NCBI GenBank assembly: GCA_943357175.1
Contig: CALRGE010000004.1
Coordinates: 36,420-100,419, forward strand
Length of the DNA: 64,000 nt
Origin: Candidatus Peribacteria bacterium
GTDB lineage: Bacteria; Patescibacteriota; Gracilibacteria; UBA1369; 2-02-FULL-48-14
Reading direction: 5' to 3'
In this document: in pieces, positions 1 through 64,000 of the stretch
How positions within the stretch are numbered: position 1 is the first letter of the stretch
Layout: each line of letters begins with the position of its first letter
Notes under the pieces: generated by a model
The model's database searches: none
Seen by the model: only the letters and a program-made list of their open reading frames with translations
What the model was told of the DNA's origin: nothing
Position numbers and translations under genes: made by a program

Positions 1-1257
1 TTTGAGCCGGTTATGAAAAGAATTCGCGAGCTTGCAAAGGATTATAATGAGACTAGCGCACGTGTTGTTGCTGATCATTTACGTGCGGCTGTATTTATTT
101 TAGGTGATGAGCGAAGTGTTTCGCCATCAAATAATGATCAGGGTTATGTGCTTAGAAAAATTATTCGTCGAGCCATAAGACACGGAAGAAAGATGGGAAT
201 TTCGGAAGGATTTACTGTTCAAATTGCACGATTATTTTTGGGAATTAACGGAGAGTATTACAAAGAGTTGATTAAGTATGAAAAAAGAATTTTAGATGAG
301 TTAAAAAAAGAAGAAGAGCAGTTCCAAAACGCACTGACAGCCGGTGAAATGGAAATTGAAAAAGATATTGAAAAAGTTAAAGAATCGCTTGAAATTTTGA
401 GTGCTGACAATGTTGTTTCACAGTTGGAGAAAGCTCTAAACGGAGTTTCTACGATTATTGCATCTGCTGGATGTTTGGAAGTTTTCAACAAAACTTTGAG
501 ACCTTTGATGGGTAAATTACGAGCTGAATTCAAGGGCGAAGCGGCAGGTAAGAAAATTGATGAAGAAGCACTAGGCGCAGTTAGAGAAAAAGCGAATTAT
601 TTGAAAACTGAGGGTTGGATTTTGCGTGGTGATCGAGCGTTTTTATACTATGAAAGCTTTGGTTTCCCGCTTGAAATGACAGTTGAAATGATGAAAGAAA
701 GAGGTGTTGAAGTTGACCGTGAAGGTTTTGATAAAGCATATGAATTACACCAAGAAAAATCACGAGCCGGAGCTGAGCAGAAATTTGCAGGAGGCCTTGC
801 CGATCACAGTCATGAAAGTAAAAAACTGCACACTGCAACACATTTGATGCTTGAGAGTTTGCGCAGACTTTTTGGAAACCATATTGAACAGCGCGGATCA
901 AATATTACACAGGAAAGATTGCGTTTCGATTTCAATTTCGATAGGAAATTAAGCGCCGAAGAGCTGGCTAAAATTGAGGTTTTTGTAAATGATGCAATTA
1001 AGGCGGATTATCCAGTTTCTTTCAAAGAAATGACTGTTGAAGAGGCGAAAAAATTAAATGCTACCGGGATTTTCGTTGATAAATATGAAGGAGAGTTAGG
1101 TGGAAAAGTAAAAGTATATTTCATGGGAGATTTTTCAAAAGAAATTTGCGGCGGACCGCATGTGGACCACACGGGTGAACTAGGTTCATTCAAGATTACT
1201 AAGGAGGAGGCAAGCTCAAGTGGGGTGAGAAGAATAAAAGCGGTTGTAGGCAAATAA
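1..1257 (+). CDS. alaS: alanine--tRNA ligase, C-terminal ~418 aa (5' end outside window)
   Basis: Frame is open from nt 1 (F-E-P-V precedes the tracked Met at 13). AlaRS signatures GYVLRKIIRRAIRHG, FLYYESFGFPLEMT, editing-domain HTATHLM...RFDF and CGGPHV...GVRRIKAV. Stop at 1255-1257. Confidence 0.9.
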   Translation, partial: FEPVMKRIRELAKDYNETSARVVADHLRAAVFILGDERSVSPSNNDQGYVLRKIIRRAIRHGRKMGISEGFTVQIARLFLGINGEYYKELIKYEKRILDELKKEEEQFQNALTAGEMEIEKDIEKVKESLEILSADNVVSQLEKALNGVSTIIASAGCLEVFNKTLRPLMGKLRAEFKGEAAGKKIDEEALGAVREKANYLKTEGWILRGDRAFLYYESFGFPLEMTVEMMKERGVEVDREGFDKAYELHQEKSRAGAEQKFAGGLADHSHESKKLHTATHLMLESLRRLFGNHIEQRGSNITQERLRFDFNFDRKLSAEELAKIEVFVNDAIKADYPVSFKEMTVEEAKKLNATGIFVDKYEGELGGKVKVYFMGDFSKEICGGPHVDHTGELGSFKITKEEASSSGVRRIKAVVGK

Positions 1258-1300
1258 GTTTTATATTAAAATTTGCCCACTTAAACTTTATTTTCATTTT

Positions 1301-1693
1301 ATGAAAAAGACTATTTCGCTAAGTTTGTTAGGTTTAGTTACACTTACAGGTTGTGGAGGGCCAACAACAGTTGCTTACCACAGTAGTGAATTCACATATG
1401 ACTCAGGAGTTTTTAAAAGTTTCTCAAATGACATTACAAGCGGAATTGCTGCGAAAGGTGATGAATCTTGCTGGATTGATCTTACAGGTGACTTAACAAG
1501 TCCATTGGACAGTGAAGAATTGCAAAATGCGACAGAAGGAAATATGACCCTAATGAGTGATTCAATGGGAGTTCCTCAATATATTTCATTCAGCATCGGC
1601 AATGAAATTGTTTACGCAAGAGTCAGTGTTGTAGACACTGATAACTGCACAGGCAAATTGGTGGCTTTAGCTGATATGAACGCAACTAAATAA
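1301..1693 (+). CDS. small lipoprotein, function unknown
   Basis: N-terminus MKKTISLSLLGLVTLTGCGG is a signal peptide plus lipobox (L-T-G-C). ATG start. lspA is present in the window. Confidence 0.6.
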   Translation: MKKTISLSLLGLVTLTGCGGPTTVAYHSSEFTYDSGVFKSFSNDITSGIAAKGDESCWIDLTGDLTSPLDSEELQNATEGNMTLMSDSMGVPQYISFSIGNEIVYARVSVVDTDNCTGKLVALADMNATK

Positions 1694-3044
1694 GTTCACC
1701 ATCAAGATGCCAATCGCCGGAATTTGTGACTCGCACATTTGCGAGTTGACCTAACAATTTTCGGCCTGATTGAAAGTGTACTTCTTTGTTTTCACGAGAG
1801 CGACCGATACAATGTTGACCGATTTGCTGTTCGACTAAAACTTCAACATTTTTGTTGATGAAAGCTTTGTGTTTTCTATTGGAAATTTCCTTAACAAGAG
1901 AATTAAGCTCATGCCATCGACGAGCTTTTTCTTGAGGAGAAACGCTATCTTCTAGTTTCTTATCTGAGTAAGTGCCCTTTCGTGGAGAATAGCGATTATT
2001 AAAACAAAAATCCCATTCCATTTCACGGTACATATTCAAAGTATTTGTGAATTCCTCTTCTGTTTCGCCACAAAATCCTACAATAATATCAGTTGAAATT
2101 GAAATGTCGGGAATGGCTTTTTTTAGCTTGTTCATTATGTCTTTATATTCGGCCGTTTTGTAATTTCTGTTCATCCGACGAAGCACTCGATCATCACCGG
2201 CCTGTACCGGCATGTGAACATATGGGCATATTGTGCGGAGCTCAGACATCGCCAGAATGACTTCATCAAAAAAATCTCGTGGATGTGGTGATGTAAAACG
2301 AAGACGACGAAGGCCGAGTTCATAAAGCTTGTCGATTTCTCGGAGTAAAGCAGCAAAAGGGCTCAGGCCGAATTCGACGAATTTGCCGGATTTCTTATCG
2401 TTAAAAGAAAGGCCATAAGAGTTCACCGTTTGGCCAACTAGTGTGATTTCTAAGGCGCCTTCAAGCACATGTTTTTTGCATTCTTCAAGTATCTCATTGA
2501 AATCTCTGCTGGCTTCACGGCCACGAGTGAATGGAACAATGCAGTAAGTACAAAATTTGTCGCAACCGTTTGAGATTGGAACAAATACAGCAAAATTTGA
2601 GGTTTTTTTGGGGTTTATTTTGAAGTAATTTTCGAGTGTTCCATCTTCAATGTCGTCTGTGAAAGTTAGGAGTGGATCAACGGTTTTTAGTAAATCTGGT
2701 AATTTTGCAACATCTTCAATTCGAAAAACGAAATCAACTTCGGGCATTCTTTTTAATATATCGTCGATTTTGTGGTCCTTTTGCGTTGAGGAGCTACGGA
2801 CCATGCAACCTGTTACAGTAACTTTCAGATTTTTGTTGGCTGTTTTTAAGGCTGCGATTTGTTTTCTGAGTCCAAAAAGTTTGTCTTCTGCTTTTTGTTT
2901 AATTTGGCAGGTATTGTAAATAATAATATCAGCAGATTTTTCATCATCACCGAGCTCATAACCGATTCGTTCAAGAACACTGGCAACGCGCTCCGAATCA
3001 GAGTAATTCATGGCACAACCGAATGTTTTGATATGATACTTCAT
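1686..3044 (-). CDS. miaB: tRNA methylthiotransferase (MiaB-type radical SAM MTTase)
   Basis: N-terminal MTTase motif IKTFGCAMNYSDSE, radical-SAM CDKFCTYCIVPFTRGRE, TRAM-like C-terminus, 452 aa. Confidence 0.85.
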   Translation of the reverse strand: MKYHIKTFGCAMNYSDSERVASVLERIGYELGDDEKSADIIIYNTCQIKQKAEDKLFGLRKQIAALKTANKNLKVTVTGCMVRSSSTQKDHKIDDILKRMPEVDFVFRIEDVAKLPDLLKTVDPLLTFTDDIEDGTLENYFKINPKKTSNFAVFVPISNGCDKFCTYCIVPFTRGREASRDFNEILEECKKHVLEGALEITLVGQTVNSYGLSFNDKKSGKFVEFGLSPFAALLREIDKLYELGLRRLRFTSPHPRDFFDEVILAMSELRTICPYVHMPVQAGDDRVLRRMNRNYKTAEYKDIMNKLKKAIPDISISTDIIVGFCGETEEEFTNTLNMYREMEWDFCFNNRYSPRKGTYSDKKLEDSVSPQEKARRWHELNSLVKEISNRKHKAFINKNVEVLVEQQIGQHCIGRSRENKEVHFQSGRKLLGQLANVRVTNSGDWHLDGELI

Positions 3045-3046
3045 AA

Positions 3047-3514
3047 TTAGCTAAGTTCCGGGAGGGAAAATATAGCTGAAGCAAGCGAATAAGGGAATCT
3101 TTTTCTTAAGGCCGAGTATATCTCTGATTTTGCCTTTATTTCTATATTTGAGGCTTCGATGTGTTTATTTAGATCAGAAATATTTTTTTTTGCTTCATGA
3201 AAATTGATATTTTTTATGGATTGTGAGCTAGCGAAAAAACCCTGCAGAGTTTCAAGAATTTCTATTTCTGAACTGTCAGTACGGCTTCTTAAATCAAGAA
3301 GTTTTCTCCAAAGATCTGTCGGTTCTGATGCTGCCTTATATGATTCAAGCAAATATGGAATTATGTCACGTCGCTTAGCAAAATCGCTTTTTAAGATTGA
3401 TTGAATTTGAGTAACTGCAATAAGATCTCTCATCAAAGAATTTCGCAACCAAAACAACCAAATAAAAATAATGATTATTATTGCCGCTATTATTAGAAAT
3501 AAATTTTCAATCAT
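3047..3514 (-). CDS. LemA-family membrane protein
   Basis: N-terminal TM helix, then KRRDIIPYLLESYK and C-terminal RKRFPYSLASAIF. These resemble the LemA motifs RRxDLIPNLV and RRFPxNIxA. Confidence 0.55.
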   Translation of the reverse strand: MIENLFLIIAAIIIIIFIWLFWLRNSLMRDLIAVTQIQSILKSDFAKRRDIIPYLLESYKAASEPTDLWRKLLDLRSRTDSSEIEILETLQGFFASSQSIKNINFHEAKKNISDLNKHIEASNIEIKAKSEIYSALRKRFPYSLASAIFSLPELS

Positions 3515-4041
3515 TTTTTAATTTTTTTTAAAAATTTATCACGGATATCAAGAATTTTTCTTGCATTGTCAAAAGGCTGTTCAGCGTCATGTAGACTGAA
3601 AATCACAACATCGGCAGCAGTTCTAAGCTCAATTTTACCGAAGTGGAAAATGGTTTCTATTAAGCCGACTTCTGTTCCACGAACATCCTGCAATTGATCT
3701 AGGTTGGCAGCAGAAACTTGTCTATTAAGGAATGCAATTTGGTCATGATTTATAACTCTTTCATTTGTAACAATAATCACGTCCAGTTCATGATTTAGCC
3801 ATGAAATAAATGTAACTAATATGACTGTAAGCAGATAGAACGAAAAAAGAAAAAGTACTATCAAATGATTATTTTCTATGCGTCCGGGGAAATATTTTAT
3901 TGCGGCAATAATATATGCAATTATTGGAACAATTGCGAAAAAGAAAAGGCTTAATAGGACTTTTAAATCACTTATCCAATGTTTTTTTAGAATCAATAAT
4001 GCTTCTTCATGTGGTCTTTGACCTGGAAACTGTAATTTCAT
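3511..4041 (-). CDS. membrane protein with bacterial PH (bPH_2/YdbT-like) domain
   Basis: Two TM helices followed by VIIVTNERVINHDQ...GKIELRTAAD, typical of bPH_2. 4-nt overlaps with both neighbours. Confidence 0.45.
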   Translation of the reverse strand: MKLQFPGQRPHEEALLILKKHWISDLKVLLSLFFFAIVPIIAYIIAAIKYFPGRIENNHLIVLFLFSFYLLTVILVTFISWLNHELDVIIVTNERVINHDQIAFLNRQVSAANLDQLQDVRGTEVGLIETIFHFGKIELRTAADVVIFSLHDAEQPFDNARKILDIRDKFLKKIKK

Positions 4042-5051
4042 TTTAATTCTTTTAATAATATTTCTGCTGTCTTCTTCCAGGAATATTTCTTTGATACCAT
4101 CTTTTCCACCATTGAAACCTGCTTACGGAAATTTGAATCTTGTAGCTTTTTTATAATAGCAAGAGTTGAGACTTTTGGCGAAATAAAGAGTGCGGAATTT
4201 TGAGAGACTTCACGGTTGACTGGAATGTCTTTAACAATTGCAGGACAGCCAAGCGACATGGCCTGTAAAAGTGGAATATTAAAGCCTTCTGAATCTGAAA
4301 AGTGTAAAAATGCGAATGCCGAGGCAAGAAGTTCATAGACTTTTTTATCTGGAATATTTCCTAGTAAAGTTGCGTTGGGCGGAAGCTTGAGGGCGGGATA
4401 ATATTTGGAAACATGGTGAGCTCTTCCAATTAGCTGAAGCTTCATTTGTGGAAACTGCTTTTGTATTTTTGTGAAGGAGGCAAGTAGTTCCGGCACGTTT
4501 TTTCTAATGTCATAACCACCCAGATAAACAAGAAGATTTGGATCATGTTTTGTAGATATTTTTGATGTAAGTGGCGGAATTGCATTTGGAAGAATTTTTG
4601 CATTTGGGATTCCAAGTTCTGCGTGAACTGCAGCGGAAACGGTGAATATTTTATCAACGTAAAGAAGTGAGTGGTGTGCGGCACGATGATAAAGTTTTTT
4701 GATTTTATTACCGGCGTAGCGACTGTCTTTCCATGAAATCAAATCGTGCACGGTTACTGCTCGTTTATGACTGGATTTTTTTGGGAGTGGACTTGGATAA
4801 GGATAATATTCGAGATTGAGATTGAGTTTTGCAAAGGCTAGTGGAGCTTGGACTCGTTCCCAATACCATTTTGCGAGTGGACCAAATTTTGGCTTGATTA
4901 CAATTACTTTCACGCCCGGAATTTTGATTGGCCTTGGTGAGACTGCTGTGACTTCTGCTTTTTTTGCTAGTTCTTTAATTAGGCCGAGTGAATGCTGACC
5001 TATGCCTGTGAAAGGTTGTGATAAAAACCATCCTTGAAATCCGATTTTCAT
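4038..5051 (-). CDS. GT4-family (group 1) glycosyltransferase
   Basis: N-terminal TGIGQHSLGL and C-terminal SDSEGFNIPLLQAMSLGCPAIV (E-x7-E region) of GT-B/GT4 enzymes. Translationally coupled to murG. Confidence 0.75.
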   Translation of the reverse strand: MKIGFQGWFLSQPFTGIGQHSLGLIKELAKKAEVTAVSPRPIKIPGVKVIVIKPKFGPLAKWYWERVQAPLAFAKLNLNLEYYPYPSPLPKKSSHKRAVTVHDLISWKDSRYAGNKIKKLYHRAAHHSLLYVDKIFTVSAAVHAELGIPNAKILPNAIPPLTSKISTKHDPNLLVYLGGYDIRKNVPELLASFTKIQKQFPQMKLQLIGRAHHVSKYYPALKLPPNATLLGNIPDKKVYELLASAFAFLHFSDSEGFNIPLLQAMSLGCPAIVKDIPVNREVSQNSALFISPKVSTLAIIKKLQDSNFRKQVSMVEKMVSKKYSWKKTAEILLKELK

Positions 5052-6043
5052 AAGTAGGTTTTAATTATTTTTACGATTTTCTCTAGGGCATCATTTTTGA
5101 GATGCTTGGCCGGCCGTGCTGGAAGTTTCAAGAGTTGTGCTAGAGCTGGTTTCGATTCGTCGGCGATTTTGAAAAGTGGTGACTTGATTGCCGACTGCGC
5201 GTTTGCGAATTGATCACCACGACTTCCGGCTCCAAGTGGATAAAGAAGAGTTGGGATTTGCAGTGTTTGGAGCTCTGCGAGTGCGTTGGCTCCGGAACGG
5301 GAGAGCGCGAGCGAAGCGAGCTCGAGGAAGTTAGCCATTTCATGAATATATGGCACGGAATAGTAATGAGGCGATCGAGTGATTTTACCCTTTCCCTGCC
5401 CTGTTACATGAACCACGTCGAAATGTTTTATTAATTCTTTTTTCTCACTTTCAATAATCTTGTTAAGTTGTTGCGAACCAGTACTTCCACCCATTACAAG
5501 TAGAACTTTTCGTTTCCCGTCGAAGCCGCAAGTTTTCGAAGCGCGTTTTGAATCACCTTTAAGCAACTCTTTTCGGATCGGATTCCCAACAAAGTGTCCC
5601 CGGGGACAGTCGATGTCAAAACCCAATAAAACCTTATCAGCAAACGGTGCGATTAGGCGAGTAGCCAAACCCAAAATTGCATCAGATTCGTGAGTGAGAA
5701 CCGGAATCCCGCGAAGCTTAGCTGCAACAACAACGGGGAAAGAAACGAATCCACCTTTGCTAAAAACCAACTGAGGTTTTATTCGTCCAAGTTTCCACCA
5801 TGCCTGAATAATGCCAACTGGAATCCGAAATAAATCGAAAAAATTCCGTAAATCAAAGTAGCGGCGAAACTTTCCAACGCTAATATATTCAAAAGGAATT
5901 CCAGCGCGTTTTACTAAATCGGCCTCAAGTCCGTCACGAGATCCAATATAAAAAACTTTAGTATCTCGAGATATAGCGTCGGCTATAGCGAGGTTGGGCA
6001 ACACGTGTCCCGCTGTACCCCCTCCTGTCAAAAGTATAGGCAT
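5048..6043 (-). CDS. murG: undecaprenyl-PP-MurNAc-pentapeptide GlcNAc transferase
   Basis: N-terminus MPILLTGGGTAGHVLPNLAIA (G-loop of MurG), GT28 C-terminal GGSTGS...SRSGANALAEL. Confidence 0.85.
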   Translation of the reverse strand: MPILLTGGGTAGHVLPNLAIADAISRDTKVFYIGSRDGLEADLVKRAGIPFEYISVGKFRRYFDLRNFFDLFRIPVGIIQAWWKLGRIKPQLVFSKGGFVSFPVVVAAKLRGIPVLTHESDAILGLATRLIAPFADKVLLGFDIDCPRGHFVGNPIRKELLKGDSKRASKTCGFDGKRKVLLVMGGSTGSQQLNKIIESEKKELIKHFDVVHVTGQGKGKITRSPHYYSVPYIHEMANFLELASLALSRSGANALAELQTLQIPTLLYPLGAGSRGDQFANAQSAIKSPLFKIADESKPALAQLLKLPARPAKHLKNDALEKIVKIIKTYL

Positions 6044-7196
6044 TTTCAGTAGTGTATTTTGAAATATTCAGTAGCACTCCCATCGCAACCAATGATGTCA
6101 CCATTGATGAGCCTCCGTAGCTCATAAATGGCAGGGTAATTCCCGTTATTGGGAAGAGCGATGTGTTTACCATTATATTAACGAAAGCCTGCACACAAAT
6201 CCATGTAGTTAATCCTGCCGCCATTAACATAGCAAATTTATTTGGCGCGTGATTTGCAATTTTATAACCTCTGTAAGCGATGACCGCATATAATAAAACT
6301 AAAATAACCGTCCTAAAAAACCCTAGTTCTTCAGCCGATGCAGCAAAAATAAAATCGTCAGTTGCTTGTGGAAGCCAGTACGATTTTTGAATGCCTTGAG
6401 TCAAACCTTTCCCCCAAGGCCCGCCGCTTCCAATCGCTATATTCGCCTGTTTTGACTGCCAACAAAAGCCCTCGCCACATTCCGCAGTTGGATTAAAAAA
6501 TGCAGTAAATCTTTGAGAAATTCTTTCACTAACACTACCGGCCGTAATTGCAAACATCATTGTCAAAATTGCACCAAATACCAAATGCTTCCAATTCGCA
6601 CCTGCCAAAAAATAGACAGCGACCGCAATAAAAGCCACAATCATGGCTGAGCCAATATCAGGCTGAAGTAAAATTGGTAAAACAATCGCTCCTGAAATCA
6701 AACAAAATTTTCCAAATCCTTCTTTAAAATCTTCAATTTTTTCCTGCGAAAGTTTATCACCAAAAATCATACTTAAATAAATCACCAGCCCAAACTTTGC
6801 AAGCTCAGACGGCTGAAGTGAATCAATCAGCGGAATTGAAGAAAAGTTCAACCAACTTGTTGCGAAAGTATTGTTCGCCTGACCCAATGCAAAAAGCACT
6901 AAAAGTAAAATTAAAGCCCCGCCATAAATAAGAACCGACAGATTTTTCCAATGCTTAAAATTCATCCTAAAAGCGCCATACATCATAACTAAGCCAATCA
7001 AAACACGAATCACATGCTTCTTCAAAACAAGATAACAATCTACAGCATCATCACCACAATCAGGATACTGCAAATCAGGCGCAGACAAGGAAATCGACTT
7101 CGGCACCCCAATACTCGTAATCATCACAACCCCACCAAGCACAATCACAAGGACCGCAATCAGCAACCAATGATCAAATTTCGGACGGCGTGACAT
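5958..7196 (-). CDS. ftsW: SEDS-family peptidoglycan polymerase (FtsW/RodA)
   Basis: About 10 TM segments. SEDS motifs LQPSELAKF, TDDFIFAASAEELG, PFMSYGGSSM. Sits directly upstream of murG. The last 28 codons overlap the murG start. Confidence 0.85.
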   Translation of the reverse strand: MSRRPKFDHWLLIAVLVIVLGGVVMITSIGVPKSISLSAPDLQYPDCGDDAVDCYLVLKKHVIRVLIGLVMMYGAFRMNFKHWKNLSVLIYGGALILLLVLFALGQANNTFATSWLNFSSIPLIDSLQPSELAKFGLVIYLSMIFGDKLSQEKIEDFKEGFGKFCLISGAIVLPILLQPDIGSAMIVAFIAVAVYFLAGANWKHLVFGAILTMMFAITAGSVSERISQRFTAFFNPTAECGEGFCWQSKQANIAIGSGGPWGKGLTQGIQKSYWLPQATDDFIFAASAEELGFFRTVILVLLYAVIAYRGYKIANHAPNKFAMLMAAGLTTWICVQAFVNIMVNTSLFPITGITLPFMSYGGSSMVTSLVAMGVLLNISKYTTENAYTFDRRGYSGTRVAQPRYSRRYISRY

Positions 7197-7254
7197 AGCG
7201 AAAGGTTAGGCTGGGAGATTATAGCCTAAAAGTTTGATGGGTGGAATTTAAGTT

Positions 7255-10200
7255 TTATGGAAGAATCCTATTTATAAAATCATTCAAATCACTTAATTCT
7301 TTATACAAAGGCATTCCCTTACCTAATCCAAGTTTAGTTTTATCTAAATTAGCCAACATTATTTTTTTGAAGTCTTTTACCATTTCTGAGGTAAGATCCT
7401 TTGGCTTGACTGTCATTCCCAAGAATGAAATTAAATTATCTGCAAGATCTGTATTGCCTGGATCAGTAGGTGCCAATAACATCGTTTTTAATCGTGTTTC
7501 GTTAGTAAGCATATGGTATTTACCCATTACTTTTCCCATTTCTAATGAGAATAAGAAATTAGAAATATCTTCTTTTGATTTAGGTATTCCATTCCCAAAT
7601 CGGTCATAATCAATAATTACTTTTCTCAAATCCGGAGTTGATTTAAATACTTTTTCGAAGTTATTTGCATTAGTAAATCTTTTTTCAATATCTTCTAATT
7701 TTGTTTTAAAATGAGTAAAATTTGTGGTTGCAGTAGGAGTCATTTTTAAAGGATCAGCTAAGTCTAAAGACTTCCATACAGAGTCAATCAACTGTTTAAA
7801 TTCATCAACGGTTAATGGTTTTCTACCCAATAGCTGTTCAACTTGCTCCTGCATTTTAGGCTTCATAGCAGCATTTTTCTCAATCGAATTAAGACCCAAA
7901 TCTGAAAGTAGATAAAGAAAGTTCTCGTCAAACTTATTTAAATCAAAAGTTTCTAGGAATTTATTTTTGTCTTTATCTTTCCTTAAAGCCTTTGATGTGG
8001 CTCCAAATTTTGCGTAATCAATATTTATTTCTGGTTCATTTGTAGCAGGATATAAAACTTCGAATGCGGTTTCACCTCCAAAAGCAGCCCTGTAACTCTT
8101 TATTACAGTACCTGCTTCTCCTAGCATACGGCGAATTGTAGGGGCATTTTCATTTGTACTTGCAGCAATCTTTTTTGTTAAATCTGTAATAAGCCCATCA
8201 AGTTCAGTATGACTGCTAATTGTTCCATCAAAACCAAGCATCTCTACAATTAAAACTTTTACTTTTTCCGGTTCATTCATTGCGATCTTAAATGCAGGCT
8301 CAGTTAGAAGTTGTGAGAATGCACCTTTAAAATCTCTCTTGTCAAAAGCTTCTACAAACTTTTCGATATCTTTTGTCTCAGTTTTAAATAGTTGTTTACC
8401 AAATTCTTTATATTTGATAGTTGTTTTTTTAACATCATTGCTGAAGATTTTATCTAAATTTGCTGAAGACAAAGCTTTTTTAATCCTGTCCAATGAATCT
8501 GAAATCTGACTATTTGTTGTCGCGCCTGCAAATGTTGCCTGTAAAGAAGCAATTATCCCCTTAACTTCAGCGTTAGTAATCTTTGCCCCAACTGCTATAT
8601 TTAGTACAGCTGCAATTTTTTCCTTTATAGCTTTTTTGTTCGAGAAAGTATCATCGTCATTATCAAGTAGATCTTTAAGTCTTCTTTCATTCATAATCAT
8701 AGAGAATTCTTTGTTGAATTCAGATTGATTAAAGGCCTTAGCAAAAGCTTTTTTCTCCTTATCACCTTTTAATTTACTAACTTGAGCTCCAAATTTTGTT
8801 GTATCAATTTCAGGTTCTTTAGTTTCGTTACTATAAACTTTGGTTAAATTATCAGCATCTAATGCGGGTATAATTGTTGCCAAAAAAGCGTCGATATTAG
8901 TTGCAGGAGCTAAACCTGTAAATTGTGCTCTAAGCTCTGCCACTATCCTTGTAACATCTGCTGCTTTAACAATTCCTTCAACACCCAAGAAAGATGCAAT
9001 TTTTGCTTTAGCAGATTTTTGATTTGTACGTGCTGCATCATCTTCCTCCAATGATTCTTTCAATCTAGCATTGTCCATGATCGCAAAGAATTGACTTTGG
9101 AATTCAGCTGAGTCAAAAGATCTCAGAAACGCTTCTTTTGCGGAATCATCTTTAAGCTTTAATGCTTGTACTCCAAATTTTGTATAATCAATTTCTACTT
9201 CCTTAGCCTCCTTACCATAGATTTTTGTGATGTTAGTCGGTGTTAATGCCAAAACAATTTTATCTAATGCAGCACCCATATCAGTAATTTTACTATCCGT
9301 ACGGGTCATACCAGCAAATTTAATCTTTAAAGCATCAATTTGTGTTGATACTTCTCCTGGAGTAACTCTTCCTTCTATATGTAAAGCAGCTTCAATTTTT
9401 TTCTTGATTGCTGTCCGATTTGAATGCTCTGTGTCATCATCTTTCAAAGAATCTGCAAGTCTAGTAGCATCCATAATCATCCAGAATTCCCGATTTAAAG
9501 ATGAAACTTGTAATGAATCAAGGAACCCATTTCTTTCATTTGGTTTTAATGCGTGTACTTGATCGGCAAATTTAGAATAGTCTATATTTACTACTTTCTT
9601 TTCTGCTCCATATAGTTTAGTTAATCTTCGATCATCTACTGCGATTGTTGGTTCTTCTAAAACTGTAGTTATTCTTCCCATTGCAGCCGCAAATTGCATT
9701 TGTTTGGCTCCATTTGGTGGAGTTGTCCCAAACAACTTTGTATACATGTCATCTAAAATCGTTTCCAAATCATCGAAATCCACTTTTCCATGAGTACCGA
9801 ATAATGCAGTGATTTGTTTTTTTGCATCTGACTTTCCTTCATCAGATTTTAGAGCATCGTCAAAACGTGCTTCATCAACAAGAAGTCTGATTTTTTTCTG
9901 GAATTTAATTATATCAATAGACTTAAAGAAACTTGCTCTATCTTTTGGCTTCAAGTGAGAAATTTGTTCCGCAAGATTTTCGTAATCAATTTCCATTGTT
10001 GGAACATCTTTAGGACCGAACAATCTTCTTATACCTCTAGCAAAATTTCCTGACACACTATCTTCCGTACCGAATGCACCTTCTATCGCCGAGATTCCAG
10101 CATCAAAATCTGCAGTATCAATTTCATCTTTACTCCAAATTTCTGAAAGCCCTTTAAATGCCTTGAAGAATCCACCTTTCTTTGGATCTGTATGCACAGG

Positions 10201-12054
10201 AAGTGTTGAGTGTTTCTTATGTTTGTCGTCGTTGTCTTCATGATGTTCACCACCGGCTGAATCCGTTTCAACTATTTTTTCTGCAGGTTTTTCATGTTCT
10301 TTATCGTGTGCTTTTTCTTCAGGTTCATGACCGCCACCTGCGTCAGGTTTTGTATGCTTTTTTTTCTCTATTTTAGCCTTATCTAAATCAGTCAAAAGTG
10401 AATCCTCAATTCTTGGTGCGTTTTTAATTTTACCTGTGCCTTTAGGTTCAGCCTCAACAGGAGTCTCCTTTATAGTAGTTAATTGTTCTTCGAATGCACG
10501 AATTGGCGCGTCCCAAACTATATCTTTCACTGTTTTTCCGCCGGCAAGTAAAATACCAAGTGCACCACCATCAACGTGGAATTTTTTGTCAGTAGTTTTT
10601 CTTTCTGCCGCACCGGTTTCGCTAACTGATGCCTCGCCTTCCCAGTGGACACCAATGATGTCGTGTGGGATTGCAAGTGCGGCACCTTCAAGTGCGCCAA
10701 GAACAAATCCTGTTGGAGCAACAACAGTCGCCAAGACTGCCTGCTGAGTTCTGTACCAAGCTTTTTTTGTTAAATTCCACATGCCACCGGCAATTGAAGA
10801 CATTCCACCGCCAACATAATCTATTCCTCTTGAAAGAATGTTTGGTTTTGATGGTCCTGAAGCTGCTGCGGCTGGAGCGGCGTGACCGGCATCTGCTTTT
10901 GGCTCATCGTGATGTTCAGGTGCATGAGATTTTTTCACAATTGCACTATCACTATGATCTGTTGGCCAATTTAATGCCCAATCTAAGCCACGACTGAATC
11001 GATTTTTTGCGCCGTATCCGATTCGTCCAACTGGAAATACTACTGTTTTTCCAACTTGTTTTCCCAATTCGACTCCGCTGTTTGCGATCCCAACAACTTC
11101 TTCTCTAATCAGTCTTCCGGTGCCTTTTGCCACGGCAACCGTACCGTCAACTACCATTCCACCAATTGATACTCCAGTGTGAACAGCGAGAGTGCTGGCA
11201 AGTAGAAATTTTTCTGTTGTGATGATTGGCTTTGCATCGGCCTTTTTCTTTGCAGCTTCAGCTTTTTTAGCATTTATTTTTGCTTTCTCATCTTCACCCT
11301 TCAAACCCTTGTCAATAAGGTCATCAAAATTTGATTCCTGTTGTTCGTAAGCTCTATCAAAAGCTTGGTTAAATCTTTTTTCATTAAAATCAGATGAAAT
11401 CCCATTTCCCATTCTGTCACGATAAACTTTTTTTGCTTTAGCTTTAACCTTCTCTTTTATTTTTTCTCTTTTCTTCTGCTTATCTTTTATATCCTTTATT
11501 TCGGGTAGGTCTAAAACAGATTTTATAAACTCTGATTGCTCCTTATCAATCGCAATGTCACTTTCTTTCTTTTCATTATCATCTCTAATTTTTTTTGCTT
11601 TTATAGCTGATTCAATCGCCTCATCAATAAATTTTACATTAACGCCTGTCGAACTTAATCTACGGCTTATAATTTCTCTCATTTTTTCTTTTCTTCTGTA
11701 TTCATTAGGCTCATTATTAATTTCACCGTCATTAACCAACTTATTTGCTTCCTCAATTGCTGCACGCCTTGCATCATATTCTTTCTTTATTCTCTCATTC
11801 TCTTTTACTCTTCCATCGTTTGCATCTTTAACTTTTGAATAAACCTTCTTAACTCCTGATTTAACAGCATCACGAGCGTTGTCCAACAATGATGGTTTTT
11901 TTGACTCTGGCTTTTCACCTTTGTCACCAGCTAAAGTAGGCTCTTCGTCTTCGAAGCCATTATCGTTATCAGGTCCGGAATCAGAGTCGGTTCCAGCGTG
12001 GGCTGGATCAGGCTTTACGTCATCGATATCTGATGCTGGTGTAGGGTTTGCCAT
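7255..12054 (-). CDS. 1,599-aa orphan modular protein: acidic N-terminus, K/E-rich coiled-coil-like region, Gly-rich hydrophobic block, His-rich linker, seven ~130-aa repeats
   Basis: Uninterrupted 4.8-kb ORF with internal protein-level periodicity. Only short low-complexity antisense ORFs lie opposite. Same strand as ftsW and 58 nt upstream of it. I recognise no family. Confidence 0.8.
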   Translation of the reverse strand: MANPTPASDIDDVKPDPAHAGTDSDSGPDNDNGFEDEEPTLAGDKGEKPESKKPSLLDNARDAVKSGVKKVYSKVKDANDGRVKENERIKKEYDARRAAIEEANKLVNDGEINNEPNEYRRKEKMREIISRRLSSTGVNVKFIDEAIESAIKAKKIRDDNEKKESDIAIDKEQSEFIKSVLDLPEIKDIKDKQKKREKIKEKVKAKAKKVYRDRMGNGISSDFNEKRFNQAFDRAYEQQESNFDDLIDKGLKGEDEKAKINAKKAEAAKKKADAKPIITTEKFLLASTLAVHTGVSIGGMVVDGTVAVAKGTGRLIREEVVGIANSGVELGKQVGKTVVFPVGRIGYGAKNRFSRGLDWALNWPTDHSDSAIVKKSHAPEHHDEPKADAGHAAPAAAASGPSKPNILSRGIDYVGGGMSSIAGGMWNLTKKAWYRTQQAVLATVVAPTGFVLGALEGAALAIPHDIIGVHWEGEASVSETGAAERKTTDKKFHVDGGALGILLAGGKTVKDIVWDAPIRAFEEQLTTIKETPVEAEPKGTGKIKNAPRIEDSLLTDLDKAKIEKKKHTKPDAGGGHEPEEKAHDKEHEKPAEKIVETDSAGGEHHEDNDDKHKKHSTLPVHTDPKKGGFFKAFKGLSEIWSKDEIDTADFDAGISAIEGAFGTEDSVSGNFARGIRRLFGPKDVPTMEIDYENLAEQISHLKPKDRASFFKSIDIIKFQKKIRLLVDEARFDDALKSDEGKSDAKKQITALFGTHGKVDFDDLETILDDMYTKLFGTTPPNGAKQMQFAAAMGRITTVLEEPTIAVDDRRLTKLYGAEKKVVNIDYSKFADQVHALKPNERNGFLDSLQVSSLNREFWMIMDATRLADSLKDDDTEHSNRTAIKKKIEAALHIEGRVTPGEVSTQIDALKIKFAGMTRTDSKITDMGAALDKIVLALTPTNITKIYGKEAKEVEIDYTKFGVQALKLKDDSAKEAFLRSFDSAEFQSQFFAIMDNARLKESLEEDDAARTNQKSAKAKIASFLGVEGIVKAADVTRIVAELRAQFTGLAPATNIDAFLATIIPALDADNLTKVYSNETKEPEIDTTKFGAQVSKLKGDKEKKAFAKAFNQSEFNKEFSMIMNERRLKDLLDNDDDTFSNKKAIKEKIAAVLNIAVGAKITNAEVKGIIASLQATFAGATTNSQISDSLDRIKKALSSANLDKIFSNDVKKTTIKYKEFGKQLFKTETKDIEKFVEAFDKRDFKGAFSQLLTEPAFKIAMNEPEKVKVLIVEMLGFDGTISSHTELDGLITDLTKKIAASTNENAPTIRRMLGEAGTVIKSYRAAFGGETAFEVLYPATNEPEINIDYAKFGATSKALRKDKDKNKFLETFDLNKFDENFLYLLSDLGLNSIEKNAAMKPKMQEQVEQLLGRKPLTVDEFKQLIDSVWKSLDLADPLKMTPTATTNFTHFKTKLEDIEKRFTNANNFEKVFKSTPDLRKVIIDYDRFGNGIPKSKEDISNFLFSLEMGKVMGKYHMLTNETRLKTMLLAPTDPGNTDLADNLISFLGMTVKPKDLTSEMVKDFKKIMLANLDKTKLGLGKGMPLYKELSDLNDFINRILP
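7258..9996 (-). repeat. seven tandem ~390-nt (128-136 aa) coding repeats inside the giant ORF
   Basis: Anchor IDYxKFG (variants IDTTKFG, IKYKEFG, IDYDRFG) at aa 689, 824, 955, 1083, 1213, 1345, 1481. The + strand string CCAAATTTTG..TA.TCAAT recurs at 8003, 8789, 9173. Confidence 0.75.
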
Positions 12055-12127
12055 AGTGATTATATTTCAATATAAAAGTATACCGTATTATAGCGTTTTG
12101 GTCAACCCTGAAAGTTTGCGAAATTTT

Positions 12128-12637
12128 ATGGGTCTTATATGGTGGGAATGTAAACGAAATATTATGAAATTTGCGAGGGCTCCGGAACTGGATAGAATTT
12201 GGAAATTTTTCGGTCCACTTTTTTTAATTTTGATTTCTGCTGATCAGATTTCAAAATGGTGGGCAGTTAAAAATTTGGACTCAATAAATGATCAAAATAT
12301 TGGAATGGCTTTGTCTTACAATGACGGAATTGTGTTTGGATTAAACTTACCAATTTGGATGATATGGGTTTTAACAGTTGCAGTTTTTGGGCTTGGAATT
12401 TGGCTTGTTATTGAAAATAAATTGTGGCGAGATCATTGGCATTTAACAGGTTTGGCATTGCTTTTGGCAGGTGCAATGGGCAATACAATTGATAGATTCC
12501 GATTTGGATACGTTGTTGATTTTTTGAAAGTTTATTGGTGGCCTACATTTAATTTAGCTGATGTGTTTATTGTTTCAGCCGTGGCTTTATTTGCTTGGGA
12601 ATTTTTGATTCGGGAGAATGTGCTTGAAGACCTTTAA
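12128..12637 (+). CDS. lspA: lipoprotein signal peptidase II
   Basis: LspA motifs DQISKWW, NDGIVFGL, GAMGNTIDRFRFGYVVDF, FNLADVFI. The tracked ORF start at 11879 overlaps the giant gene and is rejected. In-frame ATGs lie at 12128 and 12164, and the exact start is uncertain. Confidence 0.85.
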   Translation: MGLIWWECKRNIMKFARAPELDRIWKFFGPLFLILISADQISKWWAVKNLDSINDQNIGMALSYNDGIVFGLNLPIWMIWVLTVAVFGLGIWLVIENKLWRDHWHLTGLALLLAGAMGNTIDRFRFGYVVDFLKVYWWPTFNLADVFIVSAVALFAWEFLIRENVLEDL

Positions 12638-13424
12638 GAAAGTTTTCTGTAGATATAATTGATCGCCCTATTCGCAGTTCAAGTTTTTTTCTTGCTCCGC
12701 CTGCAATATCTCCGCCGAATTTCGCATCTTCTTGGAGTTTTGGTACTCCTTTCGAATTTTCACTTCGGTGGATTTCAGTTGTGGAACGCTCTCCTAGCAT
12801 ATTGAAAATTAGTTCAAAATCATTCATGTGATCTCTGAGATTTTCTCGCTTGAGGCCTTTCATTTTTTTGTATGAACGAGGAGTTACACCAAAAGTTGCT
12901 TTGGAAATCTCTGCAGTTAGGATTTCGTAATCATCAAATGCGGCGCCTCGATTTTTCCACTCATCTGTTAATTCATCTCTGATGGCAATGCCACGAATTC
13001 GTTTTTCTATCCAATCATCAGTGTAGCCTTTTGCTTTATAGATGGCTCTTGTTCGATTCGCGGCAAGTTCAGGATTTTCGATTTCCTGCACTCGCTCGTA
13101 TCCAACTTTTGCAAGCCACCGTTTGAAAGGTTCAGCTTTTGGAGATGGAATTGATTGAATAATGCGGAAGATGCCTTCGGTGTTGGCACAGTCGGTTTCA
13201 TATTTTTTGCCATCCAAAGCTTCGAGTTTGAGTTGTTTACAAATTGTAAACAACTGGGATCCCTCTTCATTTTTAACACGCGCCTTCATGACACTCCAAT
13301 AAACACTCGGTTTTGTGCTATCTGTTAATACTTCGATAACATCAACAACCGAAAACCACCACTCATCTTGATGCATGGTTTTTCTAATTTTCTTCCCGCC
13401 GAACAAAGCAATTTTTGTTGTCAT
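12567..13424 (-). CDS. Bro-N domain protein with DinD-like C-terminal region (phage antirepressor-like)
   Basis: Bro-N pattern FGGKKIRKTMHQDEWWFSVVDVIEVL...EGIFRIIQSIPSPKAEPFKRWL. C-terminal KGLKRENLRDHMNDFELIFNMLGERSTTEI resembles the DinD family. Start taken at Met19 (13424). Confidence 0.7.
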   Translation of the reverse strand: MTTKIALFGGKKIRKTMHQDEWWFSVVDVIEVLTDSTKPSVYWSVMKARVKNEEGSQLFTICKQLKLEALDGKKYETDCANTEGIFRIIQSIPSPKAEPFKRWLAKVGYERVQEIENPELAANRTRAIYKAKGYTDDWIEKRIRGIAIRDELTDEWKNRGAAFDDYEILTAEISKATFGVTPRSYKKMKGLKRENLRDHMNDFELIFNMLGERSTTEIHRSENSKGVPKLQEDAKFGGDIAGGARKKLELRIGRSIISTENFLKGLQAHSPESKIPKQIKPRLKQ

Positions 13425-13507
13425 AGTAATTTTTATAAAATACGTTGGGATTTTGATTCCCAAATTGGAATACGACAAATAAGGATTCTATTTAACAGAT
13501 CAATTTT

Positions 13508-13531
13508 CTGTTGTCAGAGCTCCGACAACAG
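13508..13531. repeat. hairpin motif GTTGTCAGAG-N4-GACAACAG, copy 1
   Basis: CTGTTGTC/GACAACAG 8-bp stem with 8-nt loop. It abuts the aroE stop codon (13532-13534) and lies 84 nt upstream of the Bro-N gene start. A second copy is at 22643-22664. Confidence 0.6.
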
Positions 13532-14362
13532 CTAAGATTTTATAATATCCACGGCCTCATCTGTGAGTTTTTTCATCAGCTCCAAGGGCGCTTTATTCCC
13601 TGTGATTATTTCAAGAAGAGGAGCTGCTTGATTTAGGAACCAAACATCGCCGGAAATGATATGTTTTACTTTGGCAGCATTTGCTTCTTCAAGGAAAAGG
13701 CTGGTTTTACCGTAAACCGCATCCATTGCCAATTGTACATTTTTCCAGAGTGGAAAAGGCACAAGAGTTGACTGGCTTGGCTGATAACTGGCTGAAGTTG
13801 CGTTAATAATTATATCTGGTTCTCCGTCCCATTTTCGCATGTCCGGAATCTGTGTAATTTGCATTTTTTCTGCAAAAGTTTTTGCTCGTTCAGACGTTCG
13901 ATTCCAAATTGAAACATTCGCACCTTCTTTGTGAAAAGCATAAGCCGCAGCACGAGCGGCTCCACCAGCTCCAAGTACTAAAATCTTCTTATCTTTTAAA
14001 TCAGGAATTAGAGACTTTACAGCGCCCAAGGCGCCAAGCCAATCTGTGTTGTAACCTTTTAGCTTATATGGAAGCTCACCATTCGGTGAGTGACCCAGCA
14101 CAAGATTAACCGCGTTAATTGCTTTTGCCTCATCACTACTTTCATCCAACAAATCTAGTGCGGGTGTTTTATGTGGCATGGTTGTAACTGCACCAGCAAG
14201 CTCACCTGAGCGAATTTTTTCCATCACGAGATGGAGGTCATCCGGAGCGACATCGTGAGTTTCGAACTCAGCATCGAAAGCAAGTTCTTTAAATGCACCG
14301 TTAGAAACAGGTGTACAGAGACAGAAAGAAAGTGGATGCCCTACGATCCAAAATTTTTTCAT
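13532..14362 (-). CDS. aroE: shikimate dehydrogenase
   Basis: TTMPHKTPALDLLDE, AINAVN, GYNTDWLGALGA and Rossmann VLGAGGAARAAAYAF. The usual HSxSP is replaced by FCLCTP. Confidence 0.8.
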   Translation of the reverse strand: MKKFWIVGHPLSFCLCTPVSNGAFKELAFDAEFETHDVAPDDLHLVMEKIRSGELAGAVTTMPHKTPALDLLDESSDEAKAINAVNLVLGHSPNGELPYKLKGYNTDWLGALGAVKSLIPDLKDKKILVLGAGGAARAAAYAFHKEGANVSIWNRTSERAKTFAEKMQITQIPDMRKWDGEPDIIINATSASYQPSQSTLVPFPLWKNVQLAMDAVYGKTSLFLEEANAAKVKHIISGDVWFLNQAAPLLEIITGNKAPLELMKKLTDEAVDIIKS

Positions 14363-15315
14363 TTTTCGGTCAGTTTATTCCAGTTTTCGGAGAAAACTTT
14401 GTGTTGAATTGAAGATGATAAGCCAAGTCCCTTATATATTGTGCCATCTTGTGATTTTGATTCAAACTCTCCTTCAGTAAGAATCGAAATGTAGTCAGAA
14501 TAAAGAGCAGTAAGCCAATCACGATCTTTGCTTTCAAAACCTGTAATCACATTGTCGGTTGCAAACAATATTCTGTCTTGATAGTCAGTGAAGAAAGCTA
14601 AGAACTGATCATGATTTTCTGTAATGGTTTGAAATCCTGCAATGGCATAATCAATAAATCCGAAACTTGTATCAATATAGAGATTTGGATAAGTTCCCAT
14701 TAATTCAGTCAGCCTGTCCAAACTCTTTGAAGAAAGACAATAATGAGAGCAAATAATAGGTAAATCAGGATTTAATTTTAACATATTCTCAAATTCAATT
14801 CGGAAATTTTCAGTACTCACAGGCATCAACAAAATTCCACCGAGTTCTTGAAGTTTTGCGAAAATTTTCAACATGTCTGCATTGTCCAATGCTAGTGTGT
14901 GGTATGCCTTATATCCATCGTAAATTTTAATTCCAATCGCTCCTTCTTTCATGCAAGTTTCAATTTTTTCAAGTGCAGAGAAATCATGAGGATCAATTCC
15001 ACAAAAATAAGGAAATTGTCCGGGATAGTTTTCAAAAGTTGTCTTCAAAAGTTCATTATTTTCATCAAGCTTGGTGTATGTAGGATCATTTTCTGCTGTA
15101 AAATGAAGCATCTCATATGGAATTCCTGCAAGAACAACTCTACTCATACCAGACCAGAACATCACTTTTTGTAATTTATCTATCTGTTCAGCGTTTTCAA
15201 TAGATTCATGAGTATTGATTATAGTACTCGCTTCTCTTAGGTAAAATAAACCCCCAACCAAAAGGGCCACAGCAACACAAAGGTAAACTGCAAGGACGTG
15301 TTTTTTCTTATTCAT
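14359..15315 (-). CDS. membrane-anchored amidohydrolase-fold (TIM-barrel, Amidohydro_2-like) protein
   Basis: N-terminal TM anchor. GAIGIKIYDG, ICSHYC, YIDTSFG and LFATDNV loosely match Amidohydro_2 strand ends. No N-terminal HxH seen. Confidence 0.35.
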   Translation of the reverse strand: MNKKKHVLAVYLCVAVALLVGGLFYLREASTIINTHESIENAEQIDKLQKVMFWSGMSRVVLAGIPYEMLHFTAENDPTYTKLDENNELLKTTFENYPGQFPYFCGIDPHDFSALEKIETCMKEGAIGIKIYDGYKAYHTLALDNADMLKIFAKLQELGGILLMPVSTENFRIEFENMLKLNPDLPIICSHYCLSSKSLDRLTELMGTYPNLYIDTSFGFIDYAIAGFQTITENHDQFLAFFTDYQDRILFATDNVITGFESKDRDWLTALYSDYISILTEGEFESKSQDGTIYKGLGLSSSIQHKVFSENWNKLTEK

Positions 15316-15341
15316 AAAGTTTAAAAATTGGTATAGTCAGT

Positions 15342-15986
15342 ATGACTTTTACATTGCCTATTGTCAAAAAAATGCAGATTCATAACTTAGATTTGGGTTT
15401 AGGGATAGATGCGGCGGTAATCCAAGAAGATGTTTTACAAGGTTTGCCTTTCCAAGTGCAAACAATGAAACAGGTACACGGTAGTGATATTATGATTTTT
15501 GAGGATTATCATGAAGATGAAATCGGTCATGATGCAATAATCTGCAATAAGCCAGGAGTTACTCTTATGGTGAAAACTGCAGATTGTATTCCTTTAGTTT
15601 TTGCCGGCAGAGGGATTGTCGCTGTTGTGCATGCGGGTTGGAGGAGCCTTACACAAGATATAATTCCAAAAACTCTCGAGAAAATGATTGAAATGGGCTG
15701 TACGGCGGAGGGAATGCGCGTTGGAATTGGACCTTCTTTAGGATTTGAATGTAGTGAGTTTTCAGATCCATTGATTGAAATTCCCGAGAAATTTCATTGG
15801 GCTATTCATGGGAGGAAAGTAGATTTGAATTCTATAGCTTTGAAACAACTGGCGGATTTGGGAATCAAAAATGAAAACATTTCTCATATGAATATATGTA
15901 CTAAATGTGATGAAGGGTGGTTTTCTTTTAGAAGAAATGGGTGTAAACAACGTTTTGGCACTATAATCACAGCATTAGCTGATTAA
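15342..15986 (+). CDS. pgeF: YfiH/PgeF (DUF152, Cu-oxidase_4) peptidoglycan editing factor family
   Basis: KQVHGSDI, TADCIPLVF, AVVHAGWRSL, C-terminal CTKCDEGWFSFRR. Confidence 0.8.
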   Translation: MTFTLPIVKKMQIHNLDLGLGIDAAVIQEDVLQGLPFQVQTMKQVHGSDIMIFEDYHEDEIGHDAIICNKPGVTLMVKTADCIPLVFAGRGIVAVVHAGWRSLTQDIIPKTLEKMIEMGCTAEGMRVGIGPSLGFECSEFSDPLIEIPEKFHWAIHGRKVDLNSIALKQLADLGIKNENISHMNICTKCDEGWFSFRRNGCKQRFGTIITALAD

Positions 15987-15995
15987 AAAAATCTT

Positions 15996-16919
15996 ATGAC
16001 AGAAAAAATTGATTTCGCTATAGGAGGACAGGCAGTACTAGAGGGCGTTATGATGCGGTCGCCAAATTATTACACCGTTTCAGTTCGACACGAAGACGGC
16101 AGTATCAAAATGATGCAAGCTAAGTTTTCTTCCCGTTCAAAAAAGGGATTTTTTAGTCTCCCGATTATTCGTGGAGGAGTTCAGTTGGTGGAATCAATGA
16201 TAATTGGATTTAGAGCGCTTGATTTTTCAAGTGATGTTTATACAGGCGAAGTAAAGGTGGAACAAAAAGGCTGGAAAAAATATGTTTATGGATTTTTTGG
16301 GATTTTGTATGTTGTCGTAACCTTAAGTTTGACGCTTTTCATGCTCAAATTTATACCGCTTTGGGTGGCGGAGAAAGTTTCTGAAATATTACCGGCGGTA
16401 AAAAATTACTACATTCTTTTTAATGCAATTGACGGACTTTCTAAGATTGCAATTTTCCTTGGTTACATTTTATTAATTTCAATTCTTAAGGATATAAAAA
16501 GGGTTTTTCAGTATCACGGTGCTGAACATAAATCAGTTTGGACATATGAAAAAGGCCTTCCATTGACTGTTGAAAATGCCAGAAAACAAACTCGCTTTCA
16601 CCCACGTTGCGGAACAAGTTTTATTTTCATTGTGATTATAATGAGCGTTTTAGTTTATACTTTTCTACCGAAATCGGATAGTTTTGCGATTAATTTTTTC
16701 TCTAGGATTGCATCACTTCCACTAATTGCAGGTATAAGTTATGAGTTTTTAAAATTCAGCGCGAAGTATGAAAAAAATGTTTGTATTAAATTGTTTGTTT
16801 TACCTGGGCTTTTAATTCAAAGACTCACAACAAAAGAACCTGATGACAAACAATTGGAGATTGCATTAAACTCTCTGAAAGAATCTTTAAAGATTGAACA
16901 TGGAAATAAGAAAAATTGA
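15996..16919 (+). CDS. DUF1385 (YqhQ-like) membrane protein
   Basis: IGGQAVLEGVMMRSPN, YHGAEHK, HPRCGTSF are DUF1385 hallmarks. Confidence 0.8.
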   Translation: MTEKIDFAIGGQAVLEGVMMRSPNYYTVSVRHEDGSIKMMQAKFSSRSKKGFFSLPIIRGGVQLVESMIIGFRALDFSSDVYTGEVKVEQKGWKKYVYGFFGILYVVVTLSLTLFMLKFIPLWVAEKVSEILPAVKNYYILFNAIDGLSKIAIFLGYILLISILKDIKRVFQYHGAEHKSVWTYEKGLPLTVENARKQTRFHPRCGTSFIFIVIIMSVLVYTFLPKSDSFAINFFSRIASLPLIAGISYEFLKFSAKYEKNVCIKLFVLPGLLIQRLTTKEPDDKQLEIALNSLKESLKIEHGNKKN

Positions 16920-19032
16920 AAAAAATAAGCCGAGAATAGCACTTTTAGTTGATGCTTGGTTTCCTCTTTTCGGAGGTGGGCAAGTTCACGTTGCGGAGGT
17001 TTCTAGAGCTTTAATTGAAAGTCATAATTATGAAATCGACATCATCACAAGAGCAATAAAAGGCAGACTCACGCATCACGAAAAAAGCCTTACAGACTCG
17101 ACATTGCTACATGTTAAGGAGTTGGGATGGAAGTCTACATTTGGAAATCCATTTATGAGAATTTGGTATATGATTGCCAGTTTTTTTGTATTAATTCATG
17201 CACATTTTTTTGGCAAGAAATATGATCTTTATCATTCACATGCAGTTTCAAGTTCTGTTCCAATGAAACTTGCTTCCTTGATAACCGGAGTGCCTGCGGT
17301 TTTGACAGTTCATGGAACAACTATTTTTCAAAAAGGATTTTCTGTGAAAAAGTTGATTGAAAGAGTGACGCTTTTGGAGACAAGATATGCAAGAGAAATA
17401 AGTGTGGCAGAGAATTTTTTGAAAGCGGAAAATGTTAATAAAAATGTTGCCATCATTCCAAATGGAATTAGATTAGATAATTTTGATGCTGTTCCCGATC
17501 AAAAAACCGATACAACTTTTGATGCGATTTTCGTTGGAAGACTTGATCACATAAAAGGAATAGATGTGCTTATTGCAGCTGTAAAAAAAGTTATTGAATC
17601 AAATGAATTTATTCAGTCACACAAAGATTTTTTGCTGCATATCGTTGGTGAAGGAGAAGAAGAAAAATCTCTGAAAAAAATGTGTGAAAAATTGGAATTG
17701 GGCAAGTATGTAAAATTTCATGGAAAGGTTTCTGGTGATGCACTCGTTCAACTTTATAAGAATTCAGATTTATTTGTTTTGCCGTCACGTTCAGAGGGTT
17801 TTCCGCTTACTTTGCTAGAAGCAAGCGCAGCTAAATTACCAGTTTTAGCGACGAATGTTGGTGATAATAAAAAACTTGTTATTGAAAAAGTAAATGGACA
17901 CTTGGTTGCACCTGAAGATGTTGAGGAACTTGCATATTACTTAGAGCATTTTGCATTAAATCCAGGCTTAAGACACATGGGTGAAAATGGCTATGAGCTT
18001 GTTAAAAATGAATATTCATGGGAAAAAGTTGCAGCGAAAACTGCTGAAATTTACGAGGGGATTTTAAAGACAAAAAATATTGATGGAAAAATGAATTATA
18101 TGCGTTTTCTGTCCATTTTTAATGATGCAAGAATGCCTTGGTTTTTGCCAAGAATTTTAATTGAAAGAAAACTTTATAAAGAGACATACAAGGGTCGATT
18201 GCCATTGAAGTTTTGTTTAACTGTGGATATTGAGCATGCATATGGATCTGCAGATTTGCCTCATGAAATTGACCATGTGTCAGTTTTTTTGGATAGATTT
18301 GGAGATATGTGCAAGACATTGGAAATAAAAAGTACTCTCTTTTGCCAGGCAGATTTAATTGAAACTTTTCAGGAGAAATTGCGTGCAATGGAAGAGAGTG
18401 GCCATGAGATTGGAATTCACGGTTTGCACCATGAACTTTGGGGGCGCGAAAAATGGTTTCTAAAAGATGCATGGGTGCCACCTATTGAAAGGAAAAAATT
18501 ATTGAAAAAGATTCGTGAGATTGTGGATCATTGTGGGCTTAAAGCGGTACGATCCTTTCGTGCACCGAACTTGGTGGTTGATTTAACAACACTGGCTTTA
18601 ATTCGTGAATATGGATTTGAAATTGATTCATCATCGCCTGCAATGCTTGGCCGAAAACCAATGCCAAAATTGAAGGATGGAATTTGTCGCGTACCTGTTA
18701 GTCGAGACCCAATGCCACATATTCAATGGAAATATTTTGTGCCTTTTGGAAATTATATTGTGATGAATTTGTACAATTTTTTGAAGCTTTCTGATGGTGA
18801 AATTTTGATTGCTATAGAACGTTTACGTGAATATCACCGAAAAAATAAGGTGCCTCCGCATATTGTGTTTATGTGCCATAGCTGGGAGTTTCAGTCACGC
18901 GAGGGTATGAAATATCCGAGCGGGGAAAACTTCACAGAAATGTCGAAAAAGATTGCTATGCTTAAAGGCCACATGGATCTTGAATTCATGACGTTAACAG
19001 AGCTTTGCACCTCAATTTATGCCAATCCCTGA
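16894..19032 (+). CDS. fusion protein: N-terminal GT4 glycosyltransferase plus C-terminal CE4 (NodB-type) polysaccharide deacetylase
   Basis: aa 1-390: FGGGQVHV and SRSEGFPLTLLEASAAKLPVLATNVGD (GT4). aa ~430-712: LTVDIEHAYG (the TVD[IV]E variant of the TFDD motif) and GHEIGIHGLHHE (H-x4-H metal motif). Confidence 0.75.
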   Translation: MNMEIRKIEKNKPRIALLVDAWFPLFGGGQVHVAEVSRALIESHNYEIDIITRAIKGRLTHHEKSLTDSTLLHVKELGWKSTFGNPFMRIWYMIASFFVLIHAHFFGKKYDLYHSHAVSSSVPMKLASLITGVPAVLTVHGTTIFQKGFSVKKLIERVTLLETRYAREISVAENFLKAENVNKNVAIIPNGIRLDNFDAVPDQKTDTTFDAIFVGRLDHIKGIDVLIAAVKKVIESNEFIQSHKDFLLHIVGEGEEEKSLKKMCEKLELGKYVKFHGKVSGDALVQLYKNSDLFVLPSRSEGFPLTLLEASAAKLPVLATNVGDNKKLVIEKVNGHLVAPEDVEELAYYLEHFALNPGLRHMGENGYELVKNEYSWEKVAAKTAEIYEGILKTKNIDGKMNYMRFLSIFNDARMPWFLPRILIERKLYKETYKGRLPLKFCLTVDIEHAYGSADLPHEIDHVSVFLDRFGDMCKTLEIKSTLFCQADLIETFQEKLRAMEESGHEIGIHGLHHELWGREKWFLKDAWVPPIERKKLLKKIREIVDHCGLKAVRSFRAPNLVVDLTTLALIREYGFEIDSSSPAMLGRKPMPKLKDGICRVPVSRDPMPHIQWKYFVPFGNYIVMNLYNFLKLSDGEILIAIERLREYHRKNKVPPHIVFMCHSWEFQSREGMKYPSGENFTEMSKKIAMLKGHMDLEFMTLTELCTSIYANP

Positions 19033-20059
19033 TGTAATGCCGGTGTCCGGCTGGCGTGACATTCAATGCTTAATGGTTAAGTCAAAAAACTTTTCCGACT
19101 TTGATGTTGCAGAGAAATTGATGGCCGGAAGAAAATTCAAATATGCTCAAAGTTTTATGCATTTACGAGCCGGAGTAGAATTTCTTTTTGAAAATTTAGA
19201 GATGGAAAGGCGTCGAGTAATTTTTCCAAAATATATTTGTGGCTCAGTTGTTCGTGCAGCAGAGAGAGCAGGAATAAAAGTTAATTACTGTGAGGTGAAT
19301 TCAGAAGGGCATATGGATATTGAAGAACTTAAAAAAATGCCTTTAAAAGATTATGGCGCTGTATTTTTTGTACGCACTTTTGGAAATAAGGGTGAAGTGG
19401 AAAAAATTTCAGAGCTATGTAAAAAAAATAAACTTTTTTTAATTGAGGATTGTGCACATTCTTTGAATCCTGAAAAAACTTTTGGCGATTTTGTTCTATT
19501 TCATTTTGCAAAAAGACTTGCGAATTCACATGGTGGAATTTTAATTTCTGAAGGAATTGATTTTCCTAAGTTAAAAAAGAAAGCATTTTTCTTTGATGGA
19601 TTGATACCTGTTATTTTAAAAATAGGTATCGTGCGTACGATATTAAATTTATATCGTACAACGAAAAAAATGCCGTTCGATAATGATGTAAATAATGATA
19701 AAAAATATTCTATTTTCTCGGCCGCGAGTGAAGGTTCAAAAAGGCTTTTAATGAGAAGGCTACGAATGATTGATAATTGTGAAGATATTTATAGGGCTTA
19801 TTTTGAAAATTTACCCGTCGAATATAGGGCTGTATTAAGTGAGCCTATTTATGATTTTTTTAACTTCCCTATTCTAGTTCCAAAAGATAAAACCCGTGAT
19901 GAAATTTTGGCAAAATTAAGAGTCTTTGGCGTATTTGCAGACAGGATCTGGTATAATTCCTCATGTAGTTTTGCAAAGAGAGTTTTAGTTTTGCCGGTCA
20001 ATAAATTTATGACAGAAAAAGATGTAAAAATGATTTGTAACTTACTTAAAAATGTTTAA
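19019..20059 (+). CDS. divergent DegT/DnrJ/EryC1-fold (PLP-dependent, fold type I) protein
   Basis: LFLIEDCAHSL and FGDFVLFHFAKRLANSHGGILIS align to the ED-A-H and SFxxxK...GGG motifs. The rest is weakly similar. Confidence 0.45.
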   Translation: MPIPDVMPVSGWRDIQCLMVKSKNFSDFDVAEKLMAGRKFKYAQSFMHLRAGVEFLFENLEMERRRVIFPKYICGSVVRAAERAGIKVNYCEVNSEGHMDIEELKKMPLKDYGAVFFVRTFGNKGEVEKISELCKKNKLFLIEDCAHSLNPEKTFGDFVLFHFAKRLANSHGGILISEGIDFPKLKKKAFFFDGLIPVILKIGIVRTILNLYRTTKKMPFDNDVNNDKKYSIFSAASEGSKRLLMRRLRMIDNCEDIYRAYFENLPVEYRAVLSEPIYDFFNFPILVPKDKTRDEILAKLRVFGVFADRIWYNSSCSFAKRVLVLPVNKFMTEKDVKMICNLLKNV

Positions 20060-20891
20060 TCGTGATGAGTGGTCAAAAATTTTGAAAGAAGCATATGATA
20101 TTCGCTCAGAAAAAGTTTGCGGCGTTTGGCTTTATGAAACACGCTCAGGAATGGAAATGAATTTTGTCGGAGACTATATTGAAATGCCAAGCGATAATTT
20201 TTTTGAAAAAACTAATGCAAGTATTCGTGTTGATTCAAAACCAAATCATTGGAATTATGAAGCTGGATTGGAAACTTACAGGTTAAAATGTGATAAAAGT
20301 TTCGATAAAATTTTGAAAGAAGTCATCCATCAAAAAACTAGAAATTTAATTTATAAAGCAGAGAAAAATGGCGTAAGAACAAAAATTGCAGATGATGAAG
20401 AATCACTTTGGATCTTTTATAAAATGTATGTTCGCACCATGTGCGGAATTGGAGCCATTCCCCAAAGTTATGAACTTTTTTCATTGGCAAGAAAAGAATT
20501 TGGAAAAGATTTTATTTTATTCATGAGTGAGTGTGAGGGAAAATATACTTCTGGGATTGTGGCGCTTAGAAATAAGAACCGTTTGCATATTTGGAGTAAT
20601 GGACAAAGCGCGCTTGCACGCGTGACGGCGGGTAATATGAAAACTTATGCTGATCTTATCAAATTTGCCTGTGAAAATAATTTAGAAGTCGATTTTGGAA
20701 ACTGCGAAGAAGGTTCTTCCTTGGCATTTTTCAAATCAAGATTTGGGGCAAAAAAAATCACTATATGGACAGTTCAAAAAGGACAAATTCGACAGGGGAA
20801 AAGAAGTAAAGTACCAGCTAAAATGCTCGCTTTCTTACCTGTTTCCGTGCTATCAATGGCGTCAAGGATTTTATTTAAATATCTTAGATGA
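20052..20891 (+). CDS. FemAB-like / Acetyltransf_6 GNAT-fold acyl(aminoacyl)transferase
   Basis: Pattern KTRNLIYKAEKNGV...FYKMY...G.IVALRNKNRLHIWSNG...NMKTYADLIKFA...FKSRFGAK is typical of FemAB/BioF2-like GNATs. Confidence 0.5.
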   Translation: MFNRDEWSKILKEAYDIRSEKVCGVWLYETRSGMEMNFVGDYIEMPSDNFFEKTNASIRVDSKPNHWNYEAGLETYRLKCDKSFDKILKEVIHQKTRNLIYKAEKNGVRTKIADDEESLWIFYKMYVRTMCGIGAIPQSYELFSLARKEFGKDFILFMSECEGKYTSGIVALRNKNRLHIWSNGQSALARVTAGNMKTYADLIKFACENNLEVDFGNCEEGSSLAFFKSRFGAKKITIWTVQKGQIRQGKRSKVPAKMLAFLPVSVLSMASRILFKYLR

Positions 20892-22033
20892 GCATCAAAG
20901 TTGCCATAATTTGTGCGGACTTGAATCCCAATGATTTGGGTGGGGCTGAAGTGCATATTGTTGAGATTGTAAGAGAGCTTTCAAAAAAAGATTATGAAAT
21001 TCACTTATTTGTTGGGAATGATGATTCTGCAAAGTCACTTTTTAGTGATAAGGTTTTTGTTCATGCGGTGAAATATTGGAAAATCAAAAATTTGAATTCC
21101 ATTTTTTTTAGTCGTGCAGTCTATAAAGAGGTTTTAAATTGCGGAATAAAATTTGATATTATTCATGCAAAACAGGTTTATCCACAGGCAATTGTTGCTG
21201 CAAAATTGAAGAAAAAATTGGGCATTCCTTTGTATGTGACGGTGCAAAATCCTTTTGCTTATAAGGAAGAAATGGTATTGAAAGGAATTTGGGGTTTGAT
21301 TTTTTCACACGGACTTTGGGCTTTGGAATTGCAGATTCGAAATGCGCTGAAAGTGGCAGATATATGTGCATGTGTTAGTTCATATTCGCTTGAAGGAGCA
21401 AAAAAAATGGGCGCAAAAAAATGTGTACTTGTTCCAAATGGGATTGATTTAGAAAAATTTAGACTTTATGAAGGTGAAAGAAATAAATTTGAAATAACAA
21501 CAACTTCAACCTTAATTCCACGTAATGGAATTGATCTTCTAATCGAGGCCATGCCGGCTGTTTTGCTAAAATTTCCTGAGGCAAAATTGAAAATTGCAGG
21601 TGAAGGGCCGATGGAACAGTCACTCAAAGCTAGAATAAAAGATTTAAAAATTGAGGAGAATGTGGAATTTTTAGGCACGCTTAGGCATGAAGCCATTCCG
21701 GAATTAGTGAAGAAATCTCATGTTTTTGTTAGGCCATCTCGATTTGAAGGATTCGGCGTTTCTTTTATTGAAGCGATGGCCCTTGGAACTCCTGTAATCA
21801 CCTGCCCGGTTGGAGGAATTGTCGATTTTTTAACTAATGGCGAGACCGGATTTCTTGTTCCGAGCGAAAATGTAGCTGAACTTTCAAATGCTATTATTCG
21901 AGTTTTTGAGAAGCCGGAAGAAATGAAAATTATTACAGCTAATGCTCGAAAATTGGTGGAAGAAAGATATGACTGGCAGAATATTGCTAAGAGCGTTGAG
22001 GAGGCTTATTTAAGTGCAACAACTCTTAAATAA
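20888..22033 (+). CDS. GT4-family glycosyltransferase
   Basis: GGAEVHIVEI, NGID, PSRFEGFGVSFIEAMALGTPVITCPVGG. Confidence 0.8.
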   Translation: MSIKVAIICADLNPNDLGGAEVHIVEIVRELSKKDYEIHLFVGNDDSAKSLFSDKVFVHAVKYWKIKNLNSIFFSRAVYKEVLNCGIKFDIIHAKQVYPQAIVAAKLKKKLGIPLYVTVQNPFAYKEEMVLKGIWGLIFSHGLWALELQIRNALKVADICACVSSYSLEGAKKMGAKKCVLVPNGIDLEKFRLYEGERNKFEITTTSTLIPRNGIDLLIEAMPAVLLKFPEAKLKIAGEGPMEQSLKARIKDLKIEENVEFLGTLRHEAIPELVKKSHVFVRPSRFEGFGVSFIEAMALGTPVITCPVGGIVDFLTNGETGFLVPSENVAELSNAIIRVFEKPEEMKIITANARKLVEERYDWQNIAKSVEEAYLSATTLK

Positions 22034-22353
22034 TCTGAAACGGTTTTAAATCCACCCTTGCCTGCTTTTTCCTCGATCAGTTTTTTATCTTCGAGTGTTA
22101 CTCTGAATCTAATTACTTCTTCTTGTTTTTCTTTATATTCTTTTTCGGCGAGAATTAGATTTGGAAGGTCAATTAAAAGGTTTGCAATGTCTCCATTTAG
22201 AAATGATTGAGCAATATTTGCAGATTCACAGTCAAAATATGTTTCATTTGTATTTATCTTTTTCAAGGAATAAGAATATTTTTTATTATTTAAGGTTACA
22301 AAGTGATTTAAGGAGTTTTTTTGCATATTTTTTATAGAAGATTTTACAGTCAT
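22006..22353 (-). CDS. ribbon-helix-helix antitoxin partner of HicA (HicB-role)
   Basis: C-terminus IRFRVTLEDKKLIEEKAGKGGFKTVSDYLRVVAL is a CopG/RHH motif. Immediately downstream of hicA and overlapping it. Start could be 22353 or 22326. Confidence 0.55.
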   Translation of the reverse strand: MTVKSSIKNMQKNSLNHFVTLNNKKYSYSLKKINTNETYFDCESANIAQSFLNGDIANLLIDLPNLILAEKEYKEKQEEVIRFRVTLEDKKLIEEKAGKGGFKTVSDYLRVVALK

Positions 22354-22531
22354 TATTATGAATAGGAATTATTAGATCTTTTGAAAGCAAGTTGTGTTTG
22401 AATTTTTTATGACTACCCTTTGCTTCGATTTTTTGAAATCCATTTTCCAGAAGCAAAAATTCAATTTCTCTATATTTTAAGCTTTGTGGATAAGCAAAGA
22501 ATTTATTTAAAAGTTTCTCTTTACCTGTCAT
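22286..22531 (-). CDS. hicA: HicA-family mRNA interferase toxin
   Basis: LLLENGFQKIEAKGSHKKFKHN...IIPIHNND matches the HicA consensus (GF.....GSH..f.h.....vP.H). 81 aa. Confidence 0.7.
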   Translation of the reverse strand: MTGKEKLLNKFFAYPQSLKYREIEFLLLENGFQKIEAKGSHKKFKHNLLSKDLIIPIHNNDCKIFYKKYAKKLLKSLCNLK

Positions 22532-22566
22532 ATTGTAGCTATATTATATATTATTAGGGCTACAAT
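22532..22566 (-). promoter_or_regulatory. inverted repeat with embedded TATAAT directly upstream of hicA (candidate autoregulated promoter/operator)
   Basis: ATTGTAGC (22532-22539) and GCTACAAT (22559-22566) flank a 19-nt AT-rich spacer. On the minus strand TATAAT (22543-22548) lies 11 nt before the ATG. Confidence 0.35.
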
Positions 22567-22642
22567 TACAATAGCCAAAGATTTTTTACATCAAAGGTCA
22601 AACAAATTCAAAAAATATTTCGCATTTCCAGATTAAAATTGC

Positions 22643-22664
22643 GTTGTCAGAGTGTTGACAACAG
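22643..22664. repeat. hairpin motif GTTGTCAGAG-N4-GACAACAG, copy 2
   Basis: 18 of 22 positions identical to 13510-13531 with identical spacing. Lies 112 nt upstream of the hicA start in the divergent intergenic region. Confidence 0.6.
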
Positions 22665-22688
22665 TAGATAGAAATTAAGTGAACGGGC

Positions 22689-22717
22689 TTGCTGAGGCCA
22701 TGCTAATCTGGTAGATT
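22689..22717 (+). promoter_or_regulatory. sigma70-like promoter, leaderless geometry
   Basis: TTGCTG (22689-22694), 17 nt, TAGATT (22712-22717), 7 nt, ATG (22725). No SD. Confidence 0.35.
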
Positions 22718-22724
22718 CTTGGCT

Positions 22725-23816
22725 ATGAGAAAAGTTTTCATCACTGGCGGAGCTGGATTCATTGGTTGCAACACTGCAGCTTATTTCAGCAAAAAAGGAG
22801 ATGAAGTCACGATTTTCGATAATTTTTCTAGAGACGGAACAAGAGAGAATGCGGAATGGTTGAGTACAGAGTGTCCAAATGTGAAAGTTATTGAAGGAGA
22901 TATTAGAGATGCTACAGCACTTGAGGCGGCGATGGCTGGCGCTGAAGTTGTTATACATTTGGCTGCACAAGTTGCAGTAACTACTTCTGTTACTGACCCA
23001 AAAAATGATTTTGACGTGAATGCTTTGGGTAGTTTCAATGTTGTTGAGGCTTGTAGGAAATTAAATCCGATGCCGATTGTTTTATATGCTTCCACAAATA
23101 AAGTTTATGGTGGAATGGAAGATGCAAAGATTGTCGAAAGGAACGGGCGATATGCTTACGAGAATTTGACTACAGGTGTTTCTGAAGAACGCGGCTTGGA
23201 CTTTCACTCTCCATACGGTTGTTCGAAAGGCTGTGCTGATCAATACTTCCGTGATTATTTCAGGATTTATGGCTTGAGAACAGTAGTTTTGAGACAGTCA
23301 TGTATTTATGGATATCGTCAGTTTGGTGTTGAAGACCAGGGTTGGGTAGCATGGTTTGCTATTGCTGCAATGTTTGGCAAAGAGTTAACAATTTTTGGTG
23401 ATGGTAAACAGGTTCGAGATGTACTTTTTATTGAAGATTTGGTGAGAGCTTATGACATGGCAGTTGAAAATATTGAAAAGACTGCTGGTCAGGTTTACAA
23501 CATCGGTGGCGGTGTTGATAAAACACTATCTCTTTTGGAATTATTAGATTATTTAGAAAAATTCTTCGAGAAAAAAGTGGAACGAAAATTTACAGATTGG
23601 AGGCCGGGAGATCAGCAGGTTTATATTTCTGATATTAGAAAAGCTAAGATTGAATTTGGATGGGAACCTGCATTTAATCCTGCAGACGGATTGAATAAAT
23701 TGATTGATTGGATCTCTAAAAATGAAAGTTTATTTCAAAATTTTAGCGGAAAGCTTCGCGAACAAAAAAATATTCGACAAGAAAATGAACAACTGGAAAA
23801 ACAAAAAATTGTCTAA
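22725..23816 (+). CDS. CDP-paratose/tyvelose 2-epimerase-like SDR (nucleotide-sugar 2-epimerase)
   Basis: Collinear with RfbE/TyvE as I remember it: ITGGAGFIG, IFDNFSRDGT, STNKVYG, LDFHSPYGCSKGCADQY, DQGWVAWF, GDGKQVRDVLFIEDL. The tracked start at 22719 is a TTG; ATG at 22725 is preferred. Confidence 0.8.
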   Translation: MRKVFITGGAGFIGCNTAAYFSKKGDEVTIFDNFSRDGTRENAEWLSTECPNVKVIEGDIRDATALEAAMAGAEVVIHLAAQVAVTTSVTDPKNDFDVNALGSFNVVEACRKLNPMPIVLYASTNKVYGGMEDAKIVERNGRYAYENLTTGVSEERGLDFHSPYGCSKGCADQYFRDYFRIYGLRTVVLRQSCIYGYRQFGVEDQGWVAWFAIAAMFGKELTIFGDGKQVRDVLFIEDLVRAYDMAVENIEKTAGQVYNIGGGVDKTLSLLELLDYLEKFFEKKVERKFTDWRPGDQQVYISDIRKAKIEFGWEPAFNPADGLNKLIDWISKNESLFQNFSGKLREQKNIRQENEQLEKQKIV

Positions 23817-24924
23817 ATTGACTATTGTAAGCCCTATTTTCCCTCCTGATATTGGAGGACCTGCTTCTTATGTTTATGAGTTAGGACAACGTTTAAAAAG
23901 TGATTTTGATATTACTGTGATTGCTTTTTGTGAAGGCAAGGCAAATTTGATGAAGGGTGTTTCTATACATTCGATTGATCCAAGTCGACATGGATTTTTG
24001 GGTAGACAGTTAAGATTGCTTAGAAACTTGATTAGATTTTCGCGAGATGCTGATTGCATTTATATTCAGGGGCCGGTGGTTGTCGGCTTCATGACATCAT
24101 TTTTTGCGAAGAAGCGTGGAATTAAATCTATGCTGAAATTTGTTGGTGATATTGCTTGGGAAGAGGCTTCAAGAAATGGGAAAACTGATTTAGATTTGAA
24201 TAATTGGCTGGAAATTCCGAAGAAAGATTTAAAGTCTAAAATTTTACAATGGGTACAGAAAAAAAGTTTTAAGAATGTTGATAAAATAATCGTGCCGTCT
24301 GAATATCTGAAGAATTTATTGATGAAATATTATGAAGTACCAGAATCAAAAATTGAAATGATTTATAATGCTTTTGAATATAGAAGTGTAGAGAGTAAAA
24401 AGAGCGAACGTGCATATTCACTGATGTGCGCGGGAAGATTAGAGCGGCATAAAAATGTAGATTTAATTATTGAGGCAATGAAATTACTTCCGGAGAAATA
24501 CACTTTAGATATTTATGGAAATGGATCTGAGAAAGTAAAGTTGCTAGCTATGGCGAAGGAGATTGGTGGACGTGTAAAGTTTTTTGGAAATGTTTCTCAT
24601 GCTGAACTTTCACGTGAAATGGAAAAACATGAAATGTTTATATTATATTCTAGCTATGAAGGCCTTCCTCACGTGATTTTAGAGGCTTTTGCGGCAAGAT
24701 GTCCTATTGTGGCATCAAATATTTTAGGCACGAATGAAGTGGCTATTGATGATGAGAATGCCGTTTTGGCAGAATCAGAAAATCCAAAAAGATTGGCAGA
24801 AGCTATAAGAAATTTGTCATGGGACAAGAAAAGAAGAGAAAGACATTGCATCAATGGTGTCAAGCTACTCAAGACTGAGTTTTCATGGAATACTCATCTA
24901 GAGAAGCTCAAAAAATTGATATGA
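23785..24924 (+). CDS. GT4-family glycosyltransferase
   Basis: PPDIGGPASYVYEL and SSYEGLPHVILEAFAARCPIVASN. Start taken at the ATG at 23785 (MNNWKNKK). The tracked 5' extension overlaps the previous gene. Confidence 0.75.
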   Translation: MNNWKNKKLSKLTIVSPIFPPDIGGPASYVYELGQRLKSDFDITVIAFCEGKANLMKGVSIHSIDPSRHGFLGRQLRLLRNLIRFSRDADCIYIQGPVVVGFMTSFFAKKRGIKSMLKFVGDIAWEEASRNGKTDLDLNNWLEIPKKDLKSKILQWVQKKSFKNVDKIIVPSEYLKNLLMKYYEVPESKIEMIYNAFEYRSVESKKSERAYSLMCAGRLERHKNVDLIIEAMKLLPEKYTLDIYGNGSEKVKLLAMAKEIGGRVKFFGNVSHAELSREMEKHEMFILYSSYEGLPHVILEAFAARCPIVASNILGTNEVAIDDENAVLAESENPKRLAEAIRNLSWDKKRRERHCINGVKLLKTEFSWNTHLEKLKKLI

Positions 24925-26042
24925 AAAAAAATATTTTGATGATTAGTGGCGATAGTGGAATCGCTCATGGCAAGCATAATATTTTTTTCGAAATGCTAAA
25001 GGAGTTTTCAAAGTATTTTGAAAATATAGATATAATTACAGGTTCGAATGGAATAGGTAAAAGTTTTACTATTCATGGCAATGTGCATATTCATCCGAAT
25101 AATTTGAGTAGAGTTTTAAGGGGAGATTTTTTTAGACATCAAGAATTTGCCGTAAATCGCGCGATGAAAATAAATAAAAAATATAAATTAGATTTTGTTA
25201 TTTCACATGTAATTCCACCATTTTTTCCTGGAACCAAAGCTGGAATTAAGATTTCAAGCAAGCTTGGGATTCCACACTATGCTGAAGTAATGCATATTCC
25301 AGGATATCCAAAAGCGAGTGGAGGGCGTGAATTTTTGGAAAAGAAAATTATGGGAAATTTCTTGAAGAGAAATTGGCAGCAATTTGATAAAATTCGTATT
25401 ATTAATTCTGGGGAGACTAAAAAGTTTATTTTAGATTTAGGAGTTTTAGAGAATAAATTAATTTATATTTCTGCTTTTTATATTAATTTTGAAATTTTCA
25501 AAGCAAGAAAAATTAAGCGTAATCCTGCGCAGTTTGTTTACTCCGGACGCTTTGAAACGAATAAAAATATATTTGCATTACTTGATGCTTTTAAGAAAAT
25601 TTCGGCTAAATTTCCTGATGCAAAATTGAAAATGATTGGCGATGGTACACTGCTAAATAAGGTAAAAAAAATAAGCAAAAATTTGAATGTTGAAGTTCTG
25701 GGTTGGCTTCCGGAACATGAAGATTTGGCCAAAATTTATTGCGAATCTGCTGCTTTGATAATGCCATCTTTCTCCGAAGGCGGCCCGAGAGTGACACTTG
25801 AAGCAATGGCTTGTGAAACACCAGTTTTATCAACTCCAGTTGGAATAATGAAGGAAGTGATGAATAAGAACAATTCGATTGAGATTGGATGGACTGCCGA
25901 GGAGATTGCAGAAAAAATGGAGATCGTTATAAATGAGCCAGAAAAGATGAGAGAAATCGGGGAGGCCGGGGCAAAGTCGGTGCAAATATTTGAGTTTAAG
26001 AAAGCAATTAAAAATTATGCTGAAACTTACTTGAGTCTATGA
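24921..26042 (+). CDS. GT4-family glycosyltransferase
   Basis: PSFSEGGPRVTLEAMACETPVLSTPVG. ATGA overlap with the upstream stop when started at Met13 (24921). Confidence 0.75.
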   Translation: MKKNILMISGDSGIAHGKHNIFFEMLKEFSKYFENIDIITGSNGIGKSFTIHGNVHIHPNNLSRVLRGDFFRHQEFAVNRAMKINKKYKLDFVISHVIPPFFPGTKAGIKISSKLGIPHYAEVMHIPGYPKASGGREFLEKKIMGNFLKRNWQQFDKIRIINSGETKKFILDLGVLENKLIYISAFYINFEIFKARKIKRNPAQFVYSGRFETNKNIFALLDAFKKISAKFPDAKLKMIGDGTLLNKVKKISKNLNVEVLGWLPEHEDLAKIYCESAALIMPSFSEGGPRVTLEAMACETPVLSTPVGIMKEVMNKNNSIEIGWTAEEIAEKMEIVINEPEKMREIGEAGAKSVQIFEFKKAIKNYAETYLSL

Positions 26043-27115
26043 AAAAATTATTCTATATCTTGCCTGAATATTCAAAGAATACCTCAAGTCACTTCAGGTA
26101 TAATATTGAACTTTTAGAGGAAGTTGCAAAAGAAATGGAGGTTTTTTTATTTATTGAAAAAGGCGAAAAATTTAAATCTAATATACAGAAAATTTACATT
26201 GGAAAATTCAAGTTTTTGCCATTTAGAATACTTGAACGGTTTTTTATTTTTTCTTTTGCTAGACTTTCCGGCTATAGAAATTTCTATTCACATTATGCAT
26301 ATTTGAGCGCGATGATTGCAGGTTTTATTTGTAGAATTAGTTTTGGCAAGCTGTATTTTTGGCATTGTGAGATGCGAAAGGAATATGAAGTTGCATGCAA
26401 CTTATGCAATTTACCTGCAAAGTTAAGTAAAGATTGGCCCTTTAGAATTGTTTTGAAGATTTGTTCTAGGCTAGTAACCTGCTCTGAACAAATGAAGAAA
26501 TATTATTCAAAAGAATTTGCAGTTCGATCTGGAAAAATTTCTGTCATGCCGAACTGGGTTAATACTGAAAAATTGAGGATTGAAAAGAGAAAAGCTGGAA
26601 ATACTATTTTATTTTTACATTGGCTTTCAGAAAGGAAGGGTACACGAATTTTACCTGAAATATTTTCTGAAATTTCGAGTAAAATGAAAGACGTAAAATT
26701 TATTGTTGTAGGTGAAGGTCCTGATTTTCAATTTCTGAAGGATGAATTTAAAAAGAGAGAATTAAATGTTGAAATGCCCGGAGCAGTTGCAAATAAAGAC
26801 ATTTCTTCATACTTTAATCGTGCTGATGTATTTATAAATCCTTCTAGAGAAGAAGAGTTCGGTAGGGTAATAATTGAGGCAATGGCTGCAGGTCTACCTG
26901 TAGTCTCAACAAAAACTTTAGGGGCGGAGGCCATTTTAAGTCCGAAGCAGAAAAAATTTAGTTTTAATTATGATAAACCGCAAGAAGGTGCGAGAAAATG
27001 TATCGAGATTTTAAATTCACCACAGATTTTTGAGGATGTGAAAAAAGATGGCCTTGAAAGGGTGAAGCTTTTTAGTAAAGAACGGGTACTAAAGCAGTTT
27101 ATTGCTTTATTTTAA
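26039..27115 (+). CDS. GT4-family glycosyltransferase
   Basis: PSREEEFGRVIIEAMAAGLPVVSTKTLG. 4-nt overlap with the upstream gene. Confidence 0.7.
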   Translation: MKKLFYILPEYSKNTSSHFRYNIELLEEVAKEMEVFLFIEKGEKFKSNIQKIYIGKFKFLPFRILERFFIFSFARLSGYRNFYSHYAYLSAMIAGFICRISFGKLYFWHCEMRKEYEVACNLCNLPAKLSKDWPFRIVLKICSRLVTCSEQMKKYYSKEFAVRSGKISVMPNWVNTEKLRIEKRKAGNTILFLHWLSERKGTRILPEIFSEISSKMKDVKFIVVGEGPDFQFLKDEFKKRELNVEMPGAVANKDISSYFNRADVFINPSREEEFGRVIIEAMAAGLPVVSTKTLGAEAILSPKQKKFSFNYDKPQEGARKCIEILNSPQIFEDVKKDGLERVKLFSKERVLKQFIALF

Positions 27116-27512
27116 ATACCAAAAATTTACTACCAAAGAAGTTCCAGAAAAGCACTACGACTACTGCTGAAAGCTTGCCAATTATATCGTGTTCTTGGCC
27201 AAAATAAGTAACGAAAAGATACAACAGTAATTCTGTTATCGCCAAGCCTACAAGTTGTATGCCAATAAATTTACCGTACTCAAGCTTCTTCTTTTCATGA
27301 ACACTTTGAAAAGTAAAATTTCTATTTAGATAGTAGCTATTCGCTGTGGAAATGATAAAGGCAAAAATATTTGCAGTGAGATAAAATACATTTAAGAATC
27401 TTGTAAAGAAATAATAAGTAAGTGTATCAATTGCAGTATTGATAACACCAACAATACAAAATTTTATAAATTGTCTAAAGCTGAGTGGAATCTTTTCCCA
27501 ATGCTGTTTCAT
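27099..27512 (-). CDS. GtrA-family small membrane protein (putative polyprenyl-P-sugar translocation)
   Basis: FIKFCIVGVINTAIDTLTYYFF, four TM helices, 137 aa, C-terminal FFGSKFLVF. Confidence 0.8.
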   Translation of the reverse strand: MKQHWEKIPLSFRQFIKFCIVGVINTAIDTLTYYFFTRFLNVFYLTANIFAFIISTANSYYLNRNFTFQSVHEKKKLEYGKFIGIQLVGLAITELLLYLFVTYFGQEHDIIGKLSAVVVVLFWNFFGSKFLVFKIKQ

Positions 27513-27557
27513 GTTGCCGATTATACATATATAATCGGCCTGATTCTATATAAGATT

Positions 27558-28190
27558 ATGCCAAACAGAAGAATTGAATGGGTGCTACAAAAAGGCTTAG
27601 GAAAGCGAATTCTTGATATTGGTTTCGTTGGAGAAGAAGAAAAAGATGCAGATTTGCATAGGTTGCTTCGTGCAAAGTATCCGGATTCTTTCATGGCAGG
27701 AATAGATACAAATGAAGAATTGTTAAAAAAATATAATTTTCCAAATTCAACAGTTGGATCATTCCTAGAAATGCCATATGAGAATGAATCTTTTGATACT
27801 GTTATTCTACTTGAAGTAATTGAACATGTTCTAGATTCTGTGAGAGGTTTTGCTGAAATTGCTAGAGTATTAGAAAAGGGTGGTAAATTTATCATTACAA
27901 CGCCCTGCTGTTATGGTTATTTACATTGGCTTAAACATTGGATGTTTTCAGGTGAGGCACATGCTAGAAGCAATTACAGGAGTTTTCTTGGGAATGATGA
28001 CCATAAAATGTTTTGGGAACCACTCTCACTCTGCAATATTTTGGCTATGAATAATTTGAAAGTTACAGAGATGACAACGAGAAACTTGGCCCTGCCATAT
28101 ATTCCTCAAGCTTTTAAAAATCCTCCTTTGCATTTTTGGCCGTTTACAAAAATGGGAACTTACATTTGCATTGTTGCAGAAAAACAATGA
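27558..28190 (+). CDS. class I SAM-dependent methyltransferase
   Basis: ILDIGFVGEE (motif I), FDTVILLEVIEHV, LEKGGKFIITTP (Methyltransf_11 pattern). Start at the ATG at 27558 avoids overlapping the gtrA start. Confidence 0.7.
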   Translation: MPNRRIEWVLQKGLGKRILDIGFVGEEEKDADLHRLLRAKYPDSFMAGIDTNEELLKKYNFPNSTVGSFLEMPYENESFDTVILLEVIEHVLDSVRGFAEIARVLEKGGKFIITTPCCYGYLHWLKHWMFSGEAHARSNYRSFLGNDDHKMFWEPLSLCNILAMNNLKVTEMTTRNLALPYIPQAFKNPPLHFWPFTKMGTYICIVAEKQ

Positions 28191-29266
28191 AAATTCTTTA
28201 TTTAAGCAATAATAGATTTCCAACTGAAAAGGCACATGGCCTGCAAATTGCGAAAATGTGTGAAGCGTTTATTGACCAAGGGACTGAGGTTTTACTAATT
28301 CTGCCAAATCGGTTACAGCCAAGTGAAATTAGTACGGCTAAAGAATTTTATGGATTAAAAAAAGATATTAAAGTTAAGCAAATCTGGAATATAGATTTAC
28401 TGTTAAATAATGTTGTTCCAAGAACTTTTGCATATTTTTTACAAAGTTTTACTTTTGCAATTTCATTTATAATAAGACGTTGGAAATATAAAAAATATGT
28501 TATTTACTCGAGAACTTTTTTGCCATTAATCGGGTATAGAGGTAAGTGGTTTTTTGAAGCGCATACTTTTCCAAAAACTTTTATTGGTCAATTGATGCAG
28601 AGAATTTTTCTAAGAAATGCAAGCGGTCTGGTTTGCATTAGCCAAGCTTTAGCAAAAAAATTTGGTCAAATTTATAGTGGTGAGATTTTGATTGCACACG
28701 ATGGTGTTGATATTGATTTATTTAGTAATTTTAAGAAGACAAGTGGTCATAAAAATGTTCTTTATACCGGTTCACCTTATAAAGAAAAAGGTGTTTTGAC
28801 ACTGGCTAAAGCTTGTGAAGATCTTAAGGATGTAAATTGTATTTTTTTGGGTGGCAATAAAAATGAACCTGAGTTTAAGCAGCTACAAAAAATTGCGAAA
28901 AACTCTATGGTGATACCTTATGTTAAACATTCTGATGTTCCTAAATATATTGCCAATGCTGATCTTTTGGTGATTCCAAATAGCGCAAAAGATAAGGCAT
29001 TTTCCGAAGATACTTCTCCATTAAAATTATTTGAATATATGGCCAGTGGCAAGAAAATCCTTGCAAGTGATGTGCCTGCTTTAAAAGCAATTTTAACTGA
29101 AAAAATGGCGTGGTTTTTTAAAGCTGATGATGTGAAGGATTTACGTAAAAAAATAATTGAAGCCTTGAATTCAAAGGAAGAAAAGGGAAAGTTCGCTGCA
29201 CAAGTAGCTAAAAAGTACTCATGGACTGAGCGGGCAATAGAAATTCTTGCCTTTTTAGATATCTAA
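28187..29266 (+). CDS. GT4-family glycosyltransferase
   Basis: MKILYLSNNRFPTEKAHGLQIAKM and TSPLKLFEYMASGKKILASDVPA. ATGA overlap with the methyltransferase stop. Confidence 0.7.
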   Translation: MKILYLSNNRFPTEKAHGLQIAKMCEAFIDQGTEVLLILPNRLQPSEISTAKEFYGLKKDIKVKQIWNIDLLLNNVVPRTFAYFLQSFTFAISFIIRRWKYKKYVIYSRTFLPLIGYRGKWFFEAHTFPKTFIGQLMQRIFLRNASGLVCISQALAKKFGQIYSGEILIAHDGVDIDLFSNFKKTSGHKNVLYTGSPYKEKGVLTLAKACEDLKDVNCIFLGGNKNEPEFKQLQKIAKNSMVIPYVKHSDVPKYIANADLLVIPNSAKDKAFSEDTSPLKLFEYMASGKKILASDVPALKAILTEKMAWFFKADDVKDLRKKIIEALNSKEEKGKFAAQVAKKYSWTERAIEILAFLDI

Positions 29267-31127
29267 TAATCATCTTTGGCTCACCGTTATGATCTTTTAT
29301 CAAGAAGTCATCTTCTTTTAATTTATCGTCTGAGTATTTAAGGATTTCAATTGCATCTTTGGAATAATCAAATTTTGATGAGCTTATATATTCAAAGTCG
29401 TCTTTATAAGCACTGCCAAGATAATGAGCGTCTACTTCACGAAAAATGCCTAAGTACCATCTAAATTGATGTTTATATGACAATAAAAACGAGTCCTCAA
29501 TAACAAGTAGCTGATCTTTATCTTGCAAAAATTTTTGTAAAACTGTGAAGCCGTCGTCTTGCAAGAAGCCCCATGATGCTAGTGATATATGTTGTTTAAA
29601 TGCTTGATACGAATATATATTACTACGCCCATATTCACCTTCAAGGATTGTATCGTCCATCGGAATTACAAAAATGTGGGTATTTAATGCGTAAATAAAT
29701 GCCCAGACTGTATAAATACAAGACCATAAAATGACTGACACTTTAAGCATTATATTTTTCCAATTGATCTGCCCTAATACAAACAATGATAAGAGTAAAA
29801 ATGGTATTGTGAGATATTCTGCGTAATATGCTCTGTATCCGTTAAAAGAGAAGAAAAGAATCGATATAAGTATGATTGAAATAAAAAAATAGATTGGTAT
29901 AATTCTATCTTTTAAATTTTTTCTGAAAATAAAAACGAGCGGTATTGATGCGAATAAGTTGATAGCAATTAATAGTGACCATTGATCTGCCAATAATTGC
30001 AAGAAACCTGCTAAAGTTTTGAAGAATGAGGGTGTAATTTCGCTATAAAGACCGACATTTCCCATAATTGAATTTGCATTGAATCCAAGTAAATTAAGAA
30101 GCTTAGCTGTTGGCACATCTGTGTAACCTGTTAGTTGATATGCACATATATTGAATACGATGACCGGCAAGAAAAAGAATAATGTAACAAGTGATGTTTG
30201 GAATAAATTTTTGTATCCTTTTTTATTAAATAGCCAGAAAAATATAAATGGTGGAATCAAGAAAATTGCGCTTAATTTTACTAAGATTGTTGATGCTGCC
30301 AAAAGTCCAATGAGAAAGATATCGAGCTTGCTCGGACTGTTTTTTTTCTGCAAAAATCTTATAAAAAAATATGAAAATAAGAGTACAAAAAATGTAAAAA
30401 CACTACCATCTTGAGGTATCATTAATCGTGAGCCGAAAATTGCGTATGTATTTATTGAGAGAAGTAATAAGCCGAAAGCTGTTATAGTTTTTGATAACTT
30501 TAAACTTTTCGCAAAAAGCAAGAATAGTGCTAATTCAAGTAATCCAAAAACAATCATTGGGCTACGAAGAATATATTCAGGCAAATATGCATATTGAAAT
30601 GGTGTCACTAAGCTATAAATAATAAAAGATACGAAATATCCGAGTGGAGAATGATCTGTTCCGGAAAGAAAAAATGCATCTCTACCGACCAAAATTCCAC
30701 TGAATAGATGATAAGAATAAAGTGAGAGTTCTTGTTCATCACCATTGATATTTTGGTTTGCGTTTCCGTAAATGCGAAGAAAAATTCCTAGTGCAAAAAT
30801 TGATAGTATTAAATAAAGCCATTTTTTTTCTGGAGCTTCGAATTTTCCGTGAAATGATTCTTTTTTCCTTGAGATGTAGTAGAGACAAGAACAAAGTAGA
30901 ATGTATATCGGGAAAAGTGTATCGATATGAACCTGATATGGATTTGGAGAGTAAAAATATTCGATTATATTATTTGACAGACCGACCGGATATCCGAGTA
31001 GAAAACTAATACCTATGCTGAGTATGATTGCCTCCCAAAAATTGAGTTTTTCATTTTTACCCCAAATTGATTTTAGGAAAAAATAGCCCGGAAAAAAGAT
31101 TGCAAAAGGCGCAAATAGAATTGTCAT
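29208..31127 (-). CDS. GT-C fold polyprenyl-phosphate-sugar-dependent glycosyltransferase (ArnT/PMT, GT39/GT83-like) with C-terminal soluble domain
   Basis: More than 12 TM segments. The first extracytoplasmic loop carries NGDEQE (the D/E motif of GT-C enzymes). About 170-aa hydrophilic C-terminus. Operonic with a Dpm1/ArnC-like GT2. Confidence 0.6.
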   Translation of the reverse strand: MTILFAPFAIFFPGYFFLKSIWGKNEKLNFWEAIILSIGISFLLGYPVGLSNNIIEYFYSPNPYQVHIDTLFPIYILLCSCLYYISRKKESFHGKFEAPEKKWLYLILSIFALGIFLRIYGNANQNINGDEQELSLYSYHLFSGILVGRDAFFLSGTDHSPLGYFVSFIIYSLVTPFQYAYLPEYILRSPMIVFGLLELALFLLFAKSLKLSKTITAFGLLLLSINTYAIFGSRLMIPQDGSVFTFFVLLFSYFFIRFLQKKNSPSKLDIFLIGLLAASTILVKLSAIFLIPPFIFFWLFNKKGYKNLFQTSLVTLFFFLPVIVFNICAYQLTGYTDVPTAKLLNLLGFNANSIMGNVGLYSEITPSFFKTLAGFLQLLADQWSLLIAINLFASIPLVFIFRKNLKDRIIPIYFFISIILISILFFSFNGYRAYYAEYLTIPFLLLSLFVLGQINWKNIMLKVSVILWSCIYTVWAFIYALNTHIFVIPMDDTILEGEYGRSNIYSYQAFKQHISLASWGFLQDDGFTVLQKFLQDKDQLLVIEDSFLLSYKHQFRWYLGIFREVDAHYLGSAYKDDFEYISSSKFDYSKDAIEILKYSDDKLKEDDFLIKDHNGEPKMIIRYLKRQEFLLPAQSMSTF

Positions 31128-32218
31128 ACTTTAAAGAATTCTTTGATTTTTAAGATAACGTAATCTTGCTGTTCATTTGTTAGTGAATAGCTGGATGGCA
31201 AAGAAAGTCCCGTCTCGTATGCATTTAGCGAATTAGGAAAATCACCTAATACTATGTTTGCCTTTGGTGACTGATAACATGGCTGAAGATGTAGTGGGTA
31301 AAAAAATCTTCTAGAACCAATTCCATTTTCCTTCAAAAATATTTCAAGCTTTTCGGCACTCGGAACTTCTATATTGGTGAACCAGTAAACAGGCGAGATA
31401 TGATCTGGATTTTGATAAAATTTGACGGTGTTTTTTAATTCAGCCAAATACTTATTATTTATTTCTTCTTTTCTTGCAAGAATTTTGGGTAGTTTTTTTA
31501 GTTGAGAAATACCAACCGCTGCATGAAGATCCGAAAAACTAAAATTAAATCCTATGCTTTCATGTATGAAAATTCCTTTCTTTTCTCGCCCATGATTTTT
31601 CATTTTATAAAGTTCTTTTGCAAGATTTTCATCCTCTGTAAGCATAACAGCGCCCTCCGCACTCGTAACAATTTTATTTGCGTAAAAAGAAATCATTCCG
31701 ATATCACCAATTGTTCCTACATGCTTATTTTTATATGTTGTTCCAATACTTTCGGCTGCGTCTTCAATTATGTATATTTTATGCTCTTTTGCAATTGCCA
31801 TTATTTCATCCATTTCTGCAGATTGCCCGTAAAGATGGACAGGAATTATGGCCTTGGTTTTTGAGCTAATTTTTGATCGTAAGCTTGCTGGAGATATTTG
31901 CCAGCCACTTTCATTAATATCGCAAATAACAGGTGTGGCACCGGCTAAAATTACTGCATTTGCCGTTGCTATGAAAGTAAGATCCGGGACTATCACTTCA
32001 TCACCTGGGCCGATTCCGAGAACCATAAGCGAGGCCGCGAGGCCGAGCGTGCCATTCGCGTATGCAATCGCATATTTTGCACCTGTGATTTTTCTAAGCA
32101 TCTCTTCAAATTCCTTAGTTGCATCGTTTTCACTTATATAAGTGGAAGAAATTACTTTTCTTAATTCTTCCAATTCTGAGTCATCAATCCAAGGCTGAAT
32201 TTGAGGTATAAAATCCAT
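31124..32218 (-). CDS. DegT/DnrJ/EryC1-family sugar aminotransferase
   Basis: ANGTLGL, GDEVIVPDLTFIAT, IIEDAAESIG, SFYANKIVTSAEG (PLP lysine present). Confidence 0.85.
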   Translation of the reverse strand: MDFIPQIQPWIDDSELEELRKVISSTYISENDATKEFEEMLRKITGAKYAIAYANGTLGLAASLMVLGIGPGDEVIVPDLTFIATANAVILAGATPVICDINESGWQISPASLRSKISSKTKAIIPVHLYGQSAEMDEIMAIAKEHKIYIIEDAAESIGTTYKNKHVGTIGDIGMISFYANKIVTSAEGAVMLTEDENLAKELYKMKNHGREKKGIFIHESIGFNFSFSDLHAAVGISQLKKLPKILARKEEINNKYLAELKNTVKFYQNPDHISPVYWFTNIEVPSAEKLEIFLKENGIGSRRFFYPLHLQPCYQSPKANIVLGDFPNSLNAYETGLSLPSSYSLTNEQQDYVILKIKEFFKV

Positions 32219-32937
32219 TATTTTTTAATTAGTGATTTCCCTGAGAATAAAAGTTTGAGCCCCTCGATAGTGTAAATAAAAATATATTTAGCAAAATAAG
32301 TTTTACTAGATCCTGAGGCGCGCAATCCATATATTACAGGTATTTCTATACATGATTTTTCTAAAATTTGGGCAGCCAATAAGAATCTAAAATAGAACTC
32401 ACCATATCCGGTAAATATTTTCTTTGTATTCATTTTCTCTAGAATTGATTTTTTGAACATAACAAACCCACCAGTGTTATCTGTGGATTTCATCGAAAGA
32501 ATAAACGACAAATAGTAATTAAAAATCATGCTGCCAATATATCTTCCTCTTCCGCCATCCATGTTACCTCCCCATGTGTATCTTGAGCCTGTAACTATGT
32601 CATAAAATTTGGAAAATTCAAAAAATTGTTTGAGGTACTTTGGGTCATGGTTAAAATCCGTATCCATCAAAACTATATGAGTACCTGTAGACTCATTGAT
32701 TCCGCGAAGAATTGCAGTTGCTAAACCTTTTTCATTTTTCCGGATTATAACCTTAATATTCTTATTATTTTTGAATGATTCTTCAACTAATAATCCAGTT
32801 TGATCTGGTGAATTGTCATCTACTAAAATCACTTCATAATCAATTTTTTCCTTTTCTACAGTCCGTTGAATCTCACGAATAAATGTGACGATATGATCGT
32901 GCTCGTTATAGCTCGGTAGTACAAAGGAGACTTTCAT
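32218..32937 (-). CDS. GT2 polyprenyl-phosphate glycosyltransferase (Dpm1/ArnC/GtrB-like)
   Basis: VSFVLPSYNE, ILVDDNSPDQT, VLMDTDFNHDP (DxD). 239 aa with no TM tail. Confidence 0.8.
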   Translation of the reverse strand: MKVSFVLPSYNEHDHIVTFIREIQRTVEKEKIDYEVILVDDNSPDQTGLLVEESFKNNKNIKVIIRKNEKGLATAILRGINESTGTHIVLMDTDFNHDPKYLKQFFEFSKFYDIVTGSRYTWGGNMDGGRGRYIGSMIFNYYLSFILSMKSTDNTGGFVMFKKSILEKMNTKKIFTGYGEFYFRFLLAAQILEKSCIEIPVIYGLRASGSSKTYFAKYIFIYTIEGLKLLFSGKSLIKK

Positions 32938-33842
32938 TTTGAAATTACAGATAAATAATAATCCAGAGTTTCTTTAAGTGCTTTTTCTACTGATGTGAAC
33001 ATGAATCCTGGGAATAATTTTTTAAATTGAGAGGTATCAAGAGTTAAATCTTTTGAACGGTTAATTTCTTTTTTTTGATCTTCAACCTGAACATTTAGTT
33101 TTTTTGCTATGAATTCAGCAATTTCACCAACTTCATGCAAATCGCCACTTGCAATGTTTAGAATATCGAAGTTTTGCTTATCTTCAAGGCATAATCTAAC
33201 AATTCTTGCTAAATCTTTTGAGTATAAAAAATCTCTTGTGTGACTTCCATTGAGAATGCTTATCCGCTTTTCTAAAATCGCCTGTTTCATAATCTGAGGT
33301 ATCAAATTTGGCTTATCTTGCCAGTTTTGGTTTGGACCGAAACAGTTAGTTATCCTGAGTATCTTAACCGGAAGACCTTGTGACATATAAATCTTGCAGA
33401 TTTTTTCTGCTTCAATTTTTGAGTGGGCATAATTATCATCTTCGTGAGCTTTTTGATCGGAATCTTCTTTTAAAGGTCGCGCAGCATCGTCTGAATATGT
33501 TGTTGCTGAAGAGAAAAATAGGAATTTTTTGAGTGACATAAAAGAACTTGCAACCTTTAAAAGTTTTCCGGTTAACACAACATTTAATTCAATTGTTTTA
33601 TCTAAATCCGATGCAAGTTTTGGGCTAGCATACCCAGCTAAATGTATAACAAAGTCAAAATCCATATCTTTCAAGAGTTCCAAGGGCTCATCTTTGAAAG
33701 CATCAAAATGAATATTTTTTACGGCTATATTCTCATACGGATGCAATGATAGATTTGTGATTTCAAAACCTGCTTCTAGAAGTAATGGAACAATATTTCT
33801 CCCAAGAAATCCATTACCTCCAGTGATTAAAATTTTAGGCAT
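32934..33842 (-). CDS. extended SDR (NAD-dependent epimerase/dehydratase family); candidate reductase/epimerase following the ColD-like step
   Basis: ILITGGNGFLGRN Rossmann motif, SSATTY, YAHSKIEAEK (YxxxK). Confidence 0.75.
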   Translation of the reverse strand: MPKILITGGNGFLGRNIVPLLLEAGFEITNLSLHPYENIAVKNIHFDAFKDEPLELLKDMDFDFVIHLAGYASPKLASDLDKTIELNVVLTGKLLKVASSFMSLKKFLFFSSATTYSDDAARPLKEDSDQKAHEDDNYAHSKIEAEKICKIYMSQGLPVKILRITNCFGPNQNWQDKPNLIPQIMKQAILEKRISILNGSHTRDFLYSKDLARIVRLCLEDKQNFDILNIASGDLHEVGEIAEFIAKKLNVQVEDQKKEINRSKDLTLDTSQFKKLFPGFMFTSVEKALKETLDYYLSVISK

Positions 33843-35031
33843 TTTTTGAAAAATATTCTTTAAATGTCTCGATTATAAAGTTTATCTCAGCTTCACCGAT
33901 GCCTTTATGACAACCTATGTAAAATCCGTGTTTATTAACATAATCAGCATTTGGAAATTGTGCTGCTAGATCACCAAATAAGTCTAAATAATAAGGTTGG
34001 TTGATAAGTGGGACCATATATCTTGTCTCAATATTTCTTTCTTCTAAGAATATAATTAACGGATCGCGCGCAGCAGCATTTTTCAATACAATTGGATACA
34101 TCATAAAGGCATGTTCATAACCATCCGGAGTGCTTGGCAACTGTAAATATTTTTCTAGCTCATTTAAGCCATCTGTCATTTTTGCTGCATTTTTCTTGCG
34201 AGTTTCTATTACTTCATCTTTTCTCTCAATTTGAGCTAAACCAAGTGCCGCTTCCATCTCTGTTACTCGATAACTGTAACCCATTCTAATAAAACTGAAT
34301 CTGCGATCTACAATTTGAAAAAGTGATTCACTTGAGTTTGTATTTTTATCATCATCTATTTTCAGATAAATTGAGTCGCGTCCGTGATTTAAATAACTCT
34401 TCATCATAATCGCCAGCTCGTCGTCATTTGTAAGTGAAAGTCCGCCAACTCCTGTGACAATTAAATGCGCCATGTATGTTGAAAAACAAGCAATATCACC
34501 ACGAGAGCCGACTTTGTGACCTTGCGCAGAGACAAGCATTGTCTCACATGAATCCTCAAGAATTTTTAGATTATGTTTTTTGGCGATTTCTAAAATCGCA
34601 TCCATATCGCATGGAAGTCCAAAAAGATGAACAGGAATAATTGCTCGAGTTTTTGCTGTGATCACCGCTTCGATTTTTAATGGATCGATATTGTAAGTAA
34701 TAGGATCAATATCAACAAAAACGACCTTCATATTATTTTGCAAAACTATGTTCGATGTCGCAATAAAAGTTAATGCAGGGACAATCACTTCATCTCCATC
34801 TGACCAATTCCATTTTTCCTTCATTGCAGCTAGTGCAACCTGTAAAGAACTTGTTCCGCTATTACTTAGAACGGCGAATTTTCTATCGTGAGCTGCGGCA
34901 AATTTACCTTCGAATGCTTGAGAAAATTTTCCATAAGAAAGTCGACCGGAATCTAAAACTTCGTTCACATATTTCTTTTCTAAATCTGTTATGTCGGCGC
35001 AGCCAACGCCAATTTGAACCGGATATTTCAT
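33835..35031 (-). CDS. DegT-fold PMP-dependent 3-dehydratase candidate (ColD-like; His replaces the PLP lysine)
   Basis: DegT motifs SNSGTSSL, GDEVIVPALTFIAT, ILEDSCET. The Schiff-base position reads FSTYMAHLIVTGVGG, with His189 (codon 34465-34467) where aminotransferases have Lys. One nt downstream of gmd. Confidence 0.65.
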   Translation of the reverse strand: MKYPVQIGVGCADITDLEKKYVNEVLDSGRLSYGKFSQAFEGKFAAAHDRKFAVLSNSGTSSLQVALAAMKEKWNWSDGDEVIVPALTFIATSNIVLQNNMKVVFVDIDPITYNIDPLKIEAVITAKTRAIIPVHLFGLPCDMDAILEIAKKHNLKILEDSCETMLVSAQGHKVGSRGDIACFSTYMAHLIVTGVGGLSLTNDDELAIMMKSYLNHGRDSIYLKIDDDKNTNSSESLFQIVDRRFSFIRMGYSYRVTEMEAALGLAQIERKDEVIETRKKNAAKMTDGLNELEKYLQLPSTPDGYEHAFMMYPIVLKNAAARDPLIIFLEERNIETRYMVPLINQPYYLDLFGDLAAQFPNADYVNKHGFYIGCHKGIGEAEINFIIETFKEYFSKNA

Positions 35032-35032
35032 A

Positions 35033-35992
35033 TCAAGATAGAAGTTCTATATCTGACTTAACCATCATTCTTACTAAATCACCGAAGTTGAATTCTGGAA
35101 CCCAGTTTAATTTTTTTCTTGCGTTACTTGCATCAGCAATAAGTATGTCTACTTCTGCTGGTCGAATAAAATCAGGGTTAATTTTTACATATGGAGCCCA
35201 ATCTGTGATTCCAATTTCAGCAAATGCAGCATCTAAAAATTCTTTAATACTGTGAGTTTGCCCCATTCCAATAACAAAATCTTCAGGCTCATTTTGTTGA
35301 AGCATCAAGTGCATTACCTTCACATAGTCACCTGCAAAACCCCAATCGCGCTTTGCATCAAGATTTCCTAATTGAATTTCTTTTGAGAGGCCGAGTTTGA
35401 TTTTTGCCACACCCATGCTGATTTTTCTTGTAACAAATTCTTCACCACGTCTTGGTGATTCATGGTTAAACAAAATTCCGCTGCAAATATACATTCCATA
35501 ACTTTCTCGATAATTCATTGCTGCAAAATGTGCAAAAACTTTGGCGAATCCATATGGGCTTCGTGGATGGAATGGTGTCATCTCTGTTTGTGGAGTTTCT
35601 CGAACTTTTCCAAACATTTCACTTGAAGAAGCCTGGTAAATTCTCGCGTCTTTTTTTGTCAGTCTCGCAGCTTCAAAAAGATTAAGCGCTCCAAGTCCAG
35701 TTACAGAACTGGTTAAAACCGGCATTGTGAAAGAACTGCCCACAAAAGATTGAGCCGCTAAGTTATAAATTTCATCTGGTTTGCATTTTTCTATAGCCGT
35801 GATCAAAGAAGACATATCTTGCAGATCACCATAGACAATTTCTACTTTGTCTAGCAAATGAGACACTCTTCCCAGGTTATTTCCGCTTGATCTGCGCACT
35901 AAGCCATATACTTTATAGCCGAGTGTAAGCAAGTGTTCTGCCAAATAAGACCCATCCTGACCTGTTATTCCTGTAATTAAAGCTGTTTTCAT
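35033..35992 (-). CDS. gmd: GDP-mannose 4,6-dehydratase
   Basis: ALITGITGQDGSYLAEHLL, YNLAAQSFV, SSSEMFG, SPYGFAKVFAH, LFNHESPRRGEEFVTRKI are canonical GMD motifs. Confidence 0.9.
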   Translation of the reverse strand: MKTALITGITGQDGSYLAEHLLTLGYKVYGLVRRSSGNNLGRVSHLLDKVEIVYGDLQDMSSLITAIEKCKPDEIYNLAAQSFVGSSFTMPVLTSSVTGLGALNLFEAARLTKKDARIYQASSSEMFGKVRETPQTEMTPFHPRSPYGFAKVFAHFAAMNYRESYGMYICSGILFNHESPRRGEEFVTRKISMGVAKIKLGLSKEIQLGNLDAKRDWGFAGDYVKVMHLMLQQNEPEDFVIGMGQTHSIKEFLDAAFAEIGITDWAPYVKINPDFIRPAEVDILIADASNARKKLNWVPEFNFGDLVRMMVKSDIELLS

Positions 35993-36054
35993 ACTCGTGA
36001 AGGTTAATGACTTTAACAGGTTTTGGCAATATAAAGTGGCTTTGCTCTGGCAAA

Positions 36055-36102
36055 TCCCCCGCCGGCGGGAGTTTTACAGAGAAGAAAGTGCAGTCGACTG
36101 CA
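36055..36102. repeat. bipartite hairpin motif (GC palindrome - GTTTTRCAG-N3-AGAAAGTG - second palindrome), copy 1
   Basis: CCCGCC/GGCGGG at 36058-36069, GTTTTACAG at 36071-36079, AGAAAGTG at 36083-36090, TGCAGTC/GACTGCA at 36089-36102. A second copy is at 41951-41999. Confidence 0.6.
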
Positions 36103-36107
36103 ATTTG

Positions 36108-36136
36108 GTGACGAGAATTTAAGAAATGTGTATATT
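36108..36136 (+). promoter_or_regulatory. sigma70-like promoter, leaderless geometry
   Basis: GTGACG (36108-36113), 17 nt, TATATT (36131-36136), 6 nt, ATG (36143). Confidence 0.3.
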
Positions 36137-36142
36137 TCAAAC

Positions 36143-37126
36143 ATGACAACATTAAAAAAAGGAGATGAAATTAGGGTAATTGCTCCTTCAAGAAGCTTAA
36201 TGACGGCTTGGATTTCTGAAGATTCTAAAAATCTTGCGGTGAAAAGATTTGCAGAACTCGGCTACAATTTAACTTTCGGAAAACACGTAAATGAAATCGA
36301 TGACTTTTCATCTTCGTCGATTGAAAGCCGCGTTGCAGATATTCATGAGGCTTTTGCAGATGCGAACGTGAAAATGCTTATAACTGTTGTGGGTGGATTT
36401 AATTCAAATCAGCTACTCAAATATTTAGATTACGAACTTATCAAAAAAAATCCAAAAATATTTTGCGGATATTCAGACATAACTGCCCTTTCAAATGCGA
36501 TTTATGCGAAAACAGGAATGATTACCTATTCTGGTGCGCATTTTGTTAGTTTTGCTGATCCGAATTTTAAAAGTTTTGATTATATTTGGGAATATTTTAA
36601 AAAGTGCCTATGTGATGAGGAAAGTTTTGAGGTAATTCCTTCGAAAGAATGGAGTAATGACGGCTTTGCTTGTGATCAAAACAAAAGAGTTTTTGTGGAA
36701 AAAGAAGAATTTTGGCTAATAAATGAAGGTGAAGCGGAGGGGATTTCCTTGGGTGGTAATCAGTGCACTTTAAATCTTTTACAAGGCACGGAGTTTATGC
36801 CAAATCTAGATGGTAGTATTTTATTTTTGGAAGATGATGAAGAAGCTCATATTGCAACTTTTGATCGTGATTTGCAGTCTATAATTCATCAAGCAGATTT
36901 TGAAAAAGTTCAAGGAATTGTTATTGGACGCTTTCGAAATCAAGTCAGTATGACAAAAGATATTTTGACTAAAATTATTAAATCAAAAAGAGAACTCGAC
37001 TCTATTCCTGTAATTGCAAATGTAGATTTTGGACATACCTGGCCAATTATTACTTTCCCGATTGGAGGCCTGGTGAAATTAAGTGCTAAAATTGGCAAAA
37101 TTAAATTGGAAATTTTAAAACATTAA
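36143..37126 (+). CDS. S66-family LD-carboxypeptidase (LdcA/MccF-like)
   Basis: LKKGDEIRVIAPS, nucleophile elbow FCGYSDITAL, LFLEDDEE, VDFGHTWP (Ser-Glu-His triad context). An alternative ATG lies at 36128. Confidence 0.75.
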   Translation: MTTLKKGDEIRVIAPSRSLMTAWISEDSKNLAVKRFAELGYNLTFGKHVNEIDDFSSSSIESRVADIHEAFADANVKMLITVVGGFNSNQLLKYLDYELIKKNPKIFCGYSDITALSNAIYAKTGMITYSGAHFVSFADPNFKSFDYIWEYFKKCLCDEESFEVIPSKEWSNDGFACDQNKRVFVEKEEFWLINEGEAEGISLGGNQCTLNLLQGTEFMPNLDGSILFLEDDEEAHIATFDRDLQSIIHQADFEKVQGIVIGRFRNQVSMTKDILTKIIKSKRELDSIPVIANVDFGHTWPIITFPIGGLVKLSAKIGKIKLEILKH

Positions 37127-37142
37127 AATAACCAATACTTTT

Positions 37143-38042
37143 TTACAAACATTTGCGTAAACCCTCGTCCAAGGTGACTTTTGGATTGAAACCAAGCAAT
37201 TTTCTGGCTTTTGAGATATCTGCGCAGGAGTGAACAATGTCGCCTACTCGAGGTGATTTGAATTCCGGATCGATTTCAGAATTGTGAATTTTGGCGAGAG
37301 TCGAGATCAAATCTAGAATTGAAATTGATTCACCACGGCCGATGTTCATCACTTCGCCTGAAACTGAAGAATTCATTGCTAACAAATTTGCATTTACAAC
37401 ATCATCAACGAAAATGAAATCGCGGGTTTGTGAGCCATCTCCATAGACAGAAATTTTTTCGCCTTTTTTTATTTTGTCTGAGAAAAGTGCGATGACTGCT
37501 GAGTATGGAGAGGATGGATCTTGGCCCGGACCAAAAACATTGAAATAACGGAAAATAACAGATTGGATTCCGTAAAGATGACTGTAAGTTTTTATCAAAT
37601 ATTCACTTTCAAGTTTTGCGTATGCATATGGAGAAAGAGTTTGCGGGGTCATGTCTTCCGTATTTTTTACTGAGCCTTGATCTCCGTAAACTGCGGAGGT
37701 ACTGGAATAGACAATTTTTTTGATTTTTAATTCTCGCATGGCTTCGAGTATTTGCAATGTGCCGAGAGCATTAACTTCAAGTGTGTATTTTGGATCGGCC
37801 ATTGATTTTGGAACTGAAACTAGAGCGGCCAAATGGAAAACTCCATCGCAATTTTGCATTGATTCGCGAAGCAAATTTTTATCTGTAATTGAGCCTTGAA
37901 AAAACTCTGCAGCTGCAGGGACATTTTCAATTTTTGAATTCGAAAGATCGTCAATTATCGCAACTTTGTGTCCTTGCGCGAGTAAAGCTCGTGCGATGTG
38001 CGAACCAATGAATCCTGCTCCGCCTGTGACTAAATATTTCAT
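37143..38042 (-). CDS. extended SDR, UDP-hexose 4-epimerase-like
   Basis: [41 protein letters not shown]. Confidence 0.75.
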   Translation of the reverse strand: MKYLVTGGAGFIGSHIARALLAQGHKVAIIDDLSNSKIENVPAAAEFFQGSITDKNLLRESMQNCDGVFHLAALVSVPKSMADPKYTLEVNALGTLQILEAMRELKIKKIVYSSTSAVYGDQGSVKNTEDMTPQTLSPYAYAKLESEYLIKTYSHLYGIQSVIFRYFNVFGPGQDPSSPYSAVIALFSDKIKKGEKISVYGDGSQTRDFIFVDDVVNANLLAMNSSVSGEVMNIGRGESISILDLISTLAKIHNSEIDPEFKSPRVGDIVHSCADISKARKLLGFNPKVTLDEGLRKCL

Positions 38043-38962
38043 TTTTTGTACCAGTTAACTAATTTTTCGATTCCTTGTTCAAGAGTTGTTTGAGGATTAT
38101 AGCCAAGAAGTTTTTGGGCTTTTGTGATATCTGCGTATGTCATTTCTACGTCGCCCGGCTGCATTGGTAGTTCTTCAATTTTCGCGCTTTTACCAAGATT
38201 TTTTTCGATAGTAGAAATCAAAACTCGCAATTCTTCAGGTTTATTGTTGCCAAGATTTATAATTTCAAAATTGAAAGGATGATCAATGGCCGATACAATT
38301 CCTGAAACTATATCATCAATAAAAGTATAATCACGCATAGAAGTTCCGTCGCCAAAACGCTTAATTGTTTCGCCTGCATCAATTGCTTTTGTAAACATTA
38401 ATGGTGCCATATCAGGCCGGCCACTTGGACCGTAAACAGTGAAAAATCTTAGGCAAGTTATCTGCAAACCGTACATTTTTGAATATGCATAAGCCAAACT
38501 TTCTCCTGCTCTTTTTGTTGCCGCATAAGGGCTAATCGGGTTTTCTGTTTCATCTGTTTCTGAGAAAGGTGTCTTTTTTTGATTACCGTAAACTGAAGAA
38601 CTTGAGGCTGAAACGATTCTGCCTACTCCATGTTTTCTGCAAGCATCAAGCAAAATATTTGTTCCAAGCACGTTCACATTATGATAAAGCACAGGATCTG
38701 CAATTGAGGCGCGCACGCCGGCTCGTGCGGCGAGATGTAAAAGTACATCAGGTTGAAGTTCAGCGAAGATTTTATCTATTGCGGCTTCGTCGCAAATATC
38801 GACACGAAAGACATTTAAATTTTCTGCATTTTTCTCTTTTTGTTCAACCTCATAGTAATCATTAAAATTGTCAATACCGTAGACAGTATCGCCACGCGCG
38901 AGAAGTGCCTTCGCACTATGCGATCCAATAAAACCTGCCGCGCCTGTGACTAAAATTTTCAT
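38039..38962 (-). CDS. extended SDR, UDP-glucuronate 4-epimerase-like
   Basis: MKILVTGAAGFIGSH, GIDNFNDYYEVEQKEKN (typical of UDP-GlcA 4-epimerases), SSSSVYG, SPYAATKRAGE. The tracked ORF allows an earlier start at 38980. Confidence 0.65.
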   Translation of the reverse strand: MKILVTGAAGFIGSHSAKALLARGDTVYGIDNFNDYYEVEQKEKNAENLNVFRVDICDEAAIDKIFAELQPDVLLHLAARAGVRASIADPVLYHNVNVLGTNILLDACRKHGVGRIVSASSSSVYGNQKKTPFSETDETENPISPYAATKRAGESLAYAYSKMYGLQITCLRFFTVYGPSGRPDMAPLMFTKAIDAGETIKRFGDGTSMRDYTFIDDIVSGIVSAIDHPFNFEIINLGNNKPEELRVLISTIEKNLGKSAKIEELPMQPGDVEMTYADITKAQKLLGYNPQTTLEQGIEKLVNWYKK

Positions 38963-38989
38963 GCTCGTGTAAGTTAGCATGAAACTGAT

Positions 38990-39751
38990 CTAGTCACAAT
39001 TCTCCCATATAAACTCGAATAAAGCTTTCATTGTATCGGCCATCATTGGATCTTGAAGGAGCACTGCAATGTGTGTTTTTTCTCTTATTGAAAAATACAA
39101 AACAGTGTCGCCGTAAACGTGAATGTTTCCGGGCAGCGAATATTTTTTGGGAATGAATCGACGTTCCCGCATTTCATTCGGCTTGTTTACATTTTTTCCC
39201 TTTTCATCTGTTTTTCCAACAAGTACGCGTGCAAAAATTCCCTTTTTCATTCGCATTTTAATGAAAAAATCATCGTCATTTTTACGGATTTTTGGATCTT
39301 TTAAAAACTCATATGATGTAAAAATCAGAAGTTCCTTTATTCCTTCCTTAAAAAGGCATAAATTAAATGCTTCAATAACCTGGTCAATTCCTTCAAAAAA
39401 CTGAACTTTTGGCGCTATATTCCGTCTTTGATGAATTGAGCTTAGAATCGGCAGAATTTCTTCGATTTTACTTATATTTTCCTGCTTTTCTTCAATCGTT
39501 CTTTGCAGATATTGGAGTAGAGCTTGTGGCGATTTACAGGTATAAAATTGTGTATTTCTTTTGTATAACTTTCTAACAATTCCTCTCTCGCAAAGCTTAT
39601 CTAAGACACCTCTAGTTGTGGAACGCGGCGTATTTGTTGTGAGCGCAATTACAGATGCTGACTGCTCTCCCACATTTAATAATTGAAGATAAATTTTTGT
39701 CTCAAAATTATTTAGCCCGATGCTTTGTAAAATTGACTGTAAGTCTTTCAT
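38990..39751 (-). CDS. TrmB-family transcriptional regulator
   Basis: N-terminal wHTH LGLNNFETKIYLQLLNVGEQSASVIALTTNTPRSTTRGVLDKLCERGIV plus a TrmB-type C-terminal domain. Confidence 0.7.
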   Translation of the reverse strand: MKDLQSILQSIGLNNFETKIYLQLLNVGEQSASVIALTTNTPRSTTRGVLDKLCERGIVRKLYKRNTQFYTCKSPQALLQYLQRTIEEKQENISKIEEILPILSSIHQRRNIAPKVQFFEGIDQVIEAFNLCLFKEGIKELLIFTSYEFLKDPKIRKNDDDFFIKMRMKKGIFARVLVGKTDEKGKNVNKPNEMRERRFIPKKYSLPGNIHVYGDTVLYFSIREKTHIAVLLQDPMMADTMKALFEFIWENCD

Positions 39752-39833
39752 AGTAAGTGGCGAAATTGACCGCCAGATTGAAAGTGTATTCGTATCTTGC
39801 TTTTATGTCCACAGATTCTTAACCCCCTATCAC

Positions 39834-40394
39834 ATGAAGACATTAGAAATAGCCACCTTACCAATTGAAGTTCTCGAATTAGAACTACGAAAAGACCCAA
39901 CAATTGGGAATGAAATAAATCACAATAAGGAGAAAGTTGAAGATGTTCTAAGTGGTAATTTTAGAAAAATTGCCATCAAAAAGAAAGCGGAGGCACTTTG
40001 GACAATAGCGGCTGAGGGCAATATTGAAGCTATGTTGAGTGGGAAAAATGCAGTAGAAGCAATTTTTTTTGCGCAAAACGGTGGCGAAATTGTACCTCTG
40101 TGGGAGCTATATAAAACTTTGGATTTTTATGCTTACACCATGCACAATAACTTACTAGACCAAGGCTTTGCATATGAAAATTTGACCTGTGAGGAAGAAG
40201 TAAAACGTGCAATTTATGAAATGTCTATTCCTTTATCTGACAAAGATAAAGTTTTGGATGAAATTGATAAAGAAGGTGAAGCAGGTATGTATACAACTAC
40301 AGAGAGTTTCGTTGTTGGTGTTTTGAGAAAACTTGGCGCTCACTACTGGGCTAAACACGTTGTGCTTAGTTACAATGAAATAAATTCTAACTGA
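39834..40394 (+). CDS. hypothetical protein (186 aa)
   Basis: ORF with normal composition. Start set at the ATG at 39834, because the tracked 5' extension overlaps the trmB-like start. No motif recognised. Confidence 0.4.
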   Translation: MKTLEIATLPIEVLELELRKDPTIGNEINHNKEKVEDVLSGNFRKIAIKKKAEALWTIAAEGNIEAMLSGKNAVEAIFFAQNGGEIVPLWELYKTLDFYAYTMHNNLLDQGFAYENLTCEEEVKRAIYEMSIPLSDKDKVLDEIDKEGEAGMYTTTESFVVGVLRKLGAHYWAKHVVLSYNEINSN

Positions 40395-40464
40395 TTTTAG
40401 ATGAACAGCGCATAGACAAAAGTAACTTTAAGATTTAATTTGTTATTGTTTTATTTTTACTTAA

Positions 40465-41388
40465 ATGACAGTTAATAATTTTGATGAGGTAGGCGCACAA
40501 AGTATTGTGGATTTTTATTTTTTATACATAGATAAACTATATGAAAATCCGGTTTTTAAGAGACAAATTCTAAATTATCAATTTGAGATAAATCGAGATA
40601 TATCAAATGAAAAAGATTTGTTTAAAAATATCTTAAGTATATATCTTGAAGAAGCAAAGCTGACATTATCACTTTTAAATAATCATGATTTTACAAAGCA
40701 AATGTCATTTTTAGAGATTGGAGGAGGGTCAGGCTTAGTATACGGATTTCTAAAAAAACAGGGCTATAATATTTATGGAATTGAGCCGTGTGACTCTGGC
40801 TTTGATGGCTACTATAGTGCTGCTATAGAACTATTTAAAGTGATAGATGTTGATGCATCTAACTTTCGACCATTTTTAGCAAAAGATGTTGAGAAATTAG
40901 ACGCAAGTTTTGATGTGATTTTTTCTAACAATGTATTTGAGCATATTCCTGAACTTGAAGAGTCAATCGTATGCTTAAAAAAAATCTTAAAAGTAAATGG
41001 AATTATGATTCATAACACAGTAAATTATTTTATCCCTTATGAGCCTCATTTTCAGATGCTTTTATTGCCTTTTTTTCCAAGATATACAGAATTATTTAAA
41101 CCTAGCCTAAAAAAACTTGAACTTTGGAATGGATTAAATTTTATAACAACTCATAAATTAGCAAAGATGTGCCGAACAAATGGATTAAAAATTGATTTTA
41201 TGAAAGATAGGTTATTTAAGACATTTATAAGACTAGATAATGATCAAGCCTTTGCTAAACGACAAAAACTTTTTGTTAGCATATATAGATTTTTGAAATC
41301 AACTGGACTAATTAAGATCTTGAATAAGATTCCTATTGCGTTCACAACACCTATTACTTTTACAATTACACATCTAGCTAAAACTTAG
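40465..41388 (+). CDS. class I SAM-dependent methyltransferase
   Basis: FLEIGGGSGLVYGFL (motif I), GIEP, FDVIFSNNVFEHI. Confidence 0.7.
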   Translation: MTVNNFDEVGAQSIVDFYFLYIDKLYENPVFKRQILNYQFEINRDISNEKDLFKNILSIYLEEAKLTLSLLNNHDFTKQMSFLEIGGGSGLVYGFLKKQGYNIYGIEPCDSGFDGYYSAAIELFKVIDVDASNFRPFLAKDVEKLDASFDVIFSNNVFEHIPELEESIVCLKKILKVNGIMIHNTVNYFIPYEPHFQMLLLPFFPRYTELFKPSLKKLELWNGLNFITTHKLAKMCRTNGLKIDFMKDRLFKTFIRLDNDQAFAKRQKLFVSIYRFLKSTGLIKILNKIPIAFTTPITFTITHLAKT

Positions 41389-41927
41389 ATTAATAATTTC
41401 TCTAAGAGCAAATCGAATTTTGAGTAACCGGCTGATTGATTTATATGGCCGGCTCCGGGTACGAGCATCACTTTCACGTTAAGCAGCCCAGCAAGTTCTT
41501 CGGCTTTTTCAAGCTTAATGTATGGGTCGTTATCTGAATGGAAAATTGTGAAATTTTTGCAATTTTGTTTTATCTTTTCCCAGTTGAAGTTTTTTTGAGA
41601 AAAAGTTTTCATTGAGTCGTCGAATTTATTCCCAGCTAGGCCCACAAAACCTGCGACAAGAAATGCAGCTTTTGCAGTGTGTTTTTCAAGCACGTTCAAT
41701 ACAAAAGGTACTCCCAAACTGTGGCCGATAAAAATCGATTCGGGAGTGATAAATTCTTCGTAATTTTTTAATACCGTTAGCCAGTTTTCAAGAGTTTGAC
41801 CTTCAGGACTTGGAAATTGTGGAATGATCACATTGTGACCGTGTTTTTCTAGTTCTGTTTTAAGCCAGGGAAACCAGTTTTCTTCTGGTGTGCCGCCAAC
41901 GCCGTGGATGATGAAGATGTTAGTCAT
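41385..41927 (-). CDS. YdeN/RBBP9-family alpha/beta serine hydrolase
   Basis: IFIIHGVGGTPEENWFPWL, nucleophile elbow GHSLG, HSDNDPY, GAGHIN. 180 aa. Confidence 0.7.
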   Translation of the reverse strand: MTNIFIIHGVGGTPEENWFPWLKTELEKHGHNVIIPQFPSPEGQTLENWLTVLKNYEEFITPESIFIGHSLGVPFVLNVLEKHTAKAAFLVAGFVGLAGNKFDDSMKTFSQKNFNWEKIKQNCKNFTIFHSDNDPYIKLEKAEELAGLLNVKVMLVPGAGHINQSAGYSKFDLLLEKLLI

Positions 41928-41950
41928 ACCATTAGCCTATGTTCTAATTC

Positions 41951-41999
41951 ACCCCCGGCGGGGGTTTTGCAGGTTAGAAAGTGTTCCCGGGAACACTTT
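41951..41999. repeat. bipartite hairpin motif, copy 2
   Basis: ACCCCCG-G-CGGGGGT at 41951-41965, GTTTTGCAG at 41964-41972, AGAAAGTG at 41976-41983, and a 22-nt perfect palindrome AAAGTGTTCCC/GGGAACACTTT at 41978-41999 that abuts the ugd stop codon. Confidence 0.6.
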
Positions 42000-43297
42000 T
42001 ATCTCCCCACGCTCACGTATTTAAACCCAAGTTTTTCCATTTCTGCTGGCTGGTAGATATTTCTTCCGTCGAATACTGATTTTCCTTTCATTGAACTTGC
42101 AATTCGAGTGAGGTCGATTGCACGGAATTCGTCCCATTCTGTGACAATTAAAAGAATATCTGCACCGGTGGCGGCATCGTAAGGTGAAGGAAGATATTCT
42201 ATATTAGTTGTACCAAGAATTTTTTTTGCATTTTCAGCTGCAACAGGATCAAAAACGCGTAGGCGGGCGCCGGATTTTAACAGTTCAGGAAGAATTTCAA
42301 GGGATGGAGCTTCACGCATGTCATCTGTTTTTGGTTTGAATGCAAGCCCCCAAACTGCAATTGTGAGGCCGACAAGATCAGGGAATTCTTTGCGGATTTT
42401 CTCTACGATTATTTTCTTCTGTATTTGATTAACATCATTCGCCGCTTTGATAATTTTGAATTCGTAACCTTTATCACGACCAGTTTGAATGAAGGCGTTT
42501 ACATCTTTTGGAAAGCAACTTCCCCCGTAACCAATTCCGGCGTGTAAAAAACGTGGACCGATTCTATCGTCAAGTCCCATTCCCTTCGCAACCATTGTTA
42601 CATCTCCACCGGCAGCTTCACAGAAATTTGCGATTTCGTTGATGAACGAAATTTTTGTGGCGAGGAATGCATTTGATGCATATTTGATAATTTCTGCTGA
42701 ATGAATATCTGTGAAGAGTAGAGGCCTGCCGGCTCGAACTAGTGGAGAATAGAGTTTTTCCATCGCCTCGCGGGCTTTGTCACTTTCTACTCCACAAACT
42801 ATTCTGTCTGGGTTCAAAAAGTCCTTAACTGCAGAGCCTTCACGAAGGAATTCAGGATTGTCTACTACATCAAAAGGGTGTGTGGTTTGTGAGGCGATTA
42901 TATCTTTCACTTCATTGCTAGTACCTACAGGAACTGTAGATTTATTAACAAAAACTTTGTATCCATTTAAATTTTGACCGACTGATTTTGCCACAGCTCG
43001 AACTGCAGAAAGATCTGCTCTGTCATCACCACCTTGAGGTGTACCAACGGCTGAGAAAATAATTTCACAAGCTTCAATTGCAGATTTTAAATCGGTAGAA
43101 AAATTTAAACGACCTTCTTTGTAATTTCTCAAAACAAGCTCTTCAAGCCCTGGTTCGTAAATTGGAATTTCACCTTTTTTTAATCTTTCAATTTTTGCAG
43201 CATCAATATCAATACAAATTACGTCATTGCCTAGCTCTGCGAAGCATGTGCCAGTAACTAATCCAACGTATCCGGTACCAACGACAGTTATTTTCAT
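41999..43297 (-). CDS. ugd: UDP-glucose 6-dehydrogenase
   Basis: MKITVVGTGYVGLVTG, NPEFLREG, GYGGSCFPKD (catalytic Cys), AFKPKTDDMREAP. Confidence 0.9.
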   Translation of the reverse strand: MKITVVGTGYVGLVTGTCFAELGNDVICIDIDAAKIERLKKGEIPIYEPGLEELVLRNYKEGRLNFSTDLKSAIEACEIIFSAVGTPQGGDDRADLSAVRAVAKSVGQNLNGYKVFVNKSTVPVGTSNEVKDIIASQTTHPFDVVDNPEFLREGSAVKDFLNPDRIVCGVESDKAREAMEKLYSPLVRAGRPLLFTDIHSAEIIKYASNAFLATKISFINEIANFCEAAGGDVTMVAKGMGLDDRIGPRFLHAGIGYGGSCFPKDVNAFIQTGRDKGYEFKIIKAANDVNQIQKKIIVEKIRKEFPDLVGLTIAVWGLAFKPKTDDMREAPSLEILPELLKSGARLRVFDPVAAENAKKILGTTNIEYLPSPYDAATGADILLIVTEWDEFRAIDLTRIASSMKGKSVFDGRNIYQPAEMEKLGFKYVSVGR

Positions 43298-43355
43298 CGC
43301 TGGAACAATAAATGAGGGATTGGAAAAAGTCGAGCTTTTACGGTAGTCTTGCGCC

Positions 43356-44036
43356 GTGCATTATTCAAAATTTTCATTTTCAGATTTAGGATTCGTTTGG
43401 ACTGAGTCGATGCGAGGTAAAAGTTTACCAAGAGCATTACTTAATTTAAGTTTGAAAAAATATCCATTCGATAGATTAACAGGTAAAGTTATAGATTTAG
43501 GAGCAAAAAGTGATGGCTCAAGTTACTTTCGATTTCTTGAGAAAGATCCAAGCGCAGAAATGTTTTTTTGTGACTACTTTACCGAGGGGCCAAATTTGAT
43601 GAAGATTGACCTGGAGAAGCCATTTCCTGCGAGTTTGAGTGATTTTGACAATGTACTTTGTTTCAACACAATCGAGCATATTTTTAATACAGATAATTTA
43701 ATTTCTGAAAGTGCACGAATAATGAAAAAAGGAGGAAAATTTATTGGCTGTGTACCTTTTTTGTATCCTTATCACGCCGACCCTGATGATTATCACAGAT
43801 ATACACATTCAGCCTTGGAAAGAATTTTTGAAAAGCATGGGCTGAAAATGAAAAGAATTGTTTCGGTTGGAGTTGGGCCATTTATTTTGGGATTTCAAAC
43901 TACCCCTGCGCCGAAACTTTTAAGGGCAATTTTTCAGTCCGGATTATTTTTGATGGATTTAATTTGTAATTCTTATTACAAAAAATATGCTGGGAACTTC
44001 TGCTTGTTATATTTGTTTGAGGCAGTAAAATCTTGA
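43356..44036 (+). CDS. class I SAM-dependent methyltransferase
   Basis: [31 protein letters not shown]. The tracked start is a GTG; an in-frame ATG lies at 43410. Confidence 0.65.
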
Positions 44037-44042
44037 TAAATT

Positions 44043-44948
44043 ATGTCTAAAATTTTAGTTGCAGGCGGGGCGGGATTCATTGGAAGCCACTTAGTGGAAA
44101 GACTTTTAACTTTGGGGCATGAAGTTACGGCTGTAGATAATTTTGTAACTGGAAACTTAAAGAATCTTTCTCATATTGTTGGAAATTTGAAAGTTATTGA
44201 TCACGATATAACTATCCCTTTTGATGGAGAATTTGAAATTATTATAAATATGGCTTGCCCTGCTTCACCTGTCGATTATCAAAATATTCCGTTGGAGACA
44301 TTATGGGTTAGTGCGATGGGAACAAAAAATCTACTTGAAATTGCGCGAAAAAATAAAGCTAAGTTTTTGCATGCTTCAACTTCGGAAGTTTATGGTGATC
44401 CGCTTGTTCATCCTCAAAAAGAAGATTATTGGGGAAATGTTAATCCAAATGGACCACGGAGTTGCTATGACGAAGGAAAAAGATTTGCTGAAAGTTTGAT
44501 TGTAAATTATCAAAATGTTCATGGTGTAAATGCTAGAATTTTTAGAATTTTCAATACATATGGACCTCACATGCGAGCCAATGACGGAAGAGTTATTCCA
44601 AATTTTGTTAGCCAAGCAATGGCTGGTGAGCCAATAACAATTTATGGTGACGGCAAGCAAACTCGCTCCTTCTGCTATGTTGATGATTTAGTGGATGGGA
44701 TTATTAGCGTCATGAATGCTGAGAAATTTTCTGGACCTGTAAATTTAGGAAATCCAAAAGAAACGACTATTTTAGAATTGGCTGAGATGATTTTACGGTT
44801 GATGGACTCGAAAAGTGAAATTGTTTTTAAAGATTTACCGCAAGACGATCCAAAAATTAGGCAGCCGGATATAAGTAAGGCTCGCAAAGAATTGAACTTT
44901 GAGCCTAAAGTTGATTTAGAAAGTGGCCTAAGAAGAACATTTATTTAA
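44043..44948 (+). CDS. uxs: UDP-glucuronate decarboxylase (UDP-xylose synthase)
   Basis: [64 protein letters not shown] are UXS hallmarks. Confidence 0.85.
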
Positions 44949-44958
44949 ACCACATAAC

Positions 44959-45747
44959 ATGCCAGGCCGAAATAGTCATCCAATTTTCGTTAAAAAAATG
45001 TGCGACAGGAAAGGCATAATTGGTAGGTTTAGAGATATTCTGTCAGTAGGTGGAATTTCTTATTATATAAAATCTGAAGGAATTCAGACGCGAATTTATA
45101 TTTACAATTATTTTCACTTGCTGGCTGATGAAAATTTCAAATCGAAATGGGAAGTTAATTTATATTCAAGAGACGGGAAAATTGCGAAGAAATTAACTGG
45201 AGCTTTTGAGGAGGGTGAAACGGTGGTTTTAGATACCGCAGAAATTAGCGAGCTTGATGATTTTGGAGTCATTCACACTAAAATAAAATGTGCACATGGA
45301 ATGTTTGATCAACCTTATACAACAACTTTTTTTAATGAATATTATAGGCCGGATAGCACGAATCATGGGGTTTTTGCGCACAGCTTGGGTGCGCCTGCTG
45401 CGATTCATTATACCTACAACAGATATTCAAGCGGTTGGAGTTTAAAAAGCGGATTTAGACCTTATATGCTGATTGGTAGCGGTTGTAAATTTAATAAAAT
45501 TGGGCACGGTAAATGCACGCGCGCGAATTTAACTTTCATAAATTATAAGAAAGAAAAAATGTCACTGGAAATGGAAAGGTTGCGGCCTATGGAATCTCGC
45601 AGACTGGACTTGTTTGCAATATTACCTGGCCTGGAAGGGCATCTTTCAGATAAGGCATTTTCAATTGTGATTGAGGCGGAGAATTTGCTTTCTAAACCTT
45701 ATTTCTACCAAACTGATGCTAAATTTTTAATGGGAGAACACTTATGA
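44959..45747 (+). CDS. unknown protein, one copy of an unrecognised ~250-aa module (paralogue set A)
   Basis: Shares motifs and order with 45744-46649 and both halves of 47596-49152 (see findings). No signal peptide or TM segment. Confidence 0.6.
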   Translation: MPGRNSHPIFVKKMCDRKGIIGRFRDILSVGGISYYIKSEGIQTRIYIYNYFHLLADENFKSKWEVNLYSRDGKIAKKLTGAFEEGETVVLDTAEISELDDFGVIHTKIKCAHGMFDQPYTTTFFNEYYRPDSTNHGVFAHSLGAPAAIHYTYNRYSSGWSLKSGFRPYMLIGSGCKFNKIGHGKCTRANLTFINYKKEKMSLEMERLRPMESRRLDLFAILPGLEGHLSDKAFSIVIEAENLLSKPYFYQTDAKFLMGEHL

Positions 45748-46649
45748 ACGACTGGAAAAAAATTCTCGATTCAAAGCAAAAATGTGTTTTCAACAGCTAC
45801 ATTCATTTGAAAAAGCCTGATCATCGCACAAGTTTTTCTTATGTTAATGAAAATCCGATTCGAGAAATTGTGACTGCGATTTTTTTGGACTCGAATGGGA
45901 ATATACCAGAGAATTATGAGCCTTTTACTTGTGAACTTGATCCTGGTGAAGTAATAAAAATAGATGCCGGTGCGCTTTTGAAGCGTGATAATTTTGTTGG
46001 TAGCTCCATGTTAATAATCAGGCCTGCGGATCAAAATGAAACAATGATTATTAAAAATAAAGACTCGGTTTCGAGTTGGAGTTCACCTCAAACTTCCTGT
46101 GAAATTGGAACAGCCGCCTTCCCTTCTTTAAATATGAAAGGTGTGAAGGAAAATCAAAGTTACTACATGTTTTGTTCCGGAGTTACTTCTGATGAAAAGA
46201 AAAAAACACAGATTGTGGTGTTTAATCATTCAACCGATTCGGGATACGAAGATGAAGTGGAATTTAGTCCAAAATTGCAGAATTTAAAAGGAAAAAGTTT
46301 GATTGGGAAAAATCTTAAGGTAAAGCCTTTTGGAGTTATGATATTAGATAGCGATGAAGTTTTTGGAGAAGAGGGTCGAAACCTTTTGGCGGAAACCAGC
46401 GGTCGTGGCTCTTTAACAATGTTTCATAGAGGCCACATTTTTAGTTCTTTCTTCTTTCATGTTGACCGAGAAACTGAAAATTTAATCTGTGGAAGCCACA
46501 CTCAGCCACCGATGGGAGTTTTCATGAATCCCGTGGCACTTCAACATTACTGGTTGACTTCTATCGCGCCGACAGTACCATTCTCCAGTCAAATTGTTTC
46601 ACTTTTAAGAAAAATTAAATACTATGGGAAATCTCCAGATAATTCGTGA
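45744..46649 (+). CDS. unknown protein, one copy of the same module plus ~45-aa tail
   Basis: ATGA overlap with the upstream gene. Motifs FLDSNGNI and RDNFVGSSMLII, module end ICGSHTQP. Confidence 0.6.
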   Translation: MNDWKKILDSKQKCVFNSYIHLKKPDHRTSFSYVNENPIREIVTAIFLDSNGNIPENYEPFTCELDPGEVIKIDAGALLKRDNFVGSSMLIIRPADQNETMIIKNKDSVSSWSSPQTSCEIGTAAFPSLNMKGVKENQSYYMFCSGVTSDEKKKTQIVVFNHSTDSGYEDEVEFSPKLQNLKGKSLIGKNLKVKPFGVMILDSDEVFGEEGRNLLAETSGRGSLTMFHRGHIFSSFFFHVDRETENLICGSHTQPPMGVFMNPVALQHYWLTSIAPTVPFSSQIVSLLRKIKYYGKSPDNS

Positions 46650-47382
46650 ATTGATTATTCCTGAAAAAGGACGATACATAAATTCACCTTGGCAATATTT
46701 TAAGCAGTCAAGATTTTTCTTATGGAGTCTGTTTTCAGTGAGGGCGATTTTTTATTTCACAATCAGCGGCTTCAAATTTAAGCAGATAGAAATAACAGAA
46801 GGCAATAAGCATAATATGGCAGTTGTTGCGCATAATCTATGGGAGAATTTGGCTGTCTTTAATTTTGGAAGAGGGCGTGTGGAATTCATGCTTTGGCCAC
46901 TTCGTTTGGTGCCAACCGTGAAACTAAATGGAAAAACTCTTTGTATCGGCCCAAAAAATGAGGGCGAACTTTTATGCTACTGGGCACATGGTTTCAAATT
47001 TAAAAATATCACGGGTGTGGATCTTTTTTCTTACAGCCCAAAGATAAAAGTAATGGATTTACACGATTTGAAATTTGCTGATGATAGTTTCGATACGATT
47101 TCTTGCGGTTGGGTTTTAAAATATTGTTACGACCTTAAAAAAGCGATTTCCGAAATTGTTAGAGTTTCAAAAGCTGGTGCATTAATAACTATTGGTTTTA
47201 CTGTGGAGAGCGCTCAATCAATGAAAGATAACGATTGGGTTGCAGATCAAATTCCAGGTGGAATGGCACAGGTTTTGGAAATTTTCGGCAAGCATGTTGG
47301 TCAAATTTATTGGAAATCTGAAGATCTAAATAAAGACGGCCGCGGAAAAAGCTGTGTTGTTTTTAGAATCAAGAAAGATTAA
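46624..47382 (+). CDS. divergent class I SAM-dependent methyltransferase-like protein
   Basis: KTLCIGPKNEGELL...ITGVDL (degenerate motif I), FDTISCGWVLKYCYD, SKAGALITIGF. Confidence 0.5.
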   Translation: MGNLQIIRELIIPEKGRYINSPWQYFKQSRFFLWSLFSVRAIFYFTISGFKFKQIEITEGNKHNMAVVAHNLWENLAVFNFGRGRVEFMLWPLRLVPTVKLNGKTLCIGPKNEGELLCYWAHGFKFKNITGVDLFSYSPKIKVMDLHDLKFADDSFDTISCGWVLKYCYDLKKAISEIVRVSKAGALITIGFTVESAQSMKDNDWVADQIPGGMAQVLEIFGKHVGQIYWKSEDLNKDGRGKSCVVFRIKKD

Positions 47383-47595
47383 AAAATCTAGAGCTCTTTA
47401 CATGTTAGCCTCTAATATGTGATGGGGCGGTAAATTTTCCGCTGATTATTGTTAAAATGTAGAATATGGATAGCCAAAAAAATTTAAAGTGCTGAAATAT
47501 GCATAAGTCTTTTGCCTTCAGTTAGTATGCTGAAAGGAATGCCGACCAGTTTGAGTTTGCAAAAATAATGCCAGAGGCATATCTTCTGGTAAATT

Positions 47596-49152
47596 ATGAA
47601 ATCTTACTACAAACATCTCACATCAATTGAAGCCCCTGACAAACCTATATGGCAAACACGCAAACCGGTTTACCGTGCCTCAGCAATTTTTCCCGTCATG
47701 GAGAATGAAATCTTTTCCTCAAAAGTCGTTTTTATGGGCTATTGGATTTTAAAACGTGACATCAAAGAAATAGCACTACTTTATACTTTGAGAAATCAGC
47801 ATGGAGAAATAGTAAATCGCAGTAGTATGACTATCGACAAACCGAAAGCATACTCAATAAAAATTTCAGATTTAACTAAAGAAAAAAACTTCGTTGGATC
47901 AATTGAACTTGAGATTTTTTCAACTCAAAATCTTGTATTTCCATATCCGGGATTCGTACTCAGCTATTACAATAAAAATTTCACAACTGCAGTCCATACA
48001 ACAGGTAGAATTTATAATGACATCGAAGATCTTAAAGAAAATAATGAAACAAACGTTGCAGAATCGGGTTTTGATATTTATCCAAACTCTGAAATAGAAC
48101 CCTTTTTCACATTTACAAACGGGCCTTTTGAAGAGAAAAATACAGAAATAAAATATATATTGATAAATCATGAAAATAAAGCATCGACAGGTAGTTTTAG
48201 ACTTGAGACTCTTCGTCCATATGAAACTACATTTGTATTTCTTAAAAAATTCATGGATCTTAAATTTCTAGGTGATCAGCCTGGAGTAATAAAAATCTCT
48301 CATAATTTTCGTGGTTTCTTCCCTCGTTTCGTTGCTGGCAACTTTCAAAATGATTTCCCTGTCGCGAGCATAACTCACACTTATTACGATACAAGCGCCT
48401 CTTGCAGCAATGCTGACTATTGGAGAAAAATAGATCAAAATTTCCATGACTCCTCGGTTTATATTCCACTTTTCATAAATGATGATTTCTATACTGATGT
48501 GGTTTTTTACCCAATCTACTCACCTTCCGAGTTCCAAATTGATCTACAGTTTTTTGATGGAAGTGGCAATATTCTAAAAGAAATTCTAAATTTTACCAGA
48601 ATAAATAGTAAAAAAACTACCCTACAAAAGCTTAATTTTAAAGAAATCGCGGAAGAGATTAATGGTGCTGTCGGAGTGAACATAATTCAAAATGCTACAG
48701 AAGGAAATCTATACCCTGCAAGAATAAAAATGGGCCTCAATGTAGGACAAACAAATAAACCGGTAAAAATTCCTTGTAACATTTGTTTTAATGCCCAGGT
48801 TGGAAATCCTGAAGTAGCAAAAAAAACTCGTAGCTTTAAATGGGCACCACTACTCAACGGCGGAAATTCCGTGATTGTAATTACAAATTCTGCACCGATG
48901 AAAAATTATTATCGCTCTGCAACTGTGAAATTGAAATTTTTCAGAGAAAAAGATGATAATCAAATCGAAAAAACAATAGAAATACAGACTTTTGGACAAG
49001 CAAGAATTGAAGTGGATAAATCTCCTGATCTGATTCTATTTTTTGAGAATACAACTGGTTGGATAGTTGCTGAATCTGAGAATCCATATATTTTTCTTTG
49101 GTATTTTGATATATCAAAAAGCGGCGCAATTGCAGGCGATCATTGCTTTTAA
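47596..49152 (+). CDS. unknown protein, two tandem copies of the same ~250-aa module
   Basis: N-half: LLYTLRNQHGEI, KNFVGSIELEIF, end SITHTYY. C-half: DLQFFDGSGNI, INGAVGVNII, end IAGDHCF-stop. 518 aa. Confidence 0.6.
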   Translation: MKSYYKHLTSIEAPDKPIWQTRKPVYRASAIFPVMENEIFSSKVVFMGYWILKRDIKEIALLYTLRNQHGEIVNRSSMTIDKPKAYSIKISDLTKEKNFVGSIELEIFSTQNLVFPYPGFVLSYYNKNFTTAVHTTGRIYNDIEDLKENNETNVAESGFDIYPNSEIEPFFTFTNGPFEEKNTEIKYILINHENKASTGSFRLETLRPYETTFVFLKKFMDLKFLGDQPGVIKISHNFRGFFPRFVAGNFQNDFPVASITHTYYDTSASCSNADYWRKIDQNFHDSSVYIPLFINDDFYTDVVFYPIYSPSEFQIDLQFFDGSGNILKEILNFTRINSKKTTLQKLNFKEIAEEINGAVGVNIIQNATEGNLYPARIKMGLNVGQTNKPVKIPCNICFNAQVGNPEVAKKTRSFKWAPLLNGGNSVIVITNSAPMKNYYRSATVKLKFFREKDDNQIEKTIEIQTFGQARIEVDKSPDLILFFENTTGWIVAESENPYIFLWYFDISKSGAIAGDHCF

Positions 49153-49225
49153 ATTTGTTAAATTAATCATAATCATTAATGTGAAACACTCCACGAGCTT
49201 ACACACTGGATGTGAGATTGAGCAT

Positions 49226-49837
49226 TTAAAGCTTTTCGCCGATTGCAAGTATCGATTTTGTTCCTCCTTTGATTGCGGAAGCAAGTCTCCATTTTAGAAA
49301 CTCCGGTAATTTCCAGTAAAGTTTTGAGCGACAAATCAAGCCGGGTCCAAGGAAAATTGTTTTGAAGCCATACATATTCAAAGTCGTGCTTAGACCCTTT
49401 GGTGTATATGGCTTGCAATGAGTTGGATCATTGAAAAAATTTTTGAAATCCATTTGCCAATTTGGAGTTCGAATAATTACAACTCCGCCTTTTTTGAGGA
49501 TTCGATTTGTCTCTTTCATAATCCTGTCCGGAGTTCGGATATGCTCAAAAACCGCATTCATTGTCACCACGTTAATTGATTCGTCATCATATGGCAACCT
49601 GTCTGTTTCAAGATTGCAACGATCGAAATCTATGCCCTCAGCTTCCATTCCGGCTGCACGACATGCCTTGCTGAAATCATCTGTTCCGCAACCAAGATCA
49701 AGAATTTTTGATTTAAATTTTTCACCTAAAATCCCCGTGTAAGTTCTAATGTATCGATTATTATAATCAAACCAAGCGTTTAAGCTTTTTTCAACTCGCA
49801 TTTTTTCTTCGCGATCTTTTCGGTAGGATTCAATCAT
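49226..49837 (-). CDS. class I SAM-dependent methyltransferase
   Basis: ILDLGCGTDDF (motif I), GIDF, VVTMNAVFEHI, LKKGGVVIIRTPN. Confidence 0.75.
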   Translation of the reverse strand: MIESYRKDREEKMRVEKSLNAWFDYNNRYIRTYTGILGEKFKSKILDLGCGTDDFSKACRAAGMEAEGIDFDRCNLETDRLPYDDESINVVTMNAVFEHIRTPDRIMKETNRILKKGGVVIIRTPNWQMDFKNFFNDPTHCKPYTPKGLSTTLNMYGFKTIFLGPGLICRSKLYWKLPEFLKWRLASAIKGGTKSILAIGEKL

Positions 49838-50535
49838 ATTTCGTTTTGCTTAATTAAATCCAAAGTCTCGCCCAAGTCAACAATAGTATCATTTTTATAT
49901 AGCCTTGTGTAGATTTTATTCATAAATTCGAAGTCTGCTATCGTGTCGACTGAAAGCTTGAAAGGTTTTGTAAAATTGGATTTTAGGAATTTATTTCCAA
50001 CTGGTAAATAACCAATTTTCCCAAAAGAAGGATTCTCACGAATATATTTTGTAACGTGCTCATGATATGGTTTCTCAACCGTAAAATTCTGAATTCTTTT
50101 TAGAGTTGCAAGTGAAATGAATTCGAATCCCTCGTAGACGTGGTCTATTTTGGGATCGTAAAAAACGTAATCAAGATTTTCTGTGATGCCTTTTTCTATC
50201 ATTTTTTCAATTTGAACTGGATCAATTAAAGCTGCATCGCAAGTAATGCGGATTATATTATCGGCTTGGAATTTTTCAGCAGCGCTTATGAAGCGCTCAA
50301 GAACATCTTCTTCCGAGCCACGAAAAAATAATAAATTTTCACTTTTTGCAAAGCACTCAATTTTGTCGTCATTTTGTTTTTCGCTGGTTGCAATTCCAAT
50401 ATCATCAAGGTTTTTAACCTGTTTGAGACGATTTACGACATGCCATATCAAAGGTGTACCCGCTAAATTCATGAAAATTTTACCAGGAAGTCTCGTAGAG
50501 CCTGTTCTAGCTTGAATTATAGCGATTGTCTTCAT
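49834..50535 (-). CDS. SpsF-type cytidylyltransferase (CTP_transf_3) - candidate CMP-nonulosonate synthetase
   Basis: AIIQARTGSTRLPGKIF...GTPLIWHV, IRITCDAALIDP. Confidence 0.7.
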   Translation of the reverse strand: MKTIAIIQARTGSTRLPGKIFMNLAGTPLIWHVVNRLKQVKNLDDIGIATSEKQNDDKIECFAKSENLLFFRGSEEDVLERFISAAEKFQADNIIRITCDAALIDPVQIEKMIEKGITENLDYVFYDPKIDHVYEGFEFISLATLKRIQNFTVEKPYHEHVTKYIRENPSFGKIGYLPVGNKFLKSNFTKPFKLSVDTIADFEFMNKIYTRLYKNDTIVDLGETLDLIKQNEI

Positions 50536-51227
50536 GCAAAATCTCTTATAATCATGAATGCCTCCGCATTATTGAAACCGGATTCGCTTCCACGAACTTT
50601 TGCCAAAGCCCGTAAAACTTCTGGACTACGCGGGTGTGGATCTGTGCGAACTTCATTTTTATAAGCCACCATCGCCTTTATTTTGTTTTCTAAGTCTTCG
50701 TTTGAAAGTTCCATGTAAAAATTAGGTTCCCACATTGTTGGCTTCAAATAACCTGTACTTGAGGGGATTTCAGAAGAAACTAAAGCAATGTGACTACCTA
50801 CGCCTGGTCTTGAAGCTACTACTGCCGCTTCATGACAATATTGATGGTCAATATTTGTGCAGAATCTGTGATGTGTAAAAATCACATCCGGTTTTACTTT
50901 TACAAGCAAGTCTTCGAGCCAATGATTTAATTCGAGTCGGGTTCCTTTATCCATTTCATTATCAGGAAAATTTCCTGTGAAAATATTTTCCATTTTCACT
51001 CCAAGAATAGTCATTGCCTCTTGAAAATGTTCAGTAAGTAAATCCTTTTCGGCGTTCATTGAATTTTCGTCCTTTTGATTCCGACGAGCGTAAACTCCAG
51101 CACCAGGAATTGCCACAAAAATTTCATTACCAGCTTTCGTAAGTTTCGAAATTGTTCCACCAGCTCCGAGAGTTTCATCATCCGGGTGAGCAAAGAATGC
51201 CAGAATTTTCTTATTTTTTAGATCCAT
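50532..51227 (-). CDS. PIG-L/LmbE-family N-deacetylase
   Basis: FFAHPDDETLGAGGT and a downstream HxxH-type cluster (THHRFCTNIDHQYCHE). Confidence 0.8.
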   Translation of the reverse strand: MDLKNKKILAFFAHPDDETLGAGGTISKLTKAGNEIFVAIPGAGVYARRNQKDENSMNAEKDLLTEHFQEAMTILGVKMENIFTGNFPDNEMDKGTRLELNHWLEDLLVKVKPDVIFTHHRFCTNIDHQYCHEAAVVASRPGVGSHIALVSSEIPSSTGYLKPTMWEPNFYMELSNEDLENKIKAMVAYKNEVRTDPHPRSPEVLRALAKVRGSESGFNNAEAFMIIRDFA

Positions 51228-51918
51228 GTTTTTTAGTTAATACCTCTGCGCTGATTGTTACTTGAGCAGTAAGTTTATCACCTTTTTTTTCTGCGTCAAA
51301 AAACTCCAACCTGAATTTTCCCATTTTCAGAAAAGCTTTTGGGTAAGTTTCGGCATCGAGCATTCTAATGAAGTTATGAAATTCTTCTATATTTTTTGCT
51401 TTGAATTCTTTCAAATCGCTTTGTTCCGGTTTTCGTCTTTTGAAGTTTACAGTTTTGCCTAATTGCTCTTTTGGCTGAGGATTTTTCGTAATTATTTCAT
51501 TAATCATTTCAACAACTACTAGCGCATTTTTTTCATAAATTTCTTGCGCTCTACCTTTCAATGAGATGGCTTTCTTCATATAAATCGGGCCGGCATCCAG
51601 TTTATCAATCATACGAAGTGCAGAAAGTTTTGATTCAGTTTTGCCCTCAATAATAAGATTTTGTATTGGACTTCCGCCACGGCCATAAGGCAAATCAGTC
51701 TCATGAAAACAAACGCACTCATAAGTATTTAGAATTTTTGTGGGAACAATTTGGCTCCAATGAGGAAAGAAAATGTAGCGCGGTTGAATTTTAGCCAAAT
51801 TCTCTAAATTCAAATCCTCCGGATTTGTGATCAAATGCCATTTTCCTGGAAACTTTGAAATCTTCTCTTTGAAGAGTTTTATATTCCAATCCTTAATTGT
51901 TACAACGAGGTAATTCAT
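51211..51918 (-). CDS. formyltransferase-fold protein (Fmt N-domain-like) with atypical catalytic motif
   Basis: ECVCFHETDLPYGRGGSPIQ aligns with the Fmt motif [20 protein letters not shown]. His72 and the later Asp (KLDAG) are present, but Cys70 replaces the Asn. Confidence 0.55.
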   Translation of the reverse strand: MNYLVVTIKDWNIKLFKEKISKFPGKWHLITNPEDLNLENLAKIQPRYIFFPHWSQIVPTKILNTYECVCFHETDLPYGRGGSPIQNLIIEGKTESKLSALRMIDKLDAGPIYMKKAISLKGRAQEIYEKNALVVVEMINEIITKNPQPKEQLGKTVNFKRRKPEQSDLKEFKAKNIEEFHNFIRMLDAETYPKAFLKMGKFRLEFFDAEKKGDKLTAQVTISAEVLTKKHGSKK

Positions 51919-53015
51919 TTAAAGAAAGATTTAATTGCGTTGCAGATTTCTACAAGCTCAGACTCTTTTAAACCTGGAAATAGAGGGATCGTTAGTTGAG
52001 TTTTTTCATAAAGATCTGCGTTTGGCAATGAAGTTTCAGCATATCCGTTTTCGCGATAATAAGGATGTCGATAAACACAAGGATAGTGGAAATTAGACTG
52101 AATTTCCTTGGTCTTTAGAAAGTCATGAAGGGCGCATCTTTTATCCGCATCTTTCACACGAATCACAAAAATATGCCATGAAGAAATGTTTCCTTTAATT
52201 TCGGTCGGCAAAATAATTCCATCAACATTTGAAAGTTCTTTTTTGTAAATTTCAACTAATGTTTTTCGTTTCACAATAAAATTGTCGAGCTTTTTCATTT
52301 GACTGGTCCCAAGTGCACATTGAAAATCTGTGATTCTATAATTGAAGCCCATTTCTGTCATTACATTAAAGCCTTTTTCATTTTTTGCTACTCCGTGACT
52401 ACGGAGCGATTTCAGTTTTTTAAACATGGTCTCGTCGTCGGTTAAAACCGCACCACCCTCTCCAGTTGTAATTGATTTAACAGGGTGAAAACTCAAAGTA
52501 GACAAATCTGCAAAGCTACCGGCCTTTTGTCCATTTTGTGAAGCTCCAAGTGAGTGAGCTGCGTCATCAATCAGCACCAAATTGTGTTTTTTGGCAATTG
52601 CGGATAATCGCTGCCATTCACAAGGCTGACCGGCAAAATCTACTGCAACAATCGCCTTCGTTTTTGGAGTAATCAACGCTTCAATTTTTTCTTCATCGAT
52701 ATTGTAAGTGTCAAGTCTAATGTCACAAAAAACCGCCTTCGCTCCACAAAGAATCATCATATTTGTTGTCGCAACAAAAGTGTTTGGAGTTGTTATAATT
52801 TCGTCGCCGACAGAAATTCCAGCTGCTAAATAAGCCAAATGCAATGCTGTAGTTCCGTTTGAAACCGCAACAGCAAATTTTGAGCCCGTGTAGTCACACA
52901 AATCTTTTTCAAAATCACTAACTGCAGAACCCTGAGTCAAAAAATTGCCTTTCAGAACCGAAACAACAGCTTGAATATCATCTTCATCGATTGTCTGTCG
53001 GCCGTAGGGAATCAT
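51915..53015 (-). CDS. pseC: UDP-4-keto-6-deoxy-HexNAc aminotransferase (PseC-like, DegT family)
   Basis: IPYGRQTIDEDDI, LTQG, GDEIITTPNTFVAT, LIDDAAHSLG, SFHPVKSITTGEGG. Collinear with PseC as I remember it and adjacent to pseB. Confidence 0.8.
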   Translation of the reverse strand: MIPYGRQTIDEDDIQAVVSVLKGNFLTQGSAVSDFEKDLCDYTGSKFAVAVSNGTTALHLAYLAAGISVGDEIITTPNTFVATTNMMILCGAKAVFCDIRLDTYNIDEEKIEALITPKTKAIVAVDFAGQPCEWQRLSAIAKKHNLVLIDDAAHSLGASQNGQKAGSFADLSTLSFHPVKSITTGEGGAVLTDDETMFKKLKSLRSHGVAKNEKGFNVMTEMGFNYRITDFQCALGTSQMKKLDNFIVKRKTLVEIYKKELSNVDGIILPTEIKGNISSWHIFVIRVKDADKRCALHDFLKTKEIQSNFHYPCVYRHPYYRENGYAETSLPNADLYEKTQLTIPLFPGLKESELVEICNAIKSFFK

Positions 53016-53016
53016 G

Positions 53017-54009
53017 CTAGATGATTAATTCTTTGATAATTTTTGCAAAATCTTCCTTTGTTAACCACTTATCATTTCCATCACTGGTATATTCAAATCT
53101 TCCGTGAGTTCGGGCCCCCATTGAGGTGTATTTTGCATAATTGTAAGTATTTGAAATTTTAAATTCAGGCAAAATCACAAAGTATTTTTCGAGCTCAATT
53201 GCTCTAGATGATTCTTGTTCAGTTACAAGAATTTCATGTAGTTTTTCACCCGGCCTTATTCCAATAATTTCCTTTTCAGCTCCAGGTGCAATCGCATCAA
53301 ACATATCAACAATCTTCATTGAAGGCATTTTTGGAACAAAAGTTTCACCTCCCTCCATATGTTCTAAAGCAAATGAAACCAGATCAAAACTTCCTTCAAT
53401 TTTCAACCAGAAACGAGTCATTTCCAAATCTGTAACTGTAACTTTTTTAATATTCGGTTGTGCAAGTAGAGTCTCTATAATACTCCCTCTGCTTCCGATC
53501 ACATTTCCATAACGCACAACTGCAAATTTTGTCTTTTCAGGCGAGTAAAAATTACCCGCAATAAATAATTTTTCTGCACAAAGCTTTGTTGAGCCATAAA
53601 GATTCACTGGTAAAGCTGCTTTATCAGTTGAAACCAAAAGAACCTTTTGAACTCCACAGTCGATAGAAGCATCGATCACATTCTGAGTTCCCAGAATATT
53701 TGTTTTTACTGCTTCATATGGATTGTATTCAAGCATCGGCACATGTTTCAAAGCCGCCGCATGAACAACAATATCAACATTATATAAAGCTCGTATTAGC
53801 CTTTCTTTATCTCGGACATCACCTATAAAAAATCTGAGTCTAGGGTCTGAGAACTCTTTTTGCATTTGAAAATGCTTGAATTCATCTCTACTGAAAACAA
53901 TAACTCTTTTAGCCTTAGAGTTTTTTAGTAGAAATTTAATGAAATTTTTACCAAAGGAGCCGGTCCCACCTGTTATTAAGATTGATTTATCGTCTAGGAA
54001 TGAAAGCAT
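53017..54009 (-). CDS. pseB: UDP-GlcNAc 4,6-dehydratase, short FlaA1/PseB type
   Basis: ILITGGTGSFGK, VFSRDEFKH, RFFIGDVRD, HAAALKHVP, STDKAA.PVNLYG.TKL, VRYGNV.GSRGS, MTRFW, GIRPGEKLHE. Near collinear with Helicobacter FlaA1 from memory. Confidence 0.85.
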   Translation of the reverse strand: MLSFLDDKSILITGGTGSFGKNFIKFLLKNSKAKRVIVFSRDEFKHFQMQKEFSDPRLRFFIGDVRDKERLIRALYNVDIVVHAAALKHVPMLEYNPYEAVKTNILGTQNVIDASIDCGVQKVLLVSTDKAALPVNLYGSTKLCAEKLFIAGNFYSPEKTKFAVVRYGNVIGSRGSIIETLLAQPNIKKVTVTDLEMTRFWLKIEGSFDLVSFALEHMEGGETFVPKMPSMKIVDMFDAIAPGAEKEIIGIRPGEKLHEILVTEQESSRAIELEKYFVILPEFKISNTYNYAKYTSMGARTHGRFEYTSDGNDKWLTKEDFAKIIKELII

Positions 54010-54018
54010 ATTGATTTG

Positions 54019-54046
54019 ATTTTACTCTTTAAAATTAAGATTGCAA
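54019..54046 (-). promoter_or_regulatory. sigma70-like promoter for the pseB operon, near-leaderless
   Basis: Minus strand: TTGCAA (54041-54046), 16 nt, TAAAAT (54019-54024), 9 nt, ATG (54009). Confidence 0.35.
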
Positions 54047-54078
54047 ATTAGCGAGCATTATCACATTATATTTAGAAC

Positions 54079-54107
54079 TTGTCAAATCTAATTTTATCTG
54101 GTATTAA
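54079..54107 (+). promoter_or_regulatory. sigma70-like promoter for the NeuB-family operon, leaderless geometry
   Basis: TTGTCA (54079-54084), 17 nt, TATTAA (54102-54107), 6 nt, ATG (54114). Confidence 0.35.
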
Positions 54108-54113
54108 TGAGCT

Positions 54114-55247
54114 ATGAATGAAGAACGAGATGCATTTCTAGCCAGTCTTCCGAAGAATTTGAGCGGAAAGGCTGTTGATGTGGTGAATATTGGGGGAAGA
54201 TTAGTTGGGAAAGATCAGCCTTGTTTTATTATTGTAGAGGTTGGAGCTAATCATCGCGGTGATATTAAAAATGCTCTTCGTTTGATTGATTTTGCGGCGG
54301 AAACCGGAGCAGATTGTGTAAAATTTCAGCATATAAAAGCTGCAGGTATTGCTGCTGATACACCTGTGAATATTAATTGGAAAGGTAAAAGCGGATTTAG
54401 TACTTTTGCAGAATTTTATAAGCCTTCGGAGATGCCTTATGAATGGACTGAAGAATTGATGAAGCATGCGAAAGAAAAAGGAATTATGTTTTTGTCTACG
54501 CCTTTTGATAAAGAGTCGGTAGATTTGTTGGATTCGCTTGGCGTGCCGGCATTCAAAGTGGCGTCTTATGAAATGATTGATGATATTCTTCTTAGATACA
54601 TAGCGAAAAAGGGGAAACCGATAATTTTATCTACCGGAATGGCTTATTTGGAAGAAGTTGCGCATGCGATTCGAGTTATAAATGAGGAAGGAAATTACGA
54701 TATTATGCTAACACACTGCACCTCAATGTATCCGCCGAAAGGGTTTGAAGATTTGAATTTGAAGGCAATTTCAACTTTGCGAGAAGCATTTAAATTGCCG
54801 GTTGGCTATTCTGACCACTCAAATCCAAAATCAATGGTGGGTCCTATTGCTGCTGTGGCTTTAGGTGCTTGTATTTTTGAAAAACATTTTACTGATGAAC
54901 GCGAGGGTGGAAGTCATGATGATGCAAATTCGGTACAGCCTGAAGAATTTAAAAGGTTGGTTACTGAAATACGAAATACAGAGAAAGCAATGAGCCGAGA
55001 TGGAATTAAACAGCCTATATCACGTGAAACGCATGAATTGTTTAATGATGAAATTATTGATATTTGGGCAAGACGATCGATTTATGCCGCTAAAGATATT
55101 GCGGAGGGCGAAGTGATTACGGAGGATTGCTTGGTAACTTTGAGGCCTTGGGGCGGAATTGAGCCGAAACATCATCATTTGGTTGTGGGTCGAGTTGCGA
55201 AGAAGGCTGTCAAAGCCAGAGCACCAATTACTTGGGATGACTTATGA
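54114..55247 (+). CDS. NeuB/PseI/LegI-family nonulosonic acid synthase with C-terminal SAF domain
   Basis: CFIIVEVGANHRGD, ADCVKFQ, STPFD, FKVASYE, ILSTGM, LTHCTSMYP, GYSDHS, and SAF-domain tail RRSIYAAKDIAEGEVIT. Confidence 0.8.
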   Translation: MNEERDAFLASLPKNLSGKAVDVVNIGGRLVGKDQPCFIIVEVGANHRGDIKNALRLIDFAAETGADCVKFQHIKAAGIAADTPVNINWKGKSGFSTFAEFYKPSEMPYEWTEELMKHAKEKGIMFLSTPFDKESVDLLDSLGVPAFKVASYEMIDDILLRYIAKKGKPIILSTGMAYLEEVAHAIRVINEEGNYDIMLTHCTSMYPPKGFEDLNLKAISTLREAFKLPVGYSDHSNPKSMVGPIAAVALGACIFEKHFTDEREGGSHDDANSVQPEEFKRLVTEIRNTEKAMSRDGIKQPISRETHELFNDEIIDIWARRSIYAAKDIAEGEVITEDCLVTLRPWGGIEPKHHHLVVGRVAKKAVKARAPITWDDL

Positions 55248-55747
55248 ACCTAACTTTTAGAGAAATTCGGAAGGCAGATTTAGCTCCAATAAAAAATTGG
55301 AGAAACGAGCAAATGGATATTTTGCGCCAGAATGTAGTTTTGACAGATGCGGATCAAGAAAATTGGTTTTTGGGTTTGGCGAATGATAAAAGTCAGGTTC
55401 TTTTTGCAGTGCTTGATGGCGATTTGCTTGGTTATTGTGGAATCACTCACTTTGATAATTTTAATCATCGTGGAGAGGTGAGTTTCGTTATGAAGACGGA
55501 AATTGCTCGCGATGAGGCGAGTTATGAGAAATATTTTTTGGCGGTTTTGGAGATGTTGAAAAATTATGCATTCGCTGAATTGAAACTGCATAAATTGTTT
55601 ACAGAAACTTATGAATTTAGAAAATTTCACATTTCTATTTTGGAAAAATTTGGATTTAAACTGGACGGACGATATAAAGAGCATATATTTCACGAAGGGA
55701 AATTCATTGATTCACTAATTCACTCACTAATAAATGGACAGTCTTAA
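55244..55747 (+). CDS. GNAT N-acetyltransferase, PseH-like
   Basis: IKNWRNEQMDILRQN (the WRN motif of PseH-type GNATs), 167 aa, ATGA overlap with the synthase gene. Confidence 0.6.
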   Translation: MNLTFREIRKADLAPIKNWRNEQMDILRQNVVLTDADQENWFLGLANDKSQVLFAVLDGDLLGYCGITHFDNFNHRGEVSFVMKTEIARDEASYEKYFLAVLEMLKNYAFAELKLHKLFTETYEFRKFHISILEKFGFKLDGRYKEHIFHEGKFIDSLIHSLINGQS

Positions 55748-56657
55748 AAACAAAGCGGTTTTGGTCACTGGCGGAGCCGGAATTATCGGGCAAGAGCTTG
55801 TTGCGCTCTTAGTCGCCGAAGGTGCTTTGGTGCGTGTGGTGGACATGGTTGAAAAGCCGTCTTCTTTAGTTGGATTCGATTATTTTCAGATGGATTTAGC
55901 GAATCGTGACAGTCAATTTTTGTTTCATTTTGAACCGGAATACGTTTTTCATTTAGCTGCGGATTTTGAAAGAAGCACCGAGAGTTTGGAGTTTTGGGAT
56001 GCAAATTTTAAAAATAATATTTTGGCATCGCATTATTTGCTTGAACAGATCATGAAATGCAAATCGTTGAAGAAAATTGTGTTTGCATCGAGCTATCTAA
56101 TTTACGATAAAAATCAATATAACGATGTGTCGAAAGAAGGTGTATTGAGCGAAAGTTCGATGGTGAATCCACGAAATTTGTGTGGTGTTGCAAAACTACA
56201 AACGGAAAAAGATTTGGAATTTTTTCATGAGCAATTGAAGAGTTTTGAATATGCTTGTGCAAGAATTTATCGTGTTTATGGTCGTGGTTCACGTGATATT
56301 GCTTCTCGTTGGGTTCGCGCCGCTTTAAAGGGTGAAGCCTTGGAGGTATTTTCAAAAAATAATCGTTTTGATTATATTTTTGCAGGAGATGTTGCTGAAG
56401 GTTTGATTCGAATTTGTAAGGCAGAGGCTGCGAAGGGAATTATCAATTTGGGAAGTGGAATTTCTCACAGTGTGGCTGAATTGGTGGAAGTTTTGAAATC
56501 AAATTTTGCAGATTTGAAAATTGTAGAAAATGATAAAATGATTTATCCGGAAGCAAGTATGGCGAATGTCAGTTTATTGAAAAAATTGACCGGCTGGAGT
56601 CCACAGACTAGTTTGAATGATGGCGTTTCTAAACTAATCGAACATGAAAGAAGTTAA
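55734..56657 (+). CDS. extended SDR (NAD-dependent epimerase/dehydratase family)
   Basis: VLVTGGAGIIGQEL, ASSYLIYD, GVAKLQTEK. Confidence 0.7.
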   Translation: MDSLKNKAVLVTGGAGIIGQELVALLVAEGALVRVVDMVEKPSSLVGFDYFQMDLANRDSQFLFHFEPEYVFHLAADFERSTESLEFWDANFKNNILASHYLLEQIMKCKSLKKIVFASSYLIYDKNQYNDVSKEGVLSESSMVNPRNLCGVAKLQTEKDLEFFHEQLKSFEYACARIYRVYGRGSRDIASRWVRAALKGEALEVFSKNNRFDYIFAGDVAEGLIRICKAEAAKGIINLGSGISHSVAELVEVLKSNFADLKIVENDKMIYPEASMANVSLLKKLTGWSPQTSLNDGVSKLIEHERS

Positions 56658-57606
56658 TATTCTTTTCACGAGTATTGGTAACAAAGTTTATTTGACCAAG
56701 TATTTTAAAAGAGCTTATGAAAAGTTGGGCGTTACCGGGAAAATGGTGGCAACTGGAATTGATGAGCTTACACCGGGAATTTATACTGCAGATATTCACT
56801 ATTTGGTGCCGCGTTTAAATGACTCAAATTTCTTGCCACGAATTTTGGAAATTTGTAAAAAAGAGTCGATAAATATTTTGCAACCGACTAGCGATGACGA
56901 TGTTGAATTTTTTGCGGAACACAAAAGTGAGTTTGAAAATTTGGAAGTGAAAATTCTGGCGCCGAATTTCGAAACTGCGTCGATTTGCAGAGATAAATTG
57001 AAGTTTTTCAATAAGTTGAGTGAGTTGGGTATTCCGACAATAAAAACGTGGATTTCGTTGAACGATGAAATTGTTTATCCATGCATTGTTAAGCCCGCGA
57101 GAGGAAAAGCTGCAGTTGGAGTTATGACTGTGAATTCGCGTGAAGAGTTGGAAAAAATTAATTTGGATGGAATGATAATTCAGGAAAAAATTGTCGGAAC
57201 AGAATATACAATTGATTATTTTGCAGACTTAAATGGTGAGGTTTTGGGAATTGTACCCAGAATTCGAATGGTGGTTTCAGAGGGTGAATCTAAAGTTGGA
57301 AGAACTCACAATGAACCAAGGATAATTGAACTTTGTAAGAAGTTGGGTGCAAGTTTAAAGCTTATTGGGCAAAATACGATTCAGTTATTTGTAAATTCCT
57401 CTGGAATTTATATTCTTGAAAATAATATGCGGTTTGGCGGCGGCTCCCCACTGGGAATGGAAGCTGGCTTAAAAAGTCCTGAATTTATTCTGAAAATTGC
57501 TTTGGGCGAGAAACCGGAGGCTGACTTCAATTTTACTGACAATCTCTTGATGATAAGGTACAGTGAGAATGTTTTCATGGATTATGATCAAATTGCTCAT
57601 CTTTGA
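56644..57606 (+). CDS. ATP-grasp ligase
   Basis: CRDKLKFFNKL...GIPT, YPCIVKPARG, MIIQEKIVGTEYTIDYF, LENNMRFGGG are ATP-grasp fold signatures. Confidence 0.75.
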   Translation: MKEVNILFTSIGNKVYLTKYFKRAYEKLGVTGKMVATGIDELTPGIYTADIHYLVPRLNDSNFLPRILEICKKESINILQPTSDDDVEFFAEHKSEFENLEVKILAPNFETASICRDKLKFFNKLSELGIPTIKTWISLNDEIVYPCIVKPARGKAAVGVMTVNSREELEKINLDGMIIQEKIVGTEYTIDYFADLNGEVLGIVPRIRMVVSEGESKVGRTHNEPRIIELCKKLGASLKLIGQNTIQLFVNSSGIYILENNMRFGGGSPLGMEAGLKSPEFILKIALGEKPEADFNFTDNLLMIRYSENVFMDYDQIAHL

Positions 57607-58177
57607 CTTGGACAACACTCTTTACCCTGAAATTGGATATGTGCAGAGTGGTTTTTGGGCTGTAGCGGAATTTCTATCTGTCAAAATCGGGGTTAAAGCG
57701 GAGAAAATTTTTGCAGATTTGATGGGATCTTTTGAAAAACATGGCCGTGGGAAAAATTTTGATTACTTGGTAGAAAAATATCTGAATGTGAAGAAAGAAG
57801 AGTTGATTAAGATTTACAGAGGTCATTTGCCAAAAATTGAGTTAAAAGAAAGCACCTGGCAGTGCTTAGAGAATTTGAAAAAAAATCATACAATCTGTTT
57901 GTTGACAAACGGCTGGCCGGAAGTCCAAAAGCAAAAAGTTAAAGCTTTAGGCTTAGAAAAAATCTTCGATAAAATATTTTATGCACAGGAAGATGGAGAA
58001 GAATTTAAAAAACCCCATCCAAAAGCCTTCGAGAGAATTATAGAATATTACAAATTCAATCCTGAGGAAATTTTGATGATTGGAGATGATGAGGAGGCGG
58101 ATATGATGGGCGCCTCTCGAGTTGGAATGCAAACTTTTTGGGTAAAAGAAATCGATGATATTAAAAAATTATGTTAA
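57584..58177 (+). CDS. HAD-superfamily hydrolase
   Basis: LIFDLDNTLY (motif I), LLTNG (motif II), KPHP, IGDDEEADMMGA (motif IV). Start at the ATG at 57584. Confidence 0.75.
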   Translation: MIKLLIFDLDNTLYPEIGYVQSGFWAVAEFLSVKIGVKAEKIFADLMGSFEKHGRGKNFDYLVEKYLNVKKEELIKIYRGHLPKIELKESTWQCLENLKKNHTICLLTNGWPEVQKQKVKALGLEKIFDKIFYAQEDGEEFKKPHPKAFERIIEYYKFNPEEILMIGDDEEADMMGASRVGMQTFWVKEIDDIKKLC

Positions 58178-59043
58178 AAAAACTGAGAGGACTTTTTTTT
58201 GAAGGAAGGACTAATTGGAACATTGGCATTGTGGATGCTCCTATTGAGGATTTTTTAAAAAATGAAAAACCTGATGTTAAGTGGCTTGATGAAGTTTCAA
58301 ACAAAGAATTTACTGCCGATCCATTCGGGTTGATACATCACGGTAAGTTGGGAATCATGTTTGAACATTACGACTATGAAAGAAAATTGGGTGAAATTTA
58401 TGCGCGAGTTGGAGATAGAGTTGAGAAAGTCATGAATTTAGATGTCCATGCTTCTTATCCATTTTTAATTGAGGAAAAAGGTGAAATTTATTGTGTCCCT
58501 GAAACTAACCAGGCAAATGAAGTGGCAATTTATAAAGCTGTGGATTTTCCATGGGAATGGGAAAAAAAACAGGTTCTTTTTAAAGGGCGAGTTAGTGATG
58601 CAACCTTTTTTAAGCATGATGGAATGTGGTTTTGTTTTTATACATTGGCAGACGCACCGCATTCAAAATTATATATTCGCTACGCAAAAGATTTATTTGG
58701 CGAATGGAAAGAACATAAAAAAAATCACGTGAAAAATGATGTGACATCTTCACGTCCTGCGGGAAGTATATTTGTTCATAAAGGAAAAATTTACCGACCT
58801 GCACAGGATTGCTCGAAAACTTATGGTGGAAGTGTTACAATCAGCGAGATAAAGAAACTGAGTACAACTGTATTTGAAGAAGTCGAAATTAAGAAAATTG
58901 AGCCTTATGATTCGTATAAATTCGGAATACATACACTCTCCGCAGTTAATGGAATGACATTGGTTGACGGAAAAAAATATTCATATCGGCTAAGGGCACT
59001 CGGAGAAATTCTGCAAATAATTCAGAGAAAAATATGGCATTAA
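58171..59043 (+). CDS. beta-propeller (GH43-like) protein resembling the 'glucosamine inositolphosphorylceramide transferase' N-terminal family
   Basis: WNIGI, ADPF, HASYPFLIEEKGEIYCVPET, YKAVDFPWEW, FFKHDGMWFCF, RPAGSIF, RPAQDC...YGG match the family pattern from memory. Confidence 0.45.
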   Translation: MLKKLRGLFFEGRTNWNIGIVDAPIEDFLKNEKPDVKWLDEVSNKEFTADPFGLIHHGKLGIMFEHYDYERKLGEIYARVGDRVEKVMNLDVHASYPFLIEEKGEIYCVPETNQANEVAIYKAVDFPWEWEKKQVLFKGRVSDATFFKHDGMWFCFYTLADAPHSKLYIRYAKDLFGEWKEHKKNHVKNDVTSSRPAGSIFVHKGKIYRPAQDCSKTYGGSVTISEIKKLSTTVFEEVEIKKIEPYDSYKFGIHTLSAVNGMTLVDGKKYSYRLRALGEILQIIQRKIWH

Positions 59044-60497
59044 GCAATACTGAAGTTTACAAACGAACAATAAATTCCAGTCTTTGGATGACAGCCGACA
59101 TTCTGATTCAAAGAATTTTGGGGGTAGTTAGTTTTTTGATTTTATCCAGGTTAATTTTACCGGAAGCCTACGGAATTATGGCATCCGTTACCATTGTAAT
59201 CGGCTTTTTGAATACCATTTCTCAAACTGGTTTTGAAGCGGCATTAATTCAAAGCAACGATGAAATTAAAGATTATTTAAATAAAGTTTGGACGCTGAAT
59301 ATTATAAAATCTATCGGAATATTTTTGATAATTTGGTTAATAGCTCCTTTTGCGGCCAAGTTTTTCAATGTGGAAGGTTATGTTGATGTGATAAGATTTT
59401 CAGGTCTATTTGTTATGGCTGAGGGCTTTTCAAACATTGGCCACGTTTATTTTTCAAAAGATATTAACTTCAAAATGATTTTCTTCCGTGATTTGGGAAT
59501 GCCGATTGCATACATGATTACTGCATTAATTGGCGTGCAATTTATAAGTCCTGTTTTGGCTTTGGCTTCAGCTACTTTAGCTTCATACTCATGGGCAACA
59601 ATTTCAACTTATTTTTTAAGTCCTTATAGGCCACGATTAGATTTTCATTTTCACAAACTAAGAAAACTTTTCAAGTATAGCTCTTGGGTTATAGGTAGTA
59701 ATTTGGCCAATTATATAAATAGCGCAATAGATAGTACTTTTTTGGCTCATTTATTAGGTCCACAAAAATTGGGAATTTATAGCAAGGCGAGAGATTTTTC
59801 AGTCATTCCATCAAGCTATATTTCACAAATTGCAAATAAAATCGGATTTCCATCAATTTCAAAAGTTCAAGCTGATAAAGAAAGTGTTAGAAACGCATTG
59901 TCAAAATTATTTGATATTACAATATTAATTTCTCTTCCCTTTCTGGCCTTTATTTTCACGCAAGCAAACAACTTAATAAGTTTAGTATTGGAAGCGGAGT
60001 GGCTGGACATTGTTTTCCCGCTAAAATTTTTAATGATAGCAATGACAATCAGAGGATTTATAATTATCACCTATCCAGTTTTTAACGGCATGGGTAAGCC
60101 AAGAATATATTTTAATTCGATTTTAATACAAATAATTTCTGTGTTTATAGGGCTGTGGTTTATGGCTCCAAAATATGGAATTTCCGGGGCGGCTTACGCT
60201 ATAATTATTTCGACGAGTTTATGTTTTATTTACACAACTTTTAATGCTGTGAAACTTACTGATTTAAAACTTAGGACACTCATTCCATGCACTTTTGCAG
60301 TTTGTATTGCAACTTTAGTGGCGGGACTTTTGAGCGTTGCATATAATCGTGCAATTGGATTTGGAAATATTTTTGAATACGCGGTGGCAATGGTTGGAAT
60401 TGGAATAATTTACATTGCGATTATTTTTATGATGTGGAAAGTCTTTAAAATCGGCCCAGGTGAAACATTAAGAAGCATCTTACAAAATATAATTTGA
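59034..60497 (+). CDS. wzx: Wzx-type oligosaccharide flippase (MOP superfamily, Polysacc_synt)
   Basis: About 14 TM segments. The N-terminal ADILIQRILGVVSFLILSRLILPEAYGI pattern is typical of Wzx/RfbX. Confidence 0.8.
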   Translation: MALSNTEVYKRTINSSLWMTADILIQRILGVVSFLILSRLILPEAYGIMASVTIVIGFLNTISQTGFEAALIQSNDEIKDYLNKVWTLNIIKSIGIFLIIWLIAPFAAKFFNVEGYVDVIRFSGLFVMAEGFSNIGHVYFSKDINFKMIFFRDLGMPIAYMITALIGVQFISPVLALASATLASYSWATISTYFLSPYRPRLDFHFHKLRKLFKYSSWVIGSNLANYINSAIDSTFLAHLLGPQKLGIYSKARDFSVIPSSYISQIANKIGFPSISKVQADKESVRNALSKLFDITILISLPFLAFIFTQANNLISLVLEAEWLDIVFPLKFLMIAMTIRGFIIITYPVFNGMGKPRIYFNSILIQIISVFIGLWFMAPKYGISGAAYAIIISTSLCFIYTTFNAVKLTDLKLRTLIPCTFAVCIATLVAGLLSVAYNRAIGFGNIFEYAVAMVGIGIIYIAIIFMMWKVFKIGPGETLRSILQNII

Positions 60498-61594
60498 AGA
60501 TTAAATATCTAACAACTAAGTTGAATTTGAAAAAAGGCGGTGGTGCAAATCACGCTATTGATTTGATGGTGCGTTCACTAATTAAAAATGGATACGAAGT
60601 GAAAATTATCACCGCTTTTTCTCAAGGAAATTCTTTTGATGGTTTGGCATATGAGGTGCTTGAAGAAAATATGACAAGTGCTCATCCACGAAAAAATATT
60701 CCTGAGATTGTGGCGATTTTGAAAAAGTACGAAGCTAATACAGATGTGTATATTTTGGATGCACATTTTTTCATGTGGGGAGCCGCTTACTATAAAAAAC
60801 AGGGTGGAAAAAGCAAAGTTGTAGCATCAATTTTTTCATATTTGGAAAGCATGAATTTATTTAGTGAGGCGGGTAGACCAATGAACATGCAACGTAGAAT
60901 TGGGCTTTTTGTGCAAAGATTGTGGGAGAATTTAATCGCCAAAAAAAATCTGAAATTGATTGATTGGTTCATTTATCAATCGCCAACAAATATTGTGCCA
61001 TTTAAAAAATTTGGGTTGCCAAATGAAAAGTCGGCAATGATTTGTCCTTTTGTGGAAATTAATCCACAGGCTGGTGAGCCGACACAAGAATTTAGACTAC
61101 TTTTTGTGGGAAGATTTGTGCTTTATAAAGGTGTGGAAGTTCTAGTTAGAGCGATGAAACTTTTGCCGAAAGAAATTAAATTGGATTTGGTTGGCGATGG
61201 TGAAGAAGAGGAGAATTTAAGGGGATTGGCTGACGACAGAGTTATTTTCCACGGGTTTAAAAATCGCAATGAACTCGCTGAATTTTATAAACATGCAACG
61301 CTTCTCGTTCACCCAACTTTAGATCCGGAGCCATTCGGTTTAATTATTGTGGAGGGAATGAATTTTGGATTGCCGTCGGTTTCAAGTGAGGGCAGCGGAA
61401 GTGCTTGGGTTGCTGGAGAATCCGGAATTACTTTCAAGGCCGGCGATGTAAATGACCTTAGCTCAAAAATCCAAATGATATATAATGATCTGGCTTTGCT
61501 GAAGAATTTGAGAGAAAAAGCTGTGGAAAGAGTAAAGTATTTCGATTATAAAAACTGGCTGGAAAAGCTGGAAGAAGTTCTCAAAAAAATATGA
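60494..61594 (+). CDS. GT4-family glycosyltransferase
   Basis: FVGRFVLYKGV, HPTLDPEPFGLIIVEGMNFGLPSVSSEGSG. Apparent TTG start overlapping the wzx TGA. Confidence 0.7.
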   Translation: MKIKYLTTKLNLKKGGGANHAIDLMVRSLIKNGYEVKIITAFSQGNSFDGLAYEVLEENMTSAHPRKNIPEIVAILKKYEANTDVYILDAHFFMWGAAYYKKQGGKSKVVASIFSYLESMNLFSEAGRPMNMQRRIGLFVQRLWENLIAKKNLKLIDWFIYQSPTNIVPFKKFGLPNEKSAMICPFVEINPQAGEPTQEFRLLFVGRFVLYKGVEVLVRAMKLLPKEIKLDLVGDGEEEENLRGLADDRVIFHGFKNRNELAEFYKHATLLVHPTLDPEPFGLIIVEGMNFGLPSVSSEGSGSAWVAGESGITFKAGDVNDLSSKIQMIYNDLALLKNLREKAVERVKYFDYKNWLEKLEEVLKKI

Positions 61595-63072
61595 TAAAAG
61601 TCTGCTTTTCATTTCAGAGAAATTTCACACGATTGCAACATGCGATGGCAGTGGAAATGAAAAATCGTGGAATTGCCTCGAAATTTTGTGGTTATTGCAC
61701 CTCACATAAATCTGAAAAAATCCTGAAAGAACAGGAAGAAATTGACTATGGAACTGTAATTTCTGATGATGAAATGCATGAAATGGCGAAGAAAGTAAAA
61801 CTGGATATGGAGTATTTAAAAACATTCGAAGCCGAATACGGTATTCCAAATCTATGGCCATATATTCTTACTGATCGCTGCATAATGAGAAATTTTCCGA
61901 AGGAAGCATTTTCATATAAGCCTGCTTACGATCATGATGGAATGCTTAGACTTATTCAGGTTATGTCTAAGACGATTATTAAAATGTTGGATAAGGAAAA
62001 ACCCGACGTGGTAATTTTCCCGCTCGTGGGTTCAATGGGAGTTCACTTACTTTATGAAATTGTAAAAAAAAGAGGCATTAAAACACTGTTTTTGCTGGCG
62101 GCTAGAATTGATGATCGAGTTTTGGTTTGTGACAATGCATACAACGATTTCACAAATATTTTGAAACATGCCAAGCCGACTGATGAAGATTTTAAGGAAG
62201 CCAGAAAGTTTTTGAAAAGATTTACCGGTGAAGAAGAAGTTCGTTACGACGGGATTTATGGCGCAAAAAAAGTTTCAAATCCTCTTGGATTTTTAGGTAA
62301 AGAAATTGTGGGCTATTACGACTATGTTACAAAATATTGGGCCATACAAAAATATTTGCGCAAAAATAAAATGGCCAAAGATTACACGCTTTTCACGCCA
62401 TACTATTTTACAAAAAATCGCCTTAAAAGATTTGCAAAAAGATTGATAGGCTATCGCGGACTTTTTGTTAAACCTGATTTTAAAGAGGATTACAGTTACT
62501 TCCCTCTTCATGTTGAGCCAGAGGTCGCAATTCAGGTTTGGGCCCCTTATTATGATAATCAAATCGAAATTTGCCGTACAATCGCAAAGGCATTGCCTGT
62601 CGGGCAGAAACTTTACGTGAAGGAACACCCGAACATGCTTTATGAAAGATCGAAATCTTATTATGAAAAATTACAGCGAATTCCAAATGTAAAATTAATT
62701 GATGCTTTTGTGGGCTCGCAAAAAATCGTTAGACATGCAAAAGCAGTTTTCACAATTACCGGAACTGCAGGAATGGAGGCATATTTTATGGGCAAGCCTG
62801 TGCTAACTTTTGGTTCAGTGATGTACAACGCGATTCCTTCAATTAAGAAAATCGGTAAGATTCACGACTTGCCAATGCAAGTTAAAGATATGCTTGAAAA
62901 TTACGAATTCGACCGAGAAGAAGCCGAGGAATTTGTTGCGAAATTATACAATTTAAGCGAGCCGGTAAGCTACGTAAAAATTTGGTTTGAATGGACCCTT
63001 GATGAAATCCGAGCAAGTAAAGATTTTAGAACCGTTATGAGACTTATTGAGGAAGGATTGCAGAAATTTTAG
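61591..63072 (+). CDS. Capsule_synth (KpsS/KpsC-like) glycosyltransferase-fold protein
   Basis: YSYFPLHVEPEVAIQ, LYVKEHPNM, VFTITGTAGMEAYFMGKPVLTFG match the KpsS/KpsC (beta-Kdo transferase) family pattern. Confidence 0.6.
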   Translation: MIKVCFSFQRNFTRLQHAMAVEMKNRGIASKFCGYCTSHKSEKILKEQEEIDYGTVISDDEMHEMAKKVKLDMEYLKTFEAEYGIPNLWPYILTDRCIMRNFPKEAFSYKPAYDHDGMLRLIQVMSKTIIKMLDKEKPDVVIFPLVGSMGVHLLYEIVKKRGIKTLFLLAARIDDRVLVCDNAYNDFTNILKHAKPTDEDFKEARKFLKRFTGEEEVRYDGIYGAKKVSNPLGFLGKEIVGYYDYVTKYWAIQKYLRKNKMAKDYTLFTPYYFTKNRLKRFAKRLIGYRGLFVKPDFKEDYSYFPLHVEPEVAIQVWAPYYDNQIEICRTIAKALPVGQKLYVKEHPNMLYERSKSYYEKLQRIPNVKLIDAFVGSQKIVRHAKAVFTITGTAGMEAYFMGKPVLTFGSVMYNAIPSIKKIGKIHDLPMQVKDMLENYEFDREEAEEFVAKLYNLSEPVSYVKIWFEWTLDEIRASKDFRTVMRLIEEGLQKF

Positions 63073-63082
63073 ATATGACCAG

Positions 63083-63769
63083 TTATTTCTTTACAGCTGT
63101 TAAATAATATCCACTCACCAAAATCGACTTTTCAACTTTCTCGTTTCGGATATCTCCATATTCTTTTGTTAAGAGAAATTTAAAGAGCAGTAGAATTTTA
63201 GCTTTAATATGCCAAATAACTTTTGGCCACTTCATACCGAGCGTTTCAGTTTGAAAACCTATTCGTTGTACTAAAATCGCAAGGGTTTCGATTGTTCCAG
63301 CCTCTTCTTCTATCATGATTTGGTCAAAATAAGGTTCGAGAAGTTTTTGAAGGCCATATTTTGTGAAACGGAAATAATCGTGGGGAGATTCGTGAATCGG
63401 ATAAACAAAACGAGTAGTCAAAATCAACTTGCCCCCAGGTCTTAAAACTCTTGCCATCTCTTCAATTCCTTTGAATGGATTGTATAGATGTTCCAACATT
63501 TCAGTGCATAAAATTATTTCGAATTCGCCGTCTTTGAGCATGTGCATGTTGTGAGCATCAGCAACAATGTCTGGTTTTGCAGCCTCATCAATATCAACTG
63601 TGAGCGCATTTGGGAATAGTGCGCGATAAGGGCCTCGGCTGGAACCGAGATCAAGGATTTTCTTGTCAGTTTTATGTTTTTGCAGAAAAATTCCTAGTTT
63701 TTTGCGAGTGATTTTTGAGGTAAGTAAATTTGAGATTGAATCTAGCATCTGTGGGAATATACATAACAT
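63083..63769 (-). CDS. class I SAM-dependent methyltransferase
   Basis: [33 protein letters not shown]. Start at Met22 (63769) or Met29 (63748), because the tracked start would overlap metK. Confidence 0.7.
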
Positions 63770-63820
63770 TGCCCCCTCATTGCAATTCCTATATGCTGTG
63801 CGAGATTTTTTACAAAACTT

Positions 63821-64000
63821 ATGAGCACCCACCTATTTACTTCCGAATCTGTTACGGAAGGGCATCCTGATAAAGTTGCCGATCAAATTTCAGATGCGGT
63901 TTTAGATGCCATTTTTAAGGACGATCCAAATGGTCGTGTTGCCTGTGAAACGCTTGTAACAACCGGATTGGTTGTGGTTGCAGGTGAAATCACAACCACT
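63821..64000 (+). CDS. metK: S-adenosylmethionine synthetase, N-terminal 60 aa (continues beyond window)
   Basis: Not in the ORF track. ATG at 63821 translates to [59 protein letters not shown], the canonical MetK N-terminus. Confidence 0.9.

Follow-up and report, generated by a model that had tools for sequence, protein, structure and literature searches.

We show that a giant open reading frame (ORF) in a 64,000-nucleotide stretch of Candidatus Peribacteria DNA, hereafter the window, is a genuine gene, maintained by selection, from a protein family not described before, whose architecture combines a variable hydrophilic N-terminus, a block of three helical segments, a flexible acidic linker and an array of 2-9 repeat copies, seven of them here. 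Our best reading of this protein, which we put forward tentatively, is that of a membrane-tethered cytoplasmic scaffold co-expressed with peptidoglycan synthases and acting as a lineage-specific organiser. The ORF (7255..12054, minus strand) begins at an ATG, and its 1,599-aa product lacks cysteine and has a pI of 6.5; the stop-to-stop frame extends just 4 codons upstream of that ATG, and the N-terminus 'MA(N/D)P' is common to the homologue P0001. The first-pass annotation had singled it out as the longest ORF, and it does top the ORF list, which covers positions 1-22000.

A selectively maintained gene of a previously undescribed family

Searches of Pfam, NCBIfam, PDB sequences, PADLOC and PHROGs with the giant protein returned no family match (Pfam noise only, Vma12 and CIF), we found no description of the family in the literature, and public sources name its members 'hypothetical protein'. 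No confident match to a characterised adhesin, S-layer or cytoskeletal family emerged, nor to phage or defence families. The protein had first been called an orphan that could be placed in no family; the blank among curated families holds, but the orphan status does not, as an exhaustive HMMER search recovered 18 relatives, counted as clusters at 50% identity, so that with the window protein the family numbers 19 sequence clusters or more. Membership was assigned with a repeat profile built from alignment A2 and a criterion of at least two tandem units; against this profile the window protein has 7 units and a whole-protein E of 4e-167 at database scale, and P0001, its closest relative, an E of 3.5e-84. 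All taxonomically labelled family loci belong to Candidatus Peribacteria or 'Gracilibacteria' MAGs (Peregrinibacteria-type CPR). Peptide-pattern searches found no related locus in reference genomes with a two-sequence block alignment, nor in JGI metagenomes with either a four-sequence or a Peribacteria-type alignment, so that, within the reach of those patterns, GTDB representative genomes lack the close subfamily. Elsewhere in the window, no paralogue of the giant protein was found.

Identity to the related locus L001 within the hydrophobic block is 89, 92 and 62% at codon positions 1, 2 and 3, a pattern from which we conclude that the giant ORF is under purifying selection. The protein as a whole evolves fast, with 36% identity in the locus comparison against 77-91% for well-aligned neighbours at similar synonymous divergence, and identity at four-fold sites is 41-48% for the giant gene against 42-59% for longer neighbouring genes. 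As this value falls within the range of the neighbours, we dropped the idea that the giant gene had a history of its own or was replaced horizontally. Rapid protein evolution, together with a Bro-N/PDC-S13-type gene two genes away, could also be taken to indicate a mobile, phage-derived or anti-phage defence gene that sits here by chance. We consider this account essentially refuted: the gene shares the synonymous divergence of its neighbours, holds a fixed single-copy position in 13/13 loci, has no tblastn match among 50,697 phage records and no PHROG or PADLOC match for the giant protein or either split half, and the Bro-N gene is itself a window-specific insertion unmatched in any related locus.

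Modular architecture and possible membrane topology

The giant ORF divides into the following modules, listed from the N-terminus:

11815..12054, minus strand: aa 1-80, acidic Pro-rich N-terminus, probably disordered
11251..11814, minus strand: aa 81-268, Lys/Glu-rich, highly charged region
10465..11250, minus strand: aa 269-530, Gly/Ala-rich hydrophobic block, a putative membrane-association module
10039..10464, minus strand: aa 531-672, acidic His/Lys-rich linker, then a conserved helical 'pre-repeat' segment (aa ~621-672)
9634..10038, minus strand: repeat 1, aa 673-807 (HMM domain E 2e-34)
8467..9633, minus strand: repeats 2-4, aa 808-938, 939-1066 and 1067-1196, a lineage-specific internal expansion
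7258..8466, minus strand: repeats 5-7, aa 1197-1328, 1329-1464 and 1465-1599, more diverged (HMM domain E 1e-23, 2e-25 and 1e-17)

The first 80 residues are acidic (composition D17 K12 A10 P10) and free of a signal peptide, as the first-pass annotation had described them; the absence of a signal peptide was read from composition, the first 280 residues being hydrophilic and acidic, and follows from the lack of any hydrophobic stretch before aa 283. Identity over this module is 57% to P0001 and 24-36% to P0002 and P0003, and other family members carry unrelated N-terminal domains in its place. The region at aa 81-268 is the fastest-evolving module, with 19-24% identity to the closest relatives. 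It had been described as Lys/Glu-rich and coiled-coil-like over aa ~85-280, of which the composition was confirmed (K18 E12 I10) and the coiled coil was not: a crude scan of aa 85-280 for heptad periodicity gave no segment above threshold and no excess over shuffles, and on this negative test we dropped a canonical coiled coil. Downstream of the hydrophobic block, the expected His/Lys/Glu/Asp-rich linker is present at aa ~565-620 (K17 E16 H14 D10). Its histidine enrichment is found in the subfamily of the window protein and in the split Peribacteria clade, and we dropped it as a family-defining feature since it is missing in four fused members (P0006, P0009, P0011 and P0015); the segment preceding repeat 1 is alignable in every fused member.

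The seven tandem repeats of ~130 aa that had been recognised at aa ~687-1599 stand, with '[IV]DYxKFG' anchors at aa 689, 824, 955, 1083, 1213, 1345 and 1481, between-repeat BLAST E-values down to 4e-24, and recovery of 7/7 window repeats by the family HMM at domain E-values of 2e-34 to 1e-17. Repeat 1 is orthologous to the first repeat of close relatives, its best matches being R1 of P0003, P0002 and P0001 (41-44% identity); repeats 2-4 are mutual best matches (37-44% identity). Across the family the unit is a ~127-aa all-alpha domain present in 2-9 copies per protein (88 units in 19 proteins), and an AF2 model of repeat 2 is all-alpha with eight helical elements (pLDDT 90.7, pTM 0.79). Foldseek comparison of this model yielded 0 PDB chains at E <= 0.001 (best E 0.88, top matches globins at TM <= 0.31) and no analogue in BFVD (best E 0.57), and the repeat profile matched PDB sequences at noise level only. 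A repeat unit that is confidently modelled and unmatched in Pfam, PDB and BFVD deserves family definition whatever its function.

The block had been noted as Gly/Ala/Val-rich at aa ~281-520, which its composition bears out (A13 G13 V10). It is the best-conserved module of the protein, with 84, 63 and 56% identity to P0001, P0002 and P0003 against 19-57% for the other modules; for P0001, the value in the block compares with ~28% over most of the repeat array. Three segments make up the block (segment 1, aa 283-311; segment 2, aa 436-464; segment 3, ~aa 491-520), and its core, G-x-x-(E)-G...D-x-x-G, is invariant and alignable in 11 members, comprising 8 fused proteins and 3 two-ORF loci. In window numbering, the residues invariant in the family are G453, G457, D465, G468 and G497, and E456 is near-invariant. 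The hydrophobicity of the block is marginal for transmembrane insertion, segment 1 scoring dG +1.4 to +4.9 and segment 2 +4.4 to +6.3; in the same scan most FtsW transmembrane segments range from -3.3 to +5.4, and the block thus overlaps the weaker FtsW helices. An AF2 model of the block from an 8-sequence alignment was unusable (pLDDT 35.6) and hints at long helices only, and the block profile retrieved noise and irrelevant chains from PDB sequences (best E 0.016 and 0.004 for the repeat and block profiles).

The charge pattern around the segments and the existence of split forms of the gene both bear on where the repeats reside. Every member has a strongly positive loop (+5 to +14) between segments 1 and 2, and this loop and the region before segment 1 carry positive charge in nearly every member. 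Charge falls after segment 2, positive before it and negative after it, a drop that would fit an N-in, C-out topology. In fused members the block precedes the array; the gene of Peribacteria consists of two adjacent ORFs with the break inside the hydrophobic block, so that the block sits in the upstream ORF and the repeat protein begins after segment 2 with a His-rich hydrophilic start. The split-form repeat protein shows no signal peptide, Tat motif or transmembrane-like segment (best dG >= 8.8 in P0012 and P0005). With 8 and 13 nt from stop to ATG, the two ORFs lie in different frames, and read-through is accordingly disfavoured. The lack of a signal peptide in the giant protein and of any export or transmembrane-like segment in the split-form repeat protein speaks for cytoplasmic repeats.

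These observations also weigh on the opposite arrangement, a surface-exposed envelope protein with segment 2 as an N-in, C-out anchor and the array outside as an adhesin-like, S-layer-associated or wall-spanning spacer. Such a protein could explain the change from positive to negative charge across segment 2, the absence of cysteine, and the position of the gene next to lspA, on the margin of a large region for surface-glycan biosynthesis. It would also accord with the fast evolution, the range of 2-9 repeat units and the lineage-specific expansion of repeats 2-4; proteins of the cell surface or of conflict systems also typically evolve fast and differ in repeat number. We nevertheless judge it quite unlikely, as the two-ORF form would have to export a repeat polypeptide that has no signal peptide, Tat motif or transmembrane-like segment and that the different frames separate from the block, and the positive segment 1-2 loop and pre-segment 1 region misfit a simple bitopic protein. 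Moreover, no SLH, cell-wall-binding, sortase or adhesin domain occurs in any member examined (Pfam domains in the window protein and six other full-length members), and the C-terminus, '...NRILP', lacks an LPXTG motif.

Gene neighbourhood and transcription of the ftsW-murG region

The giant gene is flanked by the following genes and signals:

12164..12637, plus strand: lspA (signal peptidase II), 157 aa (Pfam Peptidase_A8, E 1e-28)
12077..12105, minus strand: putative sigma70-type promoter, TTGACC-17 nt-TATACT, directly upstream of the giant gene, the best match (10/12) in a scan of 2900-12700
7206..7229, minus strand: small hairpin in the spacer before ftsW, 7-bp stem UUAGGCU/AGCCUAA and 10-nt loop (dG -7.1 kcal/mol, z -2.7)
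5958..7196, minus strand: ftsW (SEDS peptidoglycan polymerase), 412 aa (Pfam FTSW_RODA_SPOVE, E 3e-78)
5048..6043, minus strand: murG (Pfam Glyco_transf_28 N- and C-terminal domains), with an 86-nt overlap with the 3' end of ftsW
4038-5051, minus strand: GT4 glycosyltransferase, part of the string 3047..5051
3511-4041, minus strand: bPH-like membrane ORF (weak bPH_3 match only, E 0.02)
3047-3514, minus strand: LemA-like ORF (weak match in the window, E 0.026; the orthologue at locus L003 clears the Pfam cut-off)
1686-3044, minus strand: miaB (tRNA-modification gene), in the same co-directional string as ftsW

As a statement of gene order, the claimed place of the giant gene at the head of the ftsW-murG genes is sound: it leads a co-directional, tightly packed string starting with ftsW-murG, in which the genes downstream of the giant ORF overlap by 4 nt or are separated by 2-nt gaps, apart from the 86-nt ftsW/murG overlap. 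It ends 58 nt upstream of ftsW on the same strand, as first reported (spacer 7197-7254, ftsW ATG at 7196). The described succession of ftsW, murG, a GT4, a PH-domain protein and LemA holds in its order and overlaps, while the bPH and LemA identities are weak in the window; the GT4, bPH-like and LemA-like genes stay in the string with ftsW-murG wherever the contigs of relatives reach. We take the upstream ATG of murG as its real start because the MurG G-loop 'GGGTAGH' begins at residue 7. The divergent orientation of lspA was likewise confirmed, and with its real start at ATG 12164 the divergent intergenic region measures 109 nt.

The putative promoter of the giant gene lies in this intergenic region. 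With 22 nt between the end of its -10 hexamer and the ATG, the predicted leader is short (~15 nt), and the ORF has no evident Shine-Dalgarno sequence. In L001, L010, L006 and L007, the same TTGnnn-17-TATAAT/TATACT arrangement lies ~25-30 nt ahead of the ATG. In the spacer before ftsW, the hairpin overlaps a TATAAT hexamer and lacks a trailing T-run, and the scan of 2900-12700 found no terminator-like site in these 58 nt. The hairpin sequence is kept in L010; a different stem, of 10 bp and followed by a T-run, occurs in L002, and L007 has no hairpin. With hairpins in some loci only, we rejected the idea that a terminator always separates the giant gene from ftsW. The hairpin and TATAAT hexamer of the window could represent partial termination or an independent ftsW promoter.

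Among related genomes, the family gene lies on the same strand upstream of ftsW-murG-GT4 in 13/13 loci, which answers whether homologues keep this position, and in all loci with downstream context it is a single copy between divergent lspA and ftsW-murG-GT4. The divergent lspA was seen in L001-L004, L006, L007, L009, L010, L013, L014 and the P0011 contig. The family gene directly adjoins ftsW in 10/13 loci (spacers 35-75 nt where their length could be measured or computed), and other genes intervene in the remaining three (L005, L006 and L009); in L009, a GGDEF gene is also inserted between lspA and the family gene. Single-gene insertions occur at the edges of the lspA-giant-ftsW arrangement (Bro-N, Fic and GGDEF), besides those before ftsW in three loci.

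However, conserved position says little about function in strongly collinear genomes, and here position alone is weak evidence for a functional link because the whole ~20-kb region is collinear among related genomes, including the unrelated genes alaS, miaB, aroE, pgeF, DUF1385, amidohydrolase and GT4-deacetylase. We give no weight to the proposal that the gene fills the usual place of mur/fts genes, as the annotated 1-45 kb contain no other dcw genes and are largely a surface-glycan island. The protein could accordingly be membrane-associated or cytoplasmic and unrelated to peptidoglycan synthesis (a polar organiser, a membrane-shaping protein or a tether), its adjacency to ftsW being inherited gene order. 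Collinearity that extends to these genes besides the ftsW string, the presence of miaB in the same co-directional string, the insertions tolerated before ftsW in 3/13 loci, the giant gene's own conserved promoter, and the spacer hairpin and TATAAT hexamer ahead of ftsW are all what such an account would predict. We consider it somewhat unlikely, since the lspA-giant-ftsW order is unbroken even at FtsW identities of 56-68% (the window ftsW product shares 56-87% identity with its orthologues in related loci), and the family is seen nowhere else in any locus and in one copy each. The first-pass suggestion of an uncharacterised division or envelope component is thus kept as a reasonable hypothesis, short of established, gene order being the sole thread of the putative functional link to ftsW-murG.

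Proposed role and comparison with known systems

In the reading that we favour, a membrane-tethered cytoplasmic scaffold, the hydrophobic block would tether the protein at the cytoplasmic face of the membrane, perhaps via re-entrant or marginal transmembrane helices, with the repeat array kept in the cytoplasm as a long multivalent platform. Transcription would start at the giant gene's own conserved promoter and probably read through into ftsW-murG-GT4, and the protein may concentrate or position the machinery that makes lipid II and peptidoglycan. Repeat number and surface residues would be free to evolve while the anchor is constrained. We can extend this scheme to a more specific version, which we regard as doubtful, in which each all-alpha copy docks FtsW-MurG-GT4 or a divisome component and replaces the adaptors of other bacteria, repeat number sets valency or reach, and the split halves reassemble non-covalently. 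The fused and split forms constitute a natural experiment, as they mark domain boundaries and suggest association of the two halves.

We know of hardly any experimental study of growth and division in cells of the Candidate Phyla Radiation. The giant protein is lineage-conserved, non-enzymatic and putatively membrane-tethered, and its gene comes directly ahead of those for the SEDS polymerase and MurG. This makes it a well-defined candidate, open to experiment, for organising cell-wall synthesis in this lineage, a role that is plausible as a hypothesis. EzrA, a division regulator of Firmicutes, offers a parallel: it has an N-terminal membrane anchor followed by cytoplasmic helical spectrin-like repeats. 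The inferred principle, a membrane-tethered, all-helical, repeat-built cytoplasmic platform at the division or peptidoglycan machinery, would be alike in the two, which would be functionally analogous without being related. In contrast to EzrA and spectrin, the giant protein has no Pfam match at E < 0.1 beyond noise and no NCBIfam match, its unit is compact (~127 aa, ~eight short helices) where the EzrA type is a three-helix spectrin-type repeat, and its hydrophobic module is internal and tripartite, whereas that of EzrA is an N-terminal transmembrane helix. Coiled-coil polar and division scaffolds of the DivIVA/Wag31, GpsB and Scy/FilP type provide a second comparison. Like them, the giant protein is charged, helical, non-enzymatic and fast-evolving outside short conserved modules, and could organise cell-wall synthesis; unlike the DivIVA type, it has no Pfam match and no heptad signal in the K/E-rich region, its repeats are globular helical domains, and it has a conserved hydrophobic block in addition.

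Large lineage-specific proteins have been described from Peribacteria before, as cysteine-rich (~7% Cys), mostly with signal peptides and predicted to be extracellular (Anantharaman et al., 2016; PMC4736985); the giant repeat family is not mentioned in that study. In contrast to those proteins, the giant protein has neither cysteine nor a signal peptide, but it shares with them the organismal group, large size, the lack of functional annotation, and genomes that invest heavily in the cell envelope.

The giant gene and its undescribed family

The giant gene (7255-12054, minus strand) has an ATG start; its product of 1,599 residues was taken for an orphan by the first-pass annotation, a description not borne out by an exhaustive HMMER search with aa 265-1464 against 1.84 billion representatives, in which 18 proteins matched. 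Three of the 18 have the complete architecture in common (E 1e-154 to 1e-209) and the rest match via the repeats; an iterated HMM finds 2-9 tandem units of ~127 aa in every member, 88 in total. A word-indexed protein search gave a single homologue, P0001 (42% identity), and came back empty for a diverse 70-row profile and a 436-aa segment; because P0001 reaches E 3.5e-84 when that profile is run on it locally, word-indexed nulls for low-complexity or highly diverse queries reflect the limits of the method and do not amount to absence. The giant protein has no curated-family match in Pfam, NCBIfam or PDB sequences, its relatives are labelled "hypothetical protein" in public sources, and both family and domain are undescribed. 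Scanning one genome per GTDB species with N-termini of the largest subgroup yielded four loci, all from Candidatus Peribacteria MAGs (phylum Peregrinibacteriota), one being a 1.3-Mb chromosome, and two further members carry the NCBI label Candidatus Gracilibacteria. To Peribacteria orthologues, the window's FtsW and MiaB show 66-68% identity; against contig L010 the figures are 87% (FtsW) and 91% (MiaB), so the window comes from a related CPR organism. The giant gene is real and constrained, and represents a new lineage-restricted family.

Recomputed residue composition agrees with the modules originally proposed, and the seven tandem repeats were recovered (anchors aa 689, 824, 955, 1083, 1213, 1345 and 1481; 16-45% identity between repeats, BLAST E down to 4e-24). 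The coiled-coil-like character ascribed to aa 85-280 fell away, as it reflects composition only and a crude heptad scan did not rise above shuffles. Present in the window's subfamily and the split clade, the His-rich linker is missing from four other fused members and so is not a defining family feature. An AF2 model of repeat 2 (70-unit alignment; pLDDT 90.7, pTM 0.79) is a compact all-alpha domain of eight helical elements, for which Foldseek found no analogue in PDB (best E 0.88, TM at most 0.37) or BFVD (best E 0.57); the repeat domain is novel. Its conserved positions are for the most part hydrophobic, together with a 'DY..FG' motif, a pattern more suggestive of a structural or binding role than of an enzymatic one.

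Conservation is distributed unevenly along the protein:

Identity of regions of the giant protein to its closest relatives P0001, P0002 and P0003
Hydrophobic block (Gly/Ala-rich, aa 269-530): 84, 63 and 56%
K/E-rich region: 24, 19 and 22%
Repeats 2-7: 28, 27 and 27%

The block, a conserved hydrophobic module, can be aligned in 11 members, with G453, G457, D465, G468 and G497 (window numbering) invariant and E456 nearly so, and its codon-position identity of 89/92/62% reads as a signature of purifying selection. Repeat 1 is orthologous throughout the close subfamily, and R2-R4 are a lineage-specific expansion. Four-fold-site identity is 41-48% for the giant gene versus 42-59% for the longer neighbouring genes, whereas protein identity is 36% versus 77-91% for ftsW, murG, GT4 and miaB; similar silent divergence with far lower protein identity indicates that the gene shares its neighbours' history and has evolved much faster. 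A mobile or defence origin is very improbable, as the four-fold-site divergence lies within the neighbours' range, and the giant protein has no match among phage genomes, PHROGs or PADLOC.

A fixed locus beside ftsW and murG

The neighbourhood of the giant gene is arranged as follows:

12164, divergent from the giant gene: lspA, real start ATG, 109 nt intergenic
7255-12054, minus strand: giant gene
58 nt past the giant stop, minus strand: ftsW (Pfam FTSW_RODA_SPOVE, E 3e-78)
After ftsW, minus strand: murG, a GT4 glycosyltransferase, a weakly bPH-like membrane ORF, a weakly LemA-like ORF and miaB

The 58-nt distance to the ftsW ATG is as first annotated, and genes of the string from ftsW to miaB show 4-nt overlaps or 2-nt gaps. 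The proposed position upstream of ftsW-murG proved constant: in 13 of 13 independent loci (the window, L002-L007, the P0011 contig, L009, L010, L011/L012, L013 and L014) the family gene or genes lie upstream of ftsW-murG-GT4 on the same strand, followed, wherever the contig reaches, by a ~180-aa ORF, a ~160-aa ORF and miaB, with lspA divergent upstream in all loci whose contig extends to that side. The window holds no paralogue, and each locus carries a single copy. The family gene directly adjoins ftsW in 10 of the 13 (spacers 35-75 nt where measured or computable); genes intervene in L005, L006 and L009. L005 has a ~5.6-kb insertion (1900-7520) of four ORFs, three on the opposite strand, L006 a TPR protein (868 aa) and a 279-aa ORF (7163-10615), and L009 a 194-aa ORF before ftsW (12718-13302); in L009 a GGDEF gene (9139-9972) also separates lspA from the family gene. 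Collinearity spans the whole ~20-kb region, unrelated genes included, so conserved position is a poor discriminator of function; a membrane or cytoplasmic role apart from peptidoglycan synthesis, with the position merely inherited, is possible, if on the unlikely side. Elsewhere in the annotated part of the window, which runs to ~45 kb, no further dcw genes occur.

Directly upstream of the giant gene lies a sigma70-like promoter candidate (TTGACC-17-TATACT, 12105-12077), the best in a scan of 2900-12700, with a TTGnnn-17-TATAAT equivalent kept in L001, L010, L006 and L007. By scan, the 58-nt giant-ftsW spacer contains no terminator-like site; it contains a 7-bp hairpin (dG -7.1, z -2.7) overlapping a TATAAT hexamer. 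This hairpin is kept in L010, whereas L002 has a stronger one followed by a T-run and L007 has none. Read-through into ftsW is likely, and partial termination or a second promoter before ftsW is conceivable.

Separately, ftsW and murG overlap in different frames over 86 nt (5958-6043, minus strand), encoding a basic, Tyr/Arg-rich FtsW C-terminal tail and the MurG N-terminal G-loop. Most related loci have overlaps of 43-128 nt as well (L002, L003, L006, L007, L009, L010, L013, P0011 contig), L011 and L014 being exceptions; this pattern suggests that a dual-coding stretch is widely conserved or that translation of the two genes is coupled.

Split and fused forms, topology and possible role

The family displays a natural fused/split polymorphism. 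In Peribacteria the gene is present as two ORFs 8-13 nt apart, the upstream one of 805-880 aa (L002-L004) or 1,206 aa (L013). In L002-L004 this ORF carries the N-terminal domains, hydrophobic segments 1 and 2 and a His/Gly-rich tail ending in TAA; the downstream ORF begins with segment 3 ('M..HAPEHH..HFNNGG..KGVTYDA') and continues through the His-rich linker into the repeats. As the two occupy different frames, read-through between them is unlikely, and the same downstream start site in eight separate protein clusters shows the split to be genuine. The fused form is seen both within the window's subfamily and among the more divergent members P0006, P0009, P0011 and P0015, a distribution that suggests ancestral fusion and derived fission.

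The hydrophobicity of segments 1 and 2 is marginal: their dG runs from +1.4 to +6.3 kcal/mol, on a scale where most transmembrane helices of FtsW score -3.3 to +5.4. In nearly every member positive charge precedes segment 1 and fills the segment 1-2 loop (+5 to +14), and beyond segment 2 the charge is neutral or negative; an AF2 model of the block (8 sequences, pLDDT 35.6) at most hints at long helices. We favour a putative anchor, either monotopic or re-entrant, at the cytoplasmic side of the membrane. The repeat array would likewise be cytoplasmic, the strongest argument being that neither a signal peptide nor a transmembrane-like segment was found in the split-form repeat proteins. This signal-less split form also opposes a surface-exposed repeat protein, which we regard as unlikely. 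The large proteins described for Peribacteria differ from the giant protein in being rich in Cys and in having signal peptides (PMC4736985).

Tentatively, and with less than even confidence, we infer that the giant protein may be a membrane-tethered cytoplasmic multivalent scaffold, which would be co-expressed with peptidoglycan-synthesis enzymes and would organise them. If so, its working principle would resemble that of EzrA-type membrane-anchored helical-repeat adaptors, and an already known principle is the most probable one; the protein is not a member of the EzrA family, since sequence and fold tests both failed.

Judged by eye, N-terminal regions differ among subfamilies (upstream halves at L003 7350-9992 and L002 7570-9987; P0002, P0006, P0009), and none has a Pfam match. 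Peribacteria upstream ORFs and P0009 start with a small ~80-aa domain, apparently beta-rich, in one or two copies; P0002 has a MORN-like Gly-rich stretch, and the window protein has an acidic, disordered 80 aa alone. P0012 (L002 10001-14695; nine repeats) bears after its array an accessory ~185-aa C-terminal region (aa ~1381-1564; weak DUF4256 match, E 5e-4, below cut-off) that the window protein lacks.

Other genes in the window

Between lspA and aroE lies a 303-aa Bro-N-domain ORF (12567-13478, minus strand) with matches to PDC-S13, a candidate defence family in PADLOC (E 1e-116), and to phrog_15286 (E 5e-91); as tblastn finds no match in any related locus, it appears to be an insertion specific to the window. 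Immediately upstream of lspA, L003 and L004 have a gene of Fic type instead, in which Pfam identifies HTH_DeoR and Fic (L003).

A large cell-surface glycan biosynthesis island (~16900-47000) takes up most of the annotated window beyond the giant locus; the scan from 16.9 to 45 kb covered 28 ORFs, 23 of them of glycan type:

Nine GT4/GT2 glycosyltransferases, one fused to a polysaccharide deacetylase
Three DegT-type aminotransferases
Seven NDP-sugar epimerases/dehydratases
Three methyltransferases
One UDP-glucose dehydrogenase

The island also includes a 639-aa ORF (29208-31127, minus strand) with no Pfam match at E <= 1e-5 and an LD-carboxypeptidase gene, and its start is syntenic with the Peribacteria loci.

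Follow-up and report, generated by a model that had tools for sequence, protein, structure and literature searches.

A candidate modular system for surface glycosylation by way of a lipid carrier ('three-component') in a Candidatus Peribacteria (CPR) bacterium

Gene content and sugar-supply enzymes

The window analyzed here, a stretch of 64,000 nucleotides from Candidatus Peribacteria (CPR), carries six tightly packed ORFs on its minus strand, spaced by a 1-nt gap and then by overlaps of 8, 4, 1 and 4 nt. They are predicted to encode, in order, GDP-mannose 4,6-dehydratase (Gmd), a DegT-fold protein of the 3-dehydratase type (D), an extended SDR, a polyprenyl-phosphate glycosyltransferase (GT2b), a DegT sugar aminotransferase and a membrane glycosyltransferase of the GT-C fold. 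A sequence-only reading of the same DNA had proposed this packing, these six identities (a DegT-fold protein lacking the PLP lysine as gene 2, a Dpm1/ArnC/GtrB-like GT2 as gene 4 and a soluble C-terminal domain in the multi-TM GT-C enzyme included) and a GtrA gene 1.7 kb away. The ORFs match the packing exactly, and the identities were borne out by the domain calls and other matches given below.

On the far side of the operon lie a GtrA-family small membrane protein (27099-27512, minus strand), a class I SAM methyltransferase adjoining it (27558-28190, plus strand; PF08241 and PF13489) and a GT4 glycosyltransferase (28187-29266, plus strand; PF00534 and PF13692). The start of the methyltransferase gene was set from its 210-aa orthologues, which were found in every related locus. 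The GT4 gene is convergent with the GT-C gene, overlaps it by 59 nt and is conserved in all related loci. A large glycan island with GT4s, a Wzx-type flippase and a KpsS-like gene surrounds the operon. The same gene order was observed in at least nine independent related contigs and thus is not a chance arrangement. Ten related loci were compared, with co-occurrence counts that are small and phylogenetically non-independent, and the comparison points to modules instead of a single pathway.

Gmd (35992-35033, minus strand, 319 aa) matched TIGR01472 with 427.5 bits, above the equivalog cut-off of 415, and PF16363 with 420.6 bits. Wherever the contig of a related locus reaches the upstream end, Gmd is the first gene of the operon. 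Given this equivalog-level homology, Gmd would produce GDP-4-keto-6-deoxy-D-mannose.

D (35031-33835, minus strand, 398 aa; PF01041, 325.7 bits) carries a His ('FSTYMAHLIVTG') which, in an alignment, takes the place of the catalytic Lys in perosamine synthase ('FSFFGNKIITTG') and coincides with the His of E1 ('SFYPAHHITMG'). An E1-like insertion was found in D, whereas the Fe-S cysteines of E1 (CxC..C..C motif) are missing. The His-for-Lys change defines the sugar 3-dehydratases, and ColD is without an Fe-S cluster (PMC8987622). The His is invariant in five orthologues as well as among 15 sampled relatives (about 60 % identity), and the dN/dS of 0.067 between D and its L005 orthologue indicates that purifying selection acts on D. 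The widespread clade containing the His-DegT adjoins Gmd and, in one non-CPR genome, also an Fcl/ColC-like SDR.

The extended SDR (33842-32934, minus strand, 302 aa; PF01370, 136 bits) has conserved GxxGxxG, Ser and YxxxK, and its gene adjoins Gmd in all related loci. No close solved relative was found for the SDR; the nearest ones were 4-epimerases and UXS (60-75 bits), the best being a 4-epimerase (74.7 bits). Its role is most likely that of a GDP-4-keto-(3,)6-(di)deoxyhexose 4-reductase, and alternatively it may act as an epimerase. Since the Fcl/ColC epimerase residues were not found in the SDR, the 3,6-dideoxyhexose of the D branch would not be colitose.

Lipid-loading and transfer enzymes

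GT2b (32937-32218, minus strand, 239 aa; PF00535, 99.9 bits) had PgfS and ArnC as its top NCBIfam matches. Its best PDB match was the DPMS of P. furiosus (5mlz, 94.8 bits, residues 1-223), with ArnC and GtrB next, and it shares the 'DxD' (DTD) and 'RxxGxSK' motifs with DPMS, ArnC and GtrB. No TM segments were predicted in GT2b. Judged by these relatives, GT2b is a soluble polyprenyl-phosphate glycosyltransferase of the DPMS/DPM1/ArnC/GtrB type.

The aminotransferase (32218-31124, minus strand, 364 aa; PF01041, 350.7 bits) keeps the catalytic Lys in the motif 'SFYANK', which is invariant in six orthologues. It appears to be perosamine-synthase/ArnB-like, with similar scores for 7b0m (235.6 bits), perosamine synthetase 3bn1 (224.9 bits) and ArnB 8sng (198.9 bits). 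Several 'perosamine synthetase' and 'dolichol-phosphate mannosyltransferase' genes have been noted in Peribacteria (PMC4736985).

The last gene of the operon (31127-29208, minus strand) encodes a 639-aa protein with about 12-13 predicted TM segments and a soluble C-terminal region of about 150 aa, which is predicted to be extracytoplasmic and for which no match was found. The AF2 model is of moderate quality (pLDDT 75, pTM 0.79; pLDDT below 50 in the catalytic loop, residues 124-159). When this model was searched with Foldseek, the best 30 matches were all GT-C enzymes (PglB, STT3, Pmt4, AftA, DPY19, ALG3, AftB and Emb), with probabilities mostly of 1.0 (lowest 0.90) and TM-scores of 0.38-0.42 to known GT-Cs. 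The predicted structure thus supports a GT-C fold. By its search profile the protein founds a small, Peribacteria-restricted family, to which just 13 of 5.8 billion proteins belong and in which an acidic loop, 'QNIN[GQTx]DEQ[EQ]LSL', is invariant.

GtrA matched PF04138 with 95.9 bits (cut-off 26.1), and its only PDB match was the TM domain of the DPMS 5mlz (E-value 0.004). It was found at the same position in all eight related loci with this region resolved. GtrA may serve as a flippase, as the membrane partner for the TM-less GT2 (as in a 'split DPMS'), or as both.

It is extremely unlikely that no lipid carrier is involved, with the GT2 acting as a glycan-extending Leloir enzyme and the multi-TM protein as a polymerase, ligase or transporter of a polysaccharide cluster. 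The glycan island around the operon would suit such a role, as would the finding that the GT-C protein matches none of the solved GT-Cs at the sequence level. However, all closest relatives of the GT2 are polyprenyl-P transferases and GtrA is conserved alongside. In addition, the significant fold matches are all GT-C glycosyltransferases and not Wzy, ligases or transporters (transporters only at probabilities below 0.1), and three members of the family match PMT and three PMT_2.

An exchangeable cassette and its partners

When L005 and L010 were compared with the window using blastn, the flanks were 88-91 % identical up to positions 32932 and 29293, and no nucleotide similarity was detected between these two positions. 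At this site L005 carries GT2a-AsnB-GT-C, where GT2a is a GT2 paralogue 30 % identical to GT2b and the GT-C shares 45 % amino acid identity with that of the window. Between the window and L005, the dS of the GT-C pair is 3.2 (saturated), against 0.34-0.77 for the flanks. GtrA is 96 % and the methyltransferase 98 % identical to the L005 counterparts, despite the different cassette there. On these comparisons, GT2b-aminotransferase-GT-C (29293-32932) is a self-contained, exchangeable cassette bounded by recombination breakpoints.

GT2b and the aminotransferase, neighbours wherever GT2b is present, occur together in eight Peribacteria loci and are both absent in L005, so that nine of nine resolved loci are concordant. 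A tenth concordant locus, typed by Pfam only, has a GT2 directly upstream of DegT and GT-C (L096). In metagenomes, seven distant loci also have a GT2b-like gene (38-47 % identity) beside a Lys-DegT gene. Among them, L016 and L025, on unrelated contigs, show the bare GT-C/aminotransferase/GT2 trio with no Gmd nearby, and the aminotransferase therefore need not use a GDP-sugar.

D behaves differently from the cassette. It is absent from three of the nine distinct Peribacteria loci with its position resolved (L015, L001 and L007), and GT2b-aminotransferase-GT-C persists in all three, including L015, which has the closest GT-C relative of the window (70 % identical). D and GT2a occur together in five loci and are jointly missing from three, and they are discordant in the window only, where GT2a was not found (Fisher's exact p about 0.05, from few and phylogenetically non-independent loci). 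Gmd-D-MT-SDR-GT2a without an aminotransferase was observed in another CPR lineage (L012), and L005 has a Gmd-D-SDR-GT2a set, SDR orthologue included, also without one. In L013, Gmd, D and an Fcl-like SDR lie inside a Wzx/Wzy cluster. D thus seems dispensable, with GT2a and not GT2b as its co-varying partner. In the dehydratase/SDR branch, lipid loading would usually fall to GT2a, which accompanies or replaces the cassette in the relatives.

These patterns bear on a single linear route, in which Gmd, the 3-dehydratase and the aminotransferase would make GDP-4-amino-3,4,6-trideoxyhexose for loading by GT2b and transfer by GT-C, leaving the SDR as a side activity. In its favour, translational coupling joins all six genes in the window, D is intact and under apparent purifying selection though GT2a is absent, and perosamine-synthase-like enzymes act at C4 of GDP-4-keto sugars. 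Nevertheless, we consider this route doubtful, given the three D-less loci and the co-variation of D with GT2a. Besides, the SDR is universally retained, even without D and GT2a, which argues against a side activity, and the Gmd-D-SDR block, about 88 % identical to that of the window at the nucleotide level, serves a GT2a cassette without an aminotransferase in L005. The earlier proposal of six genes in one linear pathway is accordingly not supported as it stood.

It is improbable that GT2b loads a neutral deoxyhexose made by Gmd, with or without D, and the SDR (GDP-D-rhamnose, 6-deoxytalose or a 3,6-dideoxyhexose) and that the aminotransferase works elsewhere. The latter might, for example, aminate a different nucleotide sugar or a lipid-linked sugar. 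Gmd-SDR-GT2b is contiguous in the D-less L015, L001 and L007, the SDR is present in all loci, and SDR enzymes acting within three-component systems have precedent (PMC11127046). On the other hand, the GT2b/aminotransferase pair is kept in very distant loci without Gmd or a homologue of the 302-aa SDR, and the aminotransferase-free Gmd-D-SDR sets (L005 and L012) carry GT2a, not GT2b.

Proposed route and known systems

Our preferred reading, with a probability of roughly 0.6, is a modular lipid-carrier ('three-component') surface-glycosylation system. From GDP-mannose the operon probably makes an unusual amino/deoxy sugar, which would then be loaded onto a lipid carrier in the membrane and attached to a cell-surface target on the outside. 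In one branch, the Lys-bearing DegT aminotransferase would yield a GDP-4-amino-4,6-dideoxyhexose of the perosamine type, or may yield the 3-deoxy form when given the dehydratase product. In the other, the His-DegT 3-dehydratase and the SDR would yield a GDP-3,6-dideoxyhexose other than colitose. As GT2a is missing in the window, this branch may feed the aminotransferase and GT2b, or a cytoplasmic GT4. GT2b, whose enzyme family is clear, would work at the membrane with GtrA and transfer what is presumably the aminotransferase-derived sugar to polyprenyl phosphate; a 3-deoxy product as its load is not well supported. GtrA or another flippase would expose the lipid-linked sugar outside the membrane, and GT-C would move it to an extracytoplasmic acceptor, for which a glycopolymer, a glycolipid or a protein is a candidate.

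An Arn- or Gtr-style route had been suggested earlier. The polyprenyl-P GT2, the GT-C fold and the conserved GtrA agree with it, and there is good support for a three-component logic of the Arn kind that draws on GDP-mannose. The Arn-specific part was not supported, as the ArnA formyltransferase and the ArnD deformylase are absent and ArnT was not among the structural matches of the GT-C model. A true Arn-type pathway is therefore very improbable. It would convert UDP-glucuronate to a UDP-4-amino-4-deoxy-pentose through Ugd and UXS/ArnA-like SDRs, with GT2b as ArnC and GT-C as ArnT. Under such a pathway, Gmd, D and the SDR would feed cytoplasmic GT4s. Ugd (41999-43297) and several extended SDRs (37143-38980 and 44043-44948) do lie beside the operon and have been conserved in L005, the aminotransferase matches ArnB, and the bare trios elsewhere lack Gmd. 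However, no neighbouring SDR reaches the ArnA or UXS cut-off, Ugd is not adjacent to the cassette in most resolved loci, and the cassette shares an operon with Gmd in each Peribacteria locus that has the upstream end on the contig. Moreover, lipid A synthesis is not known from CPR bacteria.

The coupling of such a route to a GDP-linked deoxy or aminodeoxy hexose had been regarded as unusual. Dol-P-Man and PPM synthases use GDP-Man, so there is nothing unusual in a GDP-sugar feeding a polyprenyl-P route, and only the deoxy/amino modification would be out of the ordinary.

The three-component systems are characterized by a GT-C enzyme with a lipid-linked donor, auxiliary SDR enzymes and donor promiscuity, and they diversify through gene gain and loss (PMC11127046). 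For the Peribacteria operon, the wholesale exchange of the cassette suggests serotype-like surface variation, and the operon resembles a surface-variation device assembled from known parts.

The operon and its glycan island

Six minus-strand open reading frames were found between 35992 and 29208, where the sequence-only reading had placed them, with a 1-nt gap and then 8-, 4-, 1- and 4-nt overlaps at their junctions, and the domain calls of that reading for these genes were all borne out by profile searches. The first gene (35992-35033) encodes Gmd, which lies above the curated equivalog cut-off (TIGR01472, 427.5 bits; cut-off 415) and was aligned to PF16363 over its full length (420.6 bits). 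It is followed by a first DegT protein, here called D (35031-33835; PF01041, 325.7 bits), an extended SDR (33842-32934), a GT2 of the polyprenyl-phosphate type (GT2b; 32937-32218), a second DegT protein, the aminotransferase (32218-31124), and a 639-aa membrane protein, the GT-C (31127-29208). The last three genes are referred to as the cassette. At its 3' end (29208-29293) the GT-C gene overlaps the convergent GT4 gene by 59 nt. When the region 28.9-36.4 kb was scanned, promoter-like sites were fewer than in shuffled sequences and terminator-like sites were uninformative.

The glycan island that surrounds the operon is very large. Its stretch at 16.9-29.3 kb contains GT4 genes, a FemAB-like gene and a deacetylase fusion; Ugd together with several SDRs is located at 37-45 kb, a nonulosonic-acid pathway at 49-56 kb, and a Wzx-type flippase with a KpsS-like gene at 59-63 kb. 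The nonulosonic-acid set (pseudaminic/legionaminic-type; 49226-55747) includes a PseB-like dehydratase, a PseC-like aminotransferase, a formyltransferase-like gene, a PIG-L deacetylase, a cytidylyltransferase, a methyltransferase, NeuB and a GNAT. The genes at 56644-63072 (an ATP-grasp enzyme, a HAD hydrolase, a GINT1_N-like protein, the Wzx-type flippase at 59034-60497, a GT4 and the KpsS-like capsule gene) constitute a second line of glycan assembly next to the operon.

Other genes in the window were also recorded. Within the glycan cluster, at 22034-22718, there are small ORFs of HicA-like and ribbon-helix-helix (NikA-like) type, and this spot differs among related loci recovered from databases (HicA_toxin and NikA-like genes in L006; an extra 360-aa gene in L005). 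A 1599-aa ORF (7255-12054, minus strand) adjoins FtsW and MurG; it has no Pfam match, is rich in Lys, Ala, Asp and Glu, and contains no cysteine, whereas the giant proteins that have been reported for Peribacteria are Cys-rich. A protein with a BRO-N domain, a phage-associated family, is encoded at 12567-13478 (minus strand), and a BRO-N gene is also present near the solitary GT-C homologue P0010. The 124-aa ORF at 27521-27895 (minus strand), antisense to a methyltransferase gene, is probably not a gene. The mechanically called TTG starts at 27471 (methyltransferase) and 28136 (GT4) are likely too far upstream, and orthologues point to ATG codons at 27558 and 28187. No tRNA gene was detected when the 64-kb window was scanned.

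Enzyme families of the operon

The loss of the PLP lysine from D, proposed from the sequence alone, held on alignment: the His in FSTYMAHLIVTG (motif 'YMAH') is aligned to Lys186 of the Caulobacter perosamine synthase and, in E1, to the catalytic His, and it is invariant in five orthologues and 15 distant relatives. The second DegT protein was likewise confirmed as Lys-bearing ('SFYANK'). D has 'AH' as E1 does, plus the insertion of E1. The Fe-S stretch of E1, GRDCYCAPGCDNTC, is aligned to GRDSIYLKIDDDKN of D, which has no Cys; the E1 cysteines 'CYCAPGCDNTC' are replaced by 'SIYLKIDDDKN', and the four-cysteine [2Fe-2S] motif is absent. Sugar 3-dehydratases are defined by the His-for-Lys change, and absence of the cluster is the ColD condition (PMC8987622). 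Profile searches found no E3-like reductase in the operon. D scored 207 bits to the perosamine synthase, 198.6 bits to E1 and 150.8 bits to ColD (2gms). A ColD orthologue was ruled out as the ColD score is below the other two, and D represents a separate clade.

This clade is large and conserved. More than 6000 proteins were collected at E below 1e-40, many of them about 60 % identical to D, from CPR, DPANN and other lineages, and all 15 sampled proteins kept the His and lacked the cysteines. The members are probably 3-dehydratases. The source databases label relatives of D (P0025-P0133) 'aminotransferase', 'perosamine synthetase' or 'dTDP-4-amino-4,6-dideoxygalactose transaminase', and these labels are probably systematic misannotations. 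D is located directly downstream of Gmd in six Peribacteria loci (window included) and adjoins Gmd in two further loci: L012, from another CPR lineage (order Gmd-D-MT-SDR-GT2), and L013, a 1.7-Mb non-CPR contig where D stands beside Gmd and a Fcl/ColC-like SDR within a Wzx/Wzy cluster. This genomic context supports a GDP-sugar as the substrate of D.

The SDR conserves Ser and YxxxK and has no close characterised relative; its best PDB match (74.7 bits) falls among 4-epimerases and UXS, and its PDB and NCBIfam matches are weak and mixed (4-epimerases, UXS, RMD-like enzymes and Fcl). We rejected a ColC/Fcl assignment (NF047922, 49 bits; cut-off 500), as the motif 'FSSATTYS' has no Cys; the SDR of L013 (SDR312), by contrast, carries 'GTICAYP...NLYGPRDNF'. 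As in GMER, the Ser-x-Cys and His of Fcl are the acid/base residues for 3,5-epimerisation. These Cys/His residues are missing from the window SDR, so colitose is not the expected product. SDR orthologues, with 83 % identity in L005 and 37 % in L012, occur in Gmd-D-SDR-GT2 sets that have no aminotransferase. Because a 4-keto sugar needs reduction before it can serve as a donor, and because L005 and L012 are aminotransferase-free, the SDR is read as a putative 4-reductase. On its sequence it may alternatively be a GalE-like epimerase, a role with a precedent within three-component systems (PMC11127046).

The best solved relative of GT2b is the Pyrococcus Dol-P-Man synthase (DPMS; 5mlz, 94.8 bits, residues 1-223), followed by ArnC (9hwj, 57 bits) and GtrB (5ekp, 52.7 bits). 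The metal-binding DxD and the C-terminal RxxGxSK region were aligned with those of all three ('MDTDFNHDP' to 'MDADLQHPP'; 'LRASGSSK' to 'IRARGESK' and 'EREFGESK'). The top NCBIfam matches (PgfS, ArnC, AglJ, Dol-P-hexose transferase and PpgS) all remained under their equivalog cut-offs, the best scores being 70 bits for PgfS (cut-off 500) and 67 bits for ArnC (cut-off 529). Judged by sequence, GT2b is of the polyprenyl-phosphate GT2 superfamily type and stands outside every named equivalog. It has no predicted TM segment, as in the TM-less DPM1/PpgS class, and lacks the anchoring by own helices that GtrB, ArnC and archaeal DPMS have. Homology and the conserved linkage to GtrA and GT-C suggest that GT2b would transfer its sugar to polyprenyl phosphate.

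The GtrA-family gene noted 1.7 kb from the operon (27099-27512, minus strand) was verified (PF04138, 95.9 bits; cut-off 26.1) and encodes a 137-aa protein with three strong hydrophobic segments. Since its sole PDB match is the TM domain of DPMS 5mlz, GT2b and GtrA resemble a DPMS split into two genes, an arrangement also seen in PpgS and Rv3632 of mycobacteria. GtrA would act as the flippase.

The 639-aa protein has about 12 predicted TM segments and no Pfam family above threshold. An AlphaFold (AF2) model was built on a 13-sequence alignment (pLDDT 75, pTM 0.79), and the 30 best PDB matches of this model in Foldseek were all GT-C enzymes (PglB with an E-value of 4.7e-4, STT3, Pmt4, AftA, DPY19, ALG3, AftB, Pmt1/2 and Emb). 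The predicted fold thus upholds the original GT-C call, at modest TM-scores of 0.38-0.42; ArnT was absent from the fold matches. Neither the single protein nor a 13-member profile matched any solved structure by sequence. Within the family, PMT_2 was found in 3/13 members (best 6.7e-11) and PMT in 3/13. In the window protein neither family exceeded the gathering score, and the only match, DUF1616 (19.6 bits, below cut-off), was rejected as a sub-threshold match to the N-terminal TM region. An invariant loop, 'INGDEQEL' (D130 and E131), directly follows the helix 101-120 and is likely the catalytic acidic motif, although it is poorly modelled (pLDDT <50); three extra N-terminal helices precede it, and its equivalence to EL1, the loop of the GT-C core that comes first outside the membrane, is presumed. 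When the C-terminal 150-aa domain was modelled separately (pLDDT 75), no meaningful Foldseek match was obtained (TM-scores <0.3), and as it matches nothing by fold it gives no clue to the acceptor. Only 13 relatives were found among 5.8 billion clustered proteins, and the genome matches are MAGs of 'Candidatus Peribacteria' or Patescibacteria. The protein represents a divergent, lineage-restricted GT-C family.

Module structure and cassette exchange

Ten related loci were recovered, and two GT2 paralogues were observed in them, GT2a and GT2b, about 30 % identical to each other. GT2b is always immediately upstream of the aminotransferase, which is followed by the GT-C, and GT2a is located directly after the SDR. 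L014, L003, L008 and L006 contain Gmd, D, SDR, GT2a, GT2b, aminotransferase and GT-C. The window has the same set except GT2a. L015 (closest GT-C, 70 %), L001/L002 and L007 have neither D nor GT2a and keep the other five genes. L005/L010 consist of Gmd, D, SDR, GT2a and a GT-C (45 % identical), with an AsnB-type gene, found in none of the other loci, and with neither GT2b nor the aminotransferase. In L096, Gmd, D, SDR and GT2a lie past the contig edge, and a GT2 (assigned by Pfam only and untyped), the aminotransferase and the GT-C are present. At the P0010 locus the GT-C stands alone among GT4s and all the other genes are absent.

Gmd and SDR are thus constant across the Peribacteria operon loci with the region on the contig, and GT2b and the aminotransferase are kept together, their co-variation being perfect in loci with both positions resolved (the GT2 of L096 being typed by Pfam only). 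D is missing from L015, L001/L002 and L007. D and GT2a co-vary in 8/9 loci with the window as the sole exception, and tblastn found neither GT2a nor a second GT-C elsewhere in the 64-kb window. We considered that D might be a pseudogene decaying after the loss of GT2a. We rejected this, as D has an intact ORF that retains the His, and a dN/dS of 0.067 indicates strong purifying selection.

The flanks of L005/L010, one of the MAGs matched by the GT-C, share 88-91 % nucleotide identity with those of the window, which places the window in a CPR (Peribacteria) genome. When the window and L005 were aligned, identity of about 88-91 % extended up to 32932 (SDR stop/GT2 start) and resumed at the same level from 29293, with no alignment in between. 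The second breakpoint is inside the GT-C 3' end, where the gene overlaps the convergent GT4; as it lies just inside that end, the otherwise unrelated GT-Cs P0001 and P0011 share the C-terminal tail 'LKRQE.LLPA.SM.TF'. In flanking genes dS is 0.34-0.77, as against saturation for the GT-C pair. What separates the window from L005 is thus a clean replacement of the cassette. Their GtrA proteins are 96 % identical, and GtrA therefore would serve either cassette.

In the alternative cassette (L005:8220-10049 and L010:8070-9899), a 609-aa glutamine-hydrolysing AsnB-type amidotransferase replaces the DegT aminotransferase. This protein scored 470 bits to TIGR01536, above the cut-off, and its place in the aminotransferase slot hints at a different nitrogen-adding chemistry.

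When JGI metagenomes were scanned with a GT2b profile, GT2b-like genes of 38-47 % identity were found on contigs spanning 25 to 64 % GC. A Lys-bearing DegT gene is adjacent or nearby in seven of these loci, and large multi-TM proteins stand beside most. Two of them, L016 (L016:5301-8714, GC 0.47; mutually overlapping genes with housekeeping genes on the flanks) and L025 (L025:4743-8702, GC 0.34), show a bare, overlapping trio of GT-C (PF03901/PMT_2 and PMT_2, respectively), Lys-DegT and TM-less GT2, with no Gmd nearby. As the trio recurs across unrelated contigs, we regard aminotransferase/GT2/GT-C as a mobile unit of old origin that formally corresponds to ArnB/ArnC/ArnT, and the bare trios suggest a widespread Arn-like module.

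Proposed route and comparison with known systems

We infer all substrates and the direction of flow as follows. Gmd would produce GDP-4-keto-6-deoxymannose, the aminotransferase would convert the 4-keto sugar to a 4-amino sugar (perosamine type being the parsimonious product in loci without D), and GT2b with GtrA would load it onto polyprenyl phosphate. The lipid-linked sugar would be flipped over the membrane and passed by the GT-C to an extracytoplasmic acceptor. D and SDR would constitute a second branch, with a GDP-3,6-dideoxyhexose as its product, for which GT2a is the candidate lipid-loading enzyme in relatives. Since GT2a is missing in these 64 kb, the branch may instead feed a cytoplasmic GT4, or the aminotransferase and GT2b. 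The latter would give the trideoxy amino sugar of the sequence-only reading, whose single linear route through the 3-dehydratase we consider unlikely, D being absent from loci that keep GT2b and the aminotransferase. Its three-component lipid-carrier logic survives, and the operon is likely a glycosylation system of this type. To the modular two-branch model as set out here we assign a probability of roughly 0.6.

The first genomic description of Peribacteria drew attention to mevalonate-derived polyprenols and to multiple genes for 'perosamine synthetase' and 'dolichol-phosphate mannosyltransferase' (PMC4736985). Our literature search found no paper on 7b0m and none tying CPR bacteria to GT-C/polyprenyl systems. 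A wider generalisation is tentative: Peribacteria, CPR/DPANN and other uncultured lineages might use undescribed, exchangeable 'GT2 + nitrogen-adding enzyme + GT-C' cassettes on a constant Gmd/3-dehydratase/reductase block, loading GDP-mannose-derived 4-amino-dideoxy, 4-amino-trideoxy or 3,6-dideoxy sugars onto polyprenyl phosphate for surface decoration on the outer side of the membrane. If true, this would mean new lipid-linked donors (e.g. polyprenyl-P-perosamine and polyprenyl-P-3,6-dideoxyhexose), a transferase founding a new GT-C family and a serotype-switching mechanism in episymbiotic bacteria. CPR surface glycans are essentially uncharacterised; given the tiny size of these uncultured organisms and their probable life as episymbionts, the glycans likely govern host attachment and phage escape. 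Should the two-branch model hold, the Gtr/Arn/DPM three-component paradigm would be extended to GDP-mannose-derived amino and dideoxy sugars, a very narrowly distributed GT-C family would be defined, and exchange of the GT2/aminotransferase/GT-C unit would be a route to surface variation. The surprise is limited because every enzyme type is already known and the logic is established.

The Arn system (ArnB/ArnC/ArnT with ArnE/F; L-Ara4N on lipid A of Gram-negatives) has the same enzyme trio and a small membrane flippase, and the aminotransferase matches ArnB at 199 bits and GT2b matches ArnC at 57 bits. However, Arn includes ArnA (dehydrogenase/formyltransferase) and ArnD, and no homologue of either above cut-off was found in the operon or its neighbours; none of the neighbouring SDRs or Ugd reached an informative cut-off as an ArnA-like supply. 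ArnC has TM helices and GT2b does not, the Arn flippase is of SMR type whereas the candidate here is GtrA, and Arn is supplied with UDP-GlcA whereas Gmd supplies a GDP-sugar. Lipid A is not expected in a CPR host, unlike the Gram-negative hosts of Arn. An Arn system was ruled out by the absent ArnA/ArnD, the lack of an ArnT fold match, the other flippase family and the GDP-sugar supply.

With DPMS (P. furiosus 5mlz; DPM1) and PMT/ALG-type GT-Cs, or mycobacterial Ppm1, the operon would share a GDP-sugar donor. DPMS is the closest solved relative of GT2b, and some members of the GT-C family match PMT or PMT_2. Feeding a polyprenyl-P route from a GDP-sugar is as such classical, as in Dol-P-Man and PPM. 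The DPMS sugar is mannose, whereas here an amino or deoxy derivative of GDP-mannose is predicted, and the catalytic and TM parts are encoded by two genes of one strand with 5 kb between them.

In mycobacteria, PpgS (Rv3631), Rv3632 (GtrA-like) and Rv3779 (GT-C) decorate arabinogalactan with galactosamine. This system likewise has a TM-less GT2 of about 230 aa, a separate GtrA-like protein and a GT-C, and a wall polymer receives the amino sugar. Its amino group comes from UDP-GalNAc and deacetylation, and no aminotransferase or GDP-sugar block is known to take part. The model that names PpgS (NCBIfam NF058614) scores 60 bits with GT2a and matches GT2b weakly.

The GDP-colitose (Gmd, ColD, ColC) and CDP-3,6-dideoxyhexose (E1/E3) pathways resemble the D branch in that Gmd is followed by a His-for-Lys DegT without the Fe-S motif, as in ColD. 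The operon is not a colitose pathway because it has no ColC-type SDR, its SDR lacking the ColC/Fcl epimerase residues; moreover, in relatives a polyprenyl-P GT2 (GT2a), and not a Leloir transferase, seems to receive the D product.

Three-component systems have as hallmarks a GT-C enzyme and a lipid-monophosphate-linked donor (PMC11127046). GtrA/GtrB/Gtr(type) O-antigen glucosylation and the CsbB/GtcA/YfhO-type systems of Gram-positives follow the same logic and draw on shared protein families, namely GtrA, a GtrB-like GT2 (GT2b scores 52.7 bits to 5ekp) and a GT-C. The GT-C is serotype-specific there and in both cases is the fastest-evolving, exchangeable part (PMC11127046). Unlike these, the window has an aminotransferase built into the cassette, a Gmd/dehydratase/SDR block upstream, a GT2 without TM helices and a predicted sugar other than Glc or GlcNAc. 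The GT136 pentofuranose systems (Citrobacter youngae O1/O2) also have an extracytoplasmic GT-C carrying an extra C-terminal domain, the sugar is diversified by an auxiliary SDR, and gene gain or loss changes the side chain (PMC11127046); they differ in a PRPP-dependent lipid-sugar synthase, a MATE flippase and pentofuranose sugars. Compared with all of these systems, the modified sugars on a lipid carrier, a cassette-borne aminotransferase outside Arn, the divergent GT-C family and cassette exchange in CPR would be new.

Follow-up and report, generated by a model that had tools for sequence, protein, structure and literature searches.

Homologous all-beta modules paired in a methyltransferase-linked system of nonulosonic-acid gene clusters

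The window analysed is a 64,000-nucleotide stretch of a Candidatus Peribacteria contig in which three genes, termed A, B and C here, encode four modules. Gene A (44959..45747, + strand) is an open reading frame of 262 aa with one module of the N-module type. It overlaps gene B (45744..46649, + strand; 301 aa) by 4 nt (ATGA), and B consists of a module at aa ~4-254 followed by a conserved helical tail of ~45 aa. B in turn overlaps by 26 nt the gene for MT252 (46624..47382, + strand), a 252-aa class-I SAM methyltransferase assigned to Methyltransf_11 by Pfam. Gene C spans 47596-49152 on the same strand, and its 518-aa product comprises an N-terminal half, C1 (aa 1-264; 47596..48387), and a C-terminal half, C2 (aa 265-518; 48388..49152). 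No 19-residue segment of transmembrane-grade hydrophobicity and no signal-peptide-like N-terminus was observed in A, B or C, as the first-pass annotation had stated, and a cytoplasmic location of the three proteins is supported at the level of sequence.

Convergent with C lies MT203 (49226..49837, - strand), a Methyltransf_23-type methyltransferase. It is followed on the - strand by a CMP-transferase (49834-50535), a PIG-L deacetylase (50532-51227), a formyltransferase (51211-51918), a DegT aminotransferase (51915-53015) and a PseB/LegB-like Polysacc_synt_2 dehydratase (53017-54009), and on the + strand by a NeuB synthase (54114-55247), all assigned by Pfam. The dehydratase, aminotransferase, synthase and CMP-transferase expected of a nonulosonic-acid cluster are all located at 49834-55247. 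On the other side of A are ugd (41999-43297, - strand), a further methyltransferase (43356-44036, + strand) and a uxs-like SDR (44043-44948, + strand). Only 10 nt separate the end of uxs from the start of A, and the two are probably co-transcribed in this stretch. A Wzx-type flippase is used in this window.

Pairwise BLASTP and phmmer comparisons among A, B, C1 and C2 returned nothing significant, the best match being B-C1 with 20% identity over 199 aa at E~0.1 in a database of four sequences. The motif resemblance on which the first-pass annotation based its four copies was therefore beyond the support of pairwise statistics. Family profiles, however, gave collinear and nearly full-length alignments in 6/6 module pairs, with scores above block-shuffled and reversed controls (z 2.3-6.9). 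Deeper profiles were obtained by adding distant B-family members after exhaustive search. With these, the B superfamily matched C2 at a profile-profile probability of 97.9% (E 4.4e-13, 230 columns) and C1 at 95.2% (E 2.5e-8, 231 columns) while distant-B matched A at 91.2% (E 1e-6, 227 columns). The corresponding shuffle controls gave z = 20.4, 12.9 and 12.2, and the real score was reached by 0/60 shuffles in each of the three comparisons. A, B, C1 and C2 are clearly homologous, four copies of an all-beta module of ~250 residues, and the three open reading frames were exactly as first described. The non-significant pairwise comparisons would be expected had the resemblance arisen by chance among beta-rich proteins with no real family behind it. 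This explanation is refuted by the deep-profile statistics (probabilities of 91-98%, with z = 12-20 relative to shuffled and reversed sequences), by motifs in register, by a shared order of secondary structure and by kept synteny, and it can for practical purposes be set aside. Among the modules, C2 was the best match of B. A scored slightly higher against C2 than against C1, and what likens it to C1 is not the score but a single motif and the order of the genes.

All motifs reported earlier were found in register, namely the turn [DN]-G, the strand NFVGS, which is weak in C2, and G-x-H at the module end. The YY...H[ST]xG element was common to two copies only, as reported, and these are A and C1. 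The turn Gly is conserved at 97-100% across the module families. Of the conserved His residues that had been pointed out, the terminal one shows 100% conservation in each of the four families and is the only polar residue invariant in all of them, preceded by D/E/S/T. It corresponds to H261 of A (codon 45739-45741, in the ending G-E-H261-L-stop), H252 of B (codon 46497-46499), H261 of C1 (codon 48376-48378) and H516 of C2 (codon 49141-49143, in A-G-D515-H516-C-F-stop). In each module pair there are two terminal His, one of which has a carboxylate next to it (A E260/B S251; C1 T260/C2 D515). The H-[ST]-x-G motif of A (H141) recurs in C1. The A family has in addition extra His and an invariant motif of its own, C176-x6-H183-x2-C186, which neither C1 nor the module in the A position of locus L097 contains. 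C1 holds invariant H134, H236 and H261 together with many invariant Arg/Lys/Glu/Asp. At 33-55% identity from archaea to bacteria, C as a whole keeps about 25 charged or polar residues without change, a pattern that appears enzyme-like.

Searches of Pfam, NCBIfam and the PDB yielded no sequence relative for any module branch, which bears out the description of the family as undescribed. A, B and C stayed below cut-off against Pfam/NCBIfam (best E-values 0.03-0.2), and no match was obtained there for the module part of ten further superfamily members. DUF2961/GH172, the UniRef name on P0030, was rejected, as P0030 has no DUF2961 match at E <= 0.1; GH172 structures were also absent among the Foldseek PDB matches for C. 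The A family numbers 6 members plus locus copies; for the B family, 1.84 billion proteins yielded 43 representative clusters. C was found at full length in >600 relatives from Bacteroidota to Thaumarchaeota, with no Campylobacter homologue among the matches listed.

The AlphaFold model of C (pLDDT 94, pTM 0.92) is one compact chain of four beta-sandwiches, at ~27-134 and 155-265 in C1 and at ~286-399 and 413-516 in C2. The order of strands and helix is the same in both halves and is seen again in the model of A+B, which is of low confidence (pLDDT 58, pTM 0.41) and so lends no structural support to a heterodimer. Foldseek of the C model against the PDB gave no module-level match, with TM-scores on the query <= 0.17. 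As the best 50 PDB matches contained no cupin, double-psi or dioxygenase structure, the cupin or double-psi fold proposed for checking was not borne out, and a cupin/double-stranded beta-helix metalloenzyme fold was not matched. Invariant His, Asp and Glu, the residue types of an H-x-[DE]...H metal triad, are present in the modules. One subdomain of C superposes on 1nc7, a beta-sandwich of 116 aa (TM-score 0.64 on the target, rmsd 3.4); the title of that entry names no function. There is also a loose resemblance between two consecutive subdomains and the N-terminal sugar-binding and Ig-like domains of GH2 enzymes (probability <= 0.75). Comparison with carbohydrate-binding and Ig-like folds produced generic matches only. 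All of A, B, C1 and C2 display the traits by which the new superfamily is delimited, that is ~250 aa, two beta-sandwich subdomains, the turn Gly and the terminal His.

Module pairing was read from loci L001-L003, L012, L013 and L097, most distant members of ~300 aa being on short contigs. A always adjoins B, with the 4-nt overlap, in L001-L003 and L012/L013, and L097 represents a third lineage with two divergent modules in tandem (u255 and distant-B). A gene of MT252 type comes after the module pair in all three lineages, and the triad is kept across their divergence. At 70-76% identity, the MT252 orthologues of L001-L003 lie 3' of B. Those of L012/L013/L010 share 41-46% and form one chain with B, and the orthologue of L097, at 34%, lies 3' of distant-B. 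MT252 is marked by an unusual first motif, LCIGP[KR]NEGE, and by an aromatic/basic N-terminal extension of ~100 aa. Fusions of B to a methyltransferase were observed in L010/L012/L013, P0133-P0136 and P0140, and in P0141 B is independently fused to a different methyltransferase. The methyltransferase-like gene that had been described as interleaved is indeed present but is not incidental, since the triad always has it as its third gene. MT203 stands immediately 3' of the A-B-MT cassette in L001-L003, so C has been inserted between the genes of the two methyltransferases. The cassette and C were found together in no other locus examined. Rather than a local paralogous expansion, as first suggested, the stretch combines two separate systems, a rare A-B-MT cassette and a widespread single-chain C. 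In L012, L013 and L008-L010/L014 the gene immediately upstream of A encodes an FNR-type reductase (FAD_binding_6 + NAD_binding_1). No such gene occurs in the window or in L001-L003, nor is it among the common neighbours of C. The triad adjoins Wzm/Wzt with a Wzt_C domain in L097 and an ABC exporter in L012. L097 also has a gene of the WbqC family, to which PtmG of Campylobacter presumably belongs as well.

The genes most often found within 4 kb of C encode PseB-like, DegT, NeuB and CMP-transferase proteins. Of 56 large loci, 26-32 had the set of PseB/LegB-type dehydratase, DegT, NeuB and CMP-transferase in the vicinity of C. A TylF- or Methyltransf_23-type methyltransferase is immediately beside C in 35/70 loci, spanning Omnitrophota, Bacteroidota, Gammaproteobacteria, SAR11 and Roseibium. 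This coupling is not universal, about half of the C loci being without an adjacent methyltransferase. In the majority of C loci the genes form a compact island for nonulosonic-acid biosynthesis that includes no export genes. In Paenibacillus/Cohnella, C is flanked by aminopeptidase-like genes of ~430-445 aa, which we suspect to be Cj1295-like, and Thaumarchaeal and Parachlamydial C loci had no obvious nonulosonic-acid genes within 8 kb. The nonulosonic-acid set also flanks the A-B cassette in L002 and L097, in L002 with the core genes in the same order as in the window. A legionaminic-type cluster of Ca. Kuenenia is reported to have the same architecture as this core (preprint 10.64898/2026.04.20.719630). 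The ugd and uxs genes, on the other hand, are part of a window-specific 9-kb block (36128-44948) that is missing from the syntenic L001/L002, and ugd, the methyltransferase at 43356-44036 and uxs were all absent beside A-B in L001-L003 and L012/L013. The sugar-biosynthesis context proposed in the first-pass annotation therefore stands, as does co-occurrence with methyltransferases, whereas the link to UDP-xylose and to uxs/ugd is peculiar to this window. The kept context of the modules is the nonulosonic-acid (pseudaminic/legionaminic-type) gene set together with methyltransferases.

The adjacency of A and B, the tandem of L097, the occurrence of full-length C in >600 relatives, the best match of B to C2 and the motif common to A and C1 establish the pair of modules as the unit. 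It would work either as a heterodimer of A and B, whose genes overlap and would be translated together, or as the single-chain fusion C, with A like C1 and B like C2. Most likely the pair and a SAM methyltransferase are partners in tailoring the nucleotide sugar in the cytoplasm. Together with the methyltransferase, to which it is coupled both genetically and physically, it would tailor a nonulosonic acid of pseudaminic/legionaminic type or a nucleotide-sugar precursor, an explanation that we hold as a whole at a probability of about 0.5. In the preferred mechanism of modification followed by methylation, the sugar nucleotide would first be bound by the module pair, the conserved His and neighbouring acidic and Asn residues would create, expose or present an acceptor group, and the attached or adjacent methyltransferase would then methylate it. 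Enzymatic activity of the modules is plausible. The tailoring explanation is weakened in that generic beta-sandwiches bind more often than they catalyse and no enzyme fold was matched, and in that about half of the C loci, and the Thaumarchaeal/Parachlamydial loci, depart from the arrangement. A bolder version, which we consider improbable, is that the pair founds a new enzyme superfamily with a 2-His-1-carboxylate metal centre across the pseudo-dimer interface. On the double beta-sandwich scaffold the ligands would be E260-H261 of A with H252 of B, or H261 of C1 with D515-H516 of C2. A CMP-nonulosonic acid would be activated by hydroxylation or otherwise, an FNR-type reductase supplying the electrons in some lineages, and the product would be capped by the methyltransferase that is fused to the pair or adjoins it. 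If true, this would constitute a new route to methoxy-/methyl-modified sialic-acid-like sugars in organisms as diverse as SAR11, Thaumarchaeota, Bacteroidota and Chlamydiae.

The modules could alternatively be non-catalytic, a beta-sandwich platform with a role like that of Trm112 or of a carbohydrate-binding module, which would keep the methyltransferase stable and recognise its sugar or glycan substrate without doing chemistry. All-beta sandwiches with only generic Ig/CBM-like matches, fusion to two different methyltransferases and the constant adjacency in L001-L003, L097 and C loci are consistent with such a scaffold. The only polar residue invariant across four families is nevertheless a His that follows D/E/S/T, C1 has many invariant Arg/Lys/Glu/Asp/His, patterns of this kind typify active sites and not binding platforms, and half of the C loci have no adjoining methyltransferase, so we regard a scaffold as possible but doubtful. 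Unlikely, in our estimate, is a stand-alone tailoring enzyme, for example a His acid/base epimerase/isomerase or a metal-dependent hydroxylase, with the methyltransferase acting in a consecutive step and no complex being formed. The reductase upstream of A, the Cys motif and extra His of the A family and the two His and one carboxylate per pair, compatible with a 2-His-1-carboxylate site, all point in this direction. Yet the reductase and the Cys motif are each confined to part of the family, no cupin or oxygenase fold was matched, and recurrent in-frame methyltransferase fusions point beyond mere pathway neighbourhood. In ABC-transporter-dependent O-antigen systems a methyl cap is read by the C-terminal domain of Wzt. 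The transporter genes beside the triads of L097 and L012 would fit a comparable role in which the modules bind the non-reducing glycan end and the methyltransferase caps the growing polysaccharide. Such chain termination is very unlikely, given the Wzx-type flippase of the window and the lack of export genes in most C loci. Methylated CMP-sugars have moreover been reported (preprint 10.64898/2026.04.20.719630), so methylation can precede polymerisation.

The only structural matches of C are GH2 glycosidases and TM1070 (PDB 1nc7). GH2 enzymes differ from C in that query TM-scores are <= 0.17 at an rmsd of 16-18 Å, the catalytic TIM barrel is missing from C and no motifs are shared. Trm112-type subunits, ~15-kDa zinc-knuckle activators of class-I RNA/protein methyltransferases, offer an analogy, being small non-Rossmann partners tied genetically or physically to a class-I methyltransferase. 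The partner here belongs instead to a sugar pathway and is made of two double-sandwich modules of ~250 aa each, and no similarity to Trm112 was detected in the Pfam/NCBIfam/PDB sequence and Foldseek comparisons. Cj1295-type proteins, needed for di-O-methylglyceroyl-pseudaminic acid (PMC3068675), are likewise the products of an accessory gene that lies in a pseudaminic-acid locus and is linked to a methylated modification, but they belong to a different protein family. Cytoplasmic tailoring, including methylation, has been reported at the level of the CMP-sugar, and ptmG/ptmH of Campylobacter jejuni, in which an amidotransferase and then a methyltransferase act on legionaminic acid, provide a precedent for modification before methylation (preprint 10.64898/2026.04.20.719630). 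As in that system, the predicted tailoring step and the SAM methyltransferase would operate on a nucleotide sugar within a nonulosonic-acid cluster. The modules have no sequence or fold relation to ptmG/ptmH, and the partner here is an all-beta protein of two modules that is sometimes fused to its methyltransferase.

Three open reading frames on the forward strand of the window, A (44959-45747), B (45744-46649) and C (C518, 47596-49152), were confirmed as described in the first-pass annotation, with lengths of 262, 301 and 518 aa. A starts 10 nt after the end of a uxs-like gene and overlaps B by 4 nt (ATGA). B in turn overlaps by 26 nt a gene lying between B and C (MT252, 46624-47382) that encodes a 252-aa class-I SAM methyltransferase (Pfam Methyltransf_11), and a gap of 213 nt (47383-47595) separates MT252 from C. 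A terminator-like hairpin within this gap (47426-47443, forward strand) would fit transcription of C as a unit of its own. Terminator-like sites were no more frequent in the region than in shuffled sequence, and the promoter and terminator scan of the region, which gave no excess over shuffles, was not counted as evidence. No transmembrane-grade hydrophobic stretch or signal-peptide-like N-terminus was observed in A, B or C, as had been stated before.

Neither Pfam nor NCBIfam contained a model matching A, B or C, in agreement with no known family having been recognised at first pass, and searches of the published literature returned no description of the module family. The name 'DUF2961', attached to one UniRef entry, was rejected as Pfam gives it no support. 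Profiles of A, B and C compared to PDB sequences gave no relatives, and the proteins are outside any curated family, solved structure or paper found.

It had been proposed that A, B and the N- and C-terminal halves of C (C1, aa 1-264; C2, aa 265-518) are four copies of one module. Pairwise comparison using BLASTP and phmmer revealed no significant similarity, the best result being 20% identity over 199 aa at an E-value of about 0.1 in a four-sequence database. As pairwise statistics could not decide the matter, profiles had to be used. C yielded more than 600 full-length relatives with a length of about 525 aa, B five and A six, and further ones were taken from loci. Profile-profile comparison gave collinear alignments of 180-230 columns in all six module pairs, with real scores higher than those of 60 block-shuffled templates and of the reversed template (z 2.3-6.9); C1-C2 was the only pair whose score a shuffle reached, and one shuffle did so. 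Shallow family profiles gave weak probabilities (4-38%), a difficulty that disappeared when more remote members were included. A scan of genome contigs with the B family gave no match, and an exhaustive HMM search of 1.84 billion proteins with that family returned 43 representative clusters. These include remote relatives of B (distant-B), proteins of roughly 290-320 aa in which the module ends in [GAS]-D-H-T-R-P. With these members added, the B-superfamily, meaning B together with distant-B, aligned to C2 with a probability of 97.9% (E 4.4e-13, 230 columns, z = 20.4 in shuffle controls) and to C1 with 95.2% (E 2.5e-8, 231 columns, z = 12.9), and distant-B aligned to A with 91.2% (E 1e-6, 227 columns, z = 12.2). 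At the level of sequence profiles the homology signal among A, B, C1 and C2 was unambiguous once distant members had been added. The four-copy claim was thus upheld by deep profiles, shuffle controls and motifs in register, the pairwise comparison being non-significant.

The [DN]-G turn, the N-F-V-G-S strand and the terminal G-x-H listed at first pass were found to align in register, with N-F-V-G-S poorly kept in C2, and an N-x-S strand and a P-F-G strand were further in-register elements. The 'YY...H[ST]xG' motif seen in two copies was confirmed and occurs in A and C1 alone, H141 of A aligning with H134 of C. Throughout all four families few positions are conserved, namely the turn Gly (97-100%), one Asn that is Ser instead in A, and the terminal His. 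The last of these is 100% conserved in each family (A H261, B H252, C H261 and C H516), and the residue before it is in every case E, S, T or D.

The AlphaFold2 model of C, computed from 118 sequences (pLDDT 93.8, pTM 0.92), was nearly all beta and consisted of four sandwich-like subdomains at approximately residues 27-134, 155-265, 286-399 and 413-516, the same order of strands and a single short helix occurring in both halves. Foldseek searches of this model against the PDB gave no chain- or module-level match (query TM-scores at most 0.17). The matches were generic Ig-like stacks and N-terminal sandwich domains of GH2 glycosidases, and the sole good domain-level match was 1nc7 (TM1070), a 116-aa sandwich with an entry title that names no function. 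The cupin or double-psi fold suggested earlier was not seen in this search, and nothing beyond generic beta-sandwich stacks was found in the viral structure library BFVD. A concatenated model of A and B built from unpaired rows was of low confidence (pLDDT 58, pTM 0.41) and therefore gives no answer on whether the packing of A against B resembles that of C; it shows only that the secondary-structure elements predicted for C1 and C2 recur in the same order in A and B, B having two additional helices at its C-terminus.

C was found in 80 loci in a scan of one genome per species, distributed over Bacteroidota, Parachlamydiaceae, Paenibacillus/Cohnella, SAR11, Rhodobacteraceae, Roseibium, Omnitrophota, Gammaproteobacteria, Planctomycetota and Thaumarchaeota. 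Homologues share 33-55% identity over their full length with one exception at 81%, located in a 'Candidatus Peribacteria' MAG (L015, 3566-5119); the next closest share at most 55%. A seed search of the 10-kb L015 contig gave no homologue of the nonulosonic-acid genes of the window, and the pattern suggests that a single gene was recently transferred among candidate-phyla bacteria. In the 4 kb around C, on either side, genes for CMP-transferase/NeuB were present in 42 loci, PseB-like dehydratase in 36, DegT in 34, Methyltransf_23-type methyltransferase in 31, TylF-type methyltransferase in 27 and PseG/acetyltransferase in 24, all of which are lower bounds because labels come from single seeds. 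On the same lower-bound basis, a Methyltransf_23- or TylF-type methyltransferase lies directly beside C in 35 of the 70 loci with genes on both sides, and a methyltransferase or pathway gene in 41 of these. Of the two associations that the first pass proposed to survey, the one with methyltransferases recurs and the one with uxs/ugd is not conserved. In Paenibacillus and Cohnella (L059, L062, L071), aminopeptidase-like proteins of approximately 430-445 aa take the place of methyltransferases on both sides of C; a relationship of these flanking proteins to Cj1295 of Campylobacter, a requirement for di-O-methylglyceroyl-pseudaminic acid, is possible. No homologue of A, B or MT252 was found near C in any other locus of the scan, meaning that the occurrence of both systems side by side is special to the window and identical contigs.

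In three related loci (L001-L003), A, B and an MT252-type gene are followed by a convergent gene for a 203-aa methyltransferase and a nonulosonic-acid operon, with neither C nor ugd/uxs present. Upstream of A the window carries a 9-kb block (36128-44948) that is absent from the otherwise syntenic L001 and L002 and has the appearance of having been inserted in the glycan locus; it encodes an LD-carboxypeptidase, two SDRs, a TrmB regulator, an unannotated 224-aa ORF, a methyltransferase, a serine hydrolase, ugd, a further methyltransferase and uxs. As ugd and uxs lie in this window-specific block, the UDP-xylose context described at first pass was not retained, and the idea of a conserved UDP-xylose/UDP-glucuronate link was rejected.

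A second, more divergent lineage (L010/L014, L012 and L013) carries an A-like gene followed by a B-like domain fused in frame to an MT252-type methyltransferase. The fusion proteins are 547-568 aa long, and in L012 the A-like gene overlaps the fusion gene by 4 nt. Fusions of this kind make up six of the representative B-family matches; in one of the six, P0141, the fusion is to a different methyltransferase domain having the canonical GxGxG motif. An MsbA-like ABC exporter (in L012, L008 and L009) and a 228-234-aa FNR-type reductase (FAD_binding_6 and NAD_binding_1) precede the cassette of this lineage (L012 4462-6998; L013 6318-6995; L008-L010), the reductase lying directly upstream of A. The reductase was rejected as a universal partner owing to its absence from the window and L001-L003. 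Membrane glycosyltransferase-like genes surround the cassette of L012. The third lineage, on a 276-kb marine scaffold (L097-L099), comprises, in this order, a 255-aa gene, a distant B-like gene and a methyltransferase. The 255-aa product itself belongs to the module superfamily (hhalign 88% to A and 95% to the B-superfamily) and ends in N-H-F-stop, and the methyltransferase is 34% identical to MT252 and has the same unusual 'LCIGPRNE' motif. Neighbouring genes encode Wzm, Wzt with a Wzt_C domain, ugd, DegT, a PseB-like SDR, a radical-SAM protein, WbqC, CMP-transferase and NeuB. Two further distant-tier proteins lie on contigs too short to show gene context. MT252-type proteins (window 46624-47382; L012 7801-9444; L097 8046-8822) have a conserved 'LCIGP[KR]NE[GA]E' in place of the usual GxGxG SAM-binding motif and a conserved aromatic/basic N-terminal extension of roughly 100 aa, which forms the linker in the fusions; their nearest solved relative is a weak match to phospholipid N-methyltransferase (E 7e-4).

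The nonulosonic-acid core of the window was confirmed directly and contains CMP-transferase, PIG-L deacetylase, formyltransferase, DegT, Polysacc_synt_2 dehydratase and NeuB, followed by GNAT, SDR, PylC-like ATP-grasp and HAD genes and, further along, by a Wzx-type flippase and a Capsule_synth gene. Class-I methyltransferases are encoded by at least six genes of the glycan locus (27471-28190, 40465-41388, 43356-44036, 46624-47382, 49226-49837 and 63083-63832), suggesting a heavily methylated product. A conserved protein of 585-639 aa accompanies a glycosyltransferase/aminotransferase operon in the window (29208-31127, reverse strand), L001 (1584-3503) and L002 (1511-3268), and has no significant Pfam family, its DUF1616 match being weak and below cut-off. 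A 1599-aa ORF on the reverse strand (7255-12054), for which Pfam gave no match at E <= 1e-4, has ftsW/murG-type cell-wall genes on one side and on the other a gene, also on the reverse strand (12567-13478), for a protein with a BRO-N domain. This domain is typical of phage and mobile-element proteins; here its gene is surrounded by chromosomal genes and immediately precedes the glycan locus.

The unit in these systems is a pair of modules, encoded either by two overlapping genes or as a single chain, that is repeatedly located beside or fused to a SAM-dependent methyltransferase in a setting of cytoplasmic nonulosonic acid biosynthesis. Methylated, formylated and free-amine forms are reported in a 2026 preprint to occur already as CMP-sugars (10.64898/2026.04.20.719630), and in Campylobacter, methylated acyl forms of pseudaminic acid have been described with their genetics unexplained (PMC3068675). 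The module pairing, the coupling to methyltransferases, the pathway setting and the CMP-sugar reports together favour a role beside the methyltransferase: most likely, the module pair would be its partner in a tailoring step on a nucleotide sugar, where it would create, expose or present the methyl-acceptor group.

The module pair itself may be catalytic, judging from the invariant His in each module, the dense invariant charged residues of C1 and the 33-55% identity between archaeal and bacterial homologues. The chief competing reading is that the pair serves as a specificity or scaffold subunit and is non-catalytic, which the sandwich fold and the fusions fit equally well. A redox variant of the tailoring step is suggested by the reductase directly upstream of A in fusion-type loci, a C-x6-H-x2-C motif in the A family and the two terminal His with exactly one adjacent carboxylate in each module pair; the reductase is however missing from the window and L001-L003, and the Cys motif from C1 and the L097 module. 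There is a minority chance that the pair is a genuinely new catalytic scaffold.

Nonulosonic acids, including pseudaminic and legionaminic acid and their relatives, decorate flagella, capsules, lipopolysaccharide and S-layers, and influence susceptibility to phages, recognition by the immune system and the charge of the cell surface. Their core pathways are known, whereas most enzymes generating the many modified forms are not. We rate the proteins as a new superfamily whose role, in a pathway of well-known type, would be an accessory or tailoring one. The superfamily defined here is conserved, has no annotation, solved structure or characterised member, and is tied to methyltransferases through natural gene fusions; its single-chain form spans over 600 clusters, among them marine SAR11, ammonia-oxidising archaea, soil Bacteroidota, Paenibacillus and environmental Chlamydiae. 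Four invariant His, defined gene triads and culturable hosts such as Spirosoma, Hymenobacter and Paenibacillus provide concrete targets that could help find a tailoring step so far missing and, perhaps, a catalytic scaffold of a new kind. The broad distribution, clean fusion evidence and culturable hosts make the family valuable to glycobiology and enzyme discovery, the reaction itself being still putative.

The preprint also describes a cluster of Ca. Kuenenia (10.64898/2026.04.20.719630) whose deacetylase plus formyltransferase arrangement is shared by the window. The ptmG/ptmH pair converts a group that is then methylated (cited in 10.64898/2026.04.20.719630). The module system resembles in its logic both the modify-then-methylate pairs of nonulosonic-acid loci and the activator subunits of methyltransferases, but stands apart from each of them in sequence and fold.
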